DNA from: a virus
Taxonomy: Duplodnaviria; Caudoviricetes
DNA: 55,510 bases
Reading direction: 5' to 3' (one strand)
Virus record (IMG/VR): IMGVR_UViG_3300049005_000023
Coordinates: 1-55,510 of that record
Part shown: positions 1 through 55,510 of the stretch, one piece after another
Position numbering within the stretch: position 1 is the stretch's first letter
Layout: each line of letters begins with the position of its first letter
The notes under the pieces: model-generated
What the model saw: only the letters and a program-made list of their open reading frames with translations
Told to the model about the DNA's origin: nothing
The model's database searches: none
Made by a program: the position numbers and the translations under genes

Positions 1-127
1 GGCGCCCGCCAAGGAACGCCCGAGAGTTGACGGGGTCGCGCACCCAACCGTGAAGCCGCTCGAGCTGATGCGCTGGCTCGTACGTCTTGTTACACCACCC
101 GGCGGTGTGGTGCTGGAGCCTTTCGCC
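1..127. repeat. 127-bp terminal direct repeat identical to 55384-55510 (circular assembly overlap)
   Basis: Exact identity of 1-127 with 55384-55510; the MTase ORF reads in frame across the junction. Confidence 0.97.
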
Positions 128-265
128 GGCTCCGGTACGACGGTCGAGGCGGCACTGCTGGAAGGCTTCCACTGCGTCACCATCGAGCGGGAGGCGGACT
201 ACCTCCCGCTCATCTTTCAGCGAATCCAAAGAGTTACACCCGGCCTGGGTGAATCAACTGCTTGA
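2..265 (+). CDS. C-terminal part of N6-adenine/N4-cytosine DNA methyltransferase (continues from 54374)
   Basis: HPTVKP and VLEPFAGSGTT SAM-binding motifs, in frame with the DPPY-containing ORF at the window end. Confidence 0.92.
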   Translation, partial: APAKERPRVDGVAHPTVKPLELMRWLVRLVTPPGGVVLEPFAGSGTTVEAALLEGFHCVTIEREADYLPLIFQRIQRVTPGLGESTA

Positions 266-269
266 GGGC

Positions 270-299
270 TTTACAATGTCTATAGAATCTCTATAGACT
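270..299 (+). promoter_or_regulatory. Sigma70-type promoter TTTACA-N18-TAGACT containing palindromic operator GTCTATAG-aatct-CTATAGAC (278-298)
   Basis: Motif inspection; upstream of gene at 344 with GAGGAGG RBS. Confidence 0.75.
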
Positions 300-343
300 G
301 GCGGTGCGGACACGGCGCCCGCACTGACCGAGGAGGGGGTCTC

Positions 344-583
344 ATGGCGGTTATCTGGACGGTGTACAGCGGGACGTTGAGCGGTCCGGCATCACGGACA
401 ACCCAGGACCCGGCCCAGGCCTTGCAGTGGGCGCGCGGGCTCGGACCGGAAGCCTTCGTGACGAATGACCGCGGCGGCGAACGGCGATTCGTCTGGTCGC
501 CAGAGTCCGACCGGCGCTGCGTCGGCGAGCTGCACAACGCGGTCATCGACCGGGCGCTCTCGCTGTCGGCGGTCTCCGGGTGA
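344..583 (+). CDS. Hypothetical protein (79 aa)
   Basis: Strong RBS; GTGA overlap with whiB. Confidence 0.7.
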   Translation: MAVIWTVYSGTLSGPASRTTQDPAQALQWARGLGPEAFVTNDRGGERRFVWSPESDRRCVGELHNAVIDRALSLSAVSG

Positions 584-921
584 GTGCCCACCGGGAGCAC
601 CGCCGCCGCGTTCTGGCGCGGTGGGCCGACTCGCTGAACGGCGCCTGGCGCCGCCGGGCGGCCTGCAACCCGGCGACCGGCGTTGCCCCGGACCCGTCCC
701 GTATCCCGGCGTTCTTCTCGCTCGAGGATGCCGACACGGTGTTCGATCTGCAGAAGCAACGTGAGGCGGCGCTGTTCTGCAACACGGCGTGTCCCGTGCA
801 GGCCGAGTGCCTGCAGTTCGCGCTGAACGTAGACGAGGAGTACGGCGTCTGGGGTGGTACTACGGAGACTGAACGGCGCTTGCTGGCGCGGAAGGTCCGC
901 AAAGGTCGGCAGCCAGTCTAG
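580..921 (+). CDS. whiB: WhiB-family Fe-S transcription factor
   Basis: Four Cys (AAC...FC..ACPV..EC), GVWGG turn and TETERR. Confidence 0.93.
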   Translation: MSAHREHRRRVLARWADSLNGAWRRRAACNPATGVAPDPSRIPAFFSLEDADTVFDLQKQREAALFCNTACPVQAECLQFALNVDEEYGVWGGTTETERRLLARKVRKGRQPV

Positions 922-987
922 CGCCGGGCACGCGATAGGCTGTACTATAACCAGACGATGAATTTTCTATACCAAGGAGGGTGCCGC

Positions 988-1269
988 ATGGCCACCGCCA
1001 ATGACCGCCGCGACACTTCCATCCGGCCTCCGGGAAGCAAGTACCCGTGGGCGCAATGGCAGGACGGGCAGTGGTGGACCATCGAGGCGGGCAAGGATTT
1101 CGACGCCACGATCAAGGCCATGCGAGACCAGCTTCACGTTCGTGCGAAAGCGACCAGCGTCAAGGTCCGCACGCGCACGGACAAGGTCTCCAAGATCACC
1201 TTCATCTTCCAAAGGGCCGGCGAGTCCGACGCCGCTTTCGAGAAGCGTTACATCAAAACTTCCAGCTGA
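988..1269 (+). CDS. Hypothetical small basic protein (KYPW motif), possibly DNA-binding
   Basis: AAGGAGG RBS before ATG 988. Confidence 0.7.
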   Translation: MATANDRRDTSIRPPGSKYPWAQWQDGQWWTIEAGKDFDATIKAMRDQLHVRAKATSVKVRTRTDKVSKITFIFQRAGESDAAFEKRYIKTSS

Positions 1270-1366
1270 GCACCACCAGACCGGCCACCCCGTTCCCGGG
1301 AAAGCCTGCCACGGCGGGCGAGTACGGCTCGGGGTGGCCGTTCCACGTACGACACCGGGAGAAGAA

Positions 1367-1804
1367 ATGCTCGAGCTCTACACCGACGGATCCGCCGGCC
1401 CGACCAACCCCGGCCCGGGCGGATGGGCGGTCACCACGCAAACCGAGATGGTCCTGACCGGCTGGTCGGCCAGTACGACGAACATCCGGATGGAAGGCAT
1501 CGCGCTGCTGGAGGCCTTCGGCTGGCTGGCCGGACGACCGGGCACCATCCACACCGACAGCCGCCTGTGGGTGGACACCATCTACCAGTGGGCGCCGCTG
1601 TGGTCCGGGCGCGGGTGGCGGAAGGCCAACGGCGAGACACCGGCCAATCTGGAGCTGGTGCAGAACCTCTTTGAGGCGTCGGTTCGCGGTGTCGCACAGG
1701 CCGTATGGGTCCGAGGCCACAACGGCAACCCAGGCAACCGCCTGGCCGACGAGTGGGCGAACAAGGCCCGTAAGCAAAGGCTCGGACGTGCCCGGGTCTA
1801 CTGA
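1367..1804 (+). CDS. rnhA: Ribonuclease HI
   Basis: YTDGS..NPGPGGW, TTNIRME, HTDS, WVRGHNG.PGN..AD motifs; ATG 1367 after ACCGGGAG. Confidence 0.95.
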   Translation: MLELYTDGSAGPTNPGPGGWAVTTQTEMVLTGWSASTTNIRMEGIALLEAFGWLAGRPGTIHTDSRLWVDTIYQWAPLWSGRGWRKANGETPANLELVQNLFEASVRGVAQAVWVRGHNGNPGNRLADEWANKARKQRLGRARVY

Positions 1805-3590
1805 TATCCGCCTGCACTGGGTGCAGACGCTGGACGACGCGTTTGCGCTCAAGAGGTGGTTAGGCGAGCGCCGCCCAGGCGGCTGGCTTGGCGTGGATAC
1901 TGAATCCGGCGGCCTCGACTGGTGGCGGGACAAGCTTCGGCTCGTTCAGTTCGGCGACCGGCATCAGGGCTGGGCGATCGAGTCGTCGGAGTGGATGGGC
2001 CTGATCAAGGAGTGTATGACGGCGTACGAAGGCCCGCAGCTGCTCTGGAACGTGAAACATGACCTGCACTTCATGGAGGTCAACGGCATCCCGACGAAAC
2101 GTTGGTGGATGCACGACGGCCGCGCGATGACACATTTGCAGGAACCGTGGCGACGCACCGGGCTGAAGCCAACCGCCACCCGCAAGCTTGGTCAGTGGGC
2201 CGGGTACGGCGAGGCGCAGCTGAAGCAGGCGATGATGGCCGGCGGCTACGGCTACCACGACATCCCCATCGAGCTGTTCTGGCAGTACTCCGCCTTCGAC
2301 ACCGTCATCACTGCGCAGACCGGTGAGGAGGTCTGGCCGGGCATTGAGCAGTCATACCGCTCGATCTACGATCTGGAGCTCGCGTCGACGTTCGTGCTGA
2401 CCGACATGGAACGCCGAGGCATCATGACGGACCGGGACTGGATGGTCCGGCATCTGGATGAGTGGACCCAAGCTCAGGACGTGATCGCGCTCCGGCTGCG
2501 AAACGACTACTGGATCGGTAACCCGGCATCGGACCGCCAAGTAGAGAAGTCGTTGCGGGATCTGGCCGGCTGGGTGCCGATCGTCTTCACGGACAAAGGC
2601 AACATCAGCCTGGAACGCGAAGTACTGCAGGGGATCGGGCATCCGATAGCCGACCTGGTGGTCGAGTGGCGCCAGCTGAAACGGCTGAGGGAGTACGCCT
2701 CCAGCCATCTGGAGCTCGCCGGTCCTGATGGGCGCCTGCACTGCAAGATCAACCCGCTGGGCACCCGCACTGGGCGCGAGTCGGCGAGCTCTCCCAATTT
2801 GCAGAACCTACCTCGCGACGACAACCGGATCCGGAACGGGTTTATTGCTTCGCCCGGTACAAAGCTTTTATTTGCCGATTATGATCAAATAGAAGGCCGA
2901 TTGTTTGCCTCTTTCAGCGGTGATGTAAATATGCTGGCAAGCATTAGATACGGAGATGAGATGACGGGCCGTGGTTACAGCGGCTACGACATGCACTCGA
3001 TGGCAGCCCGGATGATTTTCGGGATCGGGGTGGATCAGCCGGTCCCGAAAACACACCGGAACAAGGCAAAGACTGGGCAGTTCTCCAAGATCTATGGGGT
3101 CGGACTGGATAAGTTTGCCGCGCGCAACGGTATGACGCTGGATGAGGCGCGGGCCTTCTTTGCGGTGTACGAGGGGCAGTTTCCGGAGACCCGGAAATCC
3201 GGGTTCCAGTCCCGTATCACCAAGGAGCTGATCGACCGGGAGTGGGCCGAGGGTGAGGCCTACGTACTGACGGCGTACGGCCGAAAGGAGCCGTGCTACC
3301 CGAGCCAGGCGTACAAAGCCTTGAACTACAAGATTCAGGGCACCGCGGCCGACGTGCTGAAAGACCGGAAGGTTGCCCTGAGCAAGACCTGGCTGGGCGA
3401 GTGCATGCTGCTGAGCATTCACGACGAGGTGATTTTTGAAATCCCGGAAGACTCCGTAGCCGAAGCCGTACGAACAGTCCGAGAGACGATGCCGGAGCGA
3501 GACAAATTCCAGGTCCCCCTAACTGTTGGGATCGCAATCGGGGATCGGTGGGGCGAGAAGACCGACGTACCGGCATCCTATGCGGCATGA
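1788..3590 (+). CDS. polA: DNA polymerase family A (3'-5' exonuclease plus polymerase, no 5'-3' exonuclease)
   Basis: ExoI VDTES, TRTGR.S..PNLQNLP, motif A ADYDQIEGR, motif B RNKAKTGQF..IYG, IQGTAAD, motif C IHDEV. Confidence 0.96.
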   Translation: MPGSTDIRLHWVQTLDDAFALKRWLGERRPGGWLGVDTESGGLDWWRDKLRLVQFGDRHQGWAIESSEWMGLIKECMTAYEGPQLLWNVKHDLHFMEVNGIPTKRWWMHDGRAMTHLQEPWRRTGLKPTATRKLGQWAGYGEAQLKQAMMAGGYGYHDIPIELFWQYSAFDTVITAQTGEEVWPGIEQSYRSIYDLELASTFVLTDMERRGIMTDRDWMVRHLDEWTQAQDVIALRLRNDYWIGNPASDRQVEKSLRDLAGWVPIVFTDKGNISLEREVLQGIGHPIADLVVEWRQLKRLREYASSHLELAGPDGRLHCKINPLGTRTGRESASSPNLQNLPRDDNRIRNGFIASPGTKLLFADYDQIEGRLFASFSGDVNMLASIRYGDEMTGRGYSGYDMHSMAARMIFGIGVDQPVPKTHRNKAKTGQFSKIYGVGLDKFAARNGMTLDEARAFFAVYEGQFPETRKSGFQSRITKELIDREWAEGEAYVLTAYGRKEPCYPSQAYKALNYKIQGTAADVLKDRKVALSKTWLGECMLLSIHDEVIFEIPEDSVAEAVRTVRETMPERDKFQVPLTVGIAIGDRWGEKTDVPASYAA

Positions 3591-3601
3591 CATATACGTG
3601 C

Positions 3602-3632
3602 TTGACACGGTATCTATAGCATGGTTATATCG
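3602..3632 (+). promoter_or_regulatory. Promoter (perfect TTGACA -35, imperfect -10 near 3625-3633) with degenerate CTATAG-N5-TTATAT operator, driving the pentamer-repeat RNA and RAMP gene
   Basis: TTGACA at 3602-3607; same architecture as the other operator-containing promoters. Confidence 0.7.
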
Positions 3633-3639
3633 TCGTATC

Positions 3640-3706
3640 GACATGGCCGAGCTAGTCGGGCCGAGGTCAGGCATGGTACGGCGCGCCGCGTCGGGGCCAG
3701 GCGAGG
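3640..3706 (+). ncRNA. Pentamer (GGY-like + NN) repeat tract 1, putative guide RNA
   Basis: 13 in-phase units: GAC-AT GGC-CG AGC-TA GTC-GG GCC-GA GGT-CA GGC-AT GGT-AC GGC-GC GCC-GC GTC-GG GGC-CA GGC-GA, then GG. Confidence 0.8.
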
Positions 3707-3714
3707 AGAACACA

Positions 3715-3755
3715 GGACGATCGGCAAGCACCAGAGTTCGAGCCTCTGGCGTCCA
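3715..3755 (+). ncRNA. tRNA-like mini-structure (acceptor-like stem plus T-arm) between the two tracts; putative processing signal
   Basis: GGACG (3715-19)/CGTCC (3750-54) stem; CCAGAG/CTCTGG stem closing a 7-nt TTCGAGC loop. Confidence 0.6.
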
Positions 3756-3837
3756 CGCTGGTCAGGGCACGGCAAGTCGGTGTTTGGCGTTGCAAGGCCC
3801 GGCAAGTCTCCGCATAGCAGGGCTCCGCAAGGCAAGG
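3756..3837 (+). ncRNA. Pentamer (GGY-like + NN) repeat tract 2, putative guide RNA
   Basis: 16 in-phase units: CGC-TG GTC-AG GGC-AC GGC-AA GTC-GG TGT-TT GGC-GT TGC-AA GGC-CC GGC-AA GTC-TC CGC-AT AGC-AG GGC-TC CGC-AA GGC-AA, then GG. Confidence 0.82.
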
Positions 3838-3861
3838 GCACCACAACAACCGGGAGAAGTA

Positions 3862-4440
3862 ATGATCAAGTTCCGTATCGACATTCAAGGCACAGCGCCG
3901 CTACTGATGCACAGCAGCCGCTTGTCCAACCCGCTTGACCCCGCCACTAAGGCGCTGAAGAAGGTCACAGGGAAGCGCAGCAAAACCGACGAGGACCACG
4001 CCGAAGCGTCCCGCTTGGAGCATGCCGGCGGGCTCTACATCGATGCCGACCTCGGCCCATTCGTACCGGCTGAGAACATCAGCCGGAGCTTGGTGGACGG
4101 CGCGAAGCTGTCCAAGCGCGGAGTCAAGGTGACCCGTGGGCTGTTCATCGAAACAGACGTGAACGCGCTAGTTTACCGAGGACCCCGCGACGTGGAAGGG
4201 CTGTGGAAGGACGAGAATTTCCGGCACATGGCTTCGGTCAAGGTCGGCACGTCCAGAGTGATGCGCTGCCGCCCGCACTTCAAGGATTGGCAGGTCTCGG
4301 CAGACGGCCTGCTCGACGCCAACATCCTGGATCTGGACGAGCTGTCGGACATCGCGACCACTGCCGGTCAGGTCATCGGGCTCGGTGACTGGCGTCCGCG
4401 CTTCGGCCGCTATACCGCAACGATCACCGAGCTGAAGTAA
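3862..4440 (+). CDS. Stand-alone Cas7/RAMP-like RNA-binding protein (192 aa)
   Basis: N-terminal strand IDIQGTAPLLMH, P..NI..SL helix, V.R.RP.F..W hairpin and C-terminal glycine loop AG..IGLGDWRPRFGRY typical of RAMPs; ACCGGGAG RBS. Confidence 0.78.
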   Translation: MIKFRIDIQGTAPLLMHSSRLSNPLDPATKALKKVTGKRSKTDEDHAEASRLEHAGGLYIDADLGPFVPAENISRSLVDGAKLSKRGVKVTRGLFIETDVNALVYRGPRDVEGLWKDENFRHMASVKVGTSRVMRCRPHFKDWQVSADGLLDANILDLDELSDIATTAGQVIGLGDWRPRFGRYTATITELK

Positions 4441-4988
4441 TGGCACCGTTCGAACCGATCGGTCCTACGGCACGCTGGAAAACCGTTTACGAAGAGGTTC
4501 TGATCAAGAAGCGCCGGGATCAGATCGCCACGTATGAAGAGATCGGCGAGGTTCTAGGGCTGCACCCGGAAGATGCGCGGCATACCATTCAGATGGTCGT
4601 ACGCCGGGCAGCCAAAGAGCTACTGCTGCGCAACGATACTGCGTTGGAGGCAATCAACAACGTCGGGTATCGGCTGGTCATGCCGGACGAGCACACCGGC
4701 CTTGCACGTCGGCAGCAGAGACGTTCCAGCCGGGCACTGCAGCAGGGACACCAGCAAGTCACGCACGTCGACTTCACCAAGATGGATCCTGAAGCCCGCA
4801 AGGCAATAGAGACAATGGCGAACGCCTTTGCGATGCAGATGGAGTTTAACCGTCGTCTGGACGTTCGGCAGCAAAACCTGAAGAAGGCGTTGAACTCGGT
4901 GGTCAAACGGCAGGATCGCACGGAGGAAGAAACCCGACAGCGCCTCGAAGATCTAGAGCGGAAGATCCGCGAGTTGGGCGACAACTAA
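4440..4988 (+). CDS. Winged-HTH plus coiled-coil protein, translationally coupled to the RAMP gene
   Basis: TYEEIGEVLG helix, NNVGYRLV wing, C-terminal heptads; TAATG overlap. Confidence 0.65.
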   Translation: MAPFEPIGPTARWKTVYEEVLIKKRRDQIATYEEIGEVLGLHPEDARHTIQMVVRRAAKELLLRNDTALEAINNVGYRLVMPDEHTGLARRQQRRSSRALQQGHQQVTHVDFTKMDPEARKAIETMANAFAMQMEFNRRLDVRQQNLKKALNSVVKRQDRTEEETRQRLEDLERKIRELGDN

Positions 4989-5458
4989 TGCGCCTTTTTG
5001 TCCTGGACCCCGGCAAAGCCTCCGGCTGGTTCTGCGTTGACTTCACCGTCGGCGGCTGGACCGGCGGGGAGCTCCCGCATGAGCAGATGCTGGACTGGCT
5101 GGACCCTCGGCACGGCAACGACTCGCCGCTGACCCTGTGGCGTCTGGACCGTGTGGTCACGGAGGCTTTCCGCATCGGCCCGCAGACCTACCAGAACGTC
5201 TCGTCCGACGCCGAGGCCTGGTCCATCAAGCAGATCGGCGCCGTCGAGATGTGGTGCCGCCGTTTGCAGTTGCCTATGGACCGCCAGATGCCGTCAGCGA
5301 TGAAGTACGACGAGGACGGCAGCAAGCTGAAGAAACTGGATTGGTGGCCCGCGATGCCCGGCGTGAAAGGCGAGAAGGGTCACCGCCGCGCCGCGGCGAA
5401 GCACGCGCTGAAGTGGGGCGTCGACCACCGCTTCATCGACCCGGGGGTGTTCCTGTGA
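4988..5458 (+). CDS. RuvC-like Holliday junction resolvase
   Basis: N-terminal FVLDPGKASG, VVTEAF; size and context fit actinophage RuvC-like proteins. Confidence 0.7.
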   Translation: MRLFVLDPGKASGWFCVDFTVGGWTGGELPHEQMLDWLDPRHGNDSPLTLWRLDRVVTEAFRIGPQTYQNVSSDAEAWSIKQIGAVEMWCRRLQLPMDRQMPSAMKYDEDGSKLKKLDWWPAMPGVKGEKGHRRAAAKHALKWGVDHRFIDPGVFL

Positions 5459-7443
5459 TCGCCGACTACGATCCTGCCAGCAACCACTTCATCCTGCACA
5501 CCAGCCTCACCGAGAAAGACCTGGCACGCCAGGTCCCCGGCGCATCCTGGCAGGAGCGGATGCCGAACACCTACACCGGTCAGCCCGGTACCTGGGTGGT
5601 CACCGCGAGCTGGCCGGCGTACTGCGCGATCAACGGGATCTTCAAGCACACCCTCACCCCCTCGGAAAGCTACCGCGAATGGGCAGAGACGTCCTGGAAA
5701 ACCCTCTACGAGCCGCTGACGCTGACACGGTTCAGCACCGACGCGAACATCGGCCCGGGTCCGATTGCCGCGCGGCTGTGGCCGTTGCAGCGCGTCGCCG
5801 TGCAGACGATGGTGTGGGCGGAGAAGTACCTGGTCCTGGACGACATGGGCGGGGGGAAGACGGCCACCACCCTCGCGGCGCTGAAGCTGGCCGCCGCGGT
5901 GCACGGTGAGGCCGCGGTGTTCCCGGCGATCATCGTCTGCCCGAACAAGGTCCGCCGGTCGTGGAAGAAGATCGCCCATGAGGATCTCGGCGACGGCAAG
6001 GGCCCGCTGTGGCCCGAGCTCCGGCTGGAGGCCATGCCGAAGGGCAAGGCCGCACAGCGCAAGGTGCTGGAGCGGTTCCTGCGGAAAGAGCACGATCCCG
6101 AAGGCGGCAACTGTGCTCCCGAGATCTGCGGCGGGACACGCTACGACCCGTGCGGGCGAGCGTGGCCTGAAGGCGACCCGGACACCTGGCCCCAAGTGCT
6201 CGTTATCAACTGGGAGGCGCTGCGCCTGCTGTCCCGGGTGGAGAAGTTCGGGCAGATCGAGCTCGCCGAGAAGGACCGCACCCCCGGCCCGCTGAACGAG
6301 ATCCCGTGGCGGACCTTCGCCGCCGACGAGGTGCACCGGGCGAAGAACCGTACCGCGCTGCAGACCCGCGCGCTGAAGGCGATCGCGAACGGTACGCCGT
6401 CCGTCGGCACCGGACCCTGCCGGTTCCGATGGGGGCTCACCGGCACTCTCGTATCCGAAGATGCTGCCGAGGCCTGGAGCATCTGGAACCTGATCGACCC
6501 TGGCGCGCACCCGGCGTACACCCGGTTTGTGGACCGGTACGCCACACAGCTCTACAACGGCTGGGGTGGGATGGAGATCGGCGGCCTGAAGCCGGAGACC
6601 GCGGAGGAGTACCACGCCGCGCACCTGCCCTTCAGCATCCGCAGGCTGCGTGAGCAGTTCGACCCGTTCAAACCGAGGCGGGTGCACCAGACGCTGACTG
6701 TCCCGATGGAGACCAAGCAGGCCAAGGCGTACCACGAGCTCCGTAAGAACATGGCTGCTGCGCTGGACGGCGGCACGCTGACCGCGACCGAGAACATGCA
6801 CAAGTCCAACCGGCTCTTCCAGCTTGCGCAGGCATGGGGCGAGATGGTCGACAAGGGCCGGCGCGACCCGATCAGCGGCGAGCCGATCCTGGACCTGTTG
6901 CTGAAGGCACCTTCCAACAAGGTCAGCGCGATGCTGGAGATCATCGAGGACTTCGGCATCTCTTCGCGGCCGGGTCCGGGCAACGGCCGGGCGATCGTCT
7001 TCGGCGCGCAGTCCCGCCAGCTGATCGGCCTGTGCGAAGACGCGCTGAACAAGGCAAAAATCCCATACAGCCTGATTGCCGGCGGGATGTCAGACAGCGC
7101 ACAAGACCTGCAGGAACGCCGTTTCGAGACGGGGCAGACCCGGGTATGCCTGTGCGTGGTCTCGGCTGCGAAGGAAGGCCTGAACAGCCTGGTGCGCGCG
7201 GACACGCTGGTCTTCCTGCAGAAGTCCGACAGCAACAACGACAATGAGCAGTTCCGAGGCCGTATCGACCGGCCGGGGCAGACTGCGAAATCGGTGACCT
7301 TCATTGACGTGGTCTCGGAGGGGACGCTGGAGGAGTTCGTGCAGAAGGAACGGCTGGAAGAGAAAGCCGCAACCCTGCAGCAGTTCCTGCAGGACGCCCG
7401 GGTGCTGCAAGAGATGCTCCGGTTCCCAGGGACGTCGGGGTGA
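5455..7443 (+). CDS. SNF2-family helicase
   Basis: DDMGGGKT, ADEVHRAKN, GLTGT, EGLN, QFRGRIDRPGQ. Confidence 0.93.
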   Translation: MIADYDPASNHFILHTSLTEKDLARQVPGASWQERMPNTYTGQPGTWVVTASWPAYCAINGIFKHTLTPSESYREWAETSWKTLYEPLTLTRFSTDANIGPGPIAARLWPLQRVAVQTMVWAEKYLVLDDMGGGKTATTLAALKLAAAVHGEAAVFPAIIVCPNKVRRSWKKIAHEDLGDGKGPLWPELRLEAMPKGKAAQRKVLERFLRKEHDPEGGNCAPEICGGTRYDPCGRAWPEGDPDTWPQVLVINWEALRLLSRVEKFGQIELAEKDRTPGPLNEIPWRTFAADEVHRAKNRTALQTRALKAIANGTPSVGTGPCRFRWGLTGTLVSEDAAEAWSIWNLIDPGAHPAYTRFVDRYATQLYNGWGGMEIGGLKPETAEEYHAAHLPFSIRRLREQFDPFKPRRVHQTLTVPMETKQAKAYHELRKNMAAALDGGTLTATENMHKSNRLFQLAQAWGEMVDKGRRDPISGEPILDLLLKAPSNKVSAMLEIIEDFGISSRPGPGNGRAIVFGAQSRQLIGLCEDALNKAKIPYSLIAGGMSDSAQDLQERRFETGQTRVCLCVVSAAKEGLNSLVRADTLVFLQKSDSNNDNEQFRGRIDRPGQTAKSVTFIDVVSEGTLEEFVQKERLEEKAATLQQFLQDARVLQEMLRFPGTSG

Positions 7444-7550
7444 CAGAACGTGCTCCGTACTGCGTCTGCCCGTCCCGGGCATCGAAGTACAAGCAGCTGC
7501 CCGGCTCGGTTTTCTGGGGTCTGGCCTGCTGCGGGAGACCCCTCCGGAAA

Positions 7551-7571
7551 GACTATGAAAAATCTATAGCC
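7551..7571. promoter_or_regulatory. Degenerate operator GACTATGA-aaaat-CTATAGCC
   Basis: Matches the dispersed CTATAG-N5-CTATAG motif; AT-rich island upstream of the nuclease gene. Confidence 0.6.
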
Positions 7572-7625
7572 AGTGCTACCGTTGCCCCTCCGGGGCCGGG
7601 ACGCCCCGAAACACCGGGAGAACTC

Positions 7626-8588
7626 TTGACTGACACACGCGTGATGAAGTTCGCCAACTCCGAGCTGCAGACTTTCAAAAGGTGCAAACGGAAGTGGTGG
7701 CTGACGTTCTACCACCGCCTGCGCCCCCGTCGCGAGGGCATCGGTCCGCTGAGCATCGGCAACATGGTGCATGCACCGCTGGAGGCGTACTACGCCACAC
7801 CCGACCGCGACCCCGCCACCTTCCAGTGGAAGCGAGTCCTGGACGCGCACTACCAGGACCGGCTCAACCACCCGGAGTTCCCGCACGACAAGGCCGCAGA
7901 GATGCAGTCCGAGTACGAGCTGGCTCAGCTGATGCTCGCTGGCTACTTCGAGTGGCTGGTGGACGAGGGCGCCGACTCAGACATCGAGATCATCGCGGCC
8001 GAGCGTGAAGTCGAGGTGTACCTGGACACAATTCTGGAAACCAGGGTCCACCTCATCGGGAAGCTCGACACAGAGATCCGGCTGAAGGCCAACGGGCAAC
8101 GAGCCTTCGAGGACCACAAGACGGTCGCAGCGCTCGGCATTCTGCCCAAGCAGATCGAGATCAACGAGCAGTTCCGGTTCTACGGCCTTCTGCAGCGGAT
8201 GGAGGCCCTGCAGCGCGGCACTGGTGAAACGCAGTTCGCGCACGGCGGGGTCTTGAACATGCTGCGGAAGGTGAAGCGGACTGCCGGCAGCAAACCGCCG
8301 TATTACGGCCGGGCCGGGGTGGAGCACAACGACACGGTCTACACGACATTCTTCACCCGGGTCTGGGGTGAGGTGTACGACCTGCTGACCCTGCGAGCCA
8401 GGCTGGACGCGGGCGGAGACCCCCAGCAGGTCGCCTATCCAACGCCGGGGATGGATTGCGATTGGAGTTGTCCCTTCCGGGTGATCTGCCCGCGCTTCGA
8501 TGACGGCTCCGACGTCGGGGCGATCATCGAGGGCGAGTTCGAGAAACACGATCCTTACAAACGGTATGTAGAAGTGGAGAAGGGCTGA
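7626..8588 (+). CDS. PD-(D/E)xK exonuclease (RecB/Cas4-like, probable Fe-S)
   Basis: SELQTFKRCKRKW, IG..VH..LE, GKLD, EDHKT, C-terminal CDWSCPF..IC; TTG start after ACCGGGAG (start uncertain). Confidence 0.88.
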   Translation: MTDTRVMKFANSELQTFKRCKRKWWLTFYHRLRPRREGIGPLSIGNMVHAPLEAYYATPDRDPATFQWKRVLDAHYQDRLNHPEFPHDKAAEMQSEYELAQLMLAGYFEWLVDEGADSDIEIIAAEREVEVYLDTILETRVHLIGKLDTEIRLKANGQRAFEDHKTVAALGILPKQIEINEQFRFYGLLQRMEALQRGTGETQFAHGGVLNMLRKVKRTAGSKPPYYGRAGVEHNDTVYTTFFTRVWGEVYDLLTLRARLDAGGDPQQVAYPTPGMDCDWSCPFRVICPRFDDGSDVGAIIEGEFEKHDPYKRYVEVEKG

Positions 8589-8884
8589 TGGCCCGGTACG
8601 AGAGAACCAAAATCGTGTTCGAGCTCCGCGCTGAAGCAGCCATGCTGATTACCGCCGTGAAGACGTCCCGGGTGATGACCAAGGACGCCGACATGCTGGA
8701 GCGGGACAAACAGGCTGTCACCGCGTTCGAGGAGATCCGCGCTGCGCGTGAGGAGCAGCTTCGCCACCTGCTGAGCTGGCTACAGGATCTGGCCACGAAC
8801 CCATTGCACTCCATGACCGAGACGTCCAGCTTGGCCGAAGAAACGGCTAGTCGCCTGAAGAAGATTCTGGACGGAGAGGCATGA
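8588..8884 (+). CDS. Hypothetical protein
   Basis: Overlap-coupled to both neighbours. Confidence 0.75.
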   Translation: MARYERTKIVFELRAEAAMLITAVKTSRVMTKDADMLERDKQAVTAFEEIRAAREEQLRHLLSWLQDLATNPLHSMTETSSLAEETASRLKKILDGEA

Positions 8885-9681
8885 CCCAGCAGAGCACCCT
8901 CACCGCGCTGATCCACGGCGAGTCCGGCGTCGGCAAGTCCGATCTGGCCGACACGATCCCCGGCCCCCGTCTTGTCCTGGACGCTGAGGCCGGATCGGAG
9001 TACACCCCCTCGTGGCCGAAGCAGATCTGGAATCCGGCCTTCCCACCGCCCGGTACGCCCGGCTGCGACCCCGCGCTACAGGAGTGCGCGGAGACGGTTC
9101 GGGTAGTCGTGCAGGACTGGAAAACTTGGGAGCAGGTGCACTACTGGATTGCCTCTGGGCAGCACCCGTTCCAGTCCATCATCCTGGACAGCCTGACTGA
9201 GATCCAGAAACGCTGCCGCGACGCCATCCGCGGCACTGAGCAGATGCAAACCCAGCACTGGGGTGAGCTCCTCATTCAGATGGAGACCGCCGTACGCCAG
9301 CTCAGGGACCTGGCCAAGTCACCGTACAACCGGCTGATGAACGTCGTCATTCTGGCGCTGACCAACCAGAAAGAACGCGGGAGACCCTTGGCACAAGGCT
9401 CTCTCGCAGACTCCCTGCCCGGCTTCGTGGACGTCGTAGGCTACATGTCCTCGCAGTCGTCGGCCGACGGGCAGCTGCAGCGCTGGCTGGAAGTCCAGCC
9501 GCACAGCATCTTCGTGGCCAAAGACCGCACCAAGGTGATCACGCATTACCTGTCGTTTCCCGGCGCTCCGGGCTACGTATTGGTCCGCGACCACCTCAAT
9601 CCGCAGCCGAACAGCTGGACGCTCACAGAAGCCGTCCAGGCCCTTGAAACCCGCTACAACTCAGGAGGAAACCCGACGTGA
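8881..9681 (+). CDS. AAA ATPase (Sak4/AAA_24-like recombination protein)
   Basis: Walker A GESGVGKS, LVLDAEAG, ILDSLTE, VDVVGY, AKDRT. Confidence 0.88.
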   Translation: MTQQSTLTALIHGESGVGKSDLADTIPGPRLVLDAEAGSEYTPSWPKQIWNPAFPPPGTPGCDPALQECAETVRVVVQDWKTWEQVHYWIASGQHPFQSIILDSLTEIQKRCRDAIRGTEQMQTQHWGELLIQMETAVRQLRDLAKSPYNRLMNVVILALTNQKERGRPLAQGSLADSLPGFVDVVGYMSSQSSADGQLQRWLEVQPHSIFVAKDRTKVITHYLSFPGAPGYVLVRDHLNPQPNSWTLTEAVQALETRYNSGGNPT

Positions 9682-10661
9682 GCACCGTACTGTGGAACGA
9701 CGCCCTGCAAGGAGTCACCCCGACCACTGGCGGGCAGCCGCTGCCGCCGGCCACATACCGGTTCCGGCCAATCGCGGGCGAAGGCAAAGACAACAGCGGC
9801 GGTGCGCCGATGCTGTCGCTGCAGCTTGAGGTCATCTCCGGGCCGATGGCCGGCCGGAAGCACTACCACTACGAGAACCTGCCGAAGGGCAACAGCGACG
9901 CCGACAAGCAGCGGATGGGGTACTTCCTCGGCCTCTGCCAGGCTTTCGGGATCACCGGAGAAATGCTCGGCCAATGGTTCCAGGGACAGCCGGTAAGCAA
10001 GGAAACTCTGGAATACCTGGCCAAGTACATCGTGCAGTCCGGCCGGGTCGTGAAGGCGACACTGCGCCCGCGCCGCAACGATGAGGCCCGCGTCGACGCG
10101 AGCGGCTGGGTGCCGGACGACGGCATCGAGCCGGAACCACCAAAGCAGGCCGCCGTTGCGGCGCCAATGCCGGGCGCGCCGGAGAGCTTCGGCCCGCCGC
10201 AGACTCCAAACAGCTTCGCCGGTGGGCCGCAGGCTCCCAGTGGGCTGCCGCTCGGCGGCTTCCCGGGTTCTGTGCAACAGGGCGGTGCGCCGTCTGCCGC
10301 GCCGGACTGGGCAACTCAGCAGCAGGTGCAGGGGCAGGCTCCGCAGCAGATCACCGGACCGGGTCAGGCCGCTCCCGCTGCACAACCGCAGGCCGCCGGG
10401 ATGAGCCAATTCCAGCAGCTGGCCGCGGCGCAGTTCCCTCAGTCTGGCCAAGCGTCCGCTCCGCAGCAGGACGCCTTCCCAGGGCAGCAGTTCCCGGGGC
10501 AGGTCAACCCGGCGAACTTCCCAGCGACGGCGCAGCCAAACCCGGGGCAGCAGATGCCCGGAATGCCACAGGCCGCCCCACAGCAGAACTCCGCGCCGAC
10601 CGGCCAGCCGCAGGGCGGGTTCCCGCTGATCGGCGGTCAGCCTCCGCAGGCGAACATCTGA
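9678..10661 (+). CDS. Probable ssDNA-binding protein (DUF669-like) with long Gln/Pro/Ala-rich tail
   Basis: PLP..TY and MLSLQLEVISGP.AGRK pattern; follows the Sak4-like ATPase. Confidence 0.65.
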   Translation: MSTVLWNDALQGVTPTTGGQPLPPATYRFRPIAGEGKDNSGGAPMLSLQLEVISGPMAGRKHYHYENLPKGNSDADKQRMGYFLGLCQAFGITGEMLGQWFQGQPVSKETLEYLAKYIVQSGRVVKATLRPRRNDEARVDASGWVPDDGIEPEPPKQAAVAAPMPGAPESFGPPQTPNSFAGGPQAPSGLPLGGFPGSVQQGGAPSAAPDWATQQQVQGQAPQQITGPGQAAPAAQPQAAGMSQFQQLAAAQFPQSGQASAPQQDAFPGQQFPGQVNPANFPATAQPNPGQQMPGMPQAAPQQNSAPTGQPQGGFPLIGGQPPQANI

Positions 10662-10699
10662 CGTACGCTGACCGAGCAAACTCAGTAGAGGGCGAAGAC

Positions 10700-10742
10700 G
10701 TGGCCCCGGCATCCTTCCGGACGGTTGGAGAGCCGGGGTCGC
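10700..10742. terminator. Hairpin at the convergence of the two transcription arms
   Basis: GTGGCCCCGGC/GCCGGGGTCGC stem between convergent genes. Confidence 0.65.
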
Positions 10743-10747
10743 GCACG

Positions 10748-11077
10748 TTAGGGCATTACGGTGTACGTCCCGCAGTCGACGGCGTCCGTCTCTGGGCTGT
10801 CTACTACCTTCACAAACACCCTGTACTTCGTCTTTGTGTTGTTCACCAGTGCCGCGGTAACGAGCTTCTTGACCTGGTATACAGAATCGGTGACCGCTCC
10901 GCTCTCCGCGTGCGGAGCCTCCCACGGGTACGTGGCCTGGTCGTCGTTCTTCTGGCTGTCCAGCACGTGAGCGACCCAGTATACGCACTCGGAGATATCC
11001 GCACCGGTCAGCTCGATGATGGTCGCAGTGACGAACTCAACATCCCCACGCTTCAGCGTTCGCGGCGTGACTACCAC
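10748..11077 (-). CDS. Hypothetical virion-associated protein
   Basis: Beta-rich 109 aa; end of a structural gene block. Confidence 0.65.
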   Translation of the reverse strand: MVVTPRTLKRGDVEFVTATIIELTGADISECVYWVAHVLDSQKNDDQATYPWEAPHAESGAVTDSVYQVKKLVTAALVNNTKTKYRVFVKVVDSPETDAVDCGTYTVMP

Positions 11078-12624
11078 TTCACAGCTCCCTTCCAGCGGCC
11101 GGGCTGCAGGGAGCCGGCGAAACGTCCTGTAGCAATCGTCCCACTGAATCGTCTCGCTTCGATCTCGCCGACCAGCGTCAGATCCCGGTCGGCTAACACG
11201 GGGCCGAGGTGGAGCACGATGAAGTCTGTCAGCCCTGCATCATCGCTGAGCACGTGGTTCGCGGCCAGTACAACTTGCGCACCGTCGGACAGCCCCACGT
11301 CATCGCTGTAACTTGCTCCGATCGCGAGGTTGTCCTGGTCACCGAGACCCGTGGTGTCAAGGAAGTTCAGCGCGATGATCTTGGTCAGCGTGACGGTGTC
11401 GGTCAGACTCTCGTTGTCGGCCGCAGTGACGGAGAGTTGGCGGAACAGGTCGATCTGAACGGCGTCCGTCAGGCCGAGACTGTCGCCCAGGCTTTTGCCT
11501 GTGTCAAGCGCGGTGACATCGACTAACTGCTCGGTGTCGGTCGGCGCCAGTACGCCAGAGACAACCAGCTGCACTTGCGCCGAGTCCGTCAGCCCAATCG
11601 GGTCGGTTGCACCCTTTCCGACGTCCGTCGCGGTCGAATCCGACAGCGCCACAACGTCGGACGGCAGCACCTGCCGATCGAATATGATTGTCGCGGTGTC
11701 GGACAGCCCTTCTGCGTCTGCCGGGACCTGCGCCCGGGCTACCGTCACCGTCGCGCTATCGGTGAGTCCTTCGGAGTCAGAGAGCACCGGTGAAACCGAC
11801 AGCGCTACCGCGTCCGTCAGCCCCTCGGCGTCAGCCATGCTCTTGCCAACGTCCAGCACAGCGCTGTCGGCCAACCCTTCCGGATCGACCGGGTTCTTTC
11901 CGGTACTGAGCGCAGCGCTGTCCGTTAGGCCTTCAGCGTCGGATGGCGCCTGCGTTAGGTTGCTGCCCCCAGCACCTGCGGCTTTCAGCCCGTACAGCCC
12001 GGCGACCTTGACGGTACTAACTGCCCCGGATGTAGCTCCCGTCGCTGACTGCGCTCCTGTACTGCTGGCGATTTCGTGTGCCGCGTGCAGAACTGTGGTT
12101 CCGCCGTCGTCTTTGGTGTAGCCAGTCGGCTGCACTGTCGCGGTCGCGTCGTTGAACGTCTGGCACGCCCAGCCCAACCCCGCCAAGGTGGCCGTGGTGA
12201 CCGCTGTATCCGCAATCGAGGTGGTGTTTGCGCCATTCGTGGACGTGCTGACGGTCCCATCCAGCGGGTCCGCGCCGGTCATGTCGACCCCGACCCATCC
12301 CTGCGCCAGCAGCATGGCCCAGTACGACGAGGCGGTGGTGACGGTGTAGCTACCAGACGTAATGGCCGCCCCCCAGGCCATCTTCAACCACAACGTGCCG
12401 CCCGACGGGACGGCTACCGAGACAGACAGAAACTCATGGCCGACAAAGCCTGTCGGCCACGTTAGAGACGGCGTAGCCTGTCCCGCGGATGCCCAGCAGC
12501 CCCAGATCAGGACGACGCAGTCAGTGGAAAGCGAGCTCGGCACGAAGGCGGTTGATTTGCTGGCTTGCTGCGTCCCACCCTCGTCGACCCCCGAGCGCGT
12601 GAACCCCCTGAAGGTGACGCCCAT
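11071..12624 (-). CDS. Virion fibre-like protein with about 13 D-x-x-GL-x-D repeats
   Basis: T/S/G-rich N-domain followed by 18-22 aa repeats (DAEGLTD, DPEGLAD, DSEGLTD...). Confidence 0.7.
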   Translation of the reverse strand: MGVTFRGFTRSGVDEGGTQQASKSTAFVPSSLSTDCVVLIWGCWASAGQATPSLTWPTGFVGHEFLSVSVAVPSGGTLWLKMAWGAAITSGSYTVTTASSYWAMLLAQGWVGVDMTGADPLDGTVSTSTNGANTTSIADTAVTTATLAGLGWACQTFNDATATVQPTGYTKDDGGTTVLHAAHEIASSTGAQSATGATSGAVSTVKVAGLYGLKAAGAGGSNLTQAPSDAEGLTDSAALSTGKNPVDPEGLADSAVLDVGKSMADAEGLTDAVALSVSPVLSDSEGLTDSATVTVARAQVPADAEGLSDTATIIFDRQVLPSDVVALSDSTATDVGKGATDPIGLTDSAQVQLVVSGVLAPTDTEQLVDVTALDTGKSLGDSLGLTDAVQIDLFRQLSVTAADNESLTDTVTLTKIIALNFLDTTGLGDQDNLAIGASYSDDVGLSDGAQVVLAANHVLSDDAGLTDFIVLHLGPVLADRDLTLVGEIEARRFSGTIATGRFAGSLQPGRWKGAVKW

Positions 12625-12625
12625 G

Positions 12626-12910
12626 TCACATCTTCAGCAGAAGGAACGTCCACCGGTAGCTGTGATCCGCAGAATCGCTGTTGGCCACGTTACCTACGAA
12701 GCTGTTCGCCACCCCGTCAGTAACGTTGATCATCGCAGCACTGATGGAAAGATGCACAGAGTCTCCGGAGTAGTAGCCCCAGCTCAAAATCTGGTAGCCA
12801 TCGGGGGCTGTGTACTCGTAGATGGTGCTGTCGTCATGCGCGCTTGCGGGTACGTTGATCCACCCCGTGTTGGCGTACTCCACCTCAAACATAACGGGGA
12901 TGTGCGGCAC
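12626..12910 (-). CDS. Hypothetical minor structural protein
   Basis: Fills the gap between structural genes; GTG start inferred. Confidence 0.6.
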   Translation of the reverse strand: MPHIPVMFEVEYANTGWINVPASAHDDSTIYEYTAPDGYQILSWGYYSGDSVHLSISAAMINVTDGVANSFVGNVANSDSADHSYRWTFLLLKM

Positions 12911-12911
12911 C

Positions 12912-13496
12912 TCAGGCCCCCAGGAACTTGTGCGACCAGGTGATAGCCAGGGAGTCCAGAGCGCCCTTGTTCTGTGCGCTGAACACGACCCGGGCAGCAG
13001 TGTTGGCCGCCGTGCTCGTAGCGTTCGTGGCCTGATCATTGACGAGCGCGGCCTCGGTGATCGCGGAGTTCGTCGCCGTACCCGCGGGCCATGTGGTCTT
13101 GTAGATCGCGTTCCAACCGGTGTCCGTGCCAGCTACCGCGGAAGCCTGCGGATACGTCGAATCGAAGGCGACGTTCGACCCGGACAGGTAGGTGACCAGC
13201 GCGCCGCCAGCGCCAGACTTGGCCGCGGCCGTCGTACCGGTGCCGAGCTTCATGCCGTTCATCGCCGTCGGAGCAGAAGCGTTGGTCGGCGAAATGCCGA
13301 CAATGGCCTTCTGCGCATAGTACTGATCACCAGCGGTAGTGATCAGGTTGGCGAACGGCTCACAGCTCTTCAGCTTCCCGTCCGGGCCGCGGAGCTCGAC
13401 CACGCCGTACCCGACGAGTCCGGCGCCATCCTTGAGCCCCTGCGCGCGCTTCCATGCCATCTCGAAAGCGTCGGCGAGTCTGCTGTCGTCGTGCAT
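12912..13496 (-). CDS. Virion structural protein
   Basis: NLITTAG, GTGTTA, ITEAAL, ARVVF...K...DSL.ITW pattern common in phage structural proteins; GGAGG RBS. Confidence 0.75.
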   Translation of the reverse strand: MHDDSRLADAFEMAWKRAQGLKDGAGLVGYGVVELRGPDGKLKSCEPFANLITTAGDQYYAQKAIVGISPTNASAPTAMNGMKLGTGTTAAAKSGAGGALVTYLSGSNVAFDSTYPQASAVAGTDTGWNAIYKTTWPAGTATNSAITEAALVNDQATNATSTAANTAARVVFSAQNKGALDSLAITWSHKFLGA

Positions 13497-13567
13497 GGTT
13501 TCCTCCGCCGCTCGGGAAGTAGAAGTCTGGGCTCATCGTATCTGCCGGACGGCTTCGGTTGGTGGGG

Positions 13568-13597
13568 TTGCGCTGTAACTATAGAAAAGCTATAGTC
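13568..13597 (+). promoter_or_regulatory. Promoter TTGCGC-N17-TATAGT with operator AACTATAG-aaaag-CTATAGTC
   Basis: Motif inspection; upstream of + strand gene 13627 (AGGAGG RBS). Confidence 0.8.
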
Positions 13598-13626
13598 ATT
13601 GCATCACCACATATCAGGAGGACGAG

Positions 13627-13896
13627 ATGTCGAAGACGCTGGAAACCTACGTTGACGTGGCCCGTCGGCTCTTGCCTGGGGACATCGTACTGATCAAGCG
13701 CGAGAACGGTGACAACTACAACGGCAAGGTCGATTCGGTGCGAGACAGCGGTGGGGGTCGCGTGGTCGTGGTCATGGCTCCGGGTACATCGTGCTGGCTC
13801 TCGGAAGAGCCCGGGCCGTTCGACCTGCATCCCGACACTTTCGTCGAACTGCCCATCTACCCGACCACTCGGGTGTTCCCCGCGAACGAAGAATGA
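13627..13896 (+). CDS. Hypothetical protein inserted antisense in the late region (moron-like)
   Basis: Own promoter, AGGAGG RBS and downstream hairpin. Confidence 0.75.
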   Translation: MSKTLETYVDVARRLLPGDIVLIKRENGDNYNGKVDSVRDSGGGRVVVVMAPGTSCWLSEEPGPFDLHPDTFVELPIYPTTRVFPANEE

Positions 13897-14008
13897 CCTT
13901 CCACTACGCGCTGCACCTTGGAGTGTGGTTCTTCATCGGCGCGTTGTTGGGCGGATCCCACATTTGGAACGCAGCAGTCGTCTTGCTGGCTCGACGCCCT
14001 AACGCACA

Positions 14009-14037
14009 GCAGCCCCGGACCTGTCGGCCGGGGCTGC
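14009..14037. terminator. Bidirectional GC-rich hairpin
   Basis: GCAGCCCCGG/CCGGGGCTGC 10-bp stem between convergent genes. Confidence 0.7.
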
Positions 14038-14054
14038 GTGTTGCTCAGGAGTCC

Positions 14055-14462
14055 TCAGGCTACCAGACTCAGGTTGCCTTTCGTCAATACCGGACTGTCC
14101 TCCGTGCTCTTGAAGGACGGCACAACCAATGGACTGGTGCGGTCCCGGACGAACACACCGCCGAGGATGGCCACCAGGCCAAGCAAAGCAGCGGTCTGGT
14201 CGACGGTCAGCTCGAGCCGATATGCCGCAAAAAGCGCGATGAGAGCCTTCGCCGCTGCGGTGAGCGCAGCCAGCAAAGTATCCCGGACCGACCAGGACTC
14301 CCACACCCCGAGTACGGCGAACAGCACCGCCATGATTGCGCCTACTCGCTCGTCGGTCAGGTGCAGCTGTGCGGTGACCTGGTGCAGCGTCAGCACGAAG
14401 GCGAACACGGCCTGGATCACGCCGAGCCAGAAGGCCGGCTGCCTACCGAAAATGGTTTTCAC
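14055..14462 (-). CDS. Holin
   Basis: Several hydrophobic helices, IFGRQP N-terminus, directly after the endolysin. Confidence 0.8.
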   Translation of the reverse strand: MKTIFGRQPAFWLGVIQAVFAFVLTLHQVTAQLHLTDERVGAIMAVLFAVLGVWESWSVRDTLLAALTAAAKALIALFAAYRLELTVDQTAALLGLVAILGGVFVRDRTSPLVVPSFKSTEDSPVLTKGNLSLVA

Positions 14463-15502
14463 GAACCGTCTCCTTCATGCGGAGCCGGCGACATGGTGCC
14501 GTCGGCATTCAGGAACGTCTGGAGCTGCGCGGCCGACGGCCTGGCCGCCAGGTCGCTCACGCTGGAGTCCAACGCAGTGGCGAGCTCCCGGGATTGCGCG
14601 GTCATGCCCTGCGCGTCCAGAGCTTGCGGGGTCAGGTCGTTGCTGTCGAGTGCGGCAACCGCATTCTCAACTCGATCCAGCTGGAGCTTGATGGCCTGGA
14701 TCATCTTCAGCAGCGCCGTACCGGTGCCGTGCGGGTCAACCCAGAACCGGACGGCGTACTCTTCCTCTTCGGCCTGCATCATCGCGCGCAGCTGTGCTTC
14801 GGTCCAGGGCATGTCGTCTACCTCTTGTGTCGGGGGTTTGCTGGTGGTGGGGGCCGCGAGTTTTCCCGTGGCAACGTAGGTGCCGGTCGCCTTTGCGCCG
14901 GCCGCCAGAACAGCGCGTACGTCCTTGCGGAACTGGTACATCCGCACGCCGTAGGGGTCGTCCTTGCGCCGGGTGTGCTCGCGGTGAGCGAGATTGGACA
15001 ACGCTGACCACCCGAGCAGGTCACACATCGCCGCTGCCCAGAGCACTGCGCCGCGGTACTGCGCAGCAGTCGGCGGGACCGTGCCGGAGTAGATCCACTC
15101 GTTGCCGAGGTAGATCGCATTGCCGTTGATCCCGTCCGGGCCGGGCTTGAGTTCGACGGCGTAGCCGTTGTAGTTCTCGTTCTCAATCGCCGTGGCAGTG
15201 GCGCTCGAGCCTGAGCCCGCATGGTTGGCCCGGCCGGTTGCACCGATGTGAATGGTTCCGCCGGAGTCGGTGGCGACGTTGCACAGCGGTCCGGGAATAC
15301 CTTCGGCAGGGCGGCCGGTGACGAACAGAAAGTACAGGTACGACGCGGAGGCAGACCCGCCACCGGTGTGGTGGTGCGTCAGGCCGTGAGGCTCGACACC
15401 GCCTGGACGGCCGCGAGTAGCAGCTCCGTTGTAGACGATGAAGCGCACGTGCCATTCCGCCAGTTTGGCGGTAATCTGCGCGAGGGTAGGCGCCTTGGCC
15501 AT
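14459..15502 (-). CDS. Endolysin, N-acetylmuramoyl-L-alanine amidase (Amidase_2)
   Basis: HHTG, RANHAG.G, GNE, AHREHTRRKDDP Zn-amidase motifs. Confidence 0.9.
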   Translation of the reverse strand: MAKAPTLAQITAKLAEWHVRFIVYNGAATRGRPGGVEPHGLTHHHTGGGSASASYLYFLFVTGRPAEGIPGPLCNVATDSGGTIHIGATGRANHAGSGSSATATAIENENYNGYAVELKPGPDGINGNAIYLGNEWIYSGTVPPTAAQYRGAVLWAAAMCDLLGWSALSNLAHREHTRRKDDPYGVRMYQFRKDVRAVLAAGAKATGTYVATGKLAAPTTSKPPTQEVDDMPWTEAQLRAMMQAEEEEYAVRFWVDPHGTGTALLKMIQAIKLQLDRVENAVAALDSNDLTPQALDAQGMTAQSRELATALDSSVSDLAARPSAAQLQTFLNADGTMSPAPHEGDGS

Positions 15503-15541
15503 TGTCCAGACTTCCCTTCTACGGCTACAGAGAAATCATAG

Positions 15542-16303
15542 CTAGGGAAGCTTGACCTTGCAGGGACCCTTCGCGTAGCCCTTTGAGCCGTCTGTGTAGG
15601 TGATCTCCCAGCGGCTGCCGTCCGGCGGGTCGAAGTCCACGCACTCAGTGCTGCTGATGCCTATCCCGGTCGGCCCCTGCACACCCATCTCGCCCTGAGC
15701 ACCCTGCTGCCCTGGAGGGCCAGTCTCGCCAGCTGGTCCAGCTTTGCCTTCGGGGCCCTGCGGTCCGGCCGGTCCGTCTTTCCCGTCCTTGCCCGCAGGC
15801 CCCGCCGGTCCTTGGGGCCCCGTCGCGCCGGTCGCTCCGACGCACGCCGTACTGAGCAACGAGCAACCTGGCGGTGGACCTTGCTTGCCGACGGCTCCCG
15901 GCGGTCCAGCAGGCCCGACAGGTCCCTGCGGTCCGGGAGCACCGGTCGGGCCGGGCGGACCCGAAGGGCCTTGTGACCCTGCCGCGCCTACCGCCCCCGC
16001 CAGTCCGATCGGGCCGCGGCTGCCTTGCTTGACGATGACGGACGGCTCGGCCGCCACCGGGGTGATGCATCCCCGCGACGTCGCCGGCTTGCCTTTGCAG
16101 GCAGTGAACTGGTCCTTCTGCTGTGTCAGGCTTCCCGACAGCGCGTTGATAGCCCGCGTCTGCGCGCTGATGACCAGCAATGCGACGAGTAGCGCAGCGG
16201 TCAGTACGGCGTACCCCAGCGCCGCCGTCACCCACTGCACTCCTGCGCGCCGGGTCTGGGTATCCGCCCGAGTCGGCGGCGGAACCGGAAGCTGTTCAGT
16301 CAT
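15542..16303 (-). CDS. Membrane-anchored collagen-like protein
   Basis: N-terminal TM helix, long Gly-X-Y tracts and Cys pairs; in the lysis cluster. Confidence 0.85.
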
Positions 16304-16655
16304 CGCTGGTCACCTGCTTGAGAGCCTTCCCCCGTGGTGGTAGTGGAGTGTAAACGGGGGCCGGCGGGATGGGCGGTAGATTCTCCGCGCCCCAGGTCAG
16401 CCTTACATGATGAGCAAGGTCAGCGTAGTTGCTGCGGTAGTACTCCGCCAGTACCACCTGATAGTCCAGCTGATGGCTGATGCGTGTCGCCCGGTCGTCG
16501 GCCTCGTCGCGGTACTGCTCAAGCTTCTGGATGGCACGTGCTTCGGTGCGGACGACACCGGTGCGAATCAAGCCGAGCCCGCGGAACAAGGCCCACAGGA
16601 AGGCCGCCCCGCCCCCAGTCAGTACAACGGCCAGAATCCCGTTGATCGTAGTCAC
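16296..16655 (-). CDS. Membrane protein, lysis cluster
   Basis: N-terminal hydrophobic helix followed by coiled coil. Confidence 0.7.
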
Positions 16656-17068
16656 GAGCGGCCCTTTGCCGCTCGGCGCATACTCCTGACCAGCCCCAGC
16701 AGATCAAGCCCGCGCGACGCCAGCACGATAAAGATAAAGGTGAGGAAAGCGGCAAAGGCCAAGGTCCCAGAATTGAACGCAGCGACCAGCACTACGACGA
16801 AAGCCAGGACACCGGCCAGCGTCAACGGCATCCCCATGAACTCGGCGATATAGCGATCGCGTATCGAGCCGTACACAGCCAGTAGGCATCCGACCAGCAT
16901 CATCCCGTTCCAGAAGAAGCGGAGCTGCCCGGGAACATCCCGGAATGACCGGGTGGGGTCGGCCAGGATGATGGTGTTTCCGACGGCCAGGGCGGTGTAC
17001 GCGGCTGCCCGCAGGGGCCTGCGCCGACGGTGGGAGTCGAGCACTTCCCGCACCTCCCCAGTAGTCAC
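16652..17068 (-). CDS. Multi-pass membrane protein, lysis cluster
   Basis: About 4 hydrophobic segments. Confidence 0.72.
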   Translation of the reverse strand: MTTGEVREVLDSHRRRRPLRAAAYTALAVGNTIILADPTRSFRDVPGQLRFFWNGMMLVGCLLAVYGSIRDRYIAEFMGMPLTLAGVLAFVVVLVAAFNSGTLAFAAFLTFIFIVLASRGLDLLGLVRSMRRAAKGRS

Positions 17069-17131
17069 GCTTGCCCCTAACGGGTTACTGTCTGACGGTT
17101 TCAGTGTTTCACGCTGAGGCGGGTCTACTGG

Positions 17132-17989
17132 TCACAGCGTGTACTCCGACGTCATATCCACTTTTAGGTATGACCCTTCTTCGACTCTGGTAGACACAGC
17201 TTGCGGACTGTTCTGCGCCCATCCAACCGAGCACAGCCCGCTAGTGGCTCCCATCTTCACGGTGCCCTTCAGCATGACCGCGTCCGGCCTATCGAACAGA
17301 CCTAAGGTGCTGGATCCTTCGATACCGTACGCGATCGGGTTGGTCTCGTTCGAGTATGCTCGCCAGTTCGCGCTTGCACCGGTCGAGTCCGATCCGGTAC
17401 CCGTGGCTATCGACAGCGACGTACGCGGGCCGCCGCCGGACCAGGTCGCTCCCGAAGGAAGAATCCAGTCGAGCACGAAGTCAATCGTGTTGGTAGGGGA
17501 ACTCTGCGCCACTATCAGGCACAAATCAAAGATATAGGTGCGACCAGCTTGCCCGTAAAACTTCAAATAGGCATCTGCACCTACCGTCGGGCCGCTGTTC
17601 GCGATCGTCTGATCAGCCTGCGTCCGTAGCCGCCACGTTTGTCCGTACGTTGGCGTGCCCGAGTCTTTCGGCAGCATCCCGATCAGGGTGTACTCCGTCG
17701 TACCGTCGCCGCCTGTCTGAAGGAACATGCCCGGCGCCTCGACGGCCGGAAGCACCTCGCCGAGCGCCGCAATGCCAGGGATGGGGGTCAGCAGGTCGCC
17801 GATCAGCGCAGTGACGGTCCACGTCGACGGGTCGAACGCGGTGACGTACCCCAACCGGGTCTTGCTGTACGGCGTACCTCCCGGCGAGGCCTGACGGCTG
17901 AGGGTGTCGGCCAGGCGGTTGGTTGCGCGTGACGCCTCGAGGCTGCGCAGCACATCCTGCGGGTGAACAACCCGGATCTCGCCAGTCAT
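17132..17989 (-). CDS. Minor tail protein
   Basis: ATGA-coupled to the upstream tail gene; start MTGEIRVVHP. Confidence 0.75.
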   Translation of the reverse strand: MTGEIRVVHPQDVLRSLEASRATNRLADTLSRQASPGGTPYSKTRLGYVTAFDPSTWTVTALIGDLLTPIPGIAALGEVLPAVEAPGMFLQTGGDGTTEYTLIGMLPKDSGTPTYGQTWRLRTQADQTIANSGPTVGADAYLKFYGQAGRTYIFDLCLIVAQSSPTNTIDFVLDWILPSGATWSGGGPRTSLSIATGTGSDSTGASANWRAYSNETNPIAYGIEGSSTLGLFDRPDAVMLKGTVKMGATSGLCSVGWAQNSPQAVSTRVEEGSYLKVDMTSEYTL

Positions 17990-19221
17990 AGCAGCGTCCC
18001 GCTCACCTGGAGGCTGGACCGGCGTTCTTTGCACCGGATTGTCATCGGCGAAGCAGCCGACAAGGGGACCACCATCGAGTCCAGTACGACAGTGGAGTTC
18101 TCCTTGGACAGCGGCCGGACTAGGCGCACCACATCGCCTGGCTCGTGTGCCGGATTCGGGATGACGGCGAAGTCCGAACTCTCGGTGCCGCCCATCACCT
18201 TCAGCAACTCGCTGGCAGCCATTGCGCCTCCTCCGGTGTAGTCGGTCACCAGCGGGCTTGACTTGAAGTACGGCACCTTCCCGTACGGGCCAAGTGCGTA
18301 CGTCGGACTGTCGGGGTCGTCGTCCCACAGCTCGATGCGTATCTGCGCCGGCAGCGTGTTGCTCTCCGACGTCAGCACGATGCCGTTGTAGCCGGGGTCA
18401 TCGCTCATCCCGCGGTTCACGTTCAGCAGTACGGCGTTCGGATTGGTAGTTCCGTCGTCGTACACCCACACCACCGGATCGGACTGCGGGTCCGGCTCAT
18501 CCCGAACAGTCAGCAGACCGTACCGGTCGATGAACACCTCGCAGCCAATAGCGGAGGCCCAGTCAGTGACGGTCTGCCAGGGATCGGACTCAGCATCCAC
18601 GACTATCTGCGGGGTCGTCTGCGTGACGGTGTGCGGGTTGGCCTGCAGTCCAGGAAGGCGGTCCTGGCAGAACGCGATAATGGCGGCGCCGTAGTTAGTG
18701 CCTGCGGCAACAATCCACGGGACGGTCGTCTTGTTCTTGCTGATGTACTTCGAGTCGTCGTAGCCGGTGATGCTCAGCGTCGGCGTGCCGTCGTCAGAAA
18801 CGTCCACCGTGGACAGGCGAAACACCCCGAGCTCGAACGGATAAAGGTTGTCCCCGTACAGCGGATGCACGTAGCCCGGAACCTCGATGCGGTACCACAG
18901 CCGTATCTTGTTGCCGTACGGAGCGAACGCATCGGTGTCGTCGTCTGGAATCAAGGTCTCAGCCAGCTGCTCGAGCAGCTGCGGGTCCGTGACGGTCCCG
19001 GCCGCCCCGAATGCCGTCAGCTTCAGACTGCACGACCGCCGTACCGCCGCGGTCCGGTCCAAGGTCACGTCCCCGTCCTCGATCCCGAACTGCTGCGACA
19101 GCACGTTTCCGCTGCTGTCCTCGAGCTGGTTGGCGATGTGCATCCGGTGATCCCGGCCAAGGATGGCGTCGAACGTGATCGGGTTTCCGTTCAGATCCAC
19201 TCCGGTAGGAAGCGACTGCAT
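17986..19221 (-). CDS. Minor tail protein (DUF5047-like hub)
   Basis: G.VTLDRTAAVRRSC, P.G..I, LGVF, D.DP.SPTY..GPYGKVP, PNPA.EPGD pattern. Confidence 0.85.
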   Translation of the reverse strand: MQSLPTGVDLNGNPITFDAILGRDHRMHIANQLEDSSGNVLSQQFGIEDGDVTLDRTAAVRRSCSLKLTAFGAAGTVTDPQLLEQLAETLIPDDDTDAFAPYGNKIRLWYRIEVPGYVHPLYGDNLYPFELGVFRLSTVDVSDDGTPTLSITGYDDSKYISKNKTTVPWIVAAGTNYGAAIIAFCQDRLPGLQANPHTVTQTTPQIVVDAESDPWQTVTDWASAIGCEVFIDRYGLLTVRDEPDPQSDPVVWVYDDGTTNPNAVLLNVNRGMSDDPGYNGIVLTSESNTLPAQIRIELWDDDPDSPTYALGPYGKVPYFKSSPLVTDYTGGGAMAASELLKVMGGTESSDFAVIPNPAHEPGDVVRLVRPLSKENSTVVLDSMVVPLSAASPMTIRCKERRSSLQVSGTLL

Positions 19222-20906
19222 CAGAACGCCCCGAGGTTCTGCCCGGCCGGCGCGGCGACCGCCACCAGGTCGAACGTCCAGATCTGCGTACGCTTCGTAT
19301 CTGTCTTGCGGTCGGACTGCCGCAGCAGCCGCTTCTGGATGGACGGCCCGATGCGCACCCAATACAGCAAACCGGCCATGTCCGTTTGCAGCATCAGTGG
19401 GGACTGGTTGACCCGAAGCAGGTCCAGCGCCGTCTCGGTGGCCTTGTCCTTGACCACCACCTCAACGCTCCACCTCTTGGCCAGGATGGCGTCGGACACC
19501 ACTACGGTGAACGGCTGCCCGATCGGCCGGAACTGCCCCTGCACCTCGTCTTGTGTGGCGGTGAAGTCGCCGTTGATCTTGGCCACCAACTCGGTGCCGT
19601 TCTGGAACGGATCCCTCAGCACGAAGGCGTCGTACGCCGCCGTGATGGTAGAGCTCGTCACCCATGCGCTTCCCGAGGTGTAGCCGGTAGCAGTGGCGTA
19701 CAGCAGCGTCTTCGCACGATAGACCCGGCCCTGACCTTGGTAGGCCAACGTGTCATAGAAGGTCGCACTGCCCGATGAGGCGGCAATCTCCGCAGTGCCG
19801 TTGGGCAGCGTGGTCCAGTCGGCCTCGTTGGTAGATGTCGAGTCCCGCGCCTGGACGATCAGACGTCGCCCGTCCCACGCCCCCAACGTCTGCGTCGGGT
19901 AGGCCACTACCACCTGTCCACGGTAGTTCGGGGAGTTCTGCCAGGTAGGCGTCACGGACGTAGGCACAGTCGGGGTGGTGAGGCTCTCGGTGAAGTCCAA
20001 GATACCGATGTTGGTTGGGTGGAACAGGCGCTCACCGGCGTGCAGGGCGGACACCTCTACGTAGTACGTGTACGCCACGCCGTTGACCACGTCCGCGGTC
20101 GTGGTGACGTTGTTGTCCCCGCTGGCCGTCCAGCCGTCGGGCTTCGCGGTGGTCGCGGTACTCCACACTGGTGTCTTGGTAGCCGCGTCGGTCCCCACGA
20201 AAGATGCCTTGAATGGGTTGGCCGCTGCCGCCTCAAACGCCGTCCGGCCGCCGGAGAACAACGCGACGTCAGCCTGCCGCCACAGTGCAACCCGGTACTC
20301 GTACTGCACAAAGCTGTCGGTGCTGTTGAAGTTCCACTGCACGCCGGGCTTGGTAGTCAGCGTGTTCGCTGAGGCAGGAAACAGTGCCAGGCCAACCGCA
20401 GTCGGAGAGTCGACGTACTGCACCTGGACCGATACCCGGTACAACCGATGGTCCTCCGCTAGTGCGCTGCCCGGGTACTGCAGCACGGTCACGAAGAAGT
20501 TGTTCACCACAGCCTGGGACTTCGACTGTGGCACCGCTCCTGCGGTGGTCAGTACGACGTCCTGGATGGCCGAGGTGGGAATGAAGGTCCGGCCCGGCGA
20601 TTGGTATGTGACCCCGCTGGTGCTGCCCGGCTGCTGTCCTACCGATCCGGTCAGCTTGGCGCTACCGGAAGCCTGCGAGCAGCGGATCTTCGGGTAGGAG
20701 TACTTGATTGCGGCGCCGGCTGGCAGCGACGTGTTGGCGAAAGTCCACGATGCCCGGGTGTTCGCCGAGCCGGGCGAGGAGTCGGTGATGTAGGTCGCGT
20801 CGCTGTTGTCGTTGACCGCCGTGGTCAGCGTGCCACCGGTGGCCACCCAACCAAACGTCAGGGAGGCTACGTTGGCGTCCGGCAGCACCTCCTGTACTCC
20901 GCCCAT
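19221..20906 (-). CDS. Minor tail / distal tail protein
   Basis: First gene after the tape measure; beta-rich. Confidence 0.75.
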   Translation of the reverse strand: MGGVQEVLPDANVASLTFGWVATGGTLTTAVNDNSDATYITDSSPGSANTRASWTFANTSLPAGAAIKYSYPKIRCSQASGSAKLTGSVGQQPGSTSGVTYQSPGRTFIPTSAIQDVVLTTAGAVPQSKSQAVVNNFFVTVLQYPGSALAEDHRLYRVSVQVQYVDSPTAVGLALFPASANTLTTKPGVQWNFNSTDSFVQYEYRVALWRQADVALFSGGRTAFEAAAANPFKASFVGTDAATKTPVWSTATTAKPDGWTASGDNNVTTTADVVNGVAYTYYVEVSALHAGERLFHPTNIGILDFTESLTTPTVPTSVTPTWQNSPNYRGQVVVAYPTQTLGAWDGRRLIVQARDSTSTNEADWTTLPNGTAEIAASSGSATFYDTLAYQGQGRVYRAKTLLYATATGYTSGSAWVTSSTITAAYDAFVLRDPFQNGTELVAKINGDFTATQDEVQGQFRPIGQPFTVVVSDAILAKRWSVEVVVKDKATETALDLLRVNQSPLMLQTDMAGLLYWVRIGPSIQKRLLRQSDRKTDTKRTQIWTFDLVAVAAPAGQNLGAF

Positions 20907-23900
20907 CAGCCTCTCCTTCCCTGGTTGAGTACGCGTACAAGCTGCGTCATGCCGTCCCCGACCGCGCGCCGCGCTGCGGCCTCGATCTGCTCAGCCGAAG
21001 CGCCCGGCCGAGTGACCGGGATGGAAACCGTCACGGCTCCCGGCGCGATGGTGACCGAGCCGTTGCCCGGCGCGTCAGCCCCGATGATCCGGCCGGTTTC
21101 CCGCCACAGCTGCAGCGCCCGGCGACGATGGTTGAGACCGTGCGAGATCAGCGACTCGCCTCCGGACTCCGGCTCTCCCCAGTAGTAGCCGGTGTCCGAG
21201 CCCGGAATGATTGTCCCGCTCGCGTGCCCGCTCGGCTGCTTACCTGCCTTCAGCAAAGACTGGTCCGAGCGAATAGTTCGCATAGCCGCCACCGGGATCT
21301 TGCTGAACACCGCGCCGTTGAACGACTGCAGCAGCCCGAGCACGTCCCCGACCGCCATCCCGGACGCCTGCGACAGCCCGATGACTCCGAGTTTGCCGCC
21401 GGACTTCTGGATGAGCGCGGCCAGCTTCATGGCGTCGGCCATCTGCGGGTTGTTGAAAGACTCCTGCTGACTGAGCAGGTTGTTCAGCTCGGTGAGCGTG
21501 CTCCCCGGAGACTTAACCGCCTGCGCAGCCAGACCAGCAGCCTGGTCGTAGCCCATGTCCTGGAACTTCTGCGCCAGATCCGCCCGGCCCATCTTGATCA
21601 AGGCCTGCAGGTTGGTCTGGAACTGAGCCCGGCCCTTCACGTCCGCCGCCGTGTCGTTGAAGAACTGCTTGAAGTTCATCTGCCGGATCTGGTCGGCCAT
21701 TCGCTGCATGTCCTTGACCGAGCCGTTGGCCAGCTTCTTGATCGCATCCTCGCCTTGCTCGCCCATTCCCTGGAGCGCAGTCACCACATCGGCTCCGACC
21801 TGGTTGGACAGGTTGCGCAGCGTGCGATTCCACTTCTCTTGGTACGACGCCGTTTGCTTCAGCGCCTCCATGTACTCCTTCAGCGAGATGGTCGGCTTCC
21901 GGTAGTAGTCATCCGCGGTATCGCTCGGAGACCGCGACTTGCGCGCGTAGAGTTCGGCGGTAGCCTGCGCCTGCGCCTCCTTTGAGGAGGCGAGGCTGCC
22001 GAAGGTGTCGCTGGCAGATCTGCCTGGCAGATAGATACCCGCGCCGTACCGCCCGGCCGACGTTGCGGCTAGGCGCTGCCGGTCCAGGAACTCCTCGTAC
22101 GCCTGGTACCGGCTGTTCTCGTAGTCCTGATACTTGGCAGCCTTGTCCGCGAGGTACTGACGGCTCTGCGCCGTCCGGGCGCCGCCCTTCGGGTCGTAGC
22201 GGAACGGCGGGTACTTGAACGGCGGATAGCGAAATCCGCCATCGGCCATCTTGACCAGCATCATCCCGAAGTCCTTGGCAACCTGCCCGAGAATCTGCAC
22301 TGACCGTCCGCGCTTCTCCGGCGCCATCGGGATGTACGCCTCGCCCTTCGTGGACGGCTCAGCCCACTGCACCAGGCCGTACGGACTCTTCGGCGACTGG
22401 ATCATCGCCTGCTGCGGCATCTTCCCGTCGTCGTAGGAGTTCCAGATACCTCCGTTGGCGTTGACCTTTACGCCGACACCGCTCGAGATGTGCGTCTCGA
22501 CAAGGTTTTTGTACGTGTTCTGCGTGGTGTTCACCGTGACCGATGCAGTAGCCGTCCGCCCGTCGATTTGGTCGAGCCGGTTCTCCACGCTGTTCAGCCG
22601 TGCCTGCGCGACCGACGTCTCCGCATCCATCTTGACAACAGGCTTCTTTTTGGCCGCCGCGGCAGCAGCAGCGGTAACACCCTTGATCTTGCTTGTCGTG
22701 CTCTCCGCGCCGCTCTCCTTGATCAGGGTCTGCACAAGCTCAGGCGTCAGGTTGTACTGCGACAGCAGCGCCTCCATCGCCTTCCGGGGGACACCAGCTG
22801 CGGCGCCTACGTCGATCAGGGACTTTCGGCTGCTGGCAAGCTTTGTCGTCAGCTCTTCCTGGCTGGCCCCTGCGTTGGCGTTAGCCACCAGCATGTCCTG
22901 CATGGACTTCACCTGGTCGATGATCGCCGACCTGTTGTCCCGGCCCTTCTGGGTGTTCTCCGAGAGCGTTGCCCCGTTGTCCTTCAGGGTGCCGCTGAGC
23001 TTGGCCAGCCCGTTCAGCCAGTCGATCTGCGCCTGATCAACGCCGATGGCCGCACCGGTCAGCCCGTCAAGCGCCGTCTTCAGCTTGTCCGCAGAAGTAG
23101 CCGCGTCACCCATCGCGGTGTCGGTGACCTTCATCGCCTCGGCAAGTTGCTGTGTCGGCTTGCCAGTCGCCGCAGCGGAGTCGCGGACGTGGTCCAGCGC
23201 GGAGTACACGTTAGTCAGCTGCTGGTCATCCCACGGTTTGCTCATGTCAACGCCGGCCGCTTGCAGCGCCGGACCAAGTTGGTCGAGCACCTGCTGCATC
23301 TGAGCCATCGCCGCGGTCTGAGCCTTGACGCCGTTGGCGCCCTGGACATCATTGATCCACTTCGCTGCGTCGGGCAACGGCTTGCCCATCGCCTTGAAAA
23401 GCTCGACCGTGTTGTATTGCAGCTGGCCGATCGAGAGCTGAGCGTCGTACGCCGCTTTCTGCACATCGCTGAGTGTGTCTTTCATGCCCAGCGTTTCGTA
23501 GTTCTTGCTGACCTGGACCAGCGTTGTGATGCCGATCTTGTGGTCCTTGCCGCCAAAACTGCTGATGCGGTTTTGGTAATCGGTGATGAAGTCTTCGGCC
23601 TTCTTCAACTGGTCCTGCAAGTCTTGGACGGATCCGCCCGCTTTCACCGCTTGGAGAGCCTTGGTCGTGCTTTGGGTGATATCTCGAGCTCGCTCCGTGG
23701 CTTTCGAGTAGGCAGACCACGCGGTTGCAGCGAGAGCTATGACCCCTCCGATAGCCAATGAGGGCGCCACCGCCATGAAGGCCCCCTTCATCGCTGCGCC
23801 GGTCGCCTTGGCCTTGTTTCCAAGCTTGGTAAGGCTGTCGGCGGTCCCCTCTATCCGCGGAGTAAACAGACCGGTGATGAAGTCGATCGTCGCGGCACCG

Positions 23901-25372
23901 CTGCCCTTCAGCTTGCCCATACCATCGGCAACCTTGCCGAGCCCGAGATACAGCGCAGCTACCCCGCCGGTCGCATGTACGGCGTACGCGATGCCCAGGG
24001 CGGCCACGATCTTCTCGTTGTCGGCAGCGAACCCGGTGATCTCGGACAGCACGTGGGCCAGATTGTTGAAGGTGTCGATCACCTCGGGCCCGACTGCATG
24101 CACCAGCCCCTTGCCCATAGTGAGGGCCTCTTCGCCGATCTGCTTCAGGAACTCGACTACGTTCTCTCCGGCATCCCGCAGATCGTTCAGGCCAGTGGCA
24201 CCCTTCTGCTGTAGGTCGATCGCCATTTTGCCAATGGCGGTACCAAGATCCTGGGCGCCCTTCATTCCCTTCAGCAGCTGCGGCAGCAGCGCAACGCCGA
24301 TCGTGGTAGCGGACGCGTCGATGCGGTTGCGGAACAGCTCCCACTGAGCAGAGACCGACTTCATCTGCTCGTCCAAGACCTTCTGCGTTGCCCCGACGCG
24401 CTTGTTCTTGTCCGTGATCTGGTCAGCGACCTTGGCGTAGTTGGCGCCGTCGTTGGCCATCAGCGCCAGGGCACCGCGGGCAGCCTCGATGTTCGGGAAC
24501 AGCTGCAGCATCGAGGTGATGTTTCCGCCAGTGGCCTTGCGGATGTCCTCCATGACACCCCGCAGGCCCTTCTGCTTCAGCGCAGATGCCCCGGACTCGT
24601 AGCCAAGCTGCTTGTACAGACTGATCATCGCGGTGCTCGGCTGCACCAGACCCTTCATCAGGTCGTTCAGCGATGTGGTCGCCTGGGCGCCTTTGACCCC
24701 GGACAGCGTCATGGTCGCGATGGCCGCGCCGACCTGGTCGATACCCACCGAGGCCGCAGCAGCCGAGCCGACGACGTCACCGAGGTTGTTGGCGAGCTCG
24801 TCGAAGGTGATGACACCGAGGTTGACGGTGGAGAATAGGACATCTGAGACGTCGGCCGCATCCTTGGCCTTCAGGCCATAGGCGTTCAGCACCCCGGTGA
24901 TTGCCCGGGCACTGACGGCTGTGGTCGTTACGCCGGCCGAGGCGGAACGGGCAGCCGCGTCCAGCACCTTCAGGCCGTCGGCGCCTTGGAAGCCGGACGA
25001 GGCGATGTCGTAGAGTCCTTCCGCCAATGTGGTGGCGCTCTGCGGGAGCTTCGTGGACATGGAGATGACCTGCTTCTCCATCGCCGCGAACTGCTTGGAG
25101 TTGGCGCCGGTCAGCGAGTTGACGTTTCGCATCGCCTTGTCGAAGGCAACCGCCTTGGTGATGGCGTAGGTGAGGCCGGCAGCCAGCGCGGTGACCCCGC
25201 CGACCACGCCGGTAACAGCCGCCTTCGACAGCGACATGTGCTTATTGCTGTCGTTCAGCGAGCTGTTGAACGCCTTGACCTTGGCGTCGGAGTCCAGCAG
25301 GACTCGGGACAACCCGCCGTTCTTGGCGCTCAGCTCCAGCGTCAGGGTCTTGGTGGCCCCGCCTACGCCCAT
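20906..25372 (-). CDS. Tape measure protein (TP901-family core)
   Basis: 1488 aa, Ala-rich; FDKAMRNV, LAEGLY..ASSG, N.G..TF.EL motifs. Confidence 0.95.
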   Translation of the reverse strand: MGVGGATKTLTLELSAKNGGLSRVLLDSDAKVKAFNSSLNDSNKHMSLSKAAVTGVVGGVTALAAGLTYAITKAVAFDKAMRNVNSLTGANSKQFAAMEKQVISMSTKLPQSATTLAEGLYDIASSGFQGADGLKVLDAAARSASAGVTTTAVSARAITGVLNAYGLKAKDAADVSDVLFSTVNLGVITFDELANNLGDVVGSAAAASVGIDQVGAAIATMTLSGVKGAQATTSLNDLMKGLVQPSTAMISLYKQLGYESGASALKQKGLRGVMEDIRKATGGNITSMLQLFPNIEAARGALALMANDGANYAKVADQITDKNKRVGATQKVLDEQMKSVSAQWELFRNRIDASATTIGVALLPQLLKGMKGAQDLGTAIGKMAIDLQQKGATGLNDLRDAGENVVEFLKQIGEEALTMGKGLVHAVGPEVIDTFNNLAHVLSEITGFAADNEKIVAALGIAYAVHATGGVAALYLGLGKVADGMGKLKGSGAATIDFITGLFTPRIEGTADSLTKLGNKAKATGAAMKGAFMAVAPSLAIGGVIALAATAWSAYSKATERARDITQSTTKALQAVKAGGSVQDLQDQLKKAEDFITDYQNRISSFGGKDHKIGITTLVQVSKNYETLGMKDTLSDVQKAAYDAQLSIGQLQYNTVELFKAMGKPLPDAAKWINDVQGANGVKAQTAAMAQMQQVLDQLGPALQAAGVDMSKPWDDQQLTNVYSALDHVRDSAAATGKPTQQLAEAMKVTDTAMGDAATSADKLKTALDGLTGAAIGVDQAQIDWLNGLAKLSGTLKDNGATLSENTQKGRDNRSAIIDQVKSMQDMLVANANAGASQEELTTKLASSRKSLIDVGAAAGVPRKAMEALLSQYNLTPELVQTLIKESGAESTTSKIKGVTAAAAAAAKKKPVVKMDAETSVAQARLNSVENRLDQIDGRTATASVTVNTTQNTYKNLVETHISSGVGVKVNANGGIWNSYDDGKMPQQAMIQSPKSPYGLVQWAEPSTKGEAYIPMAPEKRGRSVQILGQVAKDFGMMLVKMADGGFRYPPFKYPPFRYDPKGGARTAQSRQYLADKAAKYQDYENSRYQAYEEFLDRQRLAATSAGRYGAGIYLPGRSASDTFGSLASSKEAQAQATAELYARKSRSPSDTADDYYRKPTISLKEYMEALKQTASYQEKWNRTLRNLSNQVGADVVTALQGMGEQGEDAIKKLANGSVKDMQRMADQIRQMNFKQFFNDTAADVKGRAQFQTNLQALIKMGRADLAQKFQDMGYDQAAGLAAQAVKSPGSTLTELNNLLSQQESFNNPQMADAMKLAALIQKSGGKLGVIGLSQASGMAVGDVLGLLQSFNGAVFSKIPVAAMRTIRSDQSLLKAGKQPSGHASGTIIPGSDTGYYWGEPESGGESLISHGLNHRRRALQLWRETGRIIGADAPGNGSVTIAPGAVTVSIPVTRPGASAEQIEAAARRAVGDGMTQLVRVLNQGRRG

Positions 25373-25373
25373 C

Positions 25374-25723
25374 TCAGCCTCCTAGGCCCAGTTCTTCGCC
25401 GGTGGTAGCGAACTCCTTTGGCACCAGCCCGATGTGCAGGCCTCGCCGATTGCTGCCCTGCGCGTTCTCCCGCTCTTGCGCGATCCGCTCACAGCCGGGG
25501 CAATGCTCGATGTTCCCGATGTAGGCGTCTCGGTCCTTGTCCCATTCTTCCTTGCGGGTGTGGCAGCCTGGGCAGATCGTGAGCTGGTCTCGCTTCCAGC
25601 CGAGAGCCTTGTCGCGGTCGAGCTGAGTCCAGCGGTTCGGGCCGCCGTGGAAATGGCTGTGCGGAATGCCAAGCGGGACGACGTACGCGAGCTCTTCGCG
25701 CAAGCGCGCGTCGCCCCGAATCA
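25374..25723 (-). CDS. Tail assembly chaperone C-terminal extension (gpT-like) reached by -1 frameshift
   Basis: -1 frame open from the slippery site: KLIRGDARLREELAYVVPLGIP...CPGC...CPGC. Confidence 0.85.
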
Positions 25724-26266
25724 GTTTCCCAGTTCAACGATCCTGGATGTCTGGTAGAGCGCGACCACCCGATCGCGCAGCTCCTGAAGCTCGGCCGGTC
25801 CCCAGTTCTTCGACTCGAACACCTCGTGCCGCCAGTCTTCCGCGGTCAGATCGGAGTCCGGTACGGACGCGGCAACGAGCGTCGGCCAGAAAACCTTCGG
25901 GTCGTAGAGGGGCTCGTCCTGTCCCTTCTCCTCGGCTGTCTTCTTCTGCTCCTCGGTCGGAGGGCACTCCAGCCGGATCTCGTCCCACCGCTCCTGCCCG
26001 GCGCTGACCAGCGTGATGCAGAGCCCCGTCTTGCGGATTTCGGCGGCCGCCGAAGCAAGCACCTCCCGTGCGTTCTTGACGCGGAGCTCGGCAGCATCGG
26101 CGGACGTCTCCCCCGCAATTTGCGCCAGTGCCAGCCCTTGCTCGGCGTTGGTCAGGCTAGCTCGGGCCTCCTCGAGGAGACGGCGCTCGGCATCGGTGGC
26201 CGGGATGAGCAGTTCGTCGGTGACGGGCTGCTTCTTCCGCAGCGCGGTCTTGGTGAGCTTCGGCAT
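25721..26266 (-). CDS. Tail assembly chaperone (gpG-like)
   Basis: Between major tail and tape measure; ends in G GGA AAC TGA; GGAGG RBS. Confidence 0.85.
   Translation of the reverse strand: MPKLTKTALRKKQPVTDELLIPATDAERRLLEEARASLTNAEQGLALAQIAGETSADAAELRVKNAREVLASAAAEIRKTGLCITLVSAGQERWDEIRLECPPTEEQKKTAEEKGQDEPLYDPKVFWPTLVAASVPDSDLTAEDWRHEVFESKNWGPAELQELRDRVVALYQTSRIVELGN
25724..25730 (-). other. Programmed -1 ribosomal frameshift slippery heptamer G GGA AAC
   Basis: Canonical X XXY YYZ immediately before the stop codon, linking the two chaperone ORFs. Confidence 0.88.
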
Positions 26267-26361
26267 GGTTTCCTCCCAGAAACGCCAGAACCGGACCGTC
26301 AGGTGGGCGGTCCGGTTCTGACTGTAGAGGCCCGCGGAAGGCCCCTGGTCTATTCCTGGAG

Positions 26362-26817
26362 TTACGGCAGGACGCCGGCCTGGTTCGGCCGCTTGGTGAT
26401 GGCGAACTGGATGTTGAACTGCGCGGCGGTGGCGTCCATGCTCCACGCGTCGTTGACACCCAGGCTGGTCACGGACCAGACCTCGACTCGCTTGGTTGCG
26501 ACGTCGCCGTACGGCATCAGCAGGATGTAGCCTGCCGTGCCCTTGGCCAGCGTGGTGCGGACCGTGGTCGAGGTGTCGTCGTCGTAGAAGTCCAGCGACG
26601 AGTCACCCGCGGTGTCCGGGCCGGTGATCTGGCTGTCGAAGTTGTCCGACAGGTCTGGAGTAGCGATCGGGGCGTTGGTGAACTGGAACCCGTTGATCGC
26701 AGCAACCGACGGGGACAGGTCCACGCCTGCGGTGATCTCCGGCCGAGTGGGGCTGGAGCCTGCGACGGCGGGAGCCCACTTGATCTTCGAGACGCCGCGG
26801 CGGAAGTAGCGAGCCAT
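26362..26817 (-). CDS. Major tail protein
   Basis: PT..EI.AG.DLS...GF...F.SQI.G motifs of actinophage tail tube proteins; position. Confidence 0.85.
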   Translation of the reverse strand: MARYFRRGVSKIKWAPAVAGSSPTRPEITAGVDLSPSVAAINGFQFTNAPIATPDLSDNFDSQITGPDTAGDSSLDFYDDDTSTTVRTTLAKGTAGYILLMPYGDVATKRVEVWSVTSLGVNDAWSMDATAAQFNIQFAITKRPNQAGVLP

Positions 26818-26820
26818 CTG

Positions 26821-27366
26821 CTAGCCCTCCTGGTTCGTGTTGTCCGCCTCGGCGGAATCGGTGGCGGGCGGGGACCAGTTCAGGACCGTGGTCCGGGCCT
26901 GCCCCGCTTCCTCGAGCTCCAGCACGCGCTGTCGCTCGTCGTCATCGGCGTTTTCCAGGTAAGCGAGCACGCCCTGGTCGGAGCCATCCGAGCTTGGGTT
27001 GACGGGGTGGTCCTTGGGGTCGTACAGCGCGATCGGAACACCGACCGGGCTCTCCGTCACAGACGCCGCAACAGGTGGGCGTCCCTCGAAGGTCTCGTGG
27101 TACGACGCCAGCACCTCGGCGCCCGAGGCGTCAGAATCGGGGTATTCGCCGCCGCGAACGGCGATGAGGCCGCGAGCCTCGTCCTTGGTGAGCCCCCCTT
27201 TGCTCTCGCCGGCCGACGTGTCGCGAACGAAACGCCCGAGCTGTGTGTTGGCGAACTCCGTAGCCTCGTCCATCAGAACCCAGCCGCGCGGGGCGTAGAC
27301 CTGGTTGAACTGCTCGCGGTTGAGGACCTCGCCCGCAGCCTCGATTTCGGGATGTGTCATCTTCAC
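26821..27366 (-). CDS. Hypothetical acidic protein
   Basis: ORF in the head-tail block; V..YL...ER.RVLE.E..G..R motif. Confidence 0.7.
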   Translation of the reverse strand: MKMTHPEIEAAGEVLNREQFNQVYAPRGWVLMDEATEFANTQLGRFVRDTSAGESKGGLTKDEARGLIAVRGGEYPDSDASGAEVLASYHETFEGRPPVAASVTESPVGVPIALYDPKDHPVNPSSDGSDQGVLAYLENADDDERQRVLELEEAGQARTTVLNWSPPATDSAEADNTNQEG

Positions 27367-27377
27367 GGGGCGGCCTC

Positions 27378-27704
27378 CTAGACCCTGGTGGTGTAGACGG
27401 TAGAGCCGGTGACGGCCGAGTAGTTGACCGTGGCCAGTCCAGTGATCGGGTCGGCGTAGTTGCTGTCGATCGGGCCGATAATCTCCTCGGCACCGATGGC
27501 GACAGAAGCCACTAGGTCATGAAGAACACCTCGACTGCATGCCTTTTTGCCCGTTACGGTAACGGTAACCACACCGCCTGTTCCGTTCTTGAAGACTAGG
27601 CTGGTAGTTGGGCTGCAGTTGGCGATCGTGTCTCCATTGGCCGGTAGCCGGGGAGCGTTCCCGGTGCCTCCGGCAGAGGCGAGCGCCTCGGGGATCAATG
27701 CCAT
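27378..27704 (-). CDS. Hypothetical virion protein
   Basis: AAGGAG RBS before MALIPEA. Confidence 0.7.
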   Translation of the reverse strand: MALIPEALASAGGTGNAPRLPANGDTIANCSPTTSLVFKNGTGGVVTVTVTGKKACSRGVLHDLVASVAIGAEEIIGPIDSNYADPITGLATVNYSAVTGSTVYTTRV

Positions 27705-27720
27705 CTCGTACTCCTTTCGG

Positions 27721-28179
27721 CTACTCCACCGTGACGTACACCGCGAAGGTGTGCGACACAGTGAAGACCTGGTTCGGTGGCTGACCCTCTTGCAGTGGCG
27801 CTCCGGGGGTGCCGTCCACGATTCTGTCAGAAATCCGTAGTTCGTCGGGGTCAGGGGCTTGTACCACGAAGACGCCGTCCGCTGTCCGTCCGACGATCCA
27901 CTCCAGCACCTCGGCACCGGCCGCCTCCGCTATGGCGTAGTCCCGGGCCACAGAATCGACCTGGTAGCTGTAGGTCGCGTCTCCGCTGGACTGCCCGAGC
28001 GCAGGGCCGGACACGCTTCCGCCCGGGATCGAGTAGAGCACCCGGTACGGAAACTGCAACGGCTGTCCTGCTGGTGCCTGCGGCTTGCCGAGCCCACAGA
28101 CCTGACCGACCGGAACCTTGCCGTCCAGCAGGGCCTTCAGCCAGGCGGTCACGGCAGCGCGGTTCGGCGTTTCGCTCAC
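27721..28179 (-). CDS. Tail terminator / completion protein
   Basis: PY.VLYSI.GG..SGP, YQV.SV; position. Confidence 0.72.
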   Translation of the reverse strand: MSETPNRAAVTAWLKALLDGKVPVGQVCGLGKPQAPAGQPLQFPYRVLYSIPGGSVSGPALGQSSGDATYSYQVDSVARDYAIAEAAGAEVLEWIVGRTADGVFVVQAPDPDELRISDRIVDGTPGAPLQEGQPPNQVFTVSHTFAVYVTVE

Positions 28180-28586
28180 ACGAACCACTTCCCGACCAAG
28201 TCGTTGACCGCAGCCTCGAACTCTGGCGCGGTGGCGTCGAAGGCCGGGCGCGCGTGCGGAAACGGCGGCTGGTTGTAGTGCCGGCCGAGAGAGTCGACGC
28301 CGTGAAAGCCAAACTCCAGACGGCGTCCCTGCGGCGCGCTGGTGCCGACGATAGAGGTGGGGCTCGTCGCGCCGCCTTTGAACTCCTGCACCCAGCTGCG
28401 CCGGTAGTCGCCGGTCACTGCGCGCGGCCCGGGACGGCCAGAGGCATTCGCCATGACCCGCGTCCGCAGCAGTTGCCCGAAGTGCCGGACTTTGTTCGGT
28501 AGTTCAGCAGAGACCTCCGCGGCGGCTGCACGCAGGCTGCCGCTGACAGCGTCGGCGCCGATGAGTACGTAGCTCACCTCAGTCAC
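28176..28586 (-). CDS. HK97 gp10-like neck protein
   Basis: ASGRPGP...TG.YRRSW, RLEFGF, PFPH.RPA. Confidence 0.85.
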   Translation of the reverse strand: MTEVSYVLIGADAVSGSLRAAAAEVSAELPNKVRHFGQLLRTRVMANASGRPGPRAVTGDYRRSWVQEFKGGATSPTSIVGTSAPQGRRLEFGFHGVDSLGRHYNQPPFPHARPAFDATAPEFEAAVNDLVGKWFV

Positions 28587-29020
28587 AGGTCCACCGCCTT
28601 CCGCCGCTCGGCCATCACGGTGTACTGCACCGCGAACGTCTTCAAGGCTGATTCCCGGATCAGGTACTGCGCTCCCACCATCTGCGTCATCCGCAGCGAA
28701 TCAGTACAGACGATCAGGCAGCCCTCTGGAAACCCGGCATCCGGAACATCGCCGATAGGGAAGTCGATCTTGGTCCCGACGACCAACAGCGCCAGCCCAC
28801 CCTCGGCCGGTCCTAGCCCGCCCCCCCGCGCTGACCGGCTGACGATGTCCCGGAACTTCGCGGCACCGTCGTACAGCAGATTCGTCGACGGCAGAAGCTC
28901 CAGACCGCCCGAGGCTGTGTCGTACGGCAACAGATCCACCGAAGCCGGGGTGTACACCCGCGCGGACTCGGTCATGAAGGACTCGACCTTGCGGCGAGCA
29001 TTCTCAAGGTTAAGCACCAT
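28583..29020 (-). CDS. Head-tail joining (stopper) protein, DUF6093-like
   Basis: Position and size; LYDG motif. Confidence 0.65.
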   Translation of the reverse strand: MVLNLENARRKVESFMTESARVYTPASVDLLPYDTASGGLELLPSTNLLYDGAAKFRDIVSRSARGGGLGPAEGGLALLVVGTKIDFPIGDVPDAGFPEGCLIVCTDSLRMTQMVGAQYLIRESALKTFAVQYTVMAERRKAVDL

Positions 29021-29387
29021 TGGCCCACCCCTTCAGCACTGTCAGCGCGGCCTCGGAGAAACTGTCAACTTCGCCGAACTCGAGCAAGCTCAGCACAGCC
29101 TTGTTCAGCTCGTCGGCGTCGATGTTGCCGAGGAACTCCTGCACGGCGAGCAGCGGGTCGGCAGGAATCTCTTTGGTAACGAAGACGACCCCTTCGAACT
29201 GCAGATCCTCAACCGGACGGTCCTCGAACTCCAAGAACACCCGCGGCGCGCTGCCGGCCGAACAATCCACCGAGACCCGGGAGGCGTCGGTAATCAGCTG
29301 CTCGTGCTCGCCATCGCCGAGCAGGACGGACGGTGCTTTGTAAGGGCTTCCCCAGGCGATGCGGACCGGCAGCGGCTCGTTGCTCAT
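29010..29387 (-). CDS. Hypothetical protein
   Basis: Acidic ORF in the head block. Confidence 0.6.
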   Translation of the reverse strand: MSNEPLPVRIAWGSPYKAPSVLLGDGEHEQLITDASRVSVDCSAGSAPRVFLEFEDRPVEDLQFEGVVFVTKEIPADPLLAVQEFLGNIDADELNKAVLSLLEFGEVDSFSEAALTVLKGWANGA

Positions 29388-29394
29388 GGGTACA

Positions 29395-30411
29395 TCATCC
29401 CCGACGCCTGCGCCGCACCGGAACGCGCACATCTCCGCGGCGCGCGGCGCTCAGCGACTCGCCGGCCGGTGCGCGGTTCGCACGGCGGGAAACCGCTTGC
29501 GGAGCCGTGAAGCTGCGCCGACGGTAGCGCCGGGCCTCCTGTGCGCGGGCGCGTTCCTGGTCGGCTGCCGCGTTGTCGGCTACCTGCTCGTCGGTGACGC
29601 TCGAGCTTGCCTGCTCGGCGTGCGCCTTGGTCTTGACGTCCGGCCGGGCACCCCAGCTCCTGCGGCAGTTCGGGTGGCTCAGCGGGTATTGCAAGGCGGT
29701 GTCCTTGTCGAAGATCCGCCCCAGCGCCTTGTTCGGGTCGTTGTGACTGCTCAGCCCGCAGCCGGACCCGTCGAAGCATTCCCAGAACGTCACGCCGAGC
29801 GCTTCCTGCGCTTCGAGGCTGCCGAGGTTGTACGCCGTACCGGTGCGGGTCCGGACCAGCATTTCGGCGTATTCCTTCAGCCCGTGCCTCGAGCCATCGG
29901 CGTACGTCAGAGCGTGAATGCCGCGCTGCTCCAGGATCTTCGCCATCCGGCGGCCGGCGTCGACCGCAGTCCGGCCCTGCGTCAGCTTGGCCAGAATTTC
30001 ATCCCGCCCAATCGCGCGGATGAGTGCTTTCGTCGTACGCCGGACGTGCCGCGTCGCCTTCAGTAGGTCGTCGAGAGTATCGGTAGCCATCTGCGAGATC
30101 GCGTCGTGCGGCAGCAGGTTCCACACCGCGGCGGCAGGCTGCGACAGCTCCACCGCGCCGGCCGCGGCCCCCATTGCGTATGGCCGGACGAGTTGCGTCT
30201 GCACCCATTCTCGCGTCGACGCATCTATCTCTGCCATTTTGCCTTCAATCGCGCGTTGCAGCTCTAGCAGTCGCTTCTTCTGCCGCCACTTCAACGGGTC
30301 GGCTGCAATCTGGCGCTGCGCTTCGAGGATCTGCTCCCAGGCGTCGGCATACACCTTCAGCAACGGGTCTTCGATCGCTGCAATGGCGGACTTCGGTTGC
30401 TGGGTGGGCAT
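29395..30411 (-). CDS. Minor capsid / head morphogenesis protein (MuF-like)
   Basis: Y.DG..H.L..YAEML.RT, C.DG..CG...H, SHPNCRR. Confidence 0.82.
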   Translation of the reverse strand: MPTQQPKSAIAAIEDPLLKVYADAWEQILEAQRQIAADPLKWRQKKRLLELQRAIEGKMAEIDASTREWVQTQLVRPYAMGAAAGAVELSQPAAAVWNLLPHDAISQMATDTLDDLLKATRHVRRTTKALIRAIGRDEILAKLTQGRTAVDAGRRMAKILEQRGIHALTYADGSRHGLKEYAEMLVRTRTGTAYNLGSLEAQEALGVTFWECFDGSGCGLSSHNDPNKALGRIFDKDTALQYPLSHPNCRRSWGARPDVKTKAHAEQASSSVTDEQVADNAAADQERARAQEARRYRRRSFTAPQAVSRRANRAPAGESLSAARRGDVRVPVRRRRRG

Positions 30412-30851
30412 CAGCGCCCGTACCCATCCCCGTAGTACGGGTAGAAGGGGTAGCGCTCGACATCGGAGGCGAAGACGCGCTGCCGGTCTCCGCGCGGGTA
30501 GACGCGGTTGCGGCGCCACCGGTCGTCGGCAGGCTCGACACCGACCACCGTCGACAGGCCGGCCACCCCGGCTTCCTGCTCGGCACGAGCCAGCATCTTC
30601 TCGAGAAACGCAACGTTGGCCGAAGCGTCCTGGGAGTACTCACCGACAACGGTGAAGTTCAGCGGGTTCTCAGCGGCGTCAGCGATATCGGCCAGACGCT
30701 GCCGGAGTACCTCGACCACAACCAGTTTGACGTCGTGGAGACGGTCGAACCGGGTCTCCAGGTCGTCCACAACCGCCGGGTTGGTGTCCTCGTTGACGGT
30801 GGAACCGAGCTTGGTCCGCAAATACGCGAGCTCGTCATCGCTGAACGCCAT
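30411..30851 (-). CDS. Head-tail adaptor
   Basis: Position after the capsid; size. Confidence 0.6.
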   Translation of the reverse strand: MAFSDDELAYLRTKLGSTVNEDTNPAVVDDLETRFDRLHDVKLVVVEVLRQRLADIADAAENPLNFTVVGEYSQDASANVAFLEKMLARAEQEAGVAGLSTVVGVEPADDRWRRNRVYPRGDRQRVFASDVERYPFYPYYGDGYGR

Positions 30852-30937
30852 GCCGACCGCCTCCAGTCAGTTGCAGGGGAGCCCGGGCCTGGGAGGAAAG
30901 TAGGCCCGGGCACCCGTCTGCGGGTGATCCTCGGCAC

Positions 30938-31156
30938 TCAGTCCTTGGCCGGCGTCGAGTTGATCGTGGTTTCGCCCTCGCCACCCGGCACAAACGGACC
31001 CGGGGTCATCGGGAGCTTGTGCGTCTCGAGCACAGTCGGGTACTGCGCATTCGGCACCCAGCCGTCACTGCCCGACGGACGCGAGCCTTGCGCCTTGGCG
31101 CCCTTCAGCTTCGGAACGTTGGTCGCGCCCTTGCCGCCGCGGCCCGGGCCAGCCAT
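30938..31156 (-). CDS. Hypothetical protein
   Basis: TGATG-coupled to the upstream gene. Confidence 0.5.
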   Translation of the reverse strand: MAGPGRGGKGATNVPKLKGAKAQGSRPSGSDGWVPNAQYPTVLETHKLPMTPGPFVPGGEGETTINSTPAKD

Positions 31157-31524
31157 CAGCCCTGTCCCTGCTGCTCAGCTGCCGCCTGCGCCTCGGCCTG
31201 CCGCTGCGCCTCCGCGTCGGCCGCAGCCTTGACCGCCGCGTCGGAGTCGGCCTGCGCCTTGGCCGCCGCACGCTGCGCGGCCTTCCGGTCGCGGTCCGCC
31301 TTCTTGCGGGCCTCGGCCTTCTCCTCTTCGGTCATACCGGCACCGGCCGTCTGACCAGGACCGGCGACCGGCAGCGCTTCGGCGTCGGACAACTGCTCCT
31401 CGAAGTGCTCCGGGCGCGCCAGCTCGGCGGCCCAGTCCGGCAGATCGTCGCCCGGACCGAAGGTCTGGGACTCGCCGGCCTCGCGGTTGTGGAAGGTAAC
31501 GTATCCGGCCAACTTGTCGGCCAT
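31156..31524 (-). CDS. Hypothetical protein after capsid (FGPGD.LP.WA motif)
   Basis: GAGGAG RBS. Confidence 0.7.
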   Translation of the reverse strand: MADKLAGYVTFHNREAGESQTFGPGDDLPDWAAELARPEHFEEQLSDAEALPVAGPGQTAGAGMTEEEKAEARKKADRDRKAAQRAAAKAQADSDAAVKAAADAEAQRQAEAQAAAEQQGQG

Positions 31525-31594
31525 GTCAGTCTCCTCGGAATCGTGTCGTCGTACCAAAACCGGTACCCGCATCCCTGCGAGTACCGGTCTCAGA

Positions 31595-32647
31595 TCACTG
31601 AACCGTCGCGGTGAGGGTCAGGTCCGGGTTGGCCAGAACCGGGAAGCCGACGGCGGTCGCGAGCGTCCACGTGGCGACCGGGTCCATCTCCTTCATCGGA
31701 ACCGCGACCATGCCGGGAGCCTGGTCCTGCTGGATCAGCCCAGCCTCGGCCAGTTCCAGCGCCTCGGCCGTGGTACCGAACAGCGTCGCACCGAGGGGCT
31801 CGGTGGTCGGCGGCATCAGGATTACCTTGTTCGCCGCGATTGGCCGAGTCTGGGTGCCATCCACCCGGACCACGGTGTCGTACGCCACGAACGGCGGCAG
31901 GCCGTACGCCTGGAAGACGGCGTTGACCATATCGACGGTGACGATGCCCGGCGTACCTGCCGGCCCCGCCGCGAGCGCCCGGATCTCCGCGTTCCGCATC
32001 AAGTTGCTGATGACGGCGGTGGAGGTGAGGGCGTACGCCGGCTGGATACCGTTGGTGTCGATGTAGGTCTGCATCCACGTCCGCATGTCCGAGACCGGAG
32101 TCGCGGAGGCAATCGTGGACCACACGGTGCCTGCGGTAACGGTGTGCCCAGCCTTGCGGCCGAAGTCGATCGTCGCAGGCGCCACGCCGTTTTCGTTGAT
32201 CGTGACGGTTGCCTTCTCCAGCACCTCTCCGCGGAAGAGCTCGAACCGGGCCGCCACCGACCGCGCCATGTTGGCCGCGTCGTTGAAGATGGCATCGATC
32301 AGCTCGGTGTTGGTCTGCGGTGACAGGCCTCGCATCAGGCCGCGGTTGCGCAGCCGCTCTTCCTCCCCCAGCCGGACCTTCTGGCTGACGGGCAGCAACT
32401 CGCCCATGATCCGCTCAACGCCCTGACGTCCGGTAATCGGCGCCTCGGCGTCCCACGAGCGGACCTTGGCCGCGTTCTGGTCGCGGAAGGATCCACGCAC
32501 GATCCGGAACGTGATCTCGCCGTCCGGCGTGGTGTCGTTCGGGAGGTAGTTGGATAGCACGAACTGGTTTCGATCGGCTTCCATCTGAGCAGAACGGGTG
32601 TACCCCAGCAGCTCCTGCGGGTTCACCAGATCGGTGAGCATCACCAT
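31595..32647 (-). CDS. Major capsid protein (lambda gpE-like)
   Basis: 350 aa; A..RSWDAE.P, R.E..R.EVL, IDFG, D+..W, G.T.FG.TAE, P.L.NP. Confidence 0.9.
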   Translation of the reverse strand: MVMLTDLVNPQELLGYTRSAQMEADRNQFVLSNYLPNDTTPDGEITFRIVRGSFRDQNAAKVRSWDAEAPITGRQGVERIMGELLPVSQKVRLGEEERLRNRGLMRGLSPQTNTELIDAIFNDAANMARSVAARFELFRGEVLEKATVTINENGVAPATIDFGRKAGHTVTAGTVWSTIASATPVSDMRTWMQTYIDTNGIQPAYALTSTAVISNLMRNAEIRALAAGPAGTPGIVTVDMVNAVFQAYGLPPFVAYDTVVRVDGTQTRPIAANKVILMPPTTEPLGATLFGTTAEALELAEAGLIQQDQAPGMVAVPMKEMDPVATWTLATAVGFPVLANPDLTLTATVQ

Positions 32648-32666
32648 GAGAACTCAAACCCCTCTG

Positions 32667-33068
32667 TTACACGTACCGGAAGAGTCCGAGGGTGGTACCC
32701 GCGGCCGGAAGGGTGGAGGTGCGGCCGGTGTAGGTCGGCACCTTGGACACGATGATCTCGCCGTTCCACATGGCAGCGACCGCGGTGTTCGCAGCCGCCT
32801 GTGTCGCGCCTGCGGTGAGATCGACGGTGTGGAGCAGGTAGCCGTCGATCACGTCGGTCGAGATCGCCGGCTTGAAGCGTCCGGTACCGGACACGCGGTT
32901 CAGCGGTACACCGCTCGGCACGGTGCCCGCGGCGAACTCGGTGACGGCGATGCACGCCGCGGCATCCAACGTCACCGAATCGGCGTTGTCGGTACCTTCC
33001 TTCGACGCGAGCCACGACTGGTCTTCTGCACCGAACGTGAGCTTGCGGATTCCGAGGTTCATGCCCAT
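32667..33068 (-). CDS. Head decoration protein
   Basis: EDQSWL, VPSGVPL, GYL; lies between scaffold and capsid. Confidence 0.8.
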   Translation of the reverse strand: MGMNLGIRKLTFGAEDQSWLASKEGTDNADSVTLDAAACIAVTEFAAGTVPSGVPLNRVSGTGRFKPAISTDVIDGYLLHTVDLTAGATQAAANTAVAAMWNGEIIVSKVPTYTGRTSTLPAAGTTLGLFRYV

Positions 33069-33096
33069 TCCGGACACCCTCCTTCAGTGGGACTGA

Positions 33097-33837
33097 TCAG
33101 GCCTTCTCTTTCAGCAGAGGGTTGCGCGCCGTCCGCTTTGCCAGCTGCTCCTCGAAGCGTTTGGCTCCGGCGGCGTACAGATCCTCTCCACTCTTTGGCT
33201 TCGGCGGGCGTCCGGCCGGGTCGCTGCTGGGCAGCTTGCCGGTCTTCTTGCCGTCGTCGCTTTCTGGGGTCTTGCCGGCGAAGATTTCCGGGAACTCCTT
33301 CTTGGCGTCCTGGACATCGGCCAGGACATCCTCGTAGGTAGCACCCGTCTCCACCGTGATCATCTTCCGCACCCGGGCCAGCTTCTTGTCGTCACCGGCA
33401 AACCCTTCGGCCGCCAGCGCGCGTTCGATGCGTGCCTCCAGCACCTCGACTGCCGCCTCACGCTTGGCTGCTTCCGCTGCCGCGCGCTCCTTAGCTGCCG
33501 TCTGGCGCTCTTTTTCGGCTTCGGACTTGGTCGCGTCCTCAGCTTCGCGTTGCTTCTTGACGATCTCCGCGGCTTCCGCAGGCGTGCAACCGAGTAGGTC
33601 GGCGATCGCCTTTTCGGCTGCCGCCTTGCCCTCGGCCTTCTGCTTGGCCGCAATCTTGTTCAGCTCCGCCTGCGTGAAAGTCTTTCCCGCAGGTTTGCCG
33701 CTGTCGTCGTCCGGTACCGGATCGGGCTCCGGCGTCGGCTCGGGAGCCGGTGCGGAGAACTTCCCGGACAGCGCCGCACGCCCCAGCACGTAGGTGCCGG
33801 GCCGCCTGCTCCGTCGTACGGATTCGGGCAGCGTCAT
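33097..33837 (-). CDS. Capsid scaffolding protein
   Basis: KTFTQAELN, charged coiled coil, P.+F; position. Confidence 0.85.
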   Translation of the reverse strand: MTLPESVRRSRRPGTYVLGRAALSGKFSAPAPEPTPEPDPVPDDDSGKPAGKTFTQAELNKIAAKQKAEGKAAAEKAIADLLGCTPAEAAEIVKKQREAEDATKSEAEKERQTAAKERAAAEAAKREAAVEVLEARIERALAAEGFAGDDKKLARVRKMITVETGATYEDVLADVQDAKKEFPEIFAGKTPESDDGKKTGKLPSSDPAGRPPKPKSGEDLYAAGAKRFEEQLAKRTARNPLLKEKA

Positions 33838-33961
33838 GTTTCCTCCCAGATACCTCGTCCTGCGTCGAACGGTGCAGGTCCCGCATCAGTCCCGGATGCC
33901 CCGGGTGGTTTGACAGACAGTTTGCCACGTCCGCGCCAGATGTTGGGCGCGGACGCAGAGA

Positions 33962-33992
33962 AGCCCCGGACCGTGGGGGACAGTCCGGGGCT
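33962..33992 (-). terminator. GC-rich hairpin downstream of portal
   Basis: AGCCCCGGAC/GTCCGGGGCT 10-bp stem. Confidence 0.6.
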
Positions 33993-34029
33993 CAGGGGGA
34001 ACTCTGCAATCGCGCCTTGTTGGCGTTGA

Positions 34030-34060
34030 AACTGTAACCCGTCTATAGACTAAGACGCAA
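34030..34060 (-). promoter_or_regulatory. Promoter TTGCGT-N18-TACAGT with operator-like GTCTATAG-acggg-TTACAGTT
   Basis: Shares 17 bp ACTGTAACCCGTCTATA with the promoter at 46415. Confidence 0.7.
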
Positions 34061-35999
34061 CAGGCTGCGGTGGTTGAGTTCCATTCGGGGCGGGAGGCTG
34101 CGGCTGATTCGGGTCTGCTGGTGGGATCGGCAGGTTCCCCGGGTGCACGATGATCGGCGCCGGCGGAGGCTCGGGTGCGGGCGGAGGCTCTGGCATCCCG
34201 AGGAAGTCCGCGACCGCGTCCTTGTCTCCCGTGGCATCAAGCAGCTGGTTCGCCGCCTCAAAATCGCGCTGCTGGATCCGCTCGATTTCCTCTAGCACCG
34301 ATTCGATCGGCATCCCGGCGTTCATCAGCATCCGGATCGCCGTTTCGATGCTGACCGCCTTGGCGGCGTACAGCGCAGTGACCTGCGTGACAGCCGCCTG
34401 CTGGTCCTGCGGCAGGAAACTGCCCATGCCCACCTCGGTGTGGATCCACTCCTTCGGCACCTCACCGACGTCTTCGCCAGCGGACTGTGCGGCGAGGAAC
34501 ATGCGATGCGCGAACTTGAGCATCAGCGGGTACTTCTCGGCGCGAACCAGCCGCATCCCGCGAATCAGGGCATCCGTCGGGCCGAATCCGAGCTGAAGCG
34601 CAACGCCGGACGGAACTTCGCTCGGCTTGATCCGGCCCAGCAACGCCTCGGACACCCGGCTGTTGGTGGACAGTCGCTTCAGCAAGAACTCGATGTACCC
34701 CATCAGCGCGTCCAGCGCCTTAGAGGTATCCAGCACGTCCATCTTGCCTTCGCCGGTCTCCAGAATCTCGCCCGGTCGGTAGGTGAGCATGGACCGGCCC
34801 TTCTGGTCCCGGGCGACGGATGCGCCTTGCAGAGCCAGAATGGGATGCCCGGTGGTTGCGCTAGCGGCCGACAGGTCGGTGTCGGCCGAGCTCAAGTCGT
34901 CCAGGATCTGCAGCACGGTGGCGACCAGGCTGCGGCCGTAGTGGTTCAGCAGCGACACGGTGTTCGGAACGTGAACGACAGGGATGAAGTCGATGTGCAG
35001 ATCCTGGCGCTTGACCGGCTGGCCCTCCTCGTCCAGCTCGTAGATCGCCGTACCCTCGGTCAGGTCGTCGATCGAGCGGTTGCTCTTGTCGACCAGCCAC
35101 GTTGCATCGGTGTAGTAGCAGGTTTTCGTGGACGGGTTGTCGTTCCAGGGGTACAGCCGCTGGATCCGTCCGACCGCGTCCCTACTGTCGCCGGAGAACA
35201 GCTGATCGCCAGCGCCAAGCAACCGCCGCGGCGTCCCGGCACGCTCGGCCGGCTCGATGTCGCCGAGCTCCCAGGTGATCCGGCGAATCCGGCACCGGGT
35301 GCCCAGCGGTTCGTTCGGGTCTTCAGGAACCTCCCAGGCGATGTGCACCCGCTCGGGGTAGTCGTCCTCGTTGGTGTCGGTCAGTACCGGAAAGTAGAAC
35401 GCCGGATCCCAGACACGTAGCCGTGGACGCTTCTTGTCCGCCGACCAGCCGAGCGAGTAGACCCCGTCGCCGAGCCCGACAGACAGCCGTTCGGTCTCGA
35501 TCATTTTCAGCCCGAGGCGCTCATCGGTGGCCCACTGCCGCAGGAAGTCCTGCAGATCCATCGCGGCCTGAGCCTCGCGCCGTCGGGCTTCTTCGTCGGG
35601 GTCCGGCTGTGGTGCCGGTTCTGGGTTTCCGCTGAGATCTGTCTCTGGCGATTCCGGCGGCTCCTCGAGCGCGAGCTCCTCCGCGCCTTCAGTGACGATC
35701 TGCTGGTTCTCGCCGAGCAGCGCGTTGACAACGGTTTCCACCAGCAACGCGGCGTCGCCGTACTCGCGCCGGTCGTTGATCTCCAGCCGGTTACCTGCGA
35801 AGAACTCCCGCCCTGCGTTGTCCTGGTAGGCGCGCAAGATCGCGTACGCCTGCAACCTGCGGAAGTGCTCAGGCCCGGCCCAGTCGGGCGGGCGGAAACC
35901 CACGCCTTCGCCGATCTGCATCCGATTGCCGAAATGGCGCTTGAAGGAGATCGGAGTCCAGGCATCAAAGACGATTTCGCGCGGGTCAGCAGTGTTCAC
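34050..35999 (-). CDS. Portal protein
   Basis: Follows TerL; GDGV, WDP..YFP, IPVVHVPN...HYGRS, PSG.AL...F. Confidence 0.88.
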   Translation of the reverse strand: MNTADPREIVFDAWTPISFKRHFGNRMQIGEGVGFRPPDWAGPEHFRRLQAYAILRAYQDNAGREFFAGNRLEINDRREYGDAALLVETVVNALLGENQQIVTEGAEELALEEPPESPETDLSGNPEPAPQPDPDEEARRREAQAAMDLQDFLRQWATDERLGLKMIETERLSVGLGDGVYSLGWSADKKRPRLRVWDPAFYFPVLTDTNEDDYPERVHIAWEVPEDPNEPLGTRCRIRRITWELGDIEPAERAGTPRRLLGAGDQLFSGDSRDAVGRIQRLYPWNDNPSTKTCYYTDATWLVDKSNRSIDDLTEGTAIYELDEEGQPVKRQDLHIDFIPVVHVPNTVSLLNHYGRSLVATVLQILDDLSSADTDLSAASATTGHPILALQGASVARDQKGRSMLTYRPGEILETGEGKMDVLDTSKALDALMGYIEFLLKRLSTNSRVSEALLGRIKPSEVPSGVALQLGFGPTDALIRGMRLVRAEKYPLMLKFAHRMFLAAQSAGEDVGEVPKEWIHTEVGMGSFLPQDQQAAVTQVTALYAAKAVSIETAIRMLMNAGMPIESVLEEIERIQQRDFEAANQLLDATGDKDAVADFLGMPEPPPAPEPPPAPIIVHPGNLPIPPADPNQPQPPAPNGTQPPQPVAS

Positions 36000-36050
36000 G
36001 TGTGCGCCTCCCAACGCTCGGATGTTGCCCTGATGGTATCGGCGAATCGA

Positions 36051-37544
36051 TCACCGTCGGCCCGCCAACCTCTCGTCGTTGTAGCCGCCACCTTCGCCGG
36101 TCCGCGGCTGGAGCAGCAGATAGGTGCCGGCCCACACGACCGCATCCAGCAAGTTCGGCGAAACCTCGCCCGGCGCACCGGTGAACGTGGTGGCCTCCTC
36201 CTCGAACTGCTCGTGCGTCGTGCCAACCAACCGGATCCGGTACGGCAGCCCGGCCTCGGCCAGGTCCTCGTCGTACGCGAACAGGCCGGCCACCGGGCGC
36301 GCCCGGGTGATCTTGCCCTCCGACGCCCAGACGGTCTTGACAATCGCGTACCTGTCCTTGTTCTGAATCAGCGTCTTGACCCACTTGCCGCCGTGGTTCT
36401 TTTCGACCACGATCGCATCGCAGCTCTTCTCCGCAGCCAGCTGGACGGTCTTCTTCGCCATCATGTTCGGGTCGGCGCGCCAGCCGTCTGTGAACTCCAC
36501 GTATCCGACGCCGTCCATGCCGAGGCTTACCACCGCTACGCCGTACGCGTCACCTTTGCCGTCCTCGTTGCCGTCCGACGGGTCGACCGCGAGTACCCGG
36601 GCCTGGACCACGACGTTGAGCTTGAACCATTCCGGTGTGACCCGGCCGCCATCCAGGTCGGACTGCTGCCACAGCGCCCCCTCCACGGAGTCGATAGCGT
36701 CCCAATCGCCGTGCTCCATCGCCAGCGCCAGTGCTTTGTTGGTGTTGCGCAGCGCCCGGATCCGGTTGCGGTACGACGGGTCCCGCGCCTCCAGGATCGG
36801 GTTGTCCGCCAGCGTGGCCGGCACGAACACCCGGCTGTTCGGCTCGGGGTGCTCGTTGGACGGCTTCGGCGTCCACACCTCGAACGGGATCGGCGGTTGG
36901 CTGCCGGTGTAGTCGTCTGGTTTCGGCTTGACCCACCGGCGCTTCACCCATTTGTGCCCCCGCCCACCGGGGTTGCAGGTCGCGATCAAGTGGGAGCGGA
37001 TCCCTGGCCCGGGCGGGCGGAGCCGGACGATCATCCGGTCCACCTGTTCTTCCTCAAACTCGGTGATCTCCTCGAAGGCGATAACTCCGTACTCGGTGCC
37101 CTGGTAGTCCTCAACGCTCTTCAGGTCCGGCAGCGAGGCCATGTCCAGCACCGACCCGTTCGGAAATGCCCAGGTGTGCTTGACCTCGTTGTACCGTCCG
37201 CCGTGCCGCATGTACATCTGCTTGGACCGCGGGATCAGGGTCCGTTCGAGCGACGGGTGCACTCGCCGGAAGATAACGCCGCGGTTCATCGGGAAACCGA
37301 GCATCTGGTCGAGCACATAGTGCAGAAGCCACTCGGACTTGCCGCCGCCGGCCGCGCCGCCGTACAGCGTCTCAACTGCCCGAGTTGCCAGCTCGGTGGC
37401 CAACTGCTGCTTAGGCTGCGGCAGCCACTCCTCGTCCTCATGCTGCCGCACCCGGGCTAGCAGCTCGGTAACCTCCCGGCGCTCGTCCTGCGTCATCAGC
37501 TCAATCTCAGCGTCCGACGGGATCCAGAGCGGTTCGGTAGTCAT
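36051..37544 (-). CDS. terL: Terminase large subunit
   Basis: LYGGAAGGGKS Walker A, FEEITEF Walker B, ATCNPGG, AVDPS nuclease Asp, SPN.LDA.VW. Confidence 0.95.
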   Translation of the reverse strand: MTTEPLWIPSDAEIELMTQDERREVTELLARVRQHEDEEWLPQPKQQLATELATRAVETLYGGAAGGGKSEWLLHYVLDQMLGFPMNRGVIFRRVHPSLERTLIPRSKQMYMRHGGRYNEVKHTWAFPNGSVLDMASLPDLKSVEDYQGTEYGVIAFEEITEFEEEQVDRMIVRLRPPGPGIRSHLIATCNPGGRGHKWVKRRWVKPKPDDYTGSQPPIPFEVWTPKPSNEHPEPNSRVFVPATLADNPILEARDPSYRNRIRALRNTNKALALAMEHGDWDAIDSVEGALWQQSDLDGGRVTPEWFKLNVVVQARVLAVDPSDGNEDGKGDAYGVAVVSLGMDGVGYVEFTDGWRADPNMMAKKTVQLAAEKSCDAIVVEKNHGGKWVKTLIQNKDRYAIVKTVWASEGKITRARPVAGLFAYDEDLAEAGLPYRIRLVGTTHEQFEEEATTFTGAPGEVSPNLLDAVVWAGTYLLLQPRTGEGGGYNDERLAGRR

Positions 37545-37557
37545 AGAGAAATGATAG

Positions 37558-37584
37558 AGCCCGCCAGCACGAGACTGGCGGGCT
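37558..37584 (-). terminator. Hairpin separating accessory genes from terL, followed by TATCAT -10
   Basis: AGCCCGCCAG/CTGGCGGGCT 10-bp stem. Confidence 0.65.
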
Positions 37585-37608
37585 TCCACCCTTGCACCCG
37601 AGAGGAGT

Positions 37609-38073
37609 CTACCCGCACCATTGCTTCAGCGCGGTGTCCATGTCTGCGGCAAGCTGGCCGTAGATATAGGCCAGGTCTTCTTCGCGGCTCATGTCGTCGT
37701 ACGCCGTTCCGAGGTTCAGTTCGACGTCCACGTTCATTCGGTATGTCGAGCAGGCCGCATGCAGGAGTTCGTGGTAAATCACTTCCGGGTAGAGGTTCTC
37801 CGCCGAGAGCCGAATCACTCCGGCCAGCCCGGTAGACGGCCAGAGCATTGGCCCTGCCGGGGCAGACGGGTCGTCACTTACCTCGAGCACGGCGCGGACC
37901 GGTTGGCAGCAGGCCATGGTTGATTTACCCCAAAAACTCCAGCCCATCCGCGGGTTGTGCCGATGCGCCGCCCGCCGCAGATCCTCGGCCGACTCGTGCA
38001 CCCGGACCCACCACCAGCGCGGCGTGATTCGGGTGGACGAGATCCGCCAGGACTGGAGGATCAACTGATCCAC
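37609..38073 (-). CDS. Hypothetical protein with HExxH (HELLH) zincin-like motif
   Basis: IYHELLHA and downstream EE.LAY. Confidence 0.65.
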   Translation of the reverse strand: MDQLILQSWRISSTRITPRWWWVRVHESAEDLRRAAHRHNPRMGWSFWGKSTMACCQPVRAVLEVSDDPSAPAGPMLWPSTGLAGVIRLSAENLYPEVIYHELLHAACSTYRMNVDVELNLGTAYDDMSREEDLAYIYGQLAADMDTALKQWCG

Positions 38074-38249
38074 CCGGGCAGATGCCTGTTCCAGTTAGGC
38101 ACTACCCGCGGCGTGCTGCCCTCCCACTCGACCACGAGATCTGGAATCGAGTGATTCGGCCAGTGCCGGGCGGCCTGAAAGCCTGCAATCCAGGCGTCCT
38201 TCGCCGCCTCGGCAACGCGGTGACGCTGCGCCGTATCGGCGGGGGTCAC
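38061..38249 (-). CDS. Hypothetical protein
   Basis: GTGA coupling. Confidence 0.5.
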   Translation of the reverse strand: MTPADTAQRHRVAEAAKDAWIAGFQAARHWPNHSIPDLVVEWEGSTPRVVPNWNRHLPGWIS

Positions 38250-38497
38250 GCTCTGTCCTTGTGCTTGAAGGTCATCTGCAGTGTTCCGTTACGGTAGTTG
38301 GTCCAGCTGCTGCGTACCATGTCGGCCCCAGTGAACCAGATCACGTCATCGGCCGCTAGGACGTCAGCAACGCCCTCCGGTTCTTTGTCCAGATCAACGG
38401 CGAGCACCCAGACACGGCCATCCCCCTCCGTCACCCCCATCGCGTTCCGGATGTCCTCTACCTGCTCGGCAGTCAGGATCCGCCTCTCCGCGGTCAC
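38246..38497 (-). CDS. Hypothetical protein
   Basis: GTGA coupling at both ends. Confidence 0.6.
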   Translation of the reverse strand: MTAERRILTAEQVEDIRNAMGVTEGDGRVWVLAVDLDKEPEGVADVLAADDVIWFTGADMVRSSWTNYRNGTLQMTFKHKDRA

Positions 38498-38811
38498 CGC
38501 TCGCACGCCTCGATCTCGCGTTGCAGGTAGAACGCCGCCTTGCGCAGGTCGGCGGCGTACGCCGCGCCCGGCTTCCGGCCGGCCCGAGCAAGGTACTTGA
38601 CCGTGCTGCCGATGTTGAAACCGAGGTTCCAGGCCTCGATGACCTTGATCGCCTCGTACGTGTTGTCCTGCCCGCCGTAGTGCGCCGGGTGGTCGATCTC
38701 CTCGTACTCCGGCTGCGACAGCGCAGGCAGCCGGTGCGCCGTCAGGTTAGTCAGCGCCTCCGCGGCACTGCTGCCGTCATCGACCTTGACTGCGTTGCTT
38801 GCCTCAGACAT
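38494..38811 (-). CDS. DUF3310 (SaV-like) protein
   Basis: IDHPAHY, EAI.VI, GF..G..VKY..RAG.K, DL.KA.FYL. Confidence 0.88.
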   Translation of the reverse strand: MSEASNAVKVDDGSSAAEALTNLTAHRLPALSQPEYEEIDHPAHYGGQDNTYEAIKVIEAWNLGFNIGSTVKYLARAGRKPGAAYAADLRKAAFYLQREIEACER

Positions 38812-39310
38812 CTGTTTCGTCTCCCGGTTGGTGGTTGTTCTGCTTGGCTTGCTGCATAACGTACCTGCGTACTGTGGACGGGCTGCGCATCTGCACTCCG
38901 GCTCGCTGCAACGTTCTGCGGATGGTCGTGTGCGACACTCCGAACAGCTTGCCGATCTGCCGTGCCGATGCGAACGTCTCCGCGTACATCCGCACTACCT
39001 CGGCAGCCTGTTCCTCTGTCAGACGGCGCATCCGCATCGGTTCCAGATCCGCTAGTGCAATGCCTCGCCTGCGCATGTACTCGCGGGTGCGCCTGCTCTG
39101 TTTCCTGCATTGCACACAGCGCCCGTCCGACGTCAGCAACCCCGGCTTCCCGGTGTGATGGAGCTTTCGCTGGCACAGTTCCTGCAATGTTCGGGTGAAG
39201 TAGTACTCCTCCCGCGCTCTGCGGTTGTCCTCGTTCCACGCGTCGAACCACATCCGCATGACCGCGGTGTTGCGCAGTACGGGTGCTCTGACTTCTATTG
39301 CCTTTAGCAA
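38804..39310 (-). CDS. HTH DNA-binding protein with Cys/His cluster
   Basis: SARQIGKLFGVSHTTIRRTL HTH; C...H...CxxC; TTG start after GGAGG. Confidence 0.75.
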   Translation of the reverse strand: MLKAIEVRAPVLRNTAVMRMWFDAWNEDNRRAREEYYFTRTLQELCQRKLHHTGKPGLLTSDGRCVQCRKQSRRTREYMRRRGIALADLEPMRMRRLTEEQAAEVVRMYAETFASARQIGKLFGVSHTTIRRTLQRAGVQMRSPSTVRRYVMQQAKQNNHQPGDETDV

Positions 39311-39326
39311 CTTGCCTCCCTGCGCG

Positions 39327-39779
39327 CTACCAGCCCGGGTAAAAGAAGACGATGAAGGCGAACAGAAACATGATGAAAGCAACGATTCCGAGCGCCAAGC
39401 CGAGCTCTCCGTTGGTCGGAAACGGCGGTCGCGGGGCCCTGTGAAGCGCGATGTGCCCCTCAGCATCGTCGGCCCAGTCTTGATACAGGTCGTCCTCGAG
39501 CTTGTGGAAGGTGTGCTCGCCGGTGGTCTCCTCGATGCGCATCCCCGGCGCCGCGGCCGGCGTCAGCGCCAGCCAGTCGAACGCCCGGTCCATCGCCACG
39601 TCTGGGAAGCGGTCCGACCCGCCGACCCGCACGACGTACGGCTTCATGCTGTCCTGGATGGCGATCACCTGTCCCAGCCGGTGGTCAAGCTCCGGTAGCT
39701 CGGTCACACGTACCCAGTCCCCGATCAGGAACGCCCTGCGGCGGCCGTGGTAGGTCGCCTCGACCTTCTGATTGCTCAT
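39327..39779 (-). CDS. Hypothetical protein with C-terminal TM helix
   Basis: ATGA-coupled ORF. Confidence 0.65.
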   Translation of the reverse strand: MSNQKVEATYHGRRRAFLIGDWVRVTELPELDHRLGQVIAIQDSMKPYVVRVGGSDRFPDVAMDRAFDWLALTPAAAPGMRIEETTGEHTFHKLEDDLYQDWADDAEGHIALHRAPRPPFPTNGELGLALGIVAFIMFLFAFIVFFYPGW

Positions 39780-39931
39780 CGCAAACTACCCCACACTCGA
39801 AACACGGACAGGATCGCGGACGTCCAGGCCACCGCAGTGCCCAGAAGCGCCATGTTCGCCAGGTGTCGCCGGTATCTGTCAGGCTCCATGCGCCTGATTC
39901 TGCTCTTCATCGGCAGCGTCTTGGTGTGCAT
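39776..39931 (-). CDS. Small membrane protein (51 aa, leaderless; not in the ORF track)
   Basis: MHTKTLPMK...FRVWGSLR; ATG 6 nt after -10; ATGA overlap with the next gene. Confidence 0.65.
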   Translation of the reverse strand: MHTKTLPMKSRIRRMEPDRYRRHLANMALLGTAVAWTSAILSVFRVWGSLR

Positions 39932-39936
39932 GAGAG

Positions 39937-39966
39937 GACTATAGTATTTCTATAGTCAGTCGTCAA
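39937..39966 (-). promoter_or_regulatory. Promoter TTGACG-N17-TATAGT with perfect operator GACTATAG-N5-CTATAGTC
   Basis: Motif inspection. Confidence 0.85.
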
Positions 39967-40147
39967 GCAACACGCCGAGACAGCTCGGCTCGGAGCATGT
40001 AGCGCTCAACGCTGCGAGCTCCCGGCAGTTCGGGCAGAGGTTGGGTGCGTGATCCGGCGTCGACAGGCTTATGTCCTCGCCGGCTACATCAGCACCGCAG
40101 AGCGCGGTGTCGGGGTCACAGCAAACGATGTGGTCAAACACGGCCAT
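39956..40147 (-). CDS. Small Cys-rich protein
   Basis: HIVCC..ALCG...CPNC...C...C. Confidence 0.6.
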   Translation of the reverse strand: MAVFDHIVCCDPDTALCGADVAGEDISLSTPDHAPNLCPNCRELAALSATCSEPSCLGVLLDD

Positions 40148-40470
40148 CAGTCGCCCCGTCTCTCATCGGCATCCAGCACCACCTCATTCAGCCGCAGCCC
40201 TGCCAGCACGCTCCGGCGGCGCTGCTCGGCCTCGTCCAGAATCTGCGCGGCCCGCATCAGAACGAGCTGATCGGCCTCAGTGTCCCAGCGCCGGATCTCC
40301 GTGTCGGCGTAGGGCAGTTCCTTTTCCACGCGCTCCTTTCCAGCGCGCATCCGCAGACCGGACAGCAGACGCTTCCGTCCCATCGCGTACTTCATCCGCG
40401 CCTCGAAGTCCTCGCGATCCTTGATCGGCTCCAGTTCTGGCTTCGCGCCGTCCGGCCGCAAACAGCTCAT
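40147..40470 (-). CDS. Hypothetical protein
   Basis: Overlap-coupled ORF. Confidence 0.6.
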   Translation of the reverse strand: MSCLRPDGAKPELEPIKDREDFEARMKYAMGRKRLLSGLRMRAGKERVEKELPYADTEIRRWDTEADQLVLMRAAQILDEAEQRRRSVLAGLRLNEVVLDADERRGD

Positions 40471-40676
40471 CGGAGATCCTCCCGCACCTCGTACCGCTCC
40501 TGGCATTTGTAGGTGTTGATGCACATCCCGTCATCCCCGATGCCGACGGTCGGCCCAGACGCCCCGCAGAAGCTGCACTTCTCGGGTCCTTCCTGGTCCG
40601 GCAGCACCGCAAAGGTCAGGTACTCGCTCGGCTGGTCCTTTTCGTGCTGCTCGGCAGCAGCTTCTCCCCAAAGCAT
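40467..40676 (-). CDS. Small Zn-finger-like protein
   Basis: CSFC...C....C. Confidence 0.6.
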   Translation of the reverse strand: MLWGEAAAEQHEKDQPSEYLTFAVLPDQEGPEKCSFCGASGPTVGIGDDGMCINTYKCQERYEVREDLR

Positions 40677-40897
40677 CAGTGCTCCCCTTTCTCGTGCGTT
40701 TGCGCGGCCCGGCGTGCGCCGTCACGCGTCTTGAACCCGTCCTTGCCGCAGACCGTCTCGGTGCCCGGGGTGCACGTCCTCGACGGACACCACCAACCCC
40801 AGTTGCCGTAGCCGTCCTCGTACAGCAGGGTGACGCGCAGTCCGGTGTCCCGCTTCCCGCCGGACCGCGCCTTACGCATCTGCGCGACAGCGTTCAC
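40676..40897 (-). CDS. Hypothetical protein
   Basis: W.WWC....C...C...H; coupled ORF. Confidence 0.6.
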   Translation of the reverse strand: MNAVAQMRKARSGGKRDTGLRVTLLYEDGYGNWGWWCPSRTCTPGTETVCGKDGFKTRDGARRAAQTHEKGEH

Positions 40898-40995
40898 CGC
40901 AGCAGCCCCGCGTTGCCGAGTCCGAGCAGGACCAGCCCGGCAAGAACGGCAGCCCCGGCCAGCAACTTGACGGCGATCTTCCAGTAGCTCTCCAT
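40894..40995 (-). CDS. 33-aa single-TM peptide (leaderless; not in the ORF track)
   Basis: MESYWKIAVKLLAGAAVLAGLVLLGLGNAGLLR; ATG 6 nt after -10; GTGA overlap. Confidence 0.65.
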   Translation of the reverse strand: MESYWKIAVKLLAGAAVLAGLVLLGLGNAGLLR

Positions 40996-41001
40996 GTCCA
41001 A

Positions 41002-41030
41002 AGACTATAGTAATTCTATAGCTAGGTCAA
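41002..41030 (-). promoter_or_regulatory. Promoter TTGACC-N17-TAGTCT with operator CTATAG-N5-CTATAG
   Basis: Motif inspection. Confidence 0.85.
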
Positions 41031-41034
41031 CAGG

Positions 41035-41232
41035 TTAAGGCCGCGTCCAGCCCGGATCTCCTGGCGCCTTCGGCTCAGGCTCACCCGGCGGGTAGTAGAT
41101 CGATATCGGATGCTGCGGACGCTGATGCGGGATAACCAGCGGCGACACGTCCACGCGCGGCGCCGGCCAGAAAGCTACGGCAGCGGCAACAACCAGCCCG
41201 GTAAGCCCGGCCGCCCAACGCCAGCACGTCAT
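41035..41232 (-). CDS. Small membrane/secreted protein
   Basis: Hydrophobic N-terminus, Pro-rich tail. Confidence 0.6.
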   Translation of the reverse strand: MTCWRWAAGLTGLVVAAAVAFWPAPRVDVSPLVIPHQRPQHPISIYYPPGEPEPKAPGDPGWTRP

Positions 41233-41624
41233 TCCGCACCGCCGATGATCAGGCGGGCCAGCGCCAGCGCGTGGCTATTCGGGTCCGTCCCGGCGTTCAT
41301 CGCTCGCACACGCTCATCGAGCAGCCATTCGGCCAGCGCCTTGCCGACGAGCGGATTCGTCGCGGCGATGTAGGCGGCGTCCTCGAAGCCACCAGCTCGG
41401 GCGACACGTCGGGATGTCGAGTGAGCTGCGTGCGGTTGATCCGATGGTGGCGGGCCAACGGCGATGAACAAGCTGACGCGATGCGCGCGCGGCATCCGAC
41501 CACCCAGCCAGAACTGGCCGTACCCGCTCGGCGAGAGGCTCCCGGTCCAGAGCATGCACCCGCCACCATCCGGCAGTGACACCTTCTCCCAGAACCGGCG
41601 CACGTCACTCTCAGCCGGCGTCAC
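41229..41624 (-). CDS. Chimeric protein: truncated HNH endonuclease N-half fused to an unrelated C-terminal domain
   Basis: RFW.KV...C..WTG...GYG.F...AHRVS...AAHS, then no C..C.NP.HL. Confidence 0.65.
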   Translation of the reverse strand: MTPAESDVRRFWEKVSLPDGGGCMLWTGSLSPSGYGQFWLGGRMPRAHRVSLFIAVGPPPSDQPHAAHSTSRRVARAGGFEDAAYIAATNPLVGKALAEWLLDERVRAMNAGTDPNSHALALARLIIGGAE

Positions 41625-42181
41625 GATTCGGCTCCGTTCAGCAGCAGGACCATTGAGCCAGCGAGAACCTCGACCCACTGGTCGATCACCTGAGAGCGCA
41701 TCGGCTCGTGCAGGTTGTCGCTGAAGTTCGACCGCACGAGTTGTTCCCGCATTGCACGTTCGATCTGCTCCCGTGTCGGCATGGGCCGGGCCGCGCTGGA
41801 ACTGCTGATGGCTACGTTCAGGAGCTCGCACGTGCCCACTTGCAGGCAGCAAGGCCCGGCATCCGCTTCCGCGTCCACCAGCGGCCGGGCGTCGCGCACC
41901 TCTACAACCGTGTTGCACACCGTGTTGTACGGGTTCGGCGTCGGGTCATCCCAGTAGTCGTTGCCGTAGCCGCCGTCCTGGTGGTGTTCCCAACCGATGC
42001 GGTGCCCCGCGCTCCATGCTGAGGCCGCCGACGGGGCATCTTCGGCAGGGTGGGCGGCGAGCATCGCGTCCAGTCGGTCGATCACGGTGGACGGGACGTC
42101 GTACTGCGCACGGTCCGGGTATGAGCGGTCGAGGTCGGCCCGCAGCTCGTTCAGCGCGCCCTGCAGGCTCTGGTCGCTCAT
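41621..42181 (-). CDS. Hypothetical protein
   Basis: Overlap-coupled ORF. Confidence 0.6.
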   Translation of the reverse strand: MSDQSLQGALNELRADLDRSYPDRAQYDVPSTVIDRLDAMLAAHPAEDAPSAASAWSAGHRIGWEHHQDGGYGNDYWDDPTPNPYNTVCNTVVEVRDARPLVDAEADAGPCCLQVGTCELLNVAISSSSAARPMPTREQIERAMREQLVRSNFSDNLHEPMRSQVIDQWVEVLAGSMVLLLNGAES

Positions 42182-42330
42182 GCCGCCACCGCCAAGGCAG
42201 CGAGCACGCCAGTCAGCAGGATGAACAACAGCCCCGGGATGACGCTGCCGAAGATGAGCACCGACAACGCGACAACAGCCGCTGACGCCAGCAAGCACAG
42301 CACCACGAATTTCCACACCGTCAACCTCAT
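42178..42330 (-). CDS. Small 2-TM membrane protein
   Basis: MRLTVWKFVVLCLL..., hydrophobic throughout. Confidence 0.6.
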   Translation of the reverse strand: MRLTVWKFVVLCLLASAAVVALSVLIFGSVIPGLLFILLTGVLAALAVAA

Positions 42331-43142
42331 GACAGCGCCGCCAGTGCCGGGCCGACCTGTCCCATCAGCACCGCGTTGCGAAAGTCCGTCCCCAGCGGGA
42401 TCTTCGGGTGGACGCCATCGGTCTCCAGGTAGTAGCCGATGCGCCACGGCGCACTCCAAAACATGCTCGCCCACGAGATGACGTCGTCCTTCGGGATCGC
42501 CTGGTAGATCTGCTGGTTGACCGCCATCGCATTGCGCTGGTCGGCCACTTCATAGCCCGGCCGGCTGATCTGCACGTCGACCCACATCAGCCGCGTGGTG
42601 CTGGGCAACCCTGCCTTCAGCCGGGCGATCTGCGCCGCCATCACGCTCGGGTCGAAAATGTCGTTGGTCCCAGTCGCCATCACGATGAGCTTGGGCTTCG
42701 TGGTCAGGCTCAGCACCCGGTCAACGGCTGGCGCGGTCGGGCGGCCCGACCAGTAGTCCACCGCCGCGGTGTGCCCGGCCGCTTCGACCGCCGAGATGAA
42801 CCCGGCGTAGCTCCGGGTCGTGATGGAGTCCCCGATGAGCAGCACGTCGGCCTGCGGGTCGCCGTCGTACGGCGTATCGAGCAGGTCTCCGACGGTGCCG
42901 TGGGTGAGCGTCTGCCAAGGTGCCAGTGTCCCGCTGCCGTAGTCGGTCATACGCTTCACGGTAGCCGCGCTCAGCTCCAAGTGTTGGGCGGCGTTTGCTG
43001 CGCCGGGGCCAGGTGAGGCATACAGCGCGCCAATCGCCGCGGCAAAGACGGCGGTAAGCGCAGTCAATCGCCGGACGTGATCGCCTACCGTCGTACGGCG
43101 GTGCCGAGCGGCCGGCCGGTGGGTCCTGCAGTGGTGGGTCAC
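42327..43142 (-). CDS. Secreted SGNH/GDSL hydrolase (esterase)
   Basis: Signal peptide; block I IGDSIT, block II SGR, block III GTND, block V DGVHP. Confidence 0.88.
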   Translation of the reverse strand: MTHHCRTHRPAARHRRTTVGDHVRRLTALTAVFAAAIGALYASPGPGAANAAQHLELSAATVKRMTDYGSGTLAPWQTLTHGTVGDLLDTPYDGDPQADVLLIGDSITTRSYAGFISAVEAAGHTAAVDYWSGRPTAPAVDRVLSLTTKPKLIVMATGTNDIFDPSVMAAQIARLKAGLPSTTRLMWVDVQISRPGYEVADQRNAMAVNQQIYQAIPKDDVISWASMFWSAPWRIGYYLETDGVHPKIPLGTDFRNAVLMGQVGPALAALS

Positions 43143-43303
43143 TTCGTCTCCTGGTGGTGTTTGCTGCGCAGCTGTGCTGCGCGGCGCTTGTTGGCCTCGA
43201 TGTCGGCACGCTGCTGGGCGGCCGTTGGGGTTCCGAGCGCCCGCAGCACAACAGCGCGCTCGTGGCGCAGGGTCTCCCGGGTACGGCGCCGTACGGCGCG
43301 CAT
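43139..43303 (-). CDS. Small basic protein
   Basis: TGATG and GTGA coupling. Confidence 0.55.
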   Translation of the reverse strand: MRAVRRRTRETLRHERAVVLRALGTPTAAQQRADIEANKRRAAQLRSKHHQETK

Positions 43304-43674
43304 CAGGTCCACGTCCCGCAGGCGTCGTTTGCCCAGAACGTCATGCCGAGGTTGCCGGTGCCGAGCAGCACCCACTGCTCGCGGTTGCTCAGCGACCACT
43401 TCCCGGAGCTGATCTCGTCGCCGTCCTTCGCGGTAAGCGTCCAGTGGCAGCCGCGGGTCGCGCCCACGGCTTTCCATGTGCCGCGGATGGCCTTGGTCAC
43501 CGTGTGCTTGCCTGGCGACAGCGAGGTGACGGTGTGCACGTGCTGGTCGGCGTCGCCCTCAGCGGGACAGCCGCCTGCGGTCAGCACCAAGCCGGCTAGC
43601 ACGAGAGCCAAGAGCCCTCGAATGCTCCGCTTGCTGGTCACCGCACCCGCGCCCCGCATGCCTAGGTCCTTCAT
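43303..43674 (-). CDS. Putative lipoprotein
   Basis: Signal peptide ending TAGGC; GTWK...CHW...F....CGTW; GGAGG RBS. Confidence 0.7.
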   Translation of the reverse strand: MKDLGMRGAGAVTSKRSIRGLLALVLAGLVLTAGGCPAEGDADQHVHTVTSLSPGKHTVTKAIRGTWKAVGATRGCHWTLTAKDGDEISSGKWSLSNREQWVLLGTGNLGMTFWANDACGTWT

Positions 43675-43702
43675 GCTTCCTCCCGGTAAATGCTTGAGCC
43701 CC

Positions 43703-43733
43703 GACTATAAGCTTTCTATAGACGGGGCGTCAA
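43703..43733 (-). promoter_or_regulatory. Promoter TTGACG-N18-TATAGT with operator GTCTATAG-aaagc-TTATAGTC
   Basis: Motif inspection. Confidence 0.8.
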
Positions 43734-43745
43734 CAGCCGGGGAGC

Positions 43746-43901
43746 TCAGCGTTTGTTCGGGTCGATCGCGTTCTTCCAGCCGCGCAGGTCTCCGCCGCAA
43801 CACTCCGGGCTGCACTCGGAGACCGGATGCACGTCCATAGTGGAGTAACGGTGCTCAGTCCGGGTAGAAGCGGGCGTCGAGCCCTGCTCATCCGTGCTCA
43901 C
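43746..43901 (-). CDS. Hypothetical 51-aa protein (not in the ORF track)
   Basis: GTGA overlap with the upstream gene; fills the gap. Confidence 0.45.
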   Translation of the reverse strand: MSTDEQGSTPASTRTEHRYSTMDVHPVSECSPECCGGDLRGWKNAIDPNKR

Positions 43902-44377
43902 AGGTCCACTCCCGAGCTATCCGCTTCGGACAGGATCTCGTTCAGCTTGGTGGCTGCGTCGTAGTAGGCGTTGGCACGGGCCCGGTTCTCCGCCGCTGTC
44001 AGGTCCGCGCCGTCGGTCTCAGCAACGCGCATCATTTGCAGGAGTTCAAGGCGTGTTGTTATGAAGTAGCCCACCAGCTCGTGCAGCCGATCGACCGCAG
44101 GCTTGGTCGGCTCGGGCGGGCGCCAGCCGCAGATTCCTGGCCTCGGTACGGCGGTTGCGACCTGCTCCATCGCCACAAGCTCGCGCTCCCGGAGCACCCG
44201 GTCTTCCTCGCGTATCGAGACGCCGGCGTTCCACTGCGCGCGCAGGTCGACTACACGCTTGATCTGTGCCAGATGCACTAGCCCTTCGAGACGTGCCGGG
44301 ATATCCCCGACCTGCTGGACTGTCAGCATCAGTGCGGCCAGCTCGTCGGCCTTGGCCTCGATTTCGCTCAGATCCAC
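43898..44377 (-). CDS. Hypothetical protein
   Basis: Start inferred at GTG (VDLSEIEAK). Confidence 0.6.
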   Translation of the reverse strand: MDLSEIEAKADELAALMLTVQQVGDIPARLEGLVHLAQIKRVVDLRAQWNAGVSIREEDRVLRERELVAMEQVATAVPRPGICGWRPPEPTKPAVDRLHELVGYFITTRLELLQMMRVAETDGADLTAAENRARANAYYDAATKLNEILSEADSSGVDL

Positions 44378-44508
44378 GGCGATACCCCGTCTCGAAGCTG
44401 CAGCTGGTTGCCAACCTGGATGAAGTACTTCGGCTTCCCATTTAGGAAGAATGCCCGGCAATTGGCCGGGTTCGCCGGCCGCAACCGTCCCTTGTAGCCC
44501 GCACTCAC
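44368..44508 (-). CDS. Hypothetical 46-aa protein
   Basis: GTGA overlap with the upstream gene. Confidence 0.45.
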   Translation of the reverse strand: MSAGYKGRLRPANPANCRAFFLNGKPKYFIQVGNQLQLRDGVSPWI

Positions 44509-45221
44509 TGCGACCACCGGTGGCCAGCCTCGTCGCGATGCAGGCCGTCGTGTATCTTCGGCCGGATGCAGGCTCCGCCGTCTGGATCTGCGGACGTCCA
44601 CGGCTTCCCGCACGGCCCGTCAGTGGGCAGATGGTGCGGCTTGCTGCTCGAGTCCCGCTCCTCGTCGTGGTTCTGCGGCGGGTTGACGGACTGCTCGTCG
44701 GTCCAGGTGTGCACGCCGTACCGGTGGTCGCTATCGTGCGGAAGCTGGAGTTGGCAGCGTAGCTGCCGCACACCGGTCGCGGGGACCACCTGCCTCGGTA
44801 CGTCGAACAGACTCGGGCACCGGAACCGATCCAGCTTCGGGAACGGCCGTCCGTTGAGTACCTCCTTCAACGCTTGCTCCGCGTCTTCCAGCGCTTCACC
44901 GTAGGTGTGCTCGCCGGTCCAGTTCATCCGGCTCAGTGCAACCAGGGCATTGGCCGCAACGATACGCATCTCGGCGCGGAGCTTCCACAGATCGGTGTGT
45001 GTCGGCGCCCGGAGCTTGTCCAGGCCGGCCAGGAACGTCTCAGCTTCCTCCGCGTCGCACTCCAGCGGCTCCTCGTTACCGTCCAGTCCACGGAAGCCCG
45101 CTAGATAGCCGAGCAGCGCCGCCGGCCGCAATGCCTCCTCGACCTTCCGCAGGTACGCGCTGTCCGGCTCCTCGGCCAGCGCTTCCTTGGTGTCTCGCCA
45201 CGCCTCGTACGCATCACTCAT
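44505..45221 (-). CDS. Hypothetical protein with two C..C...H...H motifs
   Basis: ATGA-coupled; RCQL..PH...H and AC.....H...H. Confidence 0.7.
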   Translation of the reverse strand: MSDAYEAWRDTKEALAEEPDSAYLRKVEEALRPAALLGYLAGFRGLDGNEEPLECDAEEAETFLAGLDKLRAPTHTDLWKLRAEMRIVAANALVALSRMNWTGEHTYGEALEDAEQALKEVLNGRPFPKLDRFRCPSLFDVPRQVVPATGVRQLRCQLQLPHDSDHRYGVHTWTDEQSVNPPQNHDEERDSSSKPHHLPTDGPCGKPWTSADPDGGACIRPKIHDGLHRDEAGHRWSQ

Positions 45222-45601
45222 CGCGCGGCCTCCGCGGCGATGTAGACCGGCAGGTTCCCTGTCTCGTCCTTCGGGTCGCTGGTCAGGGTGTACGTGCGCC
45301 CGCCGTCAGTGCTGAGGGCGGCACCGTTGCGCCGGTTCTGCCACACGTGGTTTTCACCGTCCCACATGTCCGGCGTGTGCCCGATCCACTCCTCCGGGTC
45401 GTTGGTCAACGCGGACAGGTTCCTGAACCGCAACAAGTCGGCCAGCAGCTCAGCGCCGATCTCAGCCGAGCTGCCGCTGTGCCCGTCGTAGCTGGCGAAG
45501 GCCGCCACCGCCGCAACTAGCGACTGGGCGAAGCGCGGATCCTCCTCGAACTGCCCGCAGCGTTCGAGCTCGGTCCGTGCGTGCTCGATGAGGTTGCTCA
45601 T
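45218..45601 (-). CDS. Conserved phage hypothetical protein
   Basis: HA..EL, GHSGSSA, LT..P.EW, WQN.R; ACCGGGAG RBS. Confidence 0.8.
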   Translation of the reverse strand: MSNLIEHARTELERCGQFEEDPRFAQSLVAAVAAFASYDGHSGSSAEIGAELLADLLRFRNLSALTNDPEEWIGHTPDMWDGENHVWQNRRNGAALSTDGGRTYTLTSDPKDETGNLPVYIAAEAAR

Positions 45602-45612
45602 TTGTTCTCCCG

Positions 45613-45665
45613 GTGTCTAGAAAAGTTACAGCCCAAAGACTAGCGCCTCAGCCCCGGGGCTGCAA
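45613..45665 (-). promoter_or_regulatory. Promoter TTGCAG-N17-TAGTCT with degenerate operator downstream (45613-45633)
   Basis: Motif inspection. Confidence 0.6.
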
Positions 45666-45725
45666 CAGGGTGGCGTATGACGACGGCACCCGAACAGGGT
45701 TTTAACACACTAGTGCGGCTTGCTG

Positions 45726-45749
45726 AGGCCCGCCCCGGAGGGCGGGCCT
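45726..45749 (-). terminator. Hairpin terminator
   Basis: AGGCCCGCCC/GGGCGGGCCT perfect 10-bp stem right after the stop of 45754-45942. Confidence 0.7.
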
Positions 45750-45753
45750 GCGG

Positions 45754-45942
45754 TCAGAAGTACTTCGCGACTCCGGCTGCTTCCTTCAGGCTGCCGAACA
45801 CCCCGGCGTTGTAAGTCCGGCCCGGCACCATCACCGCGTACCCGGGGTCCTGCGGGCCTTTCCAGATCTCCGCGATGTACAGCTTGCTGGTGTAGACCTC
45901 GGTGCCGTTCGGGTCGGTGGTCTTGCTCCATGTCGTCGTCAT
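45754..45942 (-). CDS. Hypothetical 62-aa protein, leaderless and monocistronic
   Basis: ATG 6 nt after -10; terminator directly downstream. Confidence 0.75.
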   Translation of the reverse strand: MTTTWSKTTDPNGTEVYTSKLYIAEIWKGPQDPGYAVMVPGRTYNAGVFGSLKEAAGVAKYF

Positions 45943-45948
45943 GTGAAA

Positions 45949-45977
45949 AGACTATAGCTTTTCTATAGTCTTGTCAA
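45949..45977 (-). promoter_or_regulatory. Promoter TTGACA-N17-TAGTCT with perfect operator GACTATAG-N5-CTATAGTC
   Basis: Motif inspection. Confidence 0.88.
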
Positions 45978-46180
45978 CCCTTGCGGTACATCCTCGCCCG
46001 GATTCTTCCGAAGAGCTGGCCGCGCGCCACCTGCCGGCGATGCTTGCCGCGTGGCGGTAAGGGCTTTCCCTCCGCCTGTTCATCGAGCGGCCGGAAGCGC
46101 ACGGAAGCGGCTGCCTGAGCGGCATCGGAGAGCTCTCCGCTATCGGAGCCGAATGCGGGATCAGGGCGACGTGCAGGCAT
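45974..46180 (-). CDS. Hypothetical basic protein, probably leaderless
   Basis: TAGGAT-N6-ATG. Confidence 0.5.
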   Translation of the reverse strand: MPARRPDPAFGSDSGELSDAAQAAASVRFRPLDEQAEGKPLPPRGKHRRQVARGQLFGRIRARMYRKG

Positions 46181-46210
46181 GGGCAAATCCTACGGGTGGG
46201 TAGGGCCAGG

Positions 46211-46410
46211 AAACGCAAAGGCCGGGCAATCCCTGAGGATGCCCGGCAACTATGCGGAACGAGAGCGACGGCTGTACCAGCAGTGCGCACTACCGACGGC
46301 GTGACGTTGCCGGGAGCTACCCGACCAAGCACATCCGCATCTAAGCCTCAACCGGGTCACCGGGATTCCGCAAGCGAACCTGCCCGGATTGGAGTTGCGC
46401 CCTCGACCCG
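46211..46410 (-). ncRNA. Candidate structured ncRNA of about 195 nt
   Basis: Promoter at 46415-46445, intrinsic terminator at 46211-46247, no credible ORF, UUCG hairpin and long-range ATGCGGA/TCCGCAT pairing. Confidence 0.5.
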
Positions 46411-46414
46411 CTCT

Positions 46415-46445
46415 GACTGTAACCCGTCTATACCTTGCGGGTCAA
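46415..46445 (-). promoter_or_regulatory. Promoter TTGACC-N18-TACAGT with degenerate operator
   Basis: Shares 17 bp with the promoter at 34030. Confidence 0.75.
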
Positions 46446-46456
46446 GCGGTTTCGGC

Positions 46457-46651
46457 TCATGGCACGCCGTGCAGCTTCTTGGCTACCGCGAACACCGTTC
46501 CGTCGCCCGCGTTCGGGCTGACAGCGGTAACCACCGAGGCCCACTCCACTGCAGGAATCGTGACCGCGTCGTGGTCCGCAGTCTCGATGGTGACCGCGCC
46601 GTCTTCGCCTCGCGTGAAGTCCCAGCCGTTGGACATGTGGAACGTACTCAT
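46457..46651 (-). CDS. Hypothetical protein
   Basis: ATGA-coupled to the upstream gene. Confidence 0.65.
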   Translation of the reverse strand: MSTFHMSNGWDFTRGEDGAVTIETADHDAVTIPAVEWASVVTAVSPNAGDGTVFAVAKKLHGVP

Positions 46652-47298
46652 CCCGTCTTCCTCCCCACCTCGCGCTTGGCCTGCGCAACCTCGGCATCCG
46701 CCCGGCGTTGCGCCAGCTCGTCGCGGTAGTGCTTGAGCCGGTCCTTGACCTGCTCACCCGTCAGGCTGGACGTCTCGACCCGCTGCGTCGCGTCGCCGCT
46801 CAGCAGGCTGGCCTTGTCCACCAGGATGGCCAGCGCCGTAGCCAGGTGCTTCTTGTCGGCCGGCGACGGCTCGGCCAGCACAACCTCGACCATCCGCAGG
46901 TCCTGCACACCCCTGCCCATACCGACGGTCTTGACTTCCTTCACGACGTGCTGCGCGAAGATCTGCTCAAGGATCCGCTCCGCCCCAGCGCCAAGCTTGG
47001 CCGCCAGCGCGGCCTTGTGCTCCTGCCAGCGCCGCAGCTGGACCTCGGACACCTTCTCGGTGTTTGAGCGCATCTCCTCTGGCGAGGCGTTGGCGGACTC
47101 GAAGATTTGGGGCTCGCCGGCCGCGACGACTTCCGGGTCCAGCAGCCCCTTCTGCCAGCTGTCGTCACGCGCAGTCTTGCTGATCCACGAGGCGGAGACC
47201 CGGTTGTCCAGGAGCTCGGCAATTGTCCGCACGGGATGGCCCTGCGCGAAGAACTGCTGCGCCTTGACCCGGTCCTCCGCGGACACGCGCTTGGTCAT
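46648..47298 (-). CDS. HTH protein, probable terminase small subunit
   Basis: N-terminal HTH (VRTIAELL..VSASWISK...W), helical middle, LAILVDK..LL.G.AT..VE tail. Confidence 0.6.
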   Translation of the reverse strand: MTKRVSAEDRVKAQQFFAQGHPVRTIAELLDNRVSASWISKTARDDSWQKGLLDPEVVAAGEPQIFESANASPEEMRSNTEKVSEVQLRRWQEHKAALAAKLGAGAERILEQIFAQHVVKEVKTVGMGRGVQDLRMVEVVLAEPSPADKKHLATALAILVDKASLLSGDATQRVETSSLTGEQVKDRLKHYRDELAQRRADAEVAQAKREVGRKTG

Positions 47299-47492
47299 GT
47301 CCGCCTCCCGATACGGCTACGTGCACAAGGTTTGGCCACTTGACCACAAGAATTGCACATTTCCTGAACACTTTGTGCGCTTCGGCGGGCCGGGGATCAG
47401 GCGGCCGGTCGCCACCGGGGGGGAAACAACCTCCAGCCTGATCCTCAAACCCGCAACGCTGGGCAGCGCCCGGGCCGGCCACACAGCCAAGG

Positions 47493-47690
47493 CTAGCTCA
47501 TGTCGGGCCGGTACTCCATCCGTACGTCGCTTCCAGCGCCCACGACTTCCATCCGAACTCTGCTCTGGAACCACCACTGCACCGCGGAGCTCTCCGGGGC
47601 CCAAGCCAGCACGGGCCAATACTCCAGTGCTCCTCCAGGAGTCTCAGCCACCACGTACCAGCCCGGCATTGGCAACCATACGTTGCTCAC
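47493..47690 (-). CDS. Hypothetical protein
   Basis: GGAGAGG upstream; P.PGWY, PVLAW. Confidence 0.55.
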   Translation of the reverse strand: MSNVWLPMPGWYVVAETPGGALEYWPVLAWAPESSAVQWWFQSRVRMEVVGAGSDVRMEYRPDMS

Positions 47691-47699
47691 AGCGTGTAA

Positions 47700-47960
47700 T
47701 CCTCTCCGAAACCGAAAGGGGCGATAGGGACACTAGGGGCAAAACTCGGGGGACTTTCTGCATTTTCTCTATAGGGGTTTTTCTTCCGAGTTACTCCCCT
47801 TCTGTCCCTTCCTCCCCTTTCCAAGTTAAACAAGTAAATAAGTACTTAAAATAAGAAAATAGAACAGAGAGTAACCTAATTTGTACTATCTGTAACCGGT
47901 GCTATGTCCTTAAAGTCCTCCCAATTAGGCGGAGTCTTAGTTTTAAGCCCGCAGTAGTAG
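47700..47960. other. AT-rich region at the primase 3' end; candidate replication origin
   Basis: Long A/T tract (47821-47890) flanked by AGGG(G)/CCCT short repeats in a GC-rich genome. Confidence 0.5.
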
Positions 47961-50503
47961 TCGTAGTTTCCAGATTTACGCTCCCACACCCCAACCTCCC
48001 CGCCTATCTCTCTCATCCGCTCGTTAAACGCCCTACGACTCCACTTACTGTGTGTAGCCGTTTTGAAGTGCTCGAACAGTTGAGCGCGCGTAACGCGGTC
48101 TTCATCGGACCCCGTGACGTCGTAGTAATCGGCCAGGAACGAGACCACCGGATCACCCTCCAGCTGCTCCTTCCAGTACTCCTCCGTCGCCGCCCGCACG
48201 CTGTCCGGAACGGCCAGACCCTGCTGTTGCCAGGCCAGGCAGCCGGCCACCGTCCAGGCCAGGACAGCAGCGCCGGACACCGAGGCGTCGATAAGCTCCT
48301 TCTTCACCGTGGGGTCACCCTTGCCCCCCCGTGCCACTGGGAAGGGCACCTCGAGCAGCCGTCGCGCCATTCCGCCCCCGGCGTCCCCGTCCGCAGCTGT
48401 CCGCAGGTTCGCCATGACCACCAGACTGAACGTCGGCTTGAAGTCGAAGTTGCGGCCGTACATCTCCCGGGTGGTCATTGTGTCACCGCCGGTCAAACGC
48501 TTGATCAGGCCTTCATCCCACTGGCGGCCTTTCGGCGGCTCCGGCGACATCACCAGGCGGCGGCCCACCAGCGCGGCCATCGCCGGGTTGGCCTCCTGTG
48601 CGGTCCGCGGGCGCTGTGAGCGCAAGAACATCTCTACGTCCGCGGAGGTGGCGTAGTCGCCGATCGCCGCGGCAAGGGCCTCGGTGAAGGTCGACTTGCC
48701 CGAGCCGCCGTCACCTTGCAGGACAAAGAACTTCTCGTCGGTGTTGACGCCCGGCAGGAAGGATCCGGCCATCCGCTGCAGGAAGGCGCGCTCCGCCGGA
48801 TCCGGGATGGTCGTGGACAGGAAGTACTCCCACCGCTCCGAGTGCGCCGCCGGATCCCATTCGACAGGGGCCAGCCGGGTGATCAGGTCGTCGGGGTTGT
48901 GGGGGCGGAGCTCACCGGTGTGCAAGTCCAGCGTCCCGTTCAGGCAGTTCAGCGACCACAGGTCCGCATCCAGATCGGCTTCGGGGACGACGAGGTAGGC
49001 CCGGCCGATCTCAAGCATCGCGTTGATCCGGGCCCGGTTGCCGGCGTCCTTGGCGCGTTTCAGCAGGCCTTCCAGCTCGCCCTCGGACGCCGAGCCCTCC
49101 CGGAACCGCTCCAGGCGCATCTCGAACAGCGAGCGTGCGGTCTCCACCGCGGCTCGGGTTGCTGCGTCTCCGGCGTCGGGGATCCAGCGCGCACCGGTGT
49201 ACACCAGCCACTGCTTGCGCGCGGGCGCCCAGCGCAGGCGATGACCGTGCTGCTGGACGAACAACCCGGCGTTGGCGATGTCGTCAGCGTGCTGGATACC
49301 ACCCGAACCCACCGCTGAACCGGTCGCCGTGACGGATGCCCCCGCGGCTTCCGCCGCAGCACTCGGATCCAGCGCGGGCTTGACCGCGACAGCGCCGAGT
49401 ACGACGGGCGTCAGGTCCGGGCACGACGCCAGGTCCAGGCCGTCCGGGACGGGAGCGACCAGGATGGATGCCGCCACGTCGCGCAGAGCCTCTACCCACT
49501 TCGCCGTCCAGGCCTTGCCGTCGGTGTCCCCGTCGAAGGCCAGTACGACGTTCTTGCCGCGCAACGGCGCCAGCAGCTGCTCGGTCGGAGCGCCTTTGAC
49601 GCCGGCCGGGACGGATACAACATCCATCTGCGCGGTGATCTCCGGTACGGCGGACGCACACCATGCATCGCCCTCGCCCTCGCAGACCAGGACGGTGTCC
49701 AGCCCGCGCATCCGCCAGATGCCGTAGAGCGCCCCCTTCAGGTCCGAGCCGGACGCAGCGATCAGGTGACCGTACCGTGCGTTGCGGGTCTTGAGTCCGC
49801 GGACCAGCCAGTTGCCTGACTGGGCATCCCAGGACCAGTGCGGGACAAGCACCCGTGAGCCCGTGACGACGCGTGCTTGTGAGGGATAAGCCGTGCTGTC
49901 CGGGTTGGACAGCCCGTGCTGTTCCACCCGGTCAGGCTCGGCGCCGACCTGCCACGAGCTGATCAGGAACTCCGGCGTCAGCCGCCGCCAGCCCGGGTCC
50001 GTTGCGGCCTTGCGCTCGATGAGCTCCTTGATCAGCCGGGGGTCGGCGACCGCCGTACGGATGCCGACCGCGGCGTCTGCGGTGAGGATTGCGGGATCCT
50101 GTTTCGGTGCAGGCTTGAGAACGATCGGCGGCCGGGCGGCCCACGCGTCGTCAGCACGAAACCGCTGCGCCATGACGTGCGCGATCTGGAGCACCTTGCC
50201 GAAGTCGGTCTCACCGGTGAGCCAGCCGAGCAACTCGAACAGGTCACCTTGCCACTTGTCCGGACAGGCCCAGCAGCCGGCGACGCGCTCACCGGTCTCG
50301 GTTTCTCGGACGGTGAACTTGCGCCCGGTGTGCTGGCCGAAGGGGCACACACCCTCGAGCCGGGTGCCGGAGGTGTCCGGCGTCATCTCACCGCCGTACT
50401 GCGCCATCACCCATTCCAGGGGAATCTCGCGCTTCAGGGCTTCTTTGTCGAAGCCGCCGATCGGGACGACGTTCCCCAAGTCGCCCCAACCGAGCGCGCT
50501 CAC
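47876..50503 (-). CDS. Primase-helicase (Zn finger + TOPRIM + D5_N + SF3 helicase, P4 alpha-like)
   Basis: CPF..H...CWAC, VCEGEGD, AFDGD, LNC.NG.LDL.TG, GDGGSGKST, IK.LTGGD. Confidence 0.93.
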   Translation of the reverse strand: MSALGWGDLGNVVPIGGFDKEALKREIPLEWVMAQYGGEMTPDTSGTRLEGVCPFGQHTGRKFTVRETETGERVAGCWACPDKWQGDLFELLGWLTGETDFGKVLQIAHVMAQRFRADDAWAARPPIVLKPAPKQDPAILTADAAVGIRTAVADPRLIKELIERKAATDPGWRRLTPEFLISSWQVGAEPDRVEQHGLSNPDSTAYPSQARVVTGSRVLVPHWSWDAQSGNWLVRGLKTRNARYGHLIAASGSDLKGALYGIWRMRGLDTVLVCEGEGDAWCASAVPEITAQMDVVSVPAGVKGAPTEQLLAPLRGKNVVLAFDGDTDGKAWTAKWVEALRDVAASILVAPVPDGLDLASCPDLTPVVLGAVAVKPALDPSAAAEAAGASVTATGSAVGSGGIQHADDIANAGLFVQQHGHRLRWAPARKQWLVYTGARWIPDAGDAATRAAVETARSLFEMRLERFREGSASEGELEGLLKRAKDAGNRARINAMLEIGRAYLVVPEADLDADLWSLNCLNGTLDLHTGELRPHNPDDLITRLAPVEWDPAAHSERWEYFLSTTIPDPAERAFLQRMAGSFLPGVNTDEKFFVLQGDGGSGKSTFTEALAAAIGDYATSADVEMFLRSQRPRTAQEANPAMAALVGRRLVMSPEPPKGRQWDEGLIKRLTGGDTMTTREMYGRNFDFKPTFSLVVMANLRTAADGDAGGGMARRLLEVPFPVARGGKGDPTVKKELIDASVSGAAVLAWTVAGCLAWQQQGLAVPDSVRAATEEYWKEQLEGDPVVSFLADYYDVTGSDEDRVTRAQLFEHFKTATHSKWSRRAFNERMREIGGEVGVWERKSGNYDYYCGLKTKTPPNWEDFKDIAPVTDSTN

Positions 50504-50694
50504 CCGGCCTCCGACACACCGGCTCGGAGCATCTCCAGCAGCGCGGTGCGGGAGAACCGCACGGCACCGTCGATCCGGAAGTGCGGGATGTGGCCGTCGG
50601 CAACGTAACGGCGCAGAGTACGTTCGCTGATGCGCAGGAGCCGGGCGGCCTCGGGATAGAGCAGGACTTCGTCCTGCGCGGGGGTCTCTGTCAT
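50500..50694 (-). CDS. HTH_17 excisionase-like DNA-binding protein
   Basis: EAA.LL.IS..TL.R....G.IP..RI.G.VRF. Confidence 0.85.
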   Translation of the reverse strand: MTETPAQDEVLLYPEAARLLRISERTLRRYVADGHIPHFRIDGAVRFSRTALLEMLRAGVSEAG

Positions 50695-50733
50695 GGCGCC
50701 CACCTTACGCTAATTGGCCTCTTATGGCCGCTG

Positions 50734-50762
50734 TTGACCCGGTACAAGGAACAGTGTACGGT
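50734..50762 (+). promoter_or_regulatory. Promoter TTGACC-N17-TACGGT starting the + strand arm, divergent from the HTH/primase unit
   Basis: Motif inspection. Confidence 0.75.
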
Positions 50763-50799
50763 TACGGCAGCGTACGGCACACCGGGAGGAAGAGGAAGC

Positions 50800-51477
50800 A
50801 TGGGTACGGACATCCATCTAGCCGTTGAACGGCGAGAACCGGGCGGCTGGGTTCTGCACGCCAGCGAGGACGACGGCTGGTACGCCGACCGCAACTACAA
50901 CGTGTTCGCGATGCTGGCCGGCGTCCGCAACGGCCGAGGCTTTGCGGGGTCGGACATCGGGGATCCCGTCGTACCGGTCGCTGAGCCGCGCGGCATTCCG
51001 TCCGACGCCAGCTTGGACGTCCTGCTGTGGTGGCTGACCTGGCAGGAGCACACCCCCAGCTGGCTGACCGCGCGCGAGCTGGTGGACGTGGACTGGCACG
51101 GGAACAAGATCGTGCACCACGGCTACGTTGACCCGGACAACTTCTGGCGCTTCAACCAGTGGAAGAAGCCACAGGAGTGGTGCGCCGACGTGTCTGGTTT
51201 CGCCATCCAGAAAGTCAGCAACACCGAGATGCTGCGCCGCATCGAGGATCTGGAGATCTGCACTTCCTGGAACCGTCGCGAATATGCGGCGAAGCACAGG
51301 CAGGCGCCAGATATCCGGTCCTTCTGCGAAGGCACGTACACGCAAATCGAGTGGACCACTTCCTGGGCTGAATCCGCAGGCGATTTCCTGCATACGGTAC
51401 TGGCGATGGTCCGCGTGGCCAGCCTCCACAAACTCACCCTGGACGACGTCCGCGCCGTTTTCTTCTTCGACAGCTGA
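50800..51477 (+). CDS. Conserved phage hypothetical protein
   Basis: MG.DIH, RNY..F..LAGVRN, PRG.P.D, H..SW.T..EL, R.VF.FDS. Confidence 0.8.
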   Translation: MGTDIHLAVERREPGGWVLHASEDDGWYADRNYNVFAMLAGVRNGRGFAGSDIGDPVVPVAEPRGIPSDASLDVLLWWLTWQEHTPSWLTARELVDVDWHGNKIVHHGYVDPDNFWRFNQWKKPQEWCADVSGFAIQKVSNTEMLRRIEDLEICTSWNRREYAAKHRQAPDIRSFCEGTYTQIEWTTSWAESAGDFLHTVLAMVRVASLHKLTLDDVRAVFFFDS

Positions 51478-51494
51478 TCAGGAGACCATCCAGC

Positions 51495-52937
51495 ATGACC
51501 AATTACCAGAGCACTAGCTACAACGTCCGCGAAGACCGCCCCGACGGCGCATCGCCGTACGCAACGGCGGAATTCGTCACCACGCAGGACCCAACCGCAC
51601 CCGACCACGTCCTGCGGGTGTCTGCCGCTGGAATAGGGTTCACCCTTGAGGATGTCCGCGGGCTCCAAGCCTTCCTGAACGACCAGTTCGGGCGGAACCG
51701 GGAGCGTGTACTCAGCATCGACGTGGACGACGAAGGTCACGGCTCGATGGTGCTCGCGTCCCGCGACCCCGACGGCTCGGTCACGCTTGAAAAGGACTGG
51801 ACTCTCGCGCCTGGGGACGTTGAGGTTCTGACTACAGCAGGCACGACGTTCACGCGGACAGCTCCGGATACGGCCTGGAACCCGCTTGAGGCAGTTCCGC
51901 CGGTGCAGCCGCGCCAGTGCCCGGTCATCTACAACGGCGTGCAGTGCTCTGAACCCGAAGGCCACCAGGACAGTACGCCGGAGCGACCTGGAACGGTACA
52001 CATGTTCGGTCGTTCCGCCCAAACCGGAGACGGGGCGGTCACGCCCCCAGCCAATCCCCACGTCCAGCCCGTTGCACCGGGCGGGGAGCAGGCTGCCGAG
52101 AGTGCGACTGCTGGGCAAGCAGCAGGAGAAACCACCCCGTCTCCCACCCCCGACGAGCAGCCGTCCAAGAAGCCGACCCGGCGCAAGAAGGAGGAAATCG
52201 CCTACGACCGTGCTCTCGAGGCCTTCCGCGCGCAGCCGAACAGCCAGCTGGAGTACACCGACCTGGTGAAGGCCGCCGAGGCGCTGCGGAAGCGGTTCCC
52301 GGACAACTCGCGGCTGGAAGCTTACGACCGCCACGTCCAGGAGCAGGACATCAAGTGGCTGACTGATCAGCCCTCCGGGCCGAAGCCTGCCGCCCCACCG
52401 CTGCCGGAGGCTGTGGGCACCTCCGACGCCGGCTCTGAGCCGCACTTCGCCCCCGAGCCCGTGGCTGCACAACCCGCACCGTTCCAGCCTCCAGCGCTTT
52501 CGATCCCAGCACCCCAAGACGTCTCCCCCGAAGAGTCTGCCGCCGCGCAGGCCTTCCCCTGCCAGCACATCTCCGACGTCTCCGGCCGTCCCTGCATCCG
52601 CGCCGCCGGCCACGAGCTCACTAACCCGCCGAAGCCCCACATCTACGCGCCGCTCCCGGATGGGCAGTCGCTACCGGTTCCGGCGTTTGTCCCGCCGCTG
52701 CCCCCACAGCCAGAGACCCCGGCCTTGAGCCAGCAGGGCTTCGCTTCATGGCCGGTCGGACAGCCGGTTGTCGACGGCCAGGGTTTCACGCAAGCCCCGA
52801 TTCCGCCGTTCCAGATCCCGCAGCCCACTGCCGAGACGCAGGGCCAGCAACTGCTCAGCTTCCAGGTCCCGCCAACGCCGCAGGGCGCTGAGCTCCAGCC
52901 GCCGGCTCCGGCCGCGCCGCCGTGGGGGCAGCAGTAA
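51495..52937 (+). CDS. Hypothetical Pro/Gln-rich protein with two C..C...GH motifs
   Basis: AGGAG RBS; low complexity. Confidence 0.75.
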   Translation: MTNYQSTSYNVREDRPDGASPYATAEFVTTQDPTAPDHVLRVSAAGIGFTLEDVRGLQAFLNDQFGRNRERVLSIDVDDEGHGSMVLASRDPDGSVTLEKDWTLAPGDVEVLTTAGTTFTRTAPDTAWNPLEAVPPVQPRQCPVIYNGVQCSEPEGHQDSTPERPGTVHMFGRSAQTGDGAVTPPANPHVQPVAPGGEQAAESATAGQAAGETTPSPTPDEQPSKKPTRRKKEEIAYDRALEAFRAQPNSQLEYTDLVKAAEALRKRFPDNSRLEAYDRHVQEQDIKWLTDQPSGPKPAAPPLPEAVGTSDAGSEPHFAPEPVAAQPAPFQPPALSIPAPQDVSPEESAAAQAFPCQHISDVSGRPCIRAAGHELTNPPKPHIYAPLPDGQSLPVPAFVPPLPPQPETPALSQQGFASWPVGQPVVDGQGFTQAPIPPFQIPQPTAETQGQQLLSFQVPPTPQGAELQPPAPAAPPWGQQ

Positions 52938-53116
52938 TGGCCATCGCCGCACAGTCCCGGGTCTATCACGTATCCGACCGCAACCGTGTCCCGCCCCGAA
53001 AGGGCACGGTGCAGCGGGTCTACAGCCGCAACGGGACGCAGGTCGCCGAGGTGCTGTACGACCACAACAGCAAGAAGATCACCAGCCCGATTGCGAACCT
53101 GGTGGAGACGACGTGA
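52937..53116 (+). CDS. Small hypothetical protein
   Basis: TAATG and GTGA coupling. Confidence 0.6.
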   Translation: MAIAAQSRVYHVSDRNRVPPRKGTVQRVYSRNGTQVAEVLYDHNSKKITSPIANLVETT

Positions 53117-54123
53117 CCGTCATGCAGCAGGACGCCCTCGGGTTGTTCGATGGTGTCGGCGGCTGGAACGTCCACGACAAAGAGCTGGGGGTCACCACCC
53201 TGGGTTTGGAAAAGGACGAAGCTGCCGCGAGTACCGCGATCAAGGCCGGGCACAACACGGCATTGGTCGACGTCACGGAGTACGAGCTGTCCCAGCATCA
53301 CCCGTACTCCGGTCTGAAAGCGTCGCCGCCCTGCGGTCCGTGGACCGTAGCGGGCAAGGGTGAGGGTCGAAAGCTCCAGGAAGAGATCCTGTTCCGGCTG
53401 GACGCGCTGCGGGCGCACGACACCTTCATTGCCGGGCCGCCGGACGGCCGTGGCGGCCCAGGGTGGGCCGAAGCCGCGCTGATCCTGGAGCCGGCCCGGA
53501 TCATCCGTCAGGCCATGACCATCGGCAGCCCGTTTCGCTGGATCGTGATGGAGCAAACCCGCGAGTGCCTGCCGGTGTGGCGCAAGTACGCCGAATGGCT
53601 GAAGTGCCAAGGGTACAACGTTGCCGTAGGCATCTTGAACGCCGAGCAGTACGGCGTACCTCAGACGCGCCGGCGCGCGGTGCTGATCGCCAGCCTGGAC
53701 GGGCAGGTGTCTCTGCCGACGCCGACGCACACCCGCTACCACACGGGCTACGTGAAGGTAACGGGCATGCCCCCCACCGATCCTGGCTGTCTGCCTTGGG
53801 TGACCATGGCACAAGCTCTGGGCATCAAGGTCCCGGCCCCTGGCGCAGGCCTGCGGAGCAACTACGGCACCGGAGGAGACGCGGCGAAGCGTGGTTTCCG
53901 GAGGATGTACCACCCGGCGCCGACGATAACCCGCAAGTACAACCGGAACAAATGGGTGCTGGACGGGCAGGTGCACAGGGCGATGTCGGACGCCGATGCC
54001 GCGGTGCTCCAGACCTTCCCACCGGACTACCCGTGGCAGGGGAGCAAGACCGAAGTTCAACTCCAGATCGGCAACGCCATCCCGCCGCTGCTGGCCCGGA
54101 AGATCCTGGAGCAAGTTCTGTGA
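53113..54123 (+). CDS. C5-cytosine DNA methyltransferase
   Basis: Motif I LFDGVGG, IV SPPC, VI MEQ, VIII YGVPQTRRR, IX LQTFP, X QIGNAIPP. Confidence 0.9.
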   Translation: MTVMQQDALGLFDGVGGWNVHDKELGVTTLGLEKDEAAASTAIKAGHNTALVDVTEYELSQHHPYSGLKASPPCGPWTVAGKGEGRKLQEEILFRLDALRAHDTFIAGPPDGRGGPGWAEAALILEPARIIRQAMTIGSPFRWIVMEQTRECLPVWRKYAEWLKCQGYNVAVGILNAEQYGVPQTRRRAVLIASLDGQVSLPTPTHTRYHTGYVKVTGMPPTDPGCLPWVTMAQALGIKVPAPGAGLRSNYGTGGDAAKRGFRRMYHPAPTITRKYNRNKWVLDGQVHRAMSDADAAVLQTFPPDYPWQGSKTEVQLQIGNAIPPLLARKILEQVL

Positions 54124-54377
54124 CCGCCCTCAGTAACCTCCCCGTCCCCGAAGCCCGCCAGGCCTGCGTAGCGCTCGGCGGCGCCACCAACTGGCCGGCT
54201 GAGGAGTGGGCGATCGGCGTACGCGCGCTGCTCGACGCCGGTACGCCGCAGGAAGCACTCGGCTTGGAAGCGCTGATCCGTCTGACGCTGGCCACACTCC
54301 GGCCGCCGTCCGAGGTGGCCAATCGGATGGTGGACGAATTCCACAAGGCAAAAGCGGCGGCGGCGGTGACAACGTGA
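54120..54377 (+). CDS. Hypothetical protein between the two methyltransferases
   Basis: GTGA coupling at both ends. Confidence 0.6.
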   Translation: MTALSNLPVPEARQACVALGGATNWPAEEWAIGVRALLDAGTPQEALGLEALIRLTLATLRPPSEVANRMVDEFHKAKAAAAVTT

Positions 54378-55510
54378 CGTTCCCCTACTATCCGGGTACT
54401 AGAGCCGTGGTCTATAACGGCGATTGCCTGGATATTCTGAAGACGTTGCCGGACGCAAGCGTCGATGCGGTTGTGACAGACCCGCCCTACGGGATCCGGT
54501 TCATGGGCAAGCCGTGGGACGGGCTCGACATCGAGGCCGGCGTCGAGCTCCGGCGATCGCAGGCCGCGATGCCCAACGACGGCAAGGCTGGAGTGAATGG
54601 CGGCTACCGGTCGGCAGCGACCGAGGCTGGTCGGTACGACCTGTCGATGACGGCGAACCAGACGTTCCAGGCATGGTGCACCGAGTGGACCACCGAGTGC
54701 CTGCGCACCCTCAAGCCGGGCGGCCACCTGCTCAGCTTCGGCGGTTCCCGCACCTGGCATCGGCTCGCGTCCGCGGTCGAGGATGCCGGCTTCGAGATCC
54801 GTGACTCGATCGCCTGGCTGTACGGGTCGGGATTCCCGAAGTCTCTCGACGTGTCCAAGGCGATCGACCGACGCCTCGGTGCAGCGGACGAAGACCCTTC
54901 CCCGAGCACACCTGAAGGGCGGCAGTGGGAGGGCTGGAGCACTGCGCTGAAGCCCGCGTTCGAGCCGATCGTCGTCGGTCGCAGACCCCTCATGAGCACG
55001 GTCGCGGCGAGCGTGCTGGAGCATGGCACCGGGGCACTCAACATCGACGCGTGCCGGACGCCTGCCGGACGGGACTATGCCGACAAATGCGCCTCGGTCG
55101 TAGGTCTGGGCTCCAACCGCAGCGGCGACACATACGGCGAGTGGACCGGGGTTCGCGAGGACAGCGCCTCTCCCGCTGGACGCTGGCCGACAAACGTCGT
55201 ACTAGACGAGACCCAGGCTGCCGAGCTGGACGAACAAGCCGGAATCAGACGCCCTGGAGAGCGGCCCGCCAACCGCGCTGGGCTCGGCTATAACGGCGGC
55301 GCCACCGGAACAACAGCCAGCCGTGTCGTACTGGACTCAGGCGGCGCATCCCGGTTCTTCCCCGTATTCCGCTACCAGGCCAAGGCGCCCGCCAAGGAAC
55401 GCCCGAGAGTTGACGGGGTCGCGCACCCAACCGTGAAGCCGCTCGAGCTGATGCGCTGGCTCGTACGTCTTGTTACACCACCCGGCGGTGTGGTGCTGGA
55501 GCCTTTCGCC
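54374..55510 (+). CDS. N6-adenine/N4-cytosine DNA methyltransferase (beta class), N-terminal part; ends at 265 across the junction (about 424 aa)
   Basis: Manual translation MTFPYYPG...GDCLD.L..LPD.SVD.VVTDPPYG..FM; LKPGG.L; missed by the ORF track because it runs off the window. Confidence 0.92.
   Translation, partial: MTFPYYPGTRAVVYNGDCLDILKTLPDASVDAVVTDPPYGIRFMGKPWDGLDIEAGVELRRSQAAMPNDGKAGVNGGYRSAATEAGRYDLSMTANQTFQAWCTEWTTECLRTLKPGGHLLSFGGSRTWHRLASAVEDAGFEIRDSIAWLYGSGFPKSLDVSKAIDRRLGAADEDPSPSTPEGRQWEGWSTALKPAFEPIVVGRRPLMSTVAASVLEHGTGALNIDACRTPAGRDYADKCASVVGLGSNRSGDTYGEWTGVREDSASPAGRWPTNVVLDETQAAELDEQAGIRRPGERPANRAGLGYNGGATGTTASRVVLDSGGASRFFPVFRYQAKAPAKERPRVDGVAHPTVKPLELMRWLVRLVTPPGGVVLEPFA
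55384..55510. repeat. Copy of positions 1-127 (circular overlap)
   Basis: Exact sequence identity. Confidence 0.97.

What the first reader, a model, noticed from the sequence alone, without database searches (positions are those of the whole stretch)
3602..4988. Phage-encoded RNA-guided system: GGY-NN pentamer guide tracts plus a lone Cas7/RAMP-like protein
Seen: promoter (TTGACA 3602); tract 1 of 13 in-phase pentamers (3640-3704); a tRNA-like spacer; tract 2 of 16 pentamers (3756-3835); a 192-aa protein with a C-terminal glycine loop (GLGDWRPRFGRY); and a coupled wHTH gene. In each unit the first three nt are quasi-constant (GGC/GGT/GTC/xGC, third base always C or T) and the last two vary freely. 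No cas1, cas2, cas3, cas5, cas6 or CRISPR repeat-spacer array is present. Established: Cas7-type RAMPs polymerise along RNA with a fixed nucleotide periodicity. Inference: each subunit binds one pentamer, gripping GGY and presenting NN for pairing, so the target is read non-contiguously (NN-skip-NN). The two decodings below support this. From memory it resembles recently reported phage VIPR-type (GGY/NN) systems; I cannot verify that here.
Basis: partly seen in the sequence, partly recalled or inferred. Interest (0 to 1): 0.97.

Follow-up and report, generated by a model that had tools for sequence, protein, structure and literature searches.

The report
Actinophage VIPR locus with tRNA-like spacer
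This soil phage carries a VIPR system, a recently described RNA-guided gene-silencing system that phages use against rival phages, and here its two guide RNAs are separated by a small tRNA look-alike that may tell host enzymes where to cut.

Summary
Window 3602-4988 is a VIPR locus (Viral Interference Programmable Repeat; bioRxiv 10.64898/2026.04.26.720920) in a complete 55.5-kb actinobacterial phage.

- **Protein:** the 192-aa protein matches one solved structure by sequence, 'SUSP1 Vipr protein' (PDB 36pp, E 3e-36). It keeps the GGY-gripping residues and models as a Cas7-like RAMP.
- **Accessory gene:** the downstream 182-aa gene is homologous to SUSP1's vap.
- **Tracts:** the two pentamer tracts are the strongest in the window, scoring 31 and 27 against a maximum of 22 in 100 simulations. 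78 of 80 related viral loci also carry such tracts.
- **Novelty of the core:** the system itself is already published.

Two additions:

1. The 'tRNA-like spacer' (3715-3755) is a conserved, covarying acceptor/T-arm mimic that sits between tracts in actinobacterial VIPR arrays. The main texts of the three VIPR papers never use the word tRNA. I infer a processing signal for RNase P/Z; this is untested.
2. Under the published 1-nt-skip rule, the first 11 of guide 2's 16 dinucleotides exactly match a conserved terminase motif in 42 viral contigs. Full-length matches are only 24-26 of 32.

Guide 1 has no target. No RNA data exist.

The parts
3602..3607 (+). -35-like hexamer TTGACA, a possible promoter of the vrRNA-vipr-vap transcript
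   Evidence: Read directly in the sequence. The -10 is weak, and the consensus scan found 0 promoter-like sites in 3300-5600. Inferred, not shown.
3640..3704 (+). vrRNA tract 1: 13 GGY/NN-type pentamers (guide 1)
   Evidence: score 27 against a simulated maximum of 22. Position 3 is a pyrimidine in 13 of 13 units.
3705..3714 (+). Short 3' end motif of tract 1 (GGAGAACACA): a GGR unit plus an A/C-rich stretch
   Evidence: Most tracts in related loci end in a similar GGR-plus-8-to-12-nt motif, whether or not a minihelix follows (listing).
3715..3755 (+). tRNA-like minihelix 'M': 5-bp acceptor-like stem, 11-nt linker with a GG, 6-bp T-stem, T-loop TTCGAGC, acceptor 3' strand, then a discriminator-like A
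   Evidence: It is the only hit of a strict pattern scan in the whole window, both strands. Covariance model R1 scores it 45.1 bits, but this copy was in the training set. Both stems covary across 71 distinct copies. Conserved GG and T-loop are shown.
3756..3835 (+). vrRNA tract 2: 16 pentamers (guide 2). It starts right after M and ends 26 nt before the vipr ATG.
   Evidence: score 31. Units 1-11 match a terminase motif under the 1-nt skip rule.
3836..3861 (+). 3' end motif of tract 2 (GGGCACCACAACAACC) and the ribosome-binding site GGGAGAAG of vipr
   Evidence: Read in the sequence. In 16 of 20 upstream arrays of relatives, the last tract abuts vipr in the same way without a minihelix (my count from the listing).
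3862..4440 (+). vipr: 192-aa Vipr protein, a single-RRM RAMP related to Cas7
   Evidence: PDB 36pp 'SUSP1 Vipr protein', E 3e-36. 38% identity to phage phiSUSP1. phrog_4652, E 4e-58. AF2 pLDDT 91.1. 60 Foldseek matches at E<=1e-3, the listed ones being CRISPR effector-complex subunits, mostly Cas7-type.
4440..4988 (+). vap: 182-aa accessory protein with an N-terminal winged-helix-like domain and a long helical tail. Its start overlaps the vipr stop.
   Evidence: Homologous to the gene after vipr in SUSP1 (29% over 82 aa, E 2e-6), MakoManhole gp77 (E 1e-16) and LittleE gp33 (E 8e-17). The AF2 model has H-b-H-H-b-b topology in residues 12-80. Foldseek matches are weak and to winged-helix proteins only.

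Best explanation
Window 3602-4988 is a VIPR (Viral Interference Programmable Repeat) locus of the SUSP1-like kind, probably the paper's type II, in a complete actinobacterial phage genome.

Proposed mechanism, by homology with SUSP1:
1. One transcript starting near 3602 carries guide tract 1, a tRNA-like minihelix, guide tract 2, vipr and vap.
2. Vipr protomers polymerise one per pentamer along each tract.
3. Two neighbouring protomers lock G1, G2 and Y3 of each unit and leave N4N5 free.
4. The free dinucleotides pair with double-stranded DNA, skipping one target base per unit, and transcription of the target is blocked.
5. Vap, a winged-helix-like DNA-binding protein, assists.

Targets are rival mobile elements, not the phage itself. 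Guide 2's best candidate target is the terminase large-subunit gene of a family of Streptomyces/Thermobifida-type phages and prophages.

The minihelix between the tracts most likely marks where host tRNA-processing enzymes (RNase P at its 5' side, RNase Z or similar at its 3' side) cut the array into separate guides.

What is shown here: homology, conserved contact residues, the fold, the tract statistics, conservation and covariation of the minihelix, and the target matches. What is inferred: transcription, RNA binding, silencing, the identity of the target, and the processing role.
For: **Protein**
- The only solved-structure match by sequence is 'SUSP1 Vipr protein' (36pp_D, E 3e-36, residues 5-188).
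- tblastn finds 130 phage records, including phiSUSP1 at 38% identity over 96% of the query.
- Alignment A1 places the window's H17, K33, R39, E71, K82, G87, R137, D176, W177 and R178 at SUSP1's H17, K33, R39, E71, K82, G87, R138, D177, W178 and R179. Eight are invariant in all six proteins; E71, D176 and W177 are shared with SUSP1 but differ in one to three of the other sequences. The structural paper assigns these positions to GGY binding and DNA contacts.
- The AF2 model has pLDDT 91.1 and pTM 0.83. Foldseek against PDB gives 60 matches at E<=1e-3, and the listed ones are CRISPR effector-complex subunits, mostly Cas7-type RAMPs (type VII Cas7, Csm3, Cmr; TM 0.34-0.57).

**Locus**
- In the SUSP1 locus my scan recovers one upstream and three downstream tracts, as the paper describes.
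- 78 of 80 IMG/VR relatives have at least one sense-strand tract scoring 20 or more.
- Over 1577 units in 109 tracts, positions 4 and 5 are near-uniform.
- The vap homology rests.

**Phage context**
- The record is a complete virus with direct terminal repeats. It encodes terminase, portal, major head and tape-measure proteins.
- No Cas1 and no CRISPR-like array were found.

**Minihelix**
- The model finds 78 hits at E<=0.01 in 32 of 84 sources, all on the vipr strand (33 of them were training copies).
- 95.9% of cells pair, against 62.3% in shuffles. 10 of 11 pairs change on both sides. The covariation score is 0.81 against 0.18, reached by 0 of 500 shuffles; slid controls give 0.10-0.13.
- The element lies between tracts. 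It starts a median 12 nt after a tract, and the next tract starts at its 3' end.
- In five whole bacterial genomes the only 3 hits lie just upstream of vipr on its strand: 42 and 142 nt upstream in one genome, about 220 nt in the other.

**Target**
- The first 10 dinucleotides of guide 2 in the 1-nt-skip pattern give 42 exact hits in IMG/VR.
- All 42 fall on one terminase motif (V/I)DFGFTNPFVLQ, with the skipped base at the codon wobble position.
- The same dinucleotides read backwards or spaced by 2 nt give 0 hits.
- A guide from another VIPR locus (L042) matches the portal gene of the same contigs at 27 of 32, but only 20 of 32 under 0-, 2- or 3-nt skips. None of 1500 shuffles reaches 25.
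Against: - **No expression data.** No RNA run holds the stretch. Transcription, processing and binding are therefore untested.
- **Degenerate tracts.** Only 7 of 13 and 7 of 16 units are canonical GGY.
- **Weak promoter.** The promoter scan is negative.
- **Incomplete target match.** Guide 2 matches the terminase sites at only 24-26 of 32 positions (29, 11 and 2 contigs), at or below the paper's 80% rule. The mismatches cluster in the 3' five units, and the structural paper describes assembly spreading from the 3' end. The 42 hits are homologous sites, so they count as one event.
- **Cultured relatives match less well.** Their terminases score only 20-22 of 32.
- **Guide 1 has no target.** Nothing was found in the window, in 85 related loci or in IMG/VR by exact search. 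In 401 Actinomycetes genomes there were 3 hits with 3 mismatches against 1 control hit. Five whole target-family records gave nothing.
- **Folding energy gives no support.** The T hairpin is in the minimum-energy fold, but the acceptor stem is not, and the z-score is -0.16.
- **Vap fold is weakly supported.** Foldseek gives 0 hits at E<=1e-3.
Confidence: 0.92

Rival explanations
1. The minihelix is not a cutting signal. It is the 3' tail of vrRNA 1, the counterpart of the SUSP1 pseudoknot: a structured cap that stays on the guide, protects its 3' end and nucleates or stops Vipr assembly.
For: - It lies 3' of tracts after a short conserved linker (median 12 nt), where SUSP1 has its tail.
- In SUSP1 the pseudoknot caps the filament, and protomers appear from the 3' side.
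Against: - In 16 of 20 upstream arrays the tract next to vipr has no minihelix, and most downstream arrays end in a tract without one (my count from the listing). Many guides would then lack a tail.
- The next tract starts directly at the element's 3' end.
- The loop keeps the exact tRNA T-loop consensus, and the linker keeps a GG in 70 of 71 copies. This points to recognition by tRNA-specific factors (inference from established tRNA biology, recalled).
Confidence: 0.3
2. Tract 2 is mainly a cis-acting leader, not a trans-acting guide. Vipr binds the GGY/NN tract in its own 5' untranslated region, 26 nt before the ATG, and throttles its own translation.
For: - Tract 2 abuts the ribosome-binding site.
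- The same layout recurs in 16 of 20 upstream arrays of relatives.
- Its last units (CGCAA GGCAA) resemble the common ...GGCAA GGCA(A/T) endings of tracts in other loci, so part of it is not variable.
Against: - Its dinucleotides differ from those of relatives.
- Eleven consecutive dinucleotides fit a foreign terminase motif in codon register, which a pure leader would not need.
- The two roles do not exclude each other.
Confidence: 0.15
3. The terminase match of guide 2 is a coincidence, and the real target is an element absent from the databases searched.
For: - Full-length matches are only 75-81%.
- The 42 hits are one homologous site.
- The middle 10 dinucleotides found no terminase in the metagenome collection, only a chance kinase match at 23 of 32.
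- In the local control, short guides often reach 80% by chance: 25 of 930 shuffles.
Against: - Six other patterns of 20-24 fixed bases, including the backwards and 2-nt-skip controls, gave 0 hits in the same collection.
- The match is in codon register in an essential gene.
- A second VIPR locus targets the neighbouring portal gene of the same contigs.
Confidence: 0.4
4. The pentamer periodicity is chance or compositional, and the protein is an unrelated small phage protein or part of a degenerate CRISPR-Cas system.
For: - The genome is 63-66% G+C.
- Tandem Repeats Finder sees nothing.
- Pfam has no family for the protein.
Against: - Tract scores exceed every one of 100 simulations.
- 78 of 80 homologous loci carry tracts on the sense strand.
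- The protein is homologous to the solved SUSP1 Vipr.
- No Cas1 or CRISPR-like array is present.
Confidence: 0.01

Closest known systems
SUSP1-type (type II) VIPR system of Escherichia phage phiSUSP1 (bioRxiv 10.64898/2026.04.26.720920 and 10.64898/2026.04.26.720927; PDB 36pp)
   Same: - Vipr protein of the same length, 38% identical, with the GGY- and DNA-contact residues kept.
- A vap homologue directly downstream with overlapping stop and start.
- GGY/NN tracts of 13 and 16 units, within or at the edge of the published 9-16 range.
- Phage-borne, with no cas genes found.
- No self-target, as the paper reports for its systems.
   Different: - Actinobacterial, high-G+C phage rather than an enterobacterial one.
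- Both guides lie upstream of vipr, with no downstream array.
- The units are more degenerate.
- The 3' tail is not the SUSP1 pseudoknot. Tract 1 is followed by a tRNA-like minihelix, and tract 2 by the vipr ribosome-binding site.
- I could not verify the type assignment, because the type tables are in closed supplements.
Class 1 CRISPR backbone subunits (Cas7 family: Csm3, Cmr4, type VII Cas7)
   Same: RRM core, glycine-rich loop and thumb. The listed Foldseek matches are CRISPR effector-complex subunits, mostly of this family. One protomer binds per fixed RNA step.
   Different: - Sequence identity is only 7-14% and TM-scores 0.34-0.57.
- The step is 5 nt, not 6.
- No repeat-spacer array, no Cas1 and no partner subunits.
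- The target is read two bases in three.
Hammerhead-ribozyme-interspersed vrRNA arrays of type I and V VIPR systems (named in the Results and legend of fig. S19 of 10.64898/2026.04.26.720920)
   Same: A structured RNA element sits between successive guide tracts and would release single guides from one transcript.
   Different: Here the element is not a self-cleaving ribozyme. It is a mimic of the tRNA acceptor/T-arm, which would depend on host enzymes. The word 'tRNA' occurs 0 times in the main texts of the three VIPR papers.
tRNA-punctuated RNA processing: mitochondrial tRNA punctuation, MALAT1 mascRNA, engineered polycistronic tRNA-guide RNA arrays for Cas9 (all recalled, no paper read here)
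   Same: A tRNA or tRNA-like fold flanking a functional RNA is cut by RNase P and RNase Z, which releases the neighbour.
   Different: - The element has no D-arm or anticodon arm: 40 nt, and neither ARAGORN nor Rfam calls it a tRNA.
- Cleavage has not been shown.

Membership tests
VIPR system | Vipr protein: a RAMP homologue with one RRM core, a glycine-rich loop and a thumb | tested here: met
   - 36pp 'SUSP1 Vipr protein', E 3e-36.
- Alignment A1 keeps H17, R137, D176, W177, R178, K33, R39 and K82.
- AF2 pLDDT 91.1.
- The listed Foldseek matches are CRISPR effector-complex subunits, mostly Cas7-type RAMPs.
VIPR system | Tandem GGY/NN (YNNGG) pentamer tracts of about 9-16 units next to vipr, on its strand | tested here: met
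   - Tracts of 13 and 16 units, scoring 27 and 31 against a simulated maximum of 22.
- Pyrimidine at position 3 in 29 of 29 units.
- Canonical GGY in only 14 of 29 units.
VIPR system | Hypervariable NN with conserved GGY across relatives | tested here: met
   Over 1577 units from 32 sources the frequencies are G 0.87, G 0.82 and C+T 0.97, with positions 4 and 5 near-uniform. Positions 1-3 are partly circular, because tracts were chosen by a GGY score.
VIPR system | Minimal locus: vipr plus a vap accessory gene, with no cas genes or CRISPR array | tested here: met
   - Homologue of the SUSP1 gene that follows vipr.
- Cas1 absent.
- No CRISPR-like repeats.
- Other cas families were not searched one by one.
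VIPR system | Structured, invariable 3' tail after each tract (a pseudoknot in the SUSP1 clade) | tested here: inconclusive
   No SUSP1-like tail is present. Tract 1 is followed by a conserved tRNA-like minihelix. Tract 2 is followed only by a short motif and the ribosome-binding site.
VIPR system | Targets read by the 1-nt-skip rule, with natural targets in rival mobile elements and none in self | tested here: inconclusive
   - No self-target.
- Guide 2 matches a terminase motif at 24-26 of 32 in 42 contigs.
- Guide 1 has no target.
- The rule is supported for the clade by the L042 guide: 27 of 32 under a 1-nt skip, 20 of 32 under other skips, and 0 of 1500 shuffles reaching 25.
VIPR system | vrRNAs are expressed, co-purify with Vipr, and silence transcription | not testable with these tools
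   No RNA run holds the stretch. This needs bench work.
tRNA | Full cloverleaf with anticodon arm, detectable by tRNA finders | tested here: not met
   ARAGORN finds 0 genes in the window. Rfam shows no tRNA match at E<=10 in 3400-4100.
tRNA-like acceptor/T-arm minihelix (substrate type of RNase P and RNase Z; definition recalled) | Coaxial acceptor plus T stem of about 12 bp, T-loop consensus G-TTCRANY-C, and a purine discriminator after the 3' strand | tested here: met
   - Stems of 5-7 and 6 bp that covary.
- Over 71 distinct copies: loop closing pair G-C in 71; T, T and C in 71, 64 and 71; a purine in 70; A in 66.
- The following base is A in 53 and G in 18.
- The linker carries a GG in 70 of 71.
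- Cleavage itself was not tested.
CRISPR-Cas class 1 | Repeat-spacer array, adaptation genes, multi-subunit effector | tested here: not met
   The locus has two genes only.

The most novel reading that the evidence does not exclude
In actinobacterial phages and prophages, VIPR guide arrays are punctuated by a 40-nt mimic of the tRNA elbow: an acceptor/T-arm helix plus a GG that could dock on the T-loop. The host's own RNase P and RNase Z would then cut the array into single guides. This would be a natural counterpart of the engineered tRNA-guide RNA arrays, and a third way of guide biogenesis beside Cas6-type cutting and hammerhead self-cleavage.

In this phage one of the released guides silences the terminase gene of rival Streptomyces/Thermobifida-type phages and prophages, reading only codon positions 1 and 2, so that synonymous changes cannot give escape.
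Probability: 0.35. Interest if true: 0.65.

Novelty: new variant of a known kind. Interest (0 to 1): 0.45.

Why it matters
The core finding is ordinary in the sense that it is already explained. It is one more VIPR system, a kind published in 2026. Its value is as a clean, complete example from an uncultured soil actinophage.

Two things go beyond the papers' main texts:

- **A possible new route of guide biogenesis.** A whole actinobacterial branch of VIPR replaces the pseudoknot tail with a covarying tRNA-like element placed between guides. This makes guide biogenesis by host tRNA enzymes directly testable in cultured phages that carry it. Mycobacterium phage LittleE, Gordonia phages Trine and MakoManhole all have laboratory hosts.
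- **Support for the targeting rule in a distant clade.** The 1-nt-skip rule, worked out in E. coli and Pseudomonas systems, also picks out significant targets in this branch. The targets are in conserved head-packaging genes (terminase and portal), which fits the idea that VIPR is a weapon between phages.

Both points may already be in the papers' supplements, which I could not open.

Tried and rejected
**Searches of the region itself**
- Tandem Repeats Finder on 3400-4100: 0 rows.
- Rfam at E<=10: only four chance matches, none a tRNA.
- Pfam for Vipr and Vap: nothing above the cut-offs.
- megablast of 3400-5000 against phages: no match. The nearest cultured DNA polymerase is 34% identical, so the host stays unknown beyond Actinomycetes.

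**Target searches that found nothing**
- The window under 0- to 3-nt skips.
- 85 related loci.
- IMG/VR exact patterns: full guide 1, 3' 10 units of guide 1, 5' 10 units of guide 1, and 3' 10 units of guide 2.
- Guide 2 in 5 and then 401 Actinomycetes genomes at up to 3 mismatches: 0 hits.
- Guide 1 in 401 genomes: 3 hits with 3 mismatches against 1 control hit, which I take as chance.
- Guide 1 in five whole records of the terminase-target family: 0 hits.
- The metagenome scan with guide 2's middle 10 units gave one hit, in a eukaryote-like kinase DFG motif at 23 of 32. I rejected it as chance.
- Match fraction alone does not discriminate for 10-unit guides: 25 of 930 shuffles reach 0.80.

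**Structure and fold**
- RNAfold of the spacer region: z-score -0.16. The whole leader gives z -0.08. Energy alone gives no support.
- Foldseek of the Vap model: no match at E<=1e-3.

**Sequencing runs**
- No RNA holder is listed. The only holders are two soil-metagenome DNA runs of one study, one of which may be the source.
- Laying their contigs showed identical sequence only, and no variant of the tracts.

**Tools and material not available**
- Supplements of the three VIPR papers were closed, so the type tables, the list of 664 loci and the tail figures were not seen.
Full report
**What is there**

The window is a complete 55,510-bp virus record with direct terminal repeats, at 63-66% G+C. 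It encodes a terminase large subunit (36051-37589, minus strand), portal, major head protein, tape-measure protein, primase/helicase and a DNA helicase.

The finding lies between a DNA polymerase I gene (1671-3590) and a run of overlapping genes on the + strand. In order, the region holds:
- TTGACA at 3602-3607.
- 13 in-phase pentamers at 3640-3704.
- A 10-nt motif, GGAGAACACA.
- A 40-nt hairpin-in-a-helix at 3715-3754, followed by an A.
- 16 in-phase pentamers at 3756-3835.
- A 26-nt stretch with a ribosome-binding site.
- A 192-aa ORF (3862-4440).
- A 182-aa ORF (4440-4988) whose ATG overlaps the previous stop.

**Is the periodicity real?**

Position 3 of the pentamer is C or T in all 29 units, although only 14 of 29 are canonical GGY. 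A simple score rewards G, G, Y and penalises other bases. With it the two tracts score 31 and 27, the best two on the + strand of the whole window, and the next best is 16. In 100 first-order Markov simulations of the window, both strands, the best tract averaged 16.0 (sd 1.7, maximum 22).

One minus-strand tract at 51616-51527 scores 24. It is antisense inside an ORF and has no minihelix nearby, and I did not follow it further. Tandem Repeats Finder sees nothing, as expected when two of five positions vary freely.

**What the protein is**

Pfam has no family for it, and PHROGs places it in phrog_4652 of unknown function (E 4e-58). Against all PDB chain sequences the only match is 36pp, 'SUSP1 Vipr protein', at E 3e-36 over residues 5-188. 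tblastn against phage genomes finds 130 records, among them Escherichia phage phiSUSP1 at 38% identity over 96% of the query.

SUSP1 is the model system of the VIPR papers. I read the Results and three Methods sections of bioRxiv 10.64898/2026.04.26.720920, and part 1 of 2 of the Results of 10.64898/2026.04.26.720927. I read only the outline and searched passages of 10.64898/2026.10.15.759431.

In the SUSP1 locus my tract scan recovers one tract upstream of the hit and three downstream of the next gene. The paper describes exactly this arrangement, so the hit is vipr.

The six-protein alignment places the window's H17, R137, D176, W177 and R178 at SUSP1's H17, R138, D177, W178 and R179, which the structural paper says hold G1 and G2 and help hold Y3 of the next unit. 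E71 (Y3 pocket) and K33, R39 and K82 (DNA contacts) also align. Eight of these positions are invariant in all six proteins; E71, D176 and W177 are shared with SUSP1 but differ in one to three of the others. M72 is N and K88 is V in the window.

An AlphaFold2 model built on 35 homologues has pLDDT 91.1 and pTM 0.83. Foldseek against PDB gives 60 matches at E<=1e-3. The listed ones are CRISPR effector-complex subunits, mostly Cas7-type RAMPs: type VII Cas7, Csm3 and Cmr subunits, at TM 0.34-0.57 and 7-14% identity. That fold library stops at 8 April 2026 and does not hold the Vipr entry.

The family is large: 796 proteins at E<=1e-5 among 997 candidates.

**The accessory gene**

The 182-aa protein is homologous to the gene that follows vipr in three phages:
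- SUSP1: 29% over 82 aa, E 2e-6.
- Gordonia phage MakoManhole (annotated 'DNA binding protein'): 33%, E 1e-16.
- Mycobacterium phage LittleE: 27% over 176 aa, E 8e-17.

Its model (pLDDT 81, pTM 0.50) has helix-strand-helix-helix-hairpin topology in residues 12-80 at pLDDT above 90. Two long helices follow. Foldseek gives no match at E<=1e-3. The weak top matches (E 0.03-0.1) are almost all winged-helix DNA-binding domains.

'Coupled wHTH gene' is therefore right in layout and plausible in fold. [quoted passage not shown]

**Relatives carry the same RNA**

Of 80 IMG/VR loci encoding a relative (35-70% identity), 78 have at least one tract scoring 20 or more on the vipr strand. The two without are L048 and L063. 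Twenty-seven of the 80 loci also score on the opposite strand. In the loci I looked at (L002-L004), these were the reverse-complement shadows of the same tracts.

Over 1577 units in 109 tracts from 32 sources, the base frequencies are G 0.87, G 0.82 and C 0.83 plus T 0.14. Positions 4 and 5 are close to uniform. The first three figures are partly circular, because tracts were picked by a GGY score.

The genome has no Cas1 and no CRISPR-like array.

On all features I could test, this is a VIPR locus. The homology of both genes to SUSP1 points to the paper's type II. I could not check that assignment, because the type tables are in supplements that were closed.

**The 'tRNA-like spacer'**

It is not a tRNA. 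It is a conserved structured element with these parts:
- A 5-bp stem, GGACG/CGTCC.
- An 11-nt linker.
- A 6-bp stem, CCAGAG/CTCTGG.
- A 7-nt loop, TTCGAGC.
- The 3' strand of the outer stem follows the inner stem directly, as the acceptor strand follows the T-arm in tRNA.

A strict pattern scan finds it once in the whole window and never on the minus strand. The same scan finds 56 copies in 30 sources, all on the vipr strand.

I built a covariance model from 33 copies. It finds 78 matches at E<=0.01 in 32 of 84 sources, all on the vipr strand. The 33 training copies, the window's among them, match by construction.

On the 71 distinct sequences:
- 95.9% of cells form a standard pair, against 62.3% in shuffles.
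- 10 of 11 pairs change on both sides.
- The covariation score is 0.81 against 0.18, reached by 0 of 500 shuffles.
- Sliding the partners gives 0.10-0.13.
- The alignment was fitted to the model, which favours the structure.

The loop keeps the tRNA T-loop consensus. The closing pair is G-C in 71 of 71; T, T and C occur in 71, 64 and 71; a purine follows in 70; and A in 66. The linker is 11 nt in 65 of 71 and holds a GG in 70 of 71. The base after the element is A in 53 and G in 18, followed by CGC in most.

From established tRNA structure (recalled): a 12-bp acceptor/T helix, that T-loop, a GG that can dock on it like G18-G19 of the D-loop, and a purine discriminator are the features read by RNase P, RNase Z and other tRNA enzymes.

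Folding energy alone does not support the outer stem in the window's copy (z -0.16).

**Where the element sits**

In the 32 sources it alternates with tracts: tract, element, tract, element, tract, vipr.
- It begins a median 12 nt after a tract end (65 of 71 cases within -8 to 30 nt).
- The next tract begins at its 3' end. The median is -3 relative to the model's end, which includes four flanking bases (58 of 70 within -8 to 10).
- By my count from that listing, the tract next to vipr lacks the element in 16 of 20 upstream arrays, the window included. Most downstream arrays also end in a tract without one.

In five whole bacterial genomes (34.5 Mb) the model hits three times, always just upstream of vipr on its strand: 42 and 142 nt upstream in one genome, about 220 nt in the other. 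Only 150 candidates per genome were scored in that search.

Among 62 genome loci it occurs in 6, all titled as Actinomycetes. It is absent from the other 56, six of which are also Actinomycetes.

The main texts of the three VIPR papers never use the word tRNA. A full-text search for vrRNA plus tRNA returns nothing relevant. The papers describe a pseudoknot tail in SUSP1 and hammerhead-interspersed arrays in types I and V.

My reading is that the element punctuates the array and is cut out by host tRNA enzymes. I put this at about 0.45 odds for the processing role taken alone. The main rival is a retained 3' cap, at about 0.3. Neither was tested.

**What the guides aim at**

I used the paper's rule, replacing each GGY by one wildcard base and searching both strands.

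Neither guide matches the phage's own genome better than guides with shuffled dinucleotide order: 18 of 24 and 21 of 32.

Guide 1 found nothing anywhere.

The first ten dinucleotides of guide 2 gave 42 exact hits in IMG/VR:
- All 42 are antisense to one conserved peptide...W(T/S)(V/I)DFGFTNPFVLQCWAEDPDGRL, with the skipped base at the codon wobble position.
- The genes checked are terminase large subunits: Terminase_3 at E 1e-8 and phrog_2 at E about 1e-32 for L186 and L190, and phrog_2 at E 1.5e-36 for L166.
- The eleventh unit also matches.
- The five 3' units mostly do not, so full-length matches are 24 (29 contigs), 25 (11 contigs) or 26 (2 contigs) of 32. That is at or just below the paper's 80% line.

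The controls were as follows:
- The same pattern read backwards gave 0 hits, and so did the same dinucleotides with a 2-nt skip.
- Four other real sub-patterns gave 0 hits.
- The 42 hits are homologous sites and count as one event.

The phage's own terminase is only 23% identical to the target family and lacks the motif. The nearest cultured terminases are those of Thermobifida phage P1312 (56%) and Streptomyces phages Dagobah and Xkcd426. Their sites match only 20-22 of 32. Two of the five whole target records examined are classed as proviruses.

An independent check comes from a 16-unit guide of another VIPR locus (L042, 49% Vipr identity). It matches the same contigs at 27, 26 and 25 of 32 under the 1-nt skip, but only 20 under 0-, 2- or 3-nt skips. 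None of 1500 shuffles of its dinucleotide order reaches 25; the maximum is 23. The site lies in the portal gene next to the terminase (phrog_2662, E 6e-68).

The 1-nt-skip rule therefore holds in this branch, and packaging genes of one phage family are a target class. That makes the terminase reading for guide 2 plausible, at about 0.5, but not established.

**Verdict**

The system is a known kind, published from April 2026, and this locus is a new example from an uncultured soil actinophage.

Its vrRNA architecture is a variant that I did not find in the papers' main texts: tracts separated by a tRNA-like element, with the last tract fused to the vipr leader.

No RNA data exist for it. The supplements that might already describe this clade were closed.

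Noticed in passing
window 51527-51616, minus strand: A third pentamer-periodic stretch scores 24 against a simulated maximum of 22, with a core of six good GGY units. It lies antisense inside the 5' part of a 480-aa ORF (51495-52937) that has no PHROG match, and it has no minihelix nearby. It could be chance or a solo guide.
   Followed up: partly
window 4988-5458, + strand: A 156-aa ORF whose ATG overlaps the vap stop (TAATG), so a third gene is coupled to the vipr-vap pair. It belongs to phrog_1981 of unknown function (E 2e-9). Its N-terminus (LDPGKASGW) looks RuvC-like to me, from recall and untested. It is followed by a DNA helicase gene (phrog_62).
   Followed up: no
L003 (Gordonia phage Trine, NC_047991.1) 3085-3359: Two GGY/NN tracts and three tRNA-like minihelices lie inside the annotated CDS gp40 (locus 3091-3894). 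The start of that gene call is probably wrong, and the vrRNA array is unannotated.
   Followed up: partly
L042 2524-2603 versus L166 8190-8237: A guide of another actinobacterial VIPR locus matches the portal gene of uncultured phage contigs at 27 of 32 under the 1-nt skip. None of 1500 shuffles reaches 25. This looks like a clean natural target pair for this clade.
   Followed up: yes
L047 3695-4553: The longest array seen: eight minihelices alternating with seven tracts downstream of vipr, with two alternating minihelix sequence types.
   Followed up: no
window 3836-3851 and the tract ends of related loci: Most tracts end with one or two near-constant units (...GGCAA GGCAA/T), followed by a GGR unit and an A/C-rich 8-12 nt stretch. 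This holds whether a minihelix or the vipr ribosome-binding site follows. It may be the true constant 3' end of the guides in this clade.
   Followed up: partly
L012, L013, L014, L016, L024, L025 and other actinobacterial loci: About half of the actinobacterial VIPR loci have spacers of 35-60 nt between tracts that the minihelix model does not match. They may hold a diverged or different spacer element.
   Followed up: no

What the first reader, a model, noticed from the sequence alone, without database searches (positions are those of the whole stretch)
3640..3699. Tract 1 decodes to an allelic variant of the adjacent polA gene
The NNs are AT CG TA GG GA CA AT AC GC GC GG CA, i.e. codons I R Y G (D/E) (Q/H) (M/I) T A A G (H/Q). 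This phage's polA at 2943-2978 reads ATT AGA TAC GGA GAT GAG ATG ACG GGC CGT GGT TAC (IRYGDEMTGRGY). That gives 18/24 matches in the gapped register (14/16 over the first eight units), in codon phase, about 700 bp from the tract. One mismatch is the synonymous Arg swap CGN to AGA, a rare codon at this GC content and one of the few silent changes that alters a non-wobble base. By my rough estimate the match alone has a few-percent chance of occurring somewhere in the genome; phase, proximity and overlap with the AT-rich patch strengthen it. Inference: the guide targets polA of close relatives while the resident allele is resistant, like a free-standing homing endonuclease beside its target gene.
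Basis: partly seen in the sequence, partly recalled or inferred. Interest (0 to 1): 0.9.

Follow-up and report, generated by a model that had tools for sequence, protein, structure and literature searches.

The report
VIPR guide RNA targeting sibling polA
This stretch is a guide RNA of the recently described phage "VIPR" RNA-guided gene-silencing system, and its two-letter code matches the DNA polymerase gene of a sibling phage much better than the phage's own copy next door, so it looks like a weapon aimed at close relatives.

Summary
Window 3638/3643-3707 is a run of 13-14 pentamers NN-GGY. It lies 5' of a gene (3862-4440) whose product matches the solved SUSP1 Vipr protein (E=3e-36). So this is a vrRNA of a VIPR system, described in 2026 preprints: the NN bases pair with DNA and skip every third base.

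The 18/24 gapped match to the resident polA at 2943 is real and is the best in the genome (P about 0.05 with shuffled guides). At the homologous polA site, the only close sibling phage found (G001, polA 70% identical) matches 22/24, or 24/26 with unit 0. That sibling has a NUMOD4/HNH endonuclease gene where the window has the VIPR cassette. The resident's mismatches include synonymous Ser and Arg codon-family switches.

The second tract (3759-3838) decodes, antisense, to the terminase motif IDFGFTNPFVLQ. It matches 23-24/24 in 45 of 54 pattern hits.

The two tracts are separated by a covarying tRNA-like minihelix. The main texts of the VIPR preprints do not mention one.

Verdict: a new member of a known kind, with some new features.

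The parts
1671..3590 (+). polA (family A DNA polymerase with 3'-5' exonuclease domain), the resident copy of the gene that vrRNA1 decodes to
   Evidence: PF00476 E=3.7e-63 and PF01612; phrog_17 E=4e-102
2840..2959 (+). Patch inside polA (motif A region) that is AT-rich and depleted in G/C at third codon positions; it overlaps the 5' end of the guide footprint
   Evidence: 90-nt GC 0.38-0.39. GC3 is 0.27-0.53 here against 0.73-1.0 at the same codons of G001. 26 of 33 identical-aa codons differ at wobble, against 64 of 172 elsewhere
2940..2981 (+). Resident polA site homologous to the vrRNA1 target (SIRYGDEMTGRGYS); a mismatched, presumed immune allele
   Evidence: 18/24 for units 1-12 at 2943-2978; 18/26 and 18/28 with the flanking units. 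G001 scores 22/24, 24/26 and 25/28
3602..3631 (+). Promoter-like TTGACA - 18 nt - TATATC just 5' of tract 1 (seen by eye only)
   Evidence: Sequence. The consensus scanner did NOT call it (0 found). Similar AT-rich TTGAC../TATA.. boxes sit directly before the first tract in other loci
3638..3707 (+). vrRNA1 repeat tract: unit 0 (TCGAC) plus 13 units NN-GGY-like, ending in GAGGA; the NN are the guide
   Evidence: Seven of units 1-12 are canonical GGY; 5 are AGC, GTC or GCC; unit 13 is GGA
3715..3755 (+). tRNA-like minihelix separating the two vrRNAs: 5-bp acceptor-like stem GGACG/CGTCC, 11-nt linker with GG, 6-bp T-stem, TTCGAGC T-loop, then A-CGC
   Evidence: It is the only such element in the genome on either strand. 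Homologous elements in 22 other sources. Covariation. Not called as a tRNA or as any Rfam family
3759..3838 (+). vrRNA2 repeat tract: 16 units (TG AG AC AA GG TT GT AA CC AA TC AT AG TC AA AA) ending in AAGGC AAGGG; the guide is antisense to a terminase large-subunit motif
3852..3859 (+). Shine-Dalgarno-like GGGAGAAG of vipr
   Evidence: Sequence; equivalent GGAG boxes in homologous loci
3862..4440 (+). vipr (192 aa), the RAMP-like protein that polymerises on GGY repeats
   Evidence: phmmer against PDB 36pp_D 'SUSP1 Vipr protein' E=3e-36, residues 5-188 aligned; phrog_4652 E=3.8e-58
4440..4988 (+). vap-like accessory gene (182 aa), conserved partner directly 3' of vipr
   Evidence: Homologue follows vipr in 42 of 119 loci searched. 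33% identical over 106 aa to MakoManhole gp77, annotated 'DNA binding protein'. phrog_5926 E=3e-10. No Pfam, NCBIfam or PADLOC assignment

Best explanation
The polA/vipr intergenic region encodes a two-unit vrRNA array of a VIPR (Viral Interference Programmable Repeat) system. The published mechanism, shown for SUSP1 and P. fulva systems and inferred here, runs as follows. Vipr protomers (gene 3862-4440) polymerise along the GGY triplets. They display the NN dinucleotides, which pair with double-stranded DNA while skipping every third base (the wobble base). The result is an R-loop triplex that blocks transcription.

For this locus I infer the following. vrRNA1 (3638/3643-3707) is transcribed from a promoter just upstream. 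It is aimed at the polA allele of sibling phages that lack the cassette (G001-type: SIRYGDQMTAGGY). The resident polA, 0.7 kb away, differs at 6 of the 24 guide positions (8 of 26 with unit 0) and so escapes. Three of those differing bases come from synonymous Ser and Arg codon-family switches.

vrRNA2 (3759-3838) is aimed, antisense, at the conserved IDFGFTNPFVLQ motif of the terminase large subunit of a different, widespread family of high-GC actinophages. The resident phage does not have that terminase family.

A tRNA-like minihelix (3715-3755) between the tracts most likely serves as the processing signal that separates the two guides. Cleavage by host tRNA-processing enzymes is my inference.
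For: Vipr homology: E=3e-36 to PDB 36pp_D.

vrRNA definition met: 13 and 16 NN-GGY units. In 69 tracts from 43 loci (872 units) 5' of vipr homologues, the position that the search did not select on is G in 87% of units. The NN positions have entropy 1.94 and 2.00 bits.

vipr-vap operon: a vap homologue follows vipr in 42 of 119 loci.

Published rule and threshold: NNx, at least 80% NN match, no self hits at or above 80% (Results and Methods read).

vrRNA1:
- The self maximum is 18/24, or 75%.
- G001 polA scores 22/24 at the exactly homologous, wobble-aligned site; the next best site in G001 scores 17.
- With unit 0 the scores are 24/26 for G001 against 18/26 for the resident.
- G001 is syntenic at 70-75% nt identity. 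It has about 600 bp with an HNH gene in place of the vrRNAs, vipr and vap, and no Vipr hit.
- Seven more distant polA loci (six homologues at or below 34% identity, one of them fetched twice, plus Trine) score only 14-16/24.

vrRNA2:
- 45 of 54 IMG/VR hits to units 2-9 extend to 23-24/24 over units 1-12 (6 are 24/24).
- The 12 listed read (I/V)DFGFTNPFVL(Q/K) in the antisense frame; the site in L177 lies in a 456-aa TerL ORF. The skipped base is the wobble base.
- That family is annotated as terminase large subunit in Thermobifida and Streptomyces phages.
- The window's own TerL (36051-37589, phrog_979) is unrelated.

Minihelix: 29 instances 5' of vipr genes against 0 in downstream controls of equal length and 0.0 in shuffles. 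Compensatory changes occur in 9 of 11 pairs.
Against: - Only one close sibling (G001) exists in the collections I could search, and the metagenome hit is the same contig. The allele story therefore rests on n=1.
- G001 keeps 2 mismatches, in units 10 and 12, towards the 3' end. The cryo-EM preprint resolves that end's protomers in all intermediates and sees further protomers added in the 3'-to-5' direction (passages seen).
- In what I read I found no measured mismatch tolerance. Whether 75% is safe and 92% is lethal is therefore unknown.
- Five of the 12 triplets in tract 1 are not GGY.
- G001 is a 39%-complete fragment, so a vipr elsewhere in that genome is not excluded.
- There are no expression or processing data.
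- The promoter was not called by the consensus scanner.
- vrRNA2 matches only 24-26 of 32 positions over all 16 units (75-81%). The named phages I fetched reach only 17-21/24.
Confidence: 0.82

Rival explanations
1. The tract is a VIPR vrRNA, but its similarity to polA is coincidental. Its real target would be some other mobile element not present in the databases.
For: The self-match alone is only P about 0.044-0.055 genome-wide. Three other IMG/VR pattern hits reach 20-21/24. Only one sibling supports the polA reading.
Against: The 22/24 hit is at the exactly homologous codon positions of the neighbouring gene's orthologue. All 4 position-1/2 differences between the two alleles favour the guide. 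Unit 0 adds 2/2. The other hits are not wobble-aligned in any long ORF, and 4-5 of the 8 unforced positions matching is expected by chance.
Confidence: 0.05
2. vrRNA1 acts on the phage's own polA. The partial (75%) match would give weak, tunable self-repression of replication rather than an attack on relatives.
For: The best self hit in the genome is polA, 0.7 kb away and in codon phase. VIPR represses transcription rather than cutting DNA.
Against: The published surveys found no self hits at or above 80% and lower self scores than non-self scores. The guide fits the sibling allele better at every position where the two differ. The cassette is mobile and sits in unrelated contexts elsewhere, so a polA-specific housekeeping role would be an oddity.
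Confidence: 0.06
3. The period-5 GGY tracts are a protein-binding platform in the vipr 5'UTR, like the TRAP-binding leader, that controls vipr translation, and the NN carry no information. This was my own first hypothesis.
For: Tract 2 runs to within about 14 nt of the vipr Shine-Dalgarno sequence. The spacing of triplets with 2-nt spacers resembles TRAP sites (recalled knowledge).
Against: Both NN strings decode to real, wobble-aligned protein-coding targets in other phages. The downstream protein is a Vipr homologue whose mode of RNA binding is solved. An added autoregulatory effect of Vipr binding next to its own ribosome-binding site is not excluded.
Confidence: 0.03

Closest known systems
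Type II VIPR system of Escherichia phage SUSP1 (vipr, vap1, vrRNAs); preprints 10.64898/2026.04.26.720920 and 10.64898/2026.04.26.720927
   Same: The Vipr protein is homologous (E=3e-36). vrRNAs are made of GGY/NN pentamers in the 9-16 unit range. A small accessory gene lies directly 3' of vipr. Decoding with a 1-nt skip lands on wobble-aligned coding targets in other phages on either strand. No self hit reaches 80%.
   Different: Here both vrRNAs lie 5' of vipr, and the last one runs into its ribosome-binding site. In SUSP1 one vrRNA is upstream and three are downstream. The tract ends in an RRGGR unit and no SUSP1-type pseudoknot tail was seen. A tRNA-like minihelix separates the units. The triplets are looser (GNC). 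vap has no detectable similarity to anything in GenBank phages by tblastn. The targets are an essential replication gene of a sibling phage and a terminase, not a satellite.
Hammerhead-ribozyme-interspersed vrRNA arrays of type I and V VIPR (same preprint, text and legend of fig. S19)
   Same: A structured RNA element sits between successive vrRNAs and presumably defines their ends.
   Different: Here the spacer is a tRNA-like acceptor/T-arm minihelix, not a self-cleaving ribozyme, so cleavage would depend on host enzymes (inferred). The word 'tRNA' does not occur in the main texts of the three VIPR preprints, and 'tRNA-like' does not occur in the fourth paper that mentions vrRNAs. The supplements could not be read.
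Solo vrRNAs of SUSP1-family phages that target relatives' vipr or vrRNAs with lower self-match (preprint 10.64898/2026.10.15.759431, section 8 read)
   Same: The guide is directed at the allele carried by close relatives, and the phage's own copy scores lower, which avoids autoimmunity.
   Different: The target here is polA, the gene next to the cassette, and the targeted sibling lacks VIPR altogether. 'Polymerase' does not occur in the main text of that preprint or of the discovery preprint.
Free-standing homing endonuclease genes beside their target gene in phages (recalled general knowledge, e.g. T-even seg/mob genes; not checked in a paper here)
   Same: A selfish cassette is inserted next to an essential conserved gene. 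It attacks the allele of cassette-free relatives, and the linked resident allele is immune.
   Different: No DNA cleavage is known for type II VIPR; it represses transcription. So gene conversion into the target is not an expected direct outcome. The sibling G001 carries a real NUMOD4/HNH gene at the same site.
Class 1 CRISPR crRNA-Cas7 filaments
   Same: RAMP protomers polymerise on a guide RNA and interrupt pairing periodically (as stated in the preprint).
   Different: There are no repeats and spacers of CRISPR type, no cas genes and no adaptation module. The period is 5 nt, with only 2 informative bases per protomer.

Membership tests
VIPR system (Vipr + vrRNA + vap) | A Vipr (minimal RAMP) protein gene | tested here: met
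   Window 3862-4440 against PDB 36pp_D 'SUSP1 Vipr protein': E=3e-36, aligned over residues 5-188 of 192
VIPR system (Vipr + vrRNA + vap) | An adjacent non-coding tract of roughly 9-16 tandem YNNGG (GGY/NN) pentamers with conserved GGY and hypervariable NN | tested here: met
   13(+1) and 16 units at 3638-3707 and 3759-3838. Clade-wide over 872 units: G 96%, G 87%, C/T 100%; NN entropy 1.94 and 2.00 bits (positions 3 and 5 were used for selection, position 4 and the NN were not). Tract 1 has 5 non-GGY triplets
VIPR system (Vipr + vrRNA + vap) | A vipr-accessory (vap) gene in the locus | tested here: inconclusive
   A conserved 182-aa gene follows vipr here and in 42 of 119 loci. The MakoManhole homologue is annotated 'DNA binding protein'
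VIPR system (Vipr + vrRNA + vap) | NN decode by the 1-nt-skip rule to targets at or above 80% NN match in other mobile elements, wobble-aligned, with no self hit at or above 80% | tested here: met
   vrRNA1: 22/24 (92%) in G001 polA against a self maximum of 18/24 (75%). vrRNA2: 23-24/24 over its first 12 units in 45 of 54 hits, 26/32 (81%) at best over all 16 units, self maximum 21/32 (66%)
VIPR system (Vipr + vrRNA + vap) | vrRNAs are expressed as discrete small RNAs, bind Vipr and repress the target | not testable with these tools
   No RNA run was listed for this DNA; wet-lab work is needed
tRNA gene | Complete cloverleaf with an anticodon arm | tested here: not met
   ARAGORN finds 0 tRNA or tmRNA genes in the window. 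No Rfam family reaches E<2 in 3400-4000. The element has only acceptor-like and T arms joined by an 11-nt linker
TRAP-type RNA leader (protein ring binding spaced triplets) | Triplet repeats bound by a TRAP-family protein to control an attenuator or ribosome-binding site; spacers carry no information | tested here: not met
   The spacers decode to coding targets in other phages. The partner protein is a Vipr homologue, with no Pfam TRAP hit among the 6 neighbouring proteins scanned

The most novel reading that the evidence does not exclude
The VIPR cassette behaves as a linked weapon-plus-immunity module at the polA locus, in a duel with a homing endonuclease.

- Sibling phages carry, at the same site 3' of polA, either vrRNAs+vipr+vap (the window) or a free-standing NUMOD4/HNH endonuclease (G001).
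- vrRNA1 silences the HNH-type sibling's polA.
- The resident polA has been recoded at exactly the kind of positions a wobble-blind guide can see (Ser TCG to AGC, Arg CGG to AGA).
- The neighbouring GC3-depleted patch over motif A (2840-2959) would be the scar of, or the immunity to, the sibling's endonuclease.
- Because target and cassette are 0.7 kb apart, any recombinant that rescues a silenced polA tends to inherit the cassette. That would give homing-like spread without DNA cleavage.
- In addition, actinophage VIPR arrays would be cut into guides by host tRNA-processing enzymes at tRNA-like minihelices, a processing route not described for VIPR.
Probability: 0.25. Interest if true: 0.75.

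Novelty: new member of a known kind. Interest (0 to 1): 0.58.

Why it matters
VIPR was described only in 2026 and was characterised in enterobacterial and Pseudomonas phages. This locus does four things.

- It extends the worked examples to a high-GC soil phage, and through its homologues to Mycobacterium, Gordonia and Streptomyces (pro)phages.
- It gives a natural pair of alleles (92% against 75% or 69% NN match) that could calibrate how many mismatches VIPR tolerates.
- It shows what escape from a wobble-blind guide looks like: synonymous switches between six-fold codon families.
- It points to a tRNA-like punctuation of guide arrays, which would tie guide maturation to host tRNA-processing enzymes.

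The alternative occupancy of one site by a VIPR cassette or by an HNH endonuclease in two siblings makes inter-phage conflict at polA directly testable.

Tried and rejected
- **TRAP-like or ring-protein 5'UTR platform.** This was my first hypothesis (about). I dropped it once the PDB sequence search named Vipr.
- **RNA family and tRNA searches.** Rfam scan of 3400-4000 at E up to 10: only two chance-level hits, a lncRNA and a snoRNA. ARAGORN: no tRNA.
- **Nucleotide similarity searches.** Megablast of window 1-20000 against GenBank phages: no match. blastn 'distant' of the intergenic region: only the minihelix part matched, in two Streptomyces phages (three records).
- **polA relatives.**
  - Single-protein search in IMG/VR: 2 distant loci only.
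  - tblastn in GenBank phages: best 33% identity.
  - Search with the window+G001 alignment: G001 again plus 6 loci at or below 34% identity, all scoring 14-16/24.
- **Metagenome scan with units 1-9**: 10 hits. One is the G001 contig again. The other nine score 18-21/24 and have no polA similarity. Four of them share one sequence (MRYGEHITAAQGG, 20/24), which is not explained.
- **vrRNA2.**
  - Units 9-16 as a pattern: 47 hits, none above 22/32.
  - Its best self hit, 21/32 in tail gene 17986-19362, has P=0.043. G001's 18/32 site looks homologous to it. I did not follow this up and treat it as probably chance.
- **Promoter scan of 3450-5100:** 0 promoter-like sites.
- **RNA folding.** The MFE fold of 3636-3861 is no better than shuffles (z=-0.01). 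This fits a protein-bound single strand but proves nothing.
- **vap.** No Pfam, NCBIfam or PADLOC family, no PDB relative, and no tblastn match in GenBank phages.
- **Public sequencing runs.** No RNA holder was listed. Laying contigs of 3 soil DNA runs gave the identical sequence, which is possibly the source, plus low-depth fragments. There were no variants or joints in the region of interest.
- **Closed or unavailable.** Supplements of the preprints are closed, so VIPR type assignments, the vrRNA lists and any mention of tRNA-like spacers there could not be checked.
- **Not run.** No structure prediction or complex prediction was run, because the sequence match to a solved Vipr made them unnecessary.
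Full report
**What is in the sequence.** Read in 5-nt register from 3643, the region is ATGGC CGAGC TAGTC GGGCC GAGGT CAGGC ATGGT ACGGC GCGCC GCGTC GGGGC CAGGC GAGGA. This is 12-13 units of two free bases followed by a GGY-like triplet. A possible unit 0 (TCGAC) lies at 3638. A scan for at least 7 of 10 consecutive units with G at position 3 and C at position 5 finds only two such places in the 55,510-bp record. They are this one and a second tract from about 3749, both in the 271-bp gap between polA (1671-3590) and the next gene. That site is the top score on both strands; the next scores are 17 and three sites at 16. With shuffled guides the genome-wide maximum reaches 18 in 4.4% (unit order permuted) or 5.5% (bases shuffled) of 1000 trials each.

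**What it is.** The gene 3' of the tracts (3862-4440) belongs to phrog_4652. It matches one solved structure, 36pp chain D, 'SUSP1 Vipr protein', at E=3e-36 over residues 5-188. A literature search led to three 2026 preprints on VIPR systems. I read the Results, Discussion and four Methods sections of 10.64898/2026.04.26.720920. I read passages of 10.64898/2026.04.26.720927. I read the outline and three sections of 10.64898/2026.10.15.759431. They report the following:
- vrRNAs consist of 9-16 YNNGG repeats.
- One Vipr protomer binds each repeat.
- The NN pair with double-stranded DNA with one base skipped per unit, and the skipped base usually falls on the codon wobble position.
- Natural targets are called at 80% NN match or more.
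- No self hits reach that level.
- The outcome is transcriptional silencing of competing mobile elements.

**Homologous loci.** An alignment of five homologues retrieved 28 loci from prokaryote genomes and 80 from IMG/VR.
- Of 117 rows scanned, 42 have a period-5 tract scoring 9 or more within 350 nt 5' of the gene, against a background of 2-5.
- After removing 7 duplicates, 38 of 105 loci have such a tract.
- Over 69 tracts (872 units) the middle triplet base, which was not used in the search, is G in 87% of units. The NN have 1.94 and 2.00 bits of entropy.
- A homologue of the next gene (4440-4988, the vap position) follows vipr in 42 of 119 loci. None of those loci has a window-like polA or SNF2 gene, so the cassette moves as a unit.

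**Test of the interpretation.** No close relative of this phage is in GenBank phages. I scanned IMG/VR for units 1-8 written as NNx and got 7 hits.
- One hit, L123 (record G001, a 31,950-bp fragment with GC 0.66), reads ATC CGG TAC GGC GAC CAG ATG ACC GCC GGC GGC TAC. This is 22/24, and 23/26 with unit 13.
- It lies in a polA 70% identical in protein, at exactly the homologous codons. It is wobble-aligned.
- The next best site in G001 scores 17.
- With unit 0 the scores are 24/26 for G001 against 18/26 for the resident. Units 0-9 are perfect in G001.
- Within units 1-12 the two alleles differ at four first- or second-codon positions, and all four differences make G001 fit the guide.
- Two resident mismatched codons are synonymous family switches: Ser TCG to AGC and Arg CGG to AGA. 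Across the 293 aligned codons, 7 of 44 conserved Ser/Arg/Leu codons are switched in this way. Two of the 7 lie in the 14-codon footprint. That enrichment is post hoc and modest.
- The other six pattern hits score 17-21/24. The three highest were checked and none is wobble-aligned in a long ORF.
- Six more distant polA homologues and Trine score 14-16/24.
- The metagenome scan recovered only the same contig.

**The sibling lacks the cassette.** G001 is collinear with the window at 70-75% nucleotide identity through polA, the phrog_1981 gene, the SNF2 helicase and beyond. The window's 3590-4985 is replaced there by about 600 bp, and no Vipr is detected in the fragment, which is 39% complete. The replacement holds a 183-aa ORF with NUMOD4 (E=3.4e-13) and HNH_3 (23.0 bits, just under the 24.8 cut-off). 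It is a free-standing homing-endonuclease-like gene.

**The second guide.** Tract 2 (3759-3838) has NN = TG AG AC AA GG TT GT AA CC AA TC AT AG TC AA AA.
- Units 2-9 written as a pattern hit 54 IMG/VR contigs.
- In 45 of them units 1-12 match 23/24 (39 contigs) or 24/24 (6 contigs). The other 9 score 16-19.
- The 12 matches listed read (I/V)DFGFTNPFVL(Q/K) on the opposite strand. In L177 the site lies in a 456-aa ORF with a Walker A motif, and the skipped base is the wobble base.
- Relatives of that ORF are annotated as terminase large subunit in Thermobifida phage P1312 and Streptomyces phages. Those named phages match less well, at 17-21/24.
- Over all 16 units the best score is 26/32. The last four units either belong to the tail or point to an allele not in the collection.
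- The window's own terminase (36051-37589, phrog_979) is unrelated.

This independent decoding shows that the NNx code is live in this locus.

**The spacer.** Between the tracts lies GGACG-ATCGGCAAGCA-CCAGAG-TTCGAGC-CTCTGG-CGTCC-A-CGC (3715-3758). This is an acceptor-like stem, a linker with GG, and a T-arm with a tRNA-type T-loop.
- A descriptor search found 36 such elements in 23 sources.
- On 105 non-redundant loci it found 29 elements 5' of vipr, against 0 in downstream controls of equal length and 0.0 in shuffles. It found exactly one in the whole window.
- 18 of 38 tract-bearing loci have at least one.
- On 16 elements of identical geometry, 9 of 11 pairs show changes on both sides. On 26 elements, 5 of 6 T-stem pairs do.
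- The descriptor required pairing, so the high percentage of paired cells (97% and 100%) is partly by construction. The invariant GG in the linker and the ACGC after the stem were not required.
- The elements alternate with tracts: tract-TLS-tract, or TLS-tract-TLS-tract. They precede the first tract where no promoter-like box is seen.
- I infer that they are processing signals analogous to the hammerhead ribozymes described between vrRNAs of other VIPR types.
- The word 'tRNA' is absent from the main texts of the three VIPR preprints, and 'tRNA-like' from the fourth paper that mentions vrRNA. The supplements were closed.
- Similar minihelices without tracts occur 5' of genes in Streptomyces phages Yosif and phiScoe55.

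**The AT-rich patch.** GC in 90-nt windows falls to 0.38 at 2840-2959. This is one of two such places in the genome.
- The effect is at third codon positions: GC3 is 0.27-0.53 here against 0.73-1.0 in G001.
- 26 of 33 identical-aa codons differ at wobble here, against 64 of 172 elsewhere.
- 20 of 33 end in A/T here, against 6 of 33 in G001.
- Wobble changes are invisible to VIPR, so this patch is not explained by escape from vrRNA-type guides. Immunity to the sibling's endonuclease, or a conversion tract, are possibilities that I could not test.

**Verdict.** The tract is a vrRNA of a VIPR system, a kind of system already in print, so the locus is a new member of a known kind. New details worth follow-up are the linked target and immune-allele arrangement, the synonymous codon-family switches, the HNH or VIPR alternative at one site, and the tRNA-like punctuation of the array.

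Noticed in passing
L123:9890-10441 (minus strand; record G001): The sibling phage carries a 183-aa free-standing NUMOD4 + HNH_3 endonuclease gene exactly where the window carries vrRNAs+vipr+vap, directly 3' of polA.
   Followed up: partly
window 2840-2959: GC3-depleted, AT-rich patch over polA motif A. 26 of 33 conserved codons differ at wobble from the sibling and 20 of 33 end in A/T. This is not explained by VIPR escape, because VIPR skips the wobble base.
   Followed up: partly
window 47752-47949: The only other place in the genome with 90-nt GC below 0.42 (minimum 0.29). It spans the gap between the ORFs 46733-47854 (+) and 47876-50503 (-, primase). It could be a promoter or origin region.
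   Followed up: no
L011 about 1504-1547 (Streptomyces phage Yosif) and L012 about 1206-1249 (phiScoe55): The same tRNA-like minihelix, preceded by GTGTGACAGTGT and followed by a Shine-Dalgarno sequence and a gene, but without GGY tracts. In Yosif it lies inside the annotated start of an HNH endonuclease CDS, whose start may be mis-set.
   Followed up: partly
L009 2170-2486 (Mycobacterium phage LittleE): A vipr-vap cassette with two tracts (about 13 and 14 units) and two minihelices sits on the opposite strand inside the tail-gene block, between the tape-measure gene and the minor tail genes.
   Followed up: no
L010 2320-2365 (M. abscessus prophage prophiBWHA-1): Two direct copies of GGTTGGTCTAGG just 5' of the minihelix and vrRNA; possibly an operator.
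   Followed up: no
L236, L239, L240, L242 (metagenome contigs): Four contigs share one sequence reading MRYGEHITAAQGG that matches vrRNA1 at 20/24. It has no polA similarity, and 18 of the 24 positions were forced by the search pattern, so it is probably chance.
   Followed up: partly
window 18730-18777 (minus strand) and G001 15205-15252: The best self hit of vrRNA2 (21/32, P=0.043) falls in tail gene 17986-19362 (phrog_1887). G001's joint-best hit (18/32) reads a similar peptide (LSITGYDDSKYISKNK against LTIQGYDHSRTISRRK), so the two sites look homologous. Probably chance, but not excluded as a third target family.
   Followed up: no
L034, L037, L083, L094: GGY tracts 5' of vipr homologues also occur outside Actinobacteria: in a Burkholderiaceae MAG, a Hyphomicrobiales MAG and lower-GC viral contigs. 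There they are followed by plain hairpins rather than tRNA-like minihelices.
   Followed up: no

What the first reader, a model, noticed from the sequence alone, without database searches (positions are those of the whole stretch)
3707..3755. tRNA-mimic spacer that could let host RNases cut the guide precursor
Between the tracts lies GGACG-atcggcaagca-CCAGAG-TTCGAGC-CTCTGG-CGTCC-A. This forms an 11-bp coaxial acceptor/T-stem-like helix with a 7-nt TTCGA T-loop, a GG-containing linker and a discriminator-like A. Tract 2 starts on the very next base. There is no anticodon arm. Inference: RNase P and RNase Z-type processing releases individual guides, replacing a Cas6.
Basis: inference. Interest (0 to 1): 0.72.

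Follow-up and report, generated by a model that had tools for sequence, protein, structure and literature searches.

The report
tRNA-like punctuation in a phage guide-RNA array
A small tRNA look-alike sits between two guide RNAs of a recently described phage RNA-guided silencing system (VIPR), and most likely lets the host's own tRNA-trimming enzymes cut the guides apart.

Summary
The hairpin is real. It spans 3715-3755: a 5-bp acceptor-like stem, an 11-nt linker with GG, a 6-bp stem with a TTCGAGC loop, then A.

A covariance model built without it finds it as the only strong match in the 55.5-kb phage genome (47 bits, E 2e-8; next 18.6 bits).

The flanking "tracts" are period-5 GGY/NN repeats, the vrRNA guides of a VIPR system (bioRxiv 10.64898/2026.04.26.720920). 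The gene at 3862-4440 is a Vipr protein (PDB 36pp, SUSP1 Vipr, E 3e-36).

The same minihelix recurs in 12 Vipr loci, including Gordonia phages MakoManhole and Trine and Mycobacterium phage LittleE:
- 29 full copies plus one weak one in 11 loci, and a cut copy in L011.
- The universal tRNA T-arm bases are near-invariant, and 10 of 11 stem pairs covary.
- 29 of 30 copies abut a guide tract.

In a related array, hammerhead ribozymes hold the same position.

Best reading: a tRNA-like punctuation mark cut by host RNase P and RNase Z. No RNA data exist, so cleavage is inferred.

The system is known. tRNA-like separators are not mentioned in the four VIPR papers I could search. Verdict: a new variant of a known kind.

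The parts
3602..3631 (+). Possible promoter of the vrRNA-vipr operon: TTGACA at 3602-3607, then an imperfect -10 (TTATAT/TATATC) 17-18 nt later
   Evidence: Read. The consensus scan did NOT call it (0 promoter-like sites in 3300-4100). Homologous loci have clearer promoter-like hexamers at the same place (my reading). Inference only.
3645..3709 (+). vrRNA tract 1: 13 period-5 units of GGY/NN type; 7 of the 13 are exact GGY, most others NGY
   Evidence: Units printed in register, counted. The same kind of tract lies beside Vipr genes in related loci. Definition of vrRNA from bioRxiv 10.64898/2026.04.26.720920.
3710..3714 (+). Short A-rich spacer. The predicted RNase P cut lies between 3714 and 3715 and would make the 3' end of vrRNA 1
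   Evidence: Short non-repeat spacers precede the minihelix in relatives. The cut site is inference.
3715..3755 (+). tRNA-like minihelix. Acceptor-like stem 3715-3719/3750-3754; linker 3720-3730 with GG at 3723-3724; T-like stem 3731-3736/3744-3749; T-loop 3737-3743; discriminator-like A3755
   Evidence: fold; leave-one-out model, 47.0 bits, E 2.1e-8; covariation; conserved T-arm bases and GG.
3756..3840 (+). vrRNA 2: CGCT leader, then about 16 period-5 units that run into the vipr 5' UTR. The predicted RNase Z cut after A3755 would make its 5' end
   Evidence: units. The CGC after the discriminator is kept in 24, 23 and 26 of 29 elements. The cut site is inference.
3862..4440 (+). vipr gene (P0002, 192 aa), a RAMP-family guide-binding protein
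   Evidence: PDB 36pp 'SUSP1 Vipr protein', E 3e-36, residues 5-188; 38% identity to the phiSUSP1 gene, with H17 and the C-terminal GDWRPRFGR loop identical; phrog_4652, unknown function.
4440..4988 (+). vap-like accessory gene (182 aa)
   Evidence: 33% identity over 106 aa, pairwise E 1e-16, to MakoManhole gp77, annotated 'DNA binding protein'; 29% over 82 aa, pairwise E 2e-6, to the gene after vipr in phiSUSP1. No Pfam family above cut-off.

Best explanation
The window is a complete, integrase-less phage genome of an actinobacterial host type. It carries a VIPR locus laid out as: possible promoter, vrRNA 1, tRNA-like minihelix, vrRNA 2, vipr, vap.

The minihelix copies the acceptor/T-arm half of a tRNA together with a GG 'D-loop' stand-in. 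I propose it acts as a punctuation mark on the primary transcript. Host RNase P cuts at its 5' edge (3714/3715) and releases vrRNA 1 with a 3'-OH. Host RNase Z, or another tRNA 3'-end route, cuts after the discriminator A3755 and gives vrRNA 2 a 5'-phosphate end starting CGC. Vipr then coats each freed repeat tract.

Shown here: the structure, its conservation and covariation, its fixed position beside tracts, and the VIPR identity of the locus.
Inferred: transcription as one precursor, the two cuts, and the enzymes.
For: 1. VIPR identity.
- P0002 matches solved SUSP1 Vipr (E 3e-36).
- Period-5 GGY/NN tracts flank it, as in the published definition.
- A vap-like gene follows.

2. The element is a family.
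- Model R1 finds 20 full copies (E <= 1.7e-4) in 8 of 141 sources searched (window plus L003-L142), plus a cut copy at the start of L011.
- R1 finds 10 more copies in three cultured phages that were not used to build it: MakoManhole 3, Trine 3, LittleE 4 (one of the LittleE copies is weak, E 0.026). It finds none in phiSUSP1.
- A plain regex scan gave 20 hits against 1 in reversed or complemented controls of equal size.

3. tRNA likeness (29 elements).
- G53 29, T54 29, T55 28, C56 29, purine-57 29, A58 29, C61 29.
- Linker GG in 28.
- Purine discriminator in 29 (A 16, G 13).
- The stems vary but stay paired: 98.2% of 220 cells, with 10 of 11 pairs changed on both sides; 0 of 500 shuffles reach the score; slid controls pair at 37-58%. 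The 28-row set gives 98.7%.
- The helix stack was 11-13 bp (mostly 11-12) in the 17 family members among the 20 regex hits.

4. Position.
- 29 of 30 copies have a tract within 70 nt: both sides 18, upstream only 7, downstream only 4.
- In Trine the order is minihelix, tract, minihelix, tract, minihelix.
- 16 of 17 gaps between successive minihelices give 67-131 nt RNAs (my arithmetic). The published vrRNAs are about 100 nt.

5. Equivalence with ribozymes.
- In L016 (Vipr 43% identical) three hammerhead-core units sit between tracts. One reaches Rfam's Hammerhead_II cut-off (37.1 against 37 bits).
- The preprint reports hammerhead-interspersed arrays confirmed by sRNA-seq.

6. Precedent.
- Engineered crRNAs flanked by tRNA-like 't-elements' are released precisely by RNase P and RNase Z in Haloferax, without Cas6 (PMC6546412, passages).
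Against: - No RNA evidence: no RNA run is listed for this DNA.
- Folding energy alone is not significant, and the naked 225-nt precursor is predicted to fold otherwise.
- The acceptor stem is 5 bp and the stack 11 bp, not the tRNA's 7 and 12.
- There is no 3' RCCA, and the -1 base is A, not U.
- Rfam's tRNA and tmRNA models miss the window's element and most relatives. Only the two L012 copies gave sub-threshold tmRNA-end matches.
- vrRNA 2, like the last tract in L012, L052 and MakoManhole's upstream array, has no minihelix after it. Its 3' end must be made another way.
- Published 'staggered' arrays, and those seen in L037 and L073, have no separators at all.
- 17 of the 20 rows in the first covariation count were picked by a regex that demanded pairing, and the alignments were fitted to the model. 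The percentage paired is therefore partly built in. The double changes, the 3 extra L010 copies and the 10 copies in cultured phages are not.
Confidence: 0.6

Rival explanations
1. Structural cap or handle. The minihelix stays attached to the guide, as does the pseudoknotted 3' tail of SUSP1 vrRNAs. It would stop Vipr filament growth from running into the next guide, or shield the 3' end from exonucleases. No RNase P or RNase Z cut would be involved.
For: Published vrRNAs carry an invariable structured 3' tail. In the window the minihelix follows tract 1 directly. In L057 a single tract is followed by one minihelix.
Against: - Four copies stand at array starts with no tract upstream, in L010, L052, MakoManhole and Trine.
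- The last tract of several arrays has none.
- LittleE guides keep a separate small hairpin between tract and minihelix. This suggests the tail and the minihelix are different modules.
- A cap needs no invariant T-loop bases or GG. Those are the features tRNA enzymes read.
- Hammerheads, which do cut, hold the same slot.
Confidence: 0.2
2. The released minihelix is itself the product. It would be a tRNA-like small RNA acting as a decoy, or as a substrate for a host tRNA-directed enzyme such as a CCA-adding enzyme, a modification enzyme or a tRNA-cutting defence nuclease. Its place between guides would be secondary.
For: There is strong purifying selection on T-loop bases and GG. Some copies lie next to each other with almost no tract between them (L010 4302 and 4357). 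Phages often carry tRNA-related decoys (general knowledge, recalled).
Against: Among the Vipr-family and repeat-tract loci fetched here, every locus with the element has a Vipr-like gene beside the array: 9 clear, 3 weak. 29 of 30 copies abut a tract; no other phage contexts were searched. There is no anticodon, no G3:U70 identity (GU at that pair in 2 of 28), and the stem sequences are variable.
Confidence: 0.1
3. A relic or chance feature: a decayed tRNA gene, a tRNA-derived attachment site, or a fortuitous hairpin.
For: Folding z-scores are unremarkable. Many phages integrate at tRNA 3' ends (general knowledge).
Against: - No tyrosine or serine integrase is present in the complete genome.
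- There are up to 9 copies per array with compensatory changes.
- The leave-one-out E-value is 2e-8.
- The exact 24-mer is absent from other viral contigs, so it is not a shared host tRNA core.
Confidence: 0.02

Closest known systems
VIPR systems (Vipr protein plus GGY/NN vrRNAs), especially the hammerhead-interspersed arrays of bioRxiv 10.64898/2026.04.26.720920 (read: abstract, Results, Discussion, one Methods section, searched passages)
   Same: Vipr homologue, period-5 guide tracts beside vipr, a vap-like gene, and a structured element at each guide boundary in the slot where some arrays carry self-cleaving hammerheads.
   Different: The boundary element here is a tRNA-like minihelix with no ribozyme core, so cutting would depend on host enzymes. 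The words tRNA, RNase P, T-loop, Mycobacteri-, Gordonia and Actinobacteri- occur 0 times in the held text. Figures and supplementary data could not be seen.
SUSP1 vrRNA 3' tail (pseudoknot)
   Same: A conserved structure directly 3' of a repeat tract.
   Different: Unrelated sequence and fold. R1 finds no minihelix in the phiSUSP1 locus. SUSP1 tails follow every guide; the minihelix also stands before first guides and is missing after last ones.
Engineered tRNA-flanked guides: Haloferax t-element icrRNAs (PMC6546412, passages) and polycistronic tRNA-gRNA arrays (titles and abstract openings seen in the listing; details recalled)
   Same: Guide RNAs flanked by tRNA or tRNA-like units so that RNase P and RNase Z release them without a Cas6-type nuclease.
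   Different: Those are man-made and mostly use whole tRNAs. This is a natural, phage-encoded array that uses a cut-down 40-nt mimic.
tmRNA tRNA-like domain
   Same: Acceptor stem plus T-arm, a GG-bearing D-loop stand-in, and no anticodon arm. The two L012 copies give sub-threshold matches to the ends of Rfam tmRNA (20.3 and 16.6 bits against a cut-off of 47).
   Different: The two halves are contiguous. There is no tag reading frame, no pseudoknots and no G3:U70. The window's copy gives no tmRNA match.
Natural tRNA punctuation and tRNA-like 3'-end signals: mitochondrial transcripts, gammaherpesvirus 68 tRNA-miRNA units, MALAT1 mascRNA (recalled, not checked here)
   Same: A tRNA shape is used to recruit RNase P or RNase Z so that a neighbouring RNA gets a defined end. 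In the herpesvirus case a virus does this.
   Different: Eukaryotic or organellar systems; none concerns a prokaryotic RNA-guided system.

Membership tests
VIPR system | Vipr protein (minimal RAMP fold with G-loop) | tested here: met
   P0002 against PDB 36pp 'SUSP1 Vipr protein': E 3e-36 over residues 5-188. 38% identity to the phiSUSP1 gene, with H17 and the GDWRPRFGR loop conserved. The fold itself was not predicted.
VIPR system | vrRNA: tandem YNNGG (GGY/NN) units, 9-16 per guide, next to vipr | tested here: met
   Tract 1 has 13 units and tract 2 about 16, directly upstream of vipr. The units are degenerate: 7 and 6 exact GGY in the 14 and 13 units counted. The preprint notes frequent internal degeneracy. 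Tandem Repeats Finder did not report them.
VIPR system | Adjacent vap accessory gene | tested here: met
   4440-4988 is homologous to MakoManhole gp77 'DNA binding protein' and weakly to the gene after vipr in phiSUSP1.
VIPR system | vrRNAs expressed and bound by Vipr; DNA read by the 1-nt skip rule | not testable with these tools
   No RNA run is listed. The target search was not run (see Tried and rejected).
tRNA gene | Cloverleaf with D arm and anticodon arm, 7-bp acceptor stem | tested here: not met
   ARAGORN finds 0 genes. No Rfam tRNA match at E<=10. An 11-nt linker stands in place of both arms, and the acceptor stem is 5 bp.
tRNA-like T-arm (functional likeness, not membership) | G53, T54, T55, C56, R57, A58, C61 with a 5-bp or longer stem and a 7-nt loop, stacked on an acceptor stem | tested here: met
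   All seven bases are present in the window and kept in 28-29 of 29 family members. The stems covary.
tmRNA | tRNA-like domain made of the two RNA ends, plus a tag ORF and pseudoknots | tested here: not met
   No Rfam tmRNA match for the window. ARAGORN finds no tmRNA. The element is 41 nt and contiguous.
Hammerhead-interspersed VIPR array | Hammerhead core (CUGAUGA ... GAAA) between guides | tested here: not met
   No hammerhead in 3400-4000. It is present in relative L016. Same slot, different device.
RNase P / RNase Z substrate | Cleavage at the 5' end of the acceptor stem and after the discriminator | not testable with these tools
   Recognition features are partly present: G1-C72 pair, T-loop, GG, purine discriminator, no CCA. 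The stack is 11 bp. No cleavage data.

The most novel reading that the evidence does not exclude
This would be a natural 'polycistronic tRNA-guide' array. A widespread group of actinobacteriophage VIPR systems would mature their guide RNAs entirely by borrowing the host's RNase P and RNase Z, through a 40-nt tRNA mimic. That would make it the first natural RNA-guided system whose guide biogenesis rests on tRNA-processing enzymes. The released mimic might also serve as a tRNA decoy.
Probability: 0.5. Interest if true: 0.72.

Novelty: new variant of a known kind. Interest (0 to 1): 0.62.

Why it matters
VIPR was described only in 2026, as a phage-borne, pre-CRISPR form of RNA-guided DNA recognition. 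How its guides get their ends is largely open. The papers I could search name tails, staggered arrays and hammerheads.

A tRNA-like separator would add a third, host-dependent route. It would show that nature reached the tRNA-guide design that genome engineers invented. It would also tie guide supply to essential host enzymes that a competitor cannot easily remove.

The architecture occurs in cultured, easily handled phages (LittleE, Trine, MakoManhole), so it is directly testable.

It also matters for annotation. Annotated protein genes in Trine (gp40) and LittleE (gp35) overlap these arrays, and tRNA finders make false calls on them.

Tried and rejected
- Attachment site or tRNA relic: rejected. 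No integrase, many covarying copies per array, and the exact 24-mer is absent elsewhere in viral contigs.
- Terminator: rejected. No U-run follows, and no terminator was called on the + strand.
- Known RNA family: Rfam gives nothing for the window's element and nothing on the minihelices of nine related loci at E<=1.
- Distant Vipr relatives from viral contigs (L003-L007) and DNA polymerase relatives showed no minihelix upstream. They were too distant to test conservation.
- RNA evidence: no RNA holder is listed for 3300-4500. The three runs are soil DNA from one study, and one may be the source.
- Other tracts in the window: a sliding count found weak period-5 signals elsewhere (about 51,560-51,630 and 34,600-34,660 on the minus strand, and others). 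They look like background in a GC-rich genome.
- Target prediction for the two guides by the published 1-nt skip rule was not run. It needs a derived pattern typed into a collection scan.
- Structure prediction of P0002 was not run. The match to a solved Vipr made it unnecessary.
- No Vipr tree was built, so the origin of the separators (single or repeated) is open.
- Cluster J phage paper (PMC3706429, searched passages): the passages shown do not mention these elements.

Full report
**1. What is at the site**

The window is one complete virus record of 55,510 bases with terminal repeats. It is about 64% G+C. It carries a WhiB gene, and its nearest named relatives are Gordonia phages. It has no tRNA gene and no tyrosine or serine integrase.

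The finding lies in a 270-base gap between a DNA polymerase I gene (1671-3590) and a 192-codon gene (3862-4440, P0002).

The quoted sequence is there:
- a 5-bp stem, 3715-3719 with 3750-3754
- an 11-nt linker with GG at 3723-3724
- a 6-bp stem, 3731-3736 with 3744-3749
- a TTCGAGC loop
- A3755

RNAfold returns this fold for the isolated element. The energy is not unusual, with z -0.96 and -1.47. In the naked 225-nt context the minimum-energy fold pairs the two flanking tracts instead. Rfam gives no tRNA, tmRNA or ribozyme match. Taken alone, the hairpin is unremarkable. The case rests on comparison.

**2. What the 'tracts' are**

Read in steps of five, both flanks are runs of GGY/NN-type units. 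Tract 1 (3645-3709) has 13 units and tract 2 (3756-3840) about 16. Tandem Repeats Finder missed them.

Thirteen metagenome contigs encode P0002 relatives at 33-68% identity. In L010-L016 and L019 the same kind of tract lies next to the gene. Many of these contigs carry several tracts.

A full-text search led to bioRxiv 10.64898/2026.04.26.720920. I read its abstract, Results, Discussion, one Methods section and searched passages. It describes VIPR systems as follows:
- a minimal RAMP protein, Vipr
- vrRNAs of 9-16 YNNGG units followed by a structured 3' tail
- a vap accessory gene
- DNA recognition by the NN positions with a one-base skip

It lists four array kinds: type II arrays, staggered arrays, hammerhead-interspersed arrays and single guides.

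P0002 matches the solved 'SUSP1 Vipr protein' (PDB 36pp, E 3e-36). It is 38% identical to the phiSUSP1 gene, and the G-loop is identical. That gene is flanked by GGT/NN tracts with their published tails. The next gene in the window (4440-4988) resembles MakoManhole gp77 'DNA binding protein' and, weakly, the gene after vipr in SUSP1. The locus is therefore a VIPR system, and the tracts are its guides.

**3. The minihelix is a conserved family**

A regex asked for a TTCRANN loop on a stem of at least 5 bp, stacked on a 5-7 bp stem closed over a 6-15 nt linker. It gave 20 hits in 2.37 Mb (both strands of 141 sources). Reversed and complemented controls of the same size gave 1. Seventeen of the hits looked alike and were aligned (A1) to build model R1.

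R1 results:

| Searched | Result |
|---|---|
| Window plus L003-L142 | 20 full matches, E <= 1.7e-4, in 8 sources: window 1, L010 9, L012 2, L019 2, L026 1, L027 1, L052 3, L057 1. Also a copy cut by the contig end in L011. Three L010 copies were new. |
| L076-L142 on their own | Nothing better than E 0.4 |
| MakoManhole, Trine, LittleE (cultured phages with P0002 homologues at 64%, 51% and 49.5%; not used for the model) | 3, 3 and 4 copies (one LittleE copy only at E 0.026) |
| phiSUSP1 | None |

Real tRNAs in the same loci were not matched by R1: L026 12661-12751 and L057 6528-6666. The model therefore does not simply detect tRNAs.

Model R2 was built from 28 elements without the window's copy. 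It scores 3712-3759 at 47.0 bits, E 2.1e-8. That is the only strong hit in the window.

**4. Why it is a tRNA mimic**

Conservation across 29 elements:

| Feature | Kept in |
|---|---|
| G53, T54, C56, A58, C61 | 29 each |
| T55 | 28 |
| Position 57 | always a purine |
| Linker GG | 28 |
| Base after the helix | always a purine (A 16, G 13) |
| Following C, G, C | 24, 23, 26 |

The stems differ in sequence but pair. In the first set, 98.2% of 220 cells pair and 10 of 11 pairs show changes on both sides (55 cells). Zero of 500 shuffles reach this, and slid controls pair at 37-58%. The 28-row set gives 98.7% and 79 cells.

One caution applies. Seventeen rows were chosen by a regex that required pairing, and the alignments were fitted to the model. 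The percentage paired is therefore partly built in. The variety of pair types, the three extra L010 copies and the ten copies from cultured phages are independent of that choice.

In the 17 family members among the regex hits the stacked helix was 11-13 bp, mostly 11-12, close to the tRNA's 12. ARAGORN is fooled twice, calling 'tRNA-Ser' in L019 and 'tRNA-???' in Trine. Rfam's tmRNA model touches the two L012 copies below threshold. No copy qualifies as a tRNA or a tmRNA.

**5. Position**

Flanks were scored for period-5 NGY units. The threshold was 8 of 14, above the 95th percentile of random 70-nt windows from the same loci. Results for 30 copies:
- tracts on both sides: 18
- tract upstream only: 7
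- tract downstream only: 4
- neither: 1 (MakoManhole's last copy, after a degenerate tract)

Further observations:
- Trine reads minihelix, tract, minihelix, tract, minihelix, starting right after vipr.
- L052 and MakoManhole open an array with a minihelix that has no tract before it.
- L057 has one tract closed by one minihelix.
- LittleE guides keep a small hairpin of their own between tract and minihelix.
- The stretches between successive minihelices are 67-131 nt in 16 of 17 cases; one is 14 nt (my arithmetic from the coordinates). The published vrRNAs are about 100 nt.

Every minihelix locus has a Vipr-like gene beside the array. Nine are clear (42-68% identity to P0002). Three are weak pairwise matches: L026, L027 and L057.

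Within the closest Vipr clade the separator is not fixed. L013 and L014 (61% identical) use a different pair of hairpins, and L015 has one guide and no separator.

**6. The hammerhead parallel**

L016 has a Vipr 43% identical to P0002. It carries three units with the hammerhead core between its tracts. One reaches Rfam's Hammerhead_II cut-off, 37.1 against 37 bits. The preprint says hammerhead-interspersed arrays were confirmed by sRNA-seq. So the same slot holds a self-cutting RNA in some arrays and a tRNA mimic in others. That is the strongest argument that the mimic is also a cutting signal.

**7. Mechanism proposed**

The steps below are inferred. One transcript runs from near 3635 through both guides into vipr. 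RNase P cuts before G3715. RNase Z, which acts on CCA-less tRNA ends (recalled knowledge), cuts after A3755. The conserved CGC then becomes the 5' end of the next guide.

Engineered Haloferax crRNAs flanked by tRNA-like t-elements are released in just this way, without Cas6 (PMC6546412, passages).

Points against this reading:
- There is no RNA evidence.
- The stack is 11 bp, there is no RCCA, and the -1 base is A.
- The last guide of several arrays lacks a downstream minihelix.
- Staggered arrays manage without separators (and the preprint).
- Folding predictions for the naked precursor do not favour the minihelix. Co-transcriptional folding or Vipr coating of the tracts would have to help.

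**8. Rivals**

- A non-cleaved cap or handle is possible. It fits poorly with copies at array starts and with the invariant tRNA-recognition bases.
- A function of the released mimic itself is not excluded, and it could coexist with processing.
- Relic, attachment site and chance are effectively ruled out.

**9. Novelty**

The system is known. I searched four VIPR-related texts:
- the discovery preprint
- the cryo-EM preprint, 10.64898/2026.04.26.720927
- the satellite-competition preprint, 10.64898/2026.10.15.759431
- the intergenic-space preprint, 10.64898/2026.10.21.760802

In the first three 'tRNA' occurs 0 times. In the fourth, which I searched only for 'tRNA-like' and 'minihelix', both occur 0 times. 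The discovery text has no 'RNase P', T-loop, Mycobacteri-, Gordonia or Actinobacteri-.

A search for tRNA-like, RNase P, RNase Z, guide RNA, phage and array returned only engineered systems and reviews among the 15 of 30 papers listed. I judged these from titles and abstract openings.

On what I could see, tRNA-like punctuation of vrRNA arrays is an undescribed variant of a known kind.

Noticed in passing
L145 (Gordonia phage Trine) 3082-3360; L146 (Mycobacterium phage LittleE) 2249-2430: Annotated protein genes overlap vrRNA/minihelix arrays: Trine gp40 (locus 3091-3894) and LittleE gp35 (2063-2452, opposite strand). They are probably mis-called or start too early.
   Followed up: partly
L013 about 1080-1160 and L014 about 2700-2750, 2830-2900: In the closest Vipr relatives without the minihelix, guides are separated by two GC-rich hairpins around a conserved CACAGACT-containing stretch. 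No Rfam match at E<=1. This may be another processing module or an unknown ribozyme.
   Followed up: no
L024 (about 55-nt unit repeated four times between tracts, minus strand 650-1200); L053 2210-2250, 2320-2360, 2430-2470: Other conserved structured separators or tails occur between guides in more distant VIPR arrays. Rfam finds nothing there.
   Followed up: partly
window 3826-3861 and the same place in L010, L014, L015, L052, L144: The last tract before vipr ends in AAGGCAAGG-like units followed by a CA-rich CAACAAC-like run, and it merges into the ribosome-binding region. Vipr binding here could feed back on its own translation.
   Followed up: no
L019 445-531; L145 3289-3357: ARAGORN calls a 'tRNA-Ser' and a 'tRNA-???' that are really a guide tract plus a minihelix. 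tRNA finders can mis-annotate these arrays.
   Followed up: yes
L010 4302-4404: Two minihelices lie almost back to back, with only about 14 nt between the predicted cuts. This is either a guide lost from the array or a duplicated separator.
   Followed up: no
L034 6311-7008; L079 7607-9152; L136 4361-5152: Very long, almost uninterrupted period-5 arrays (300-800 nt) occur in some viral contigs, far longer than the 9-16 units of a single published vrRNA.
   Followed up: no
L057 6450-6666: About 1 kb downstream of the single guide, Rfam reports a sub-threshold tmRNA-end match (35.2 bits) directly followed by a tRNA match (35 bits, above its cut-off).
   Followed up: no
window 580-921: A WhiB-family transcription factor gene (Pfam E 1e-18). 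It supports an actinobacterial host.
   Followed up: no
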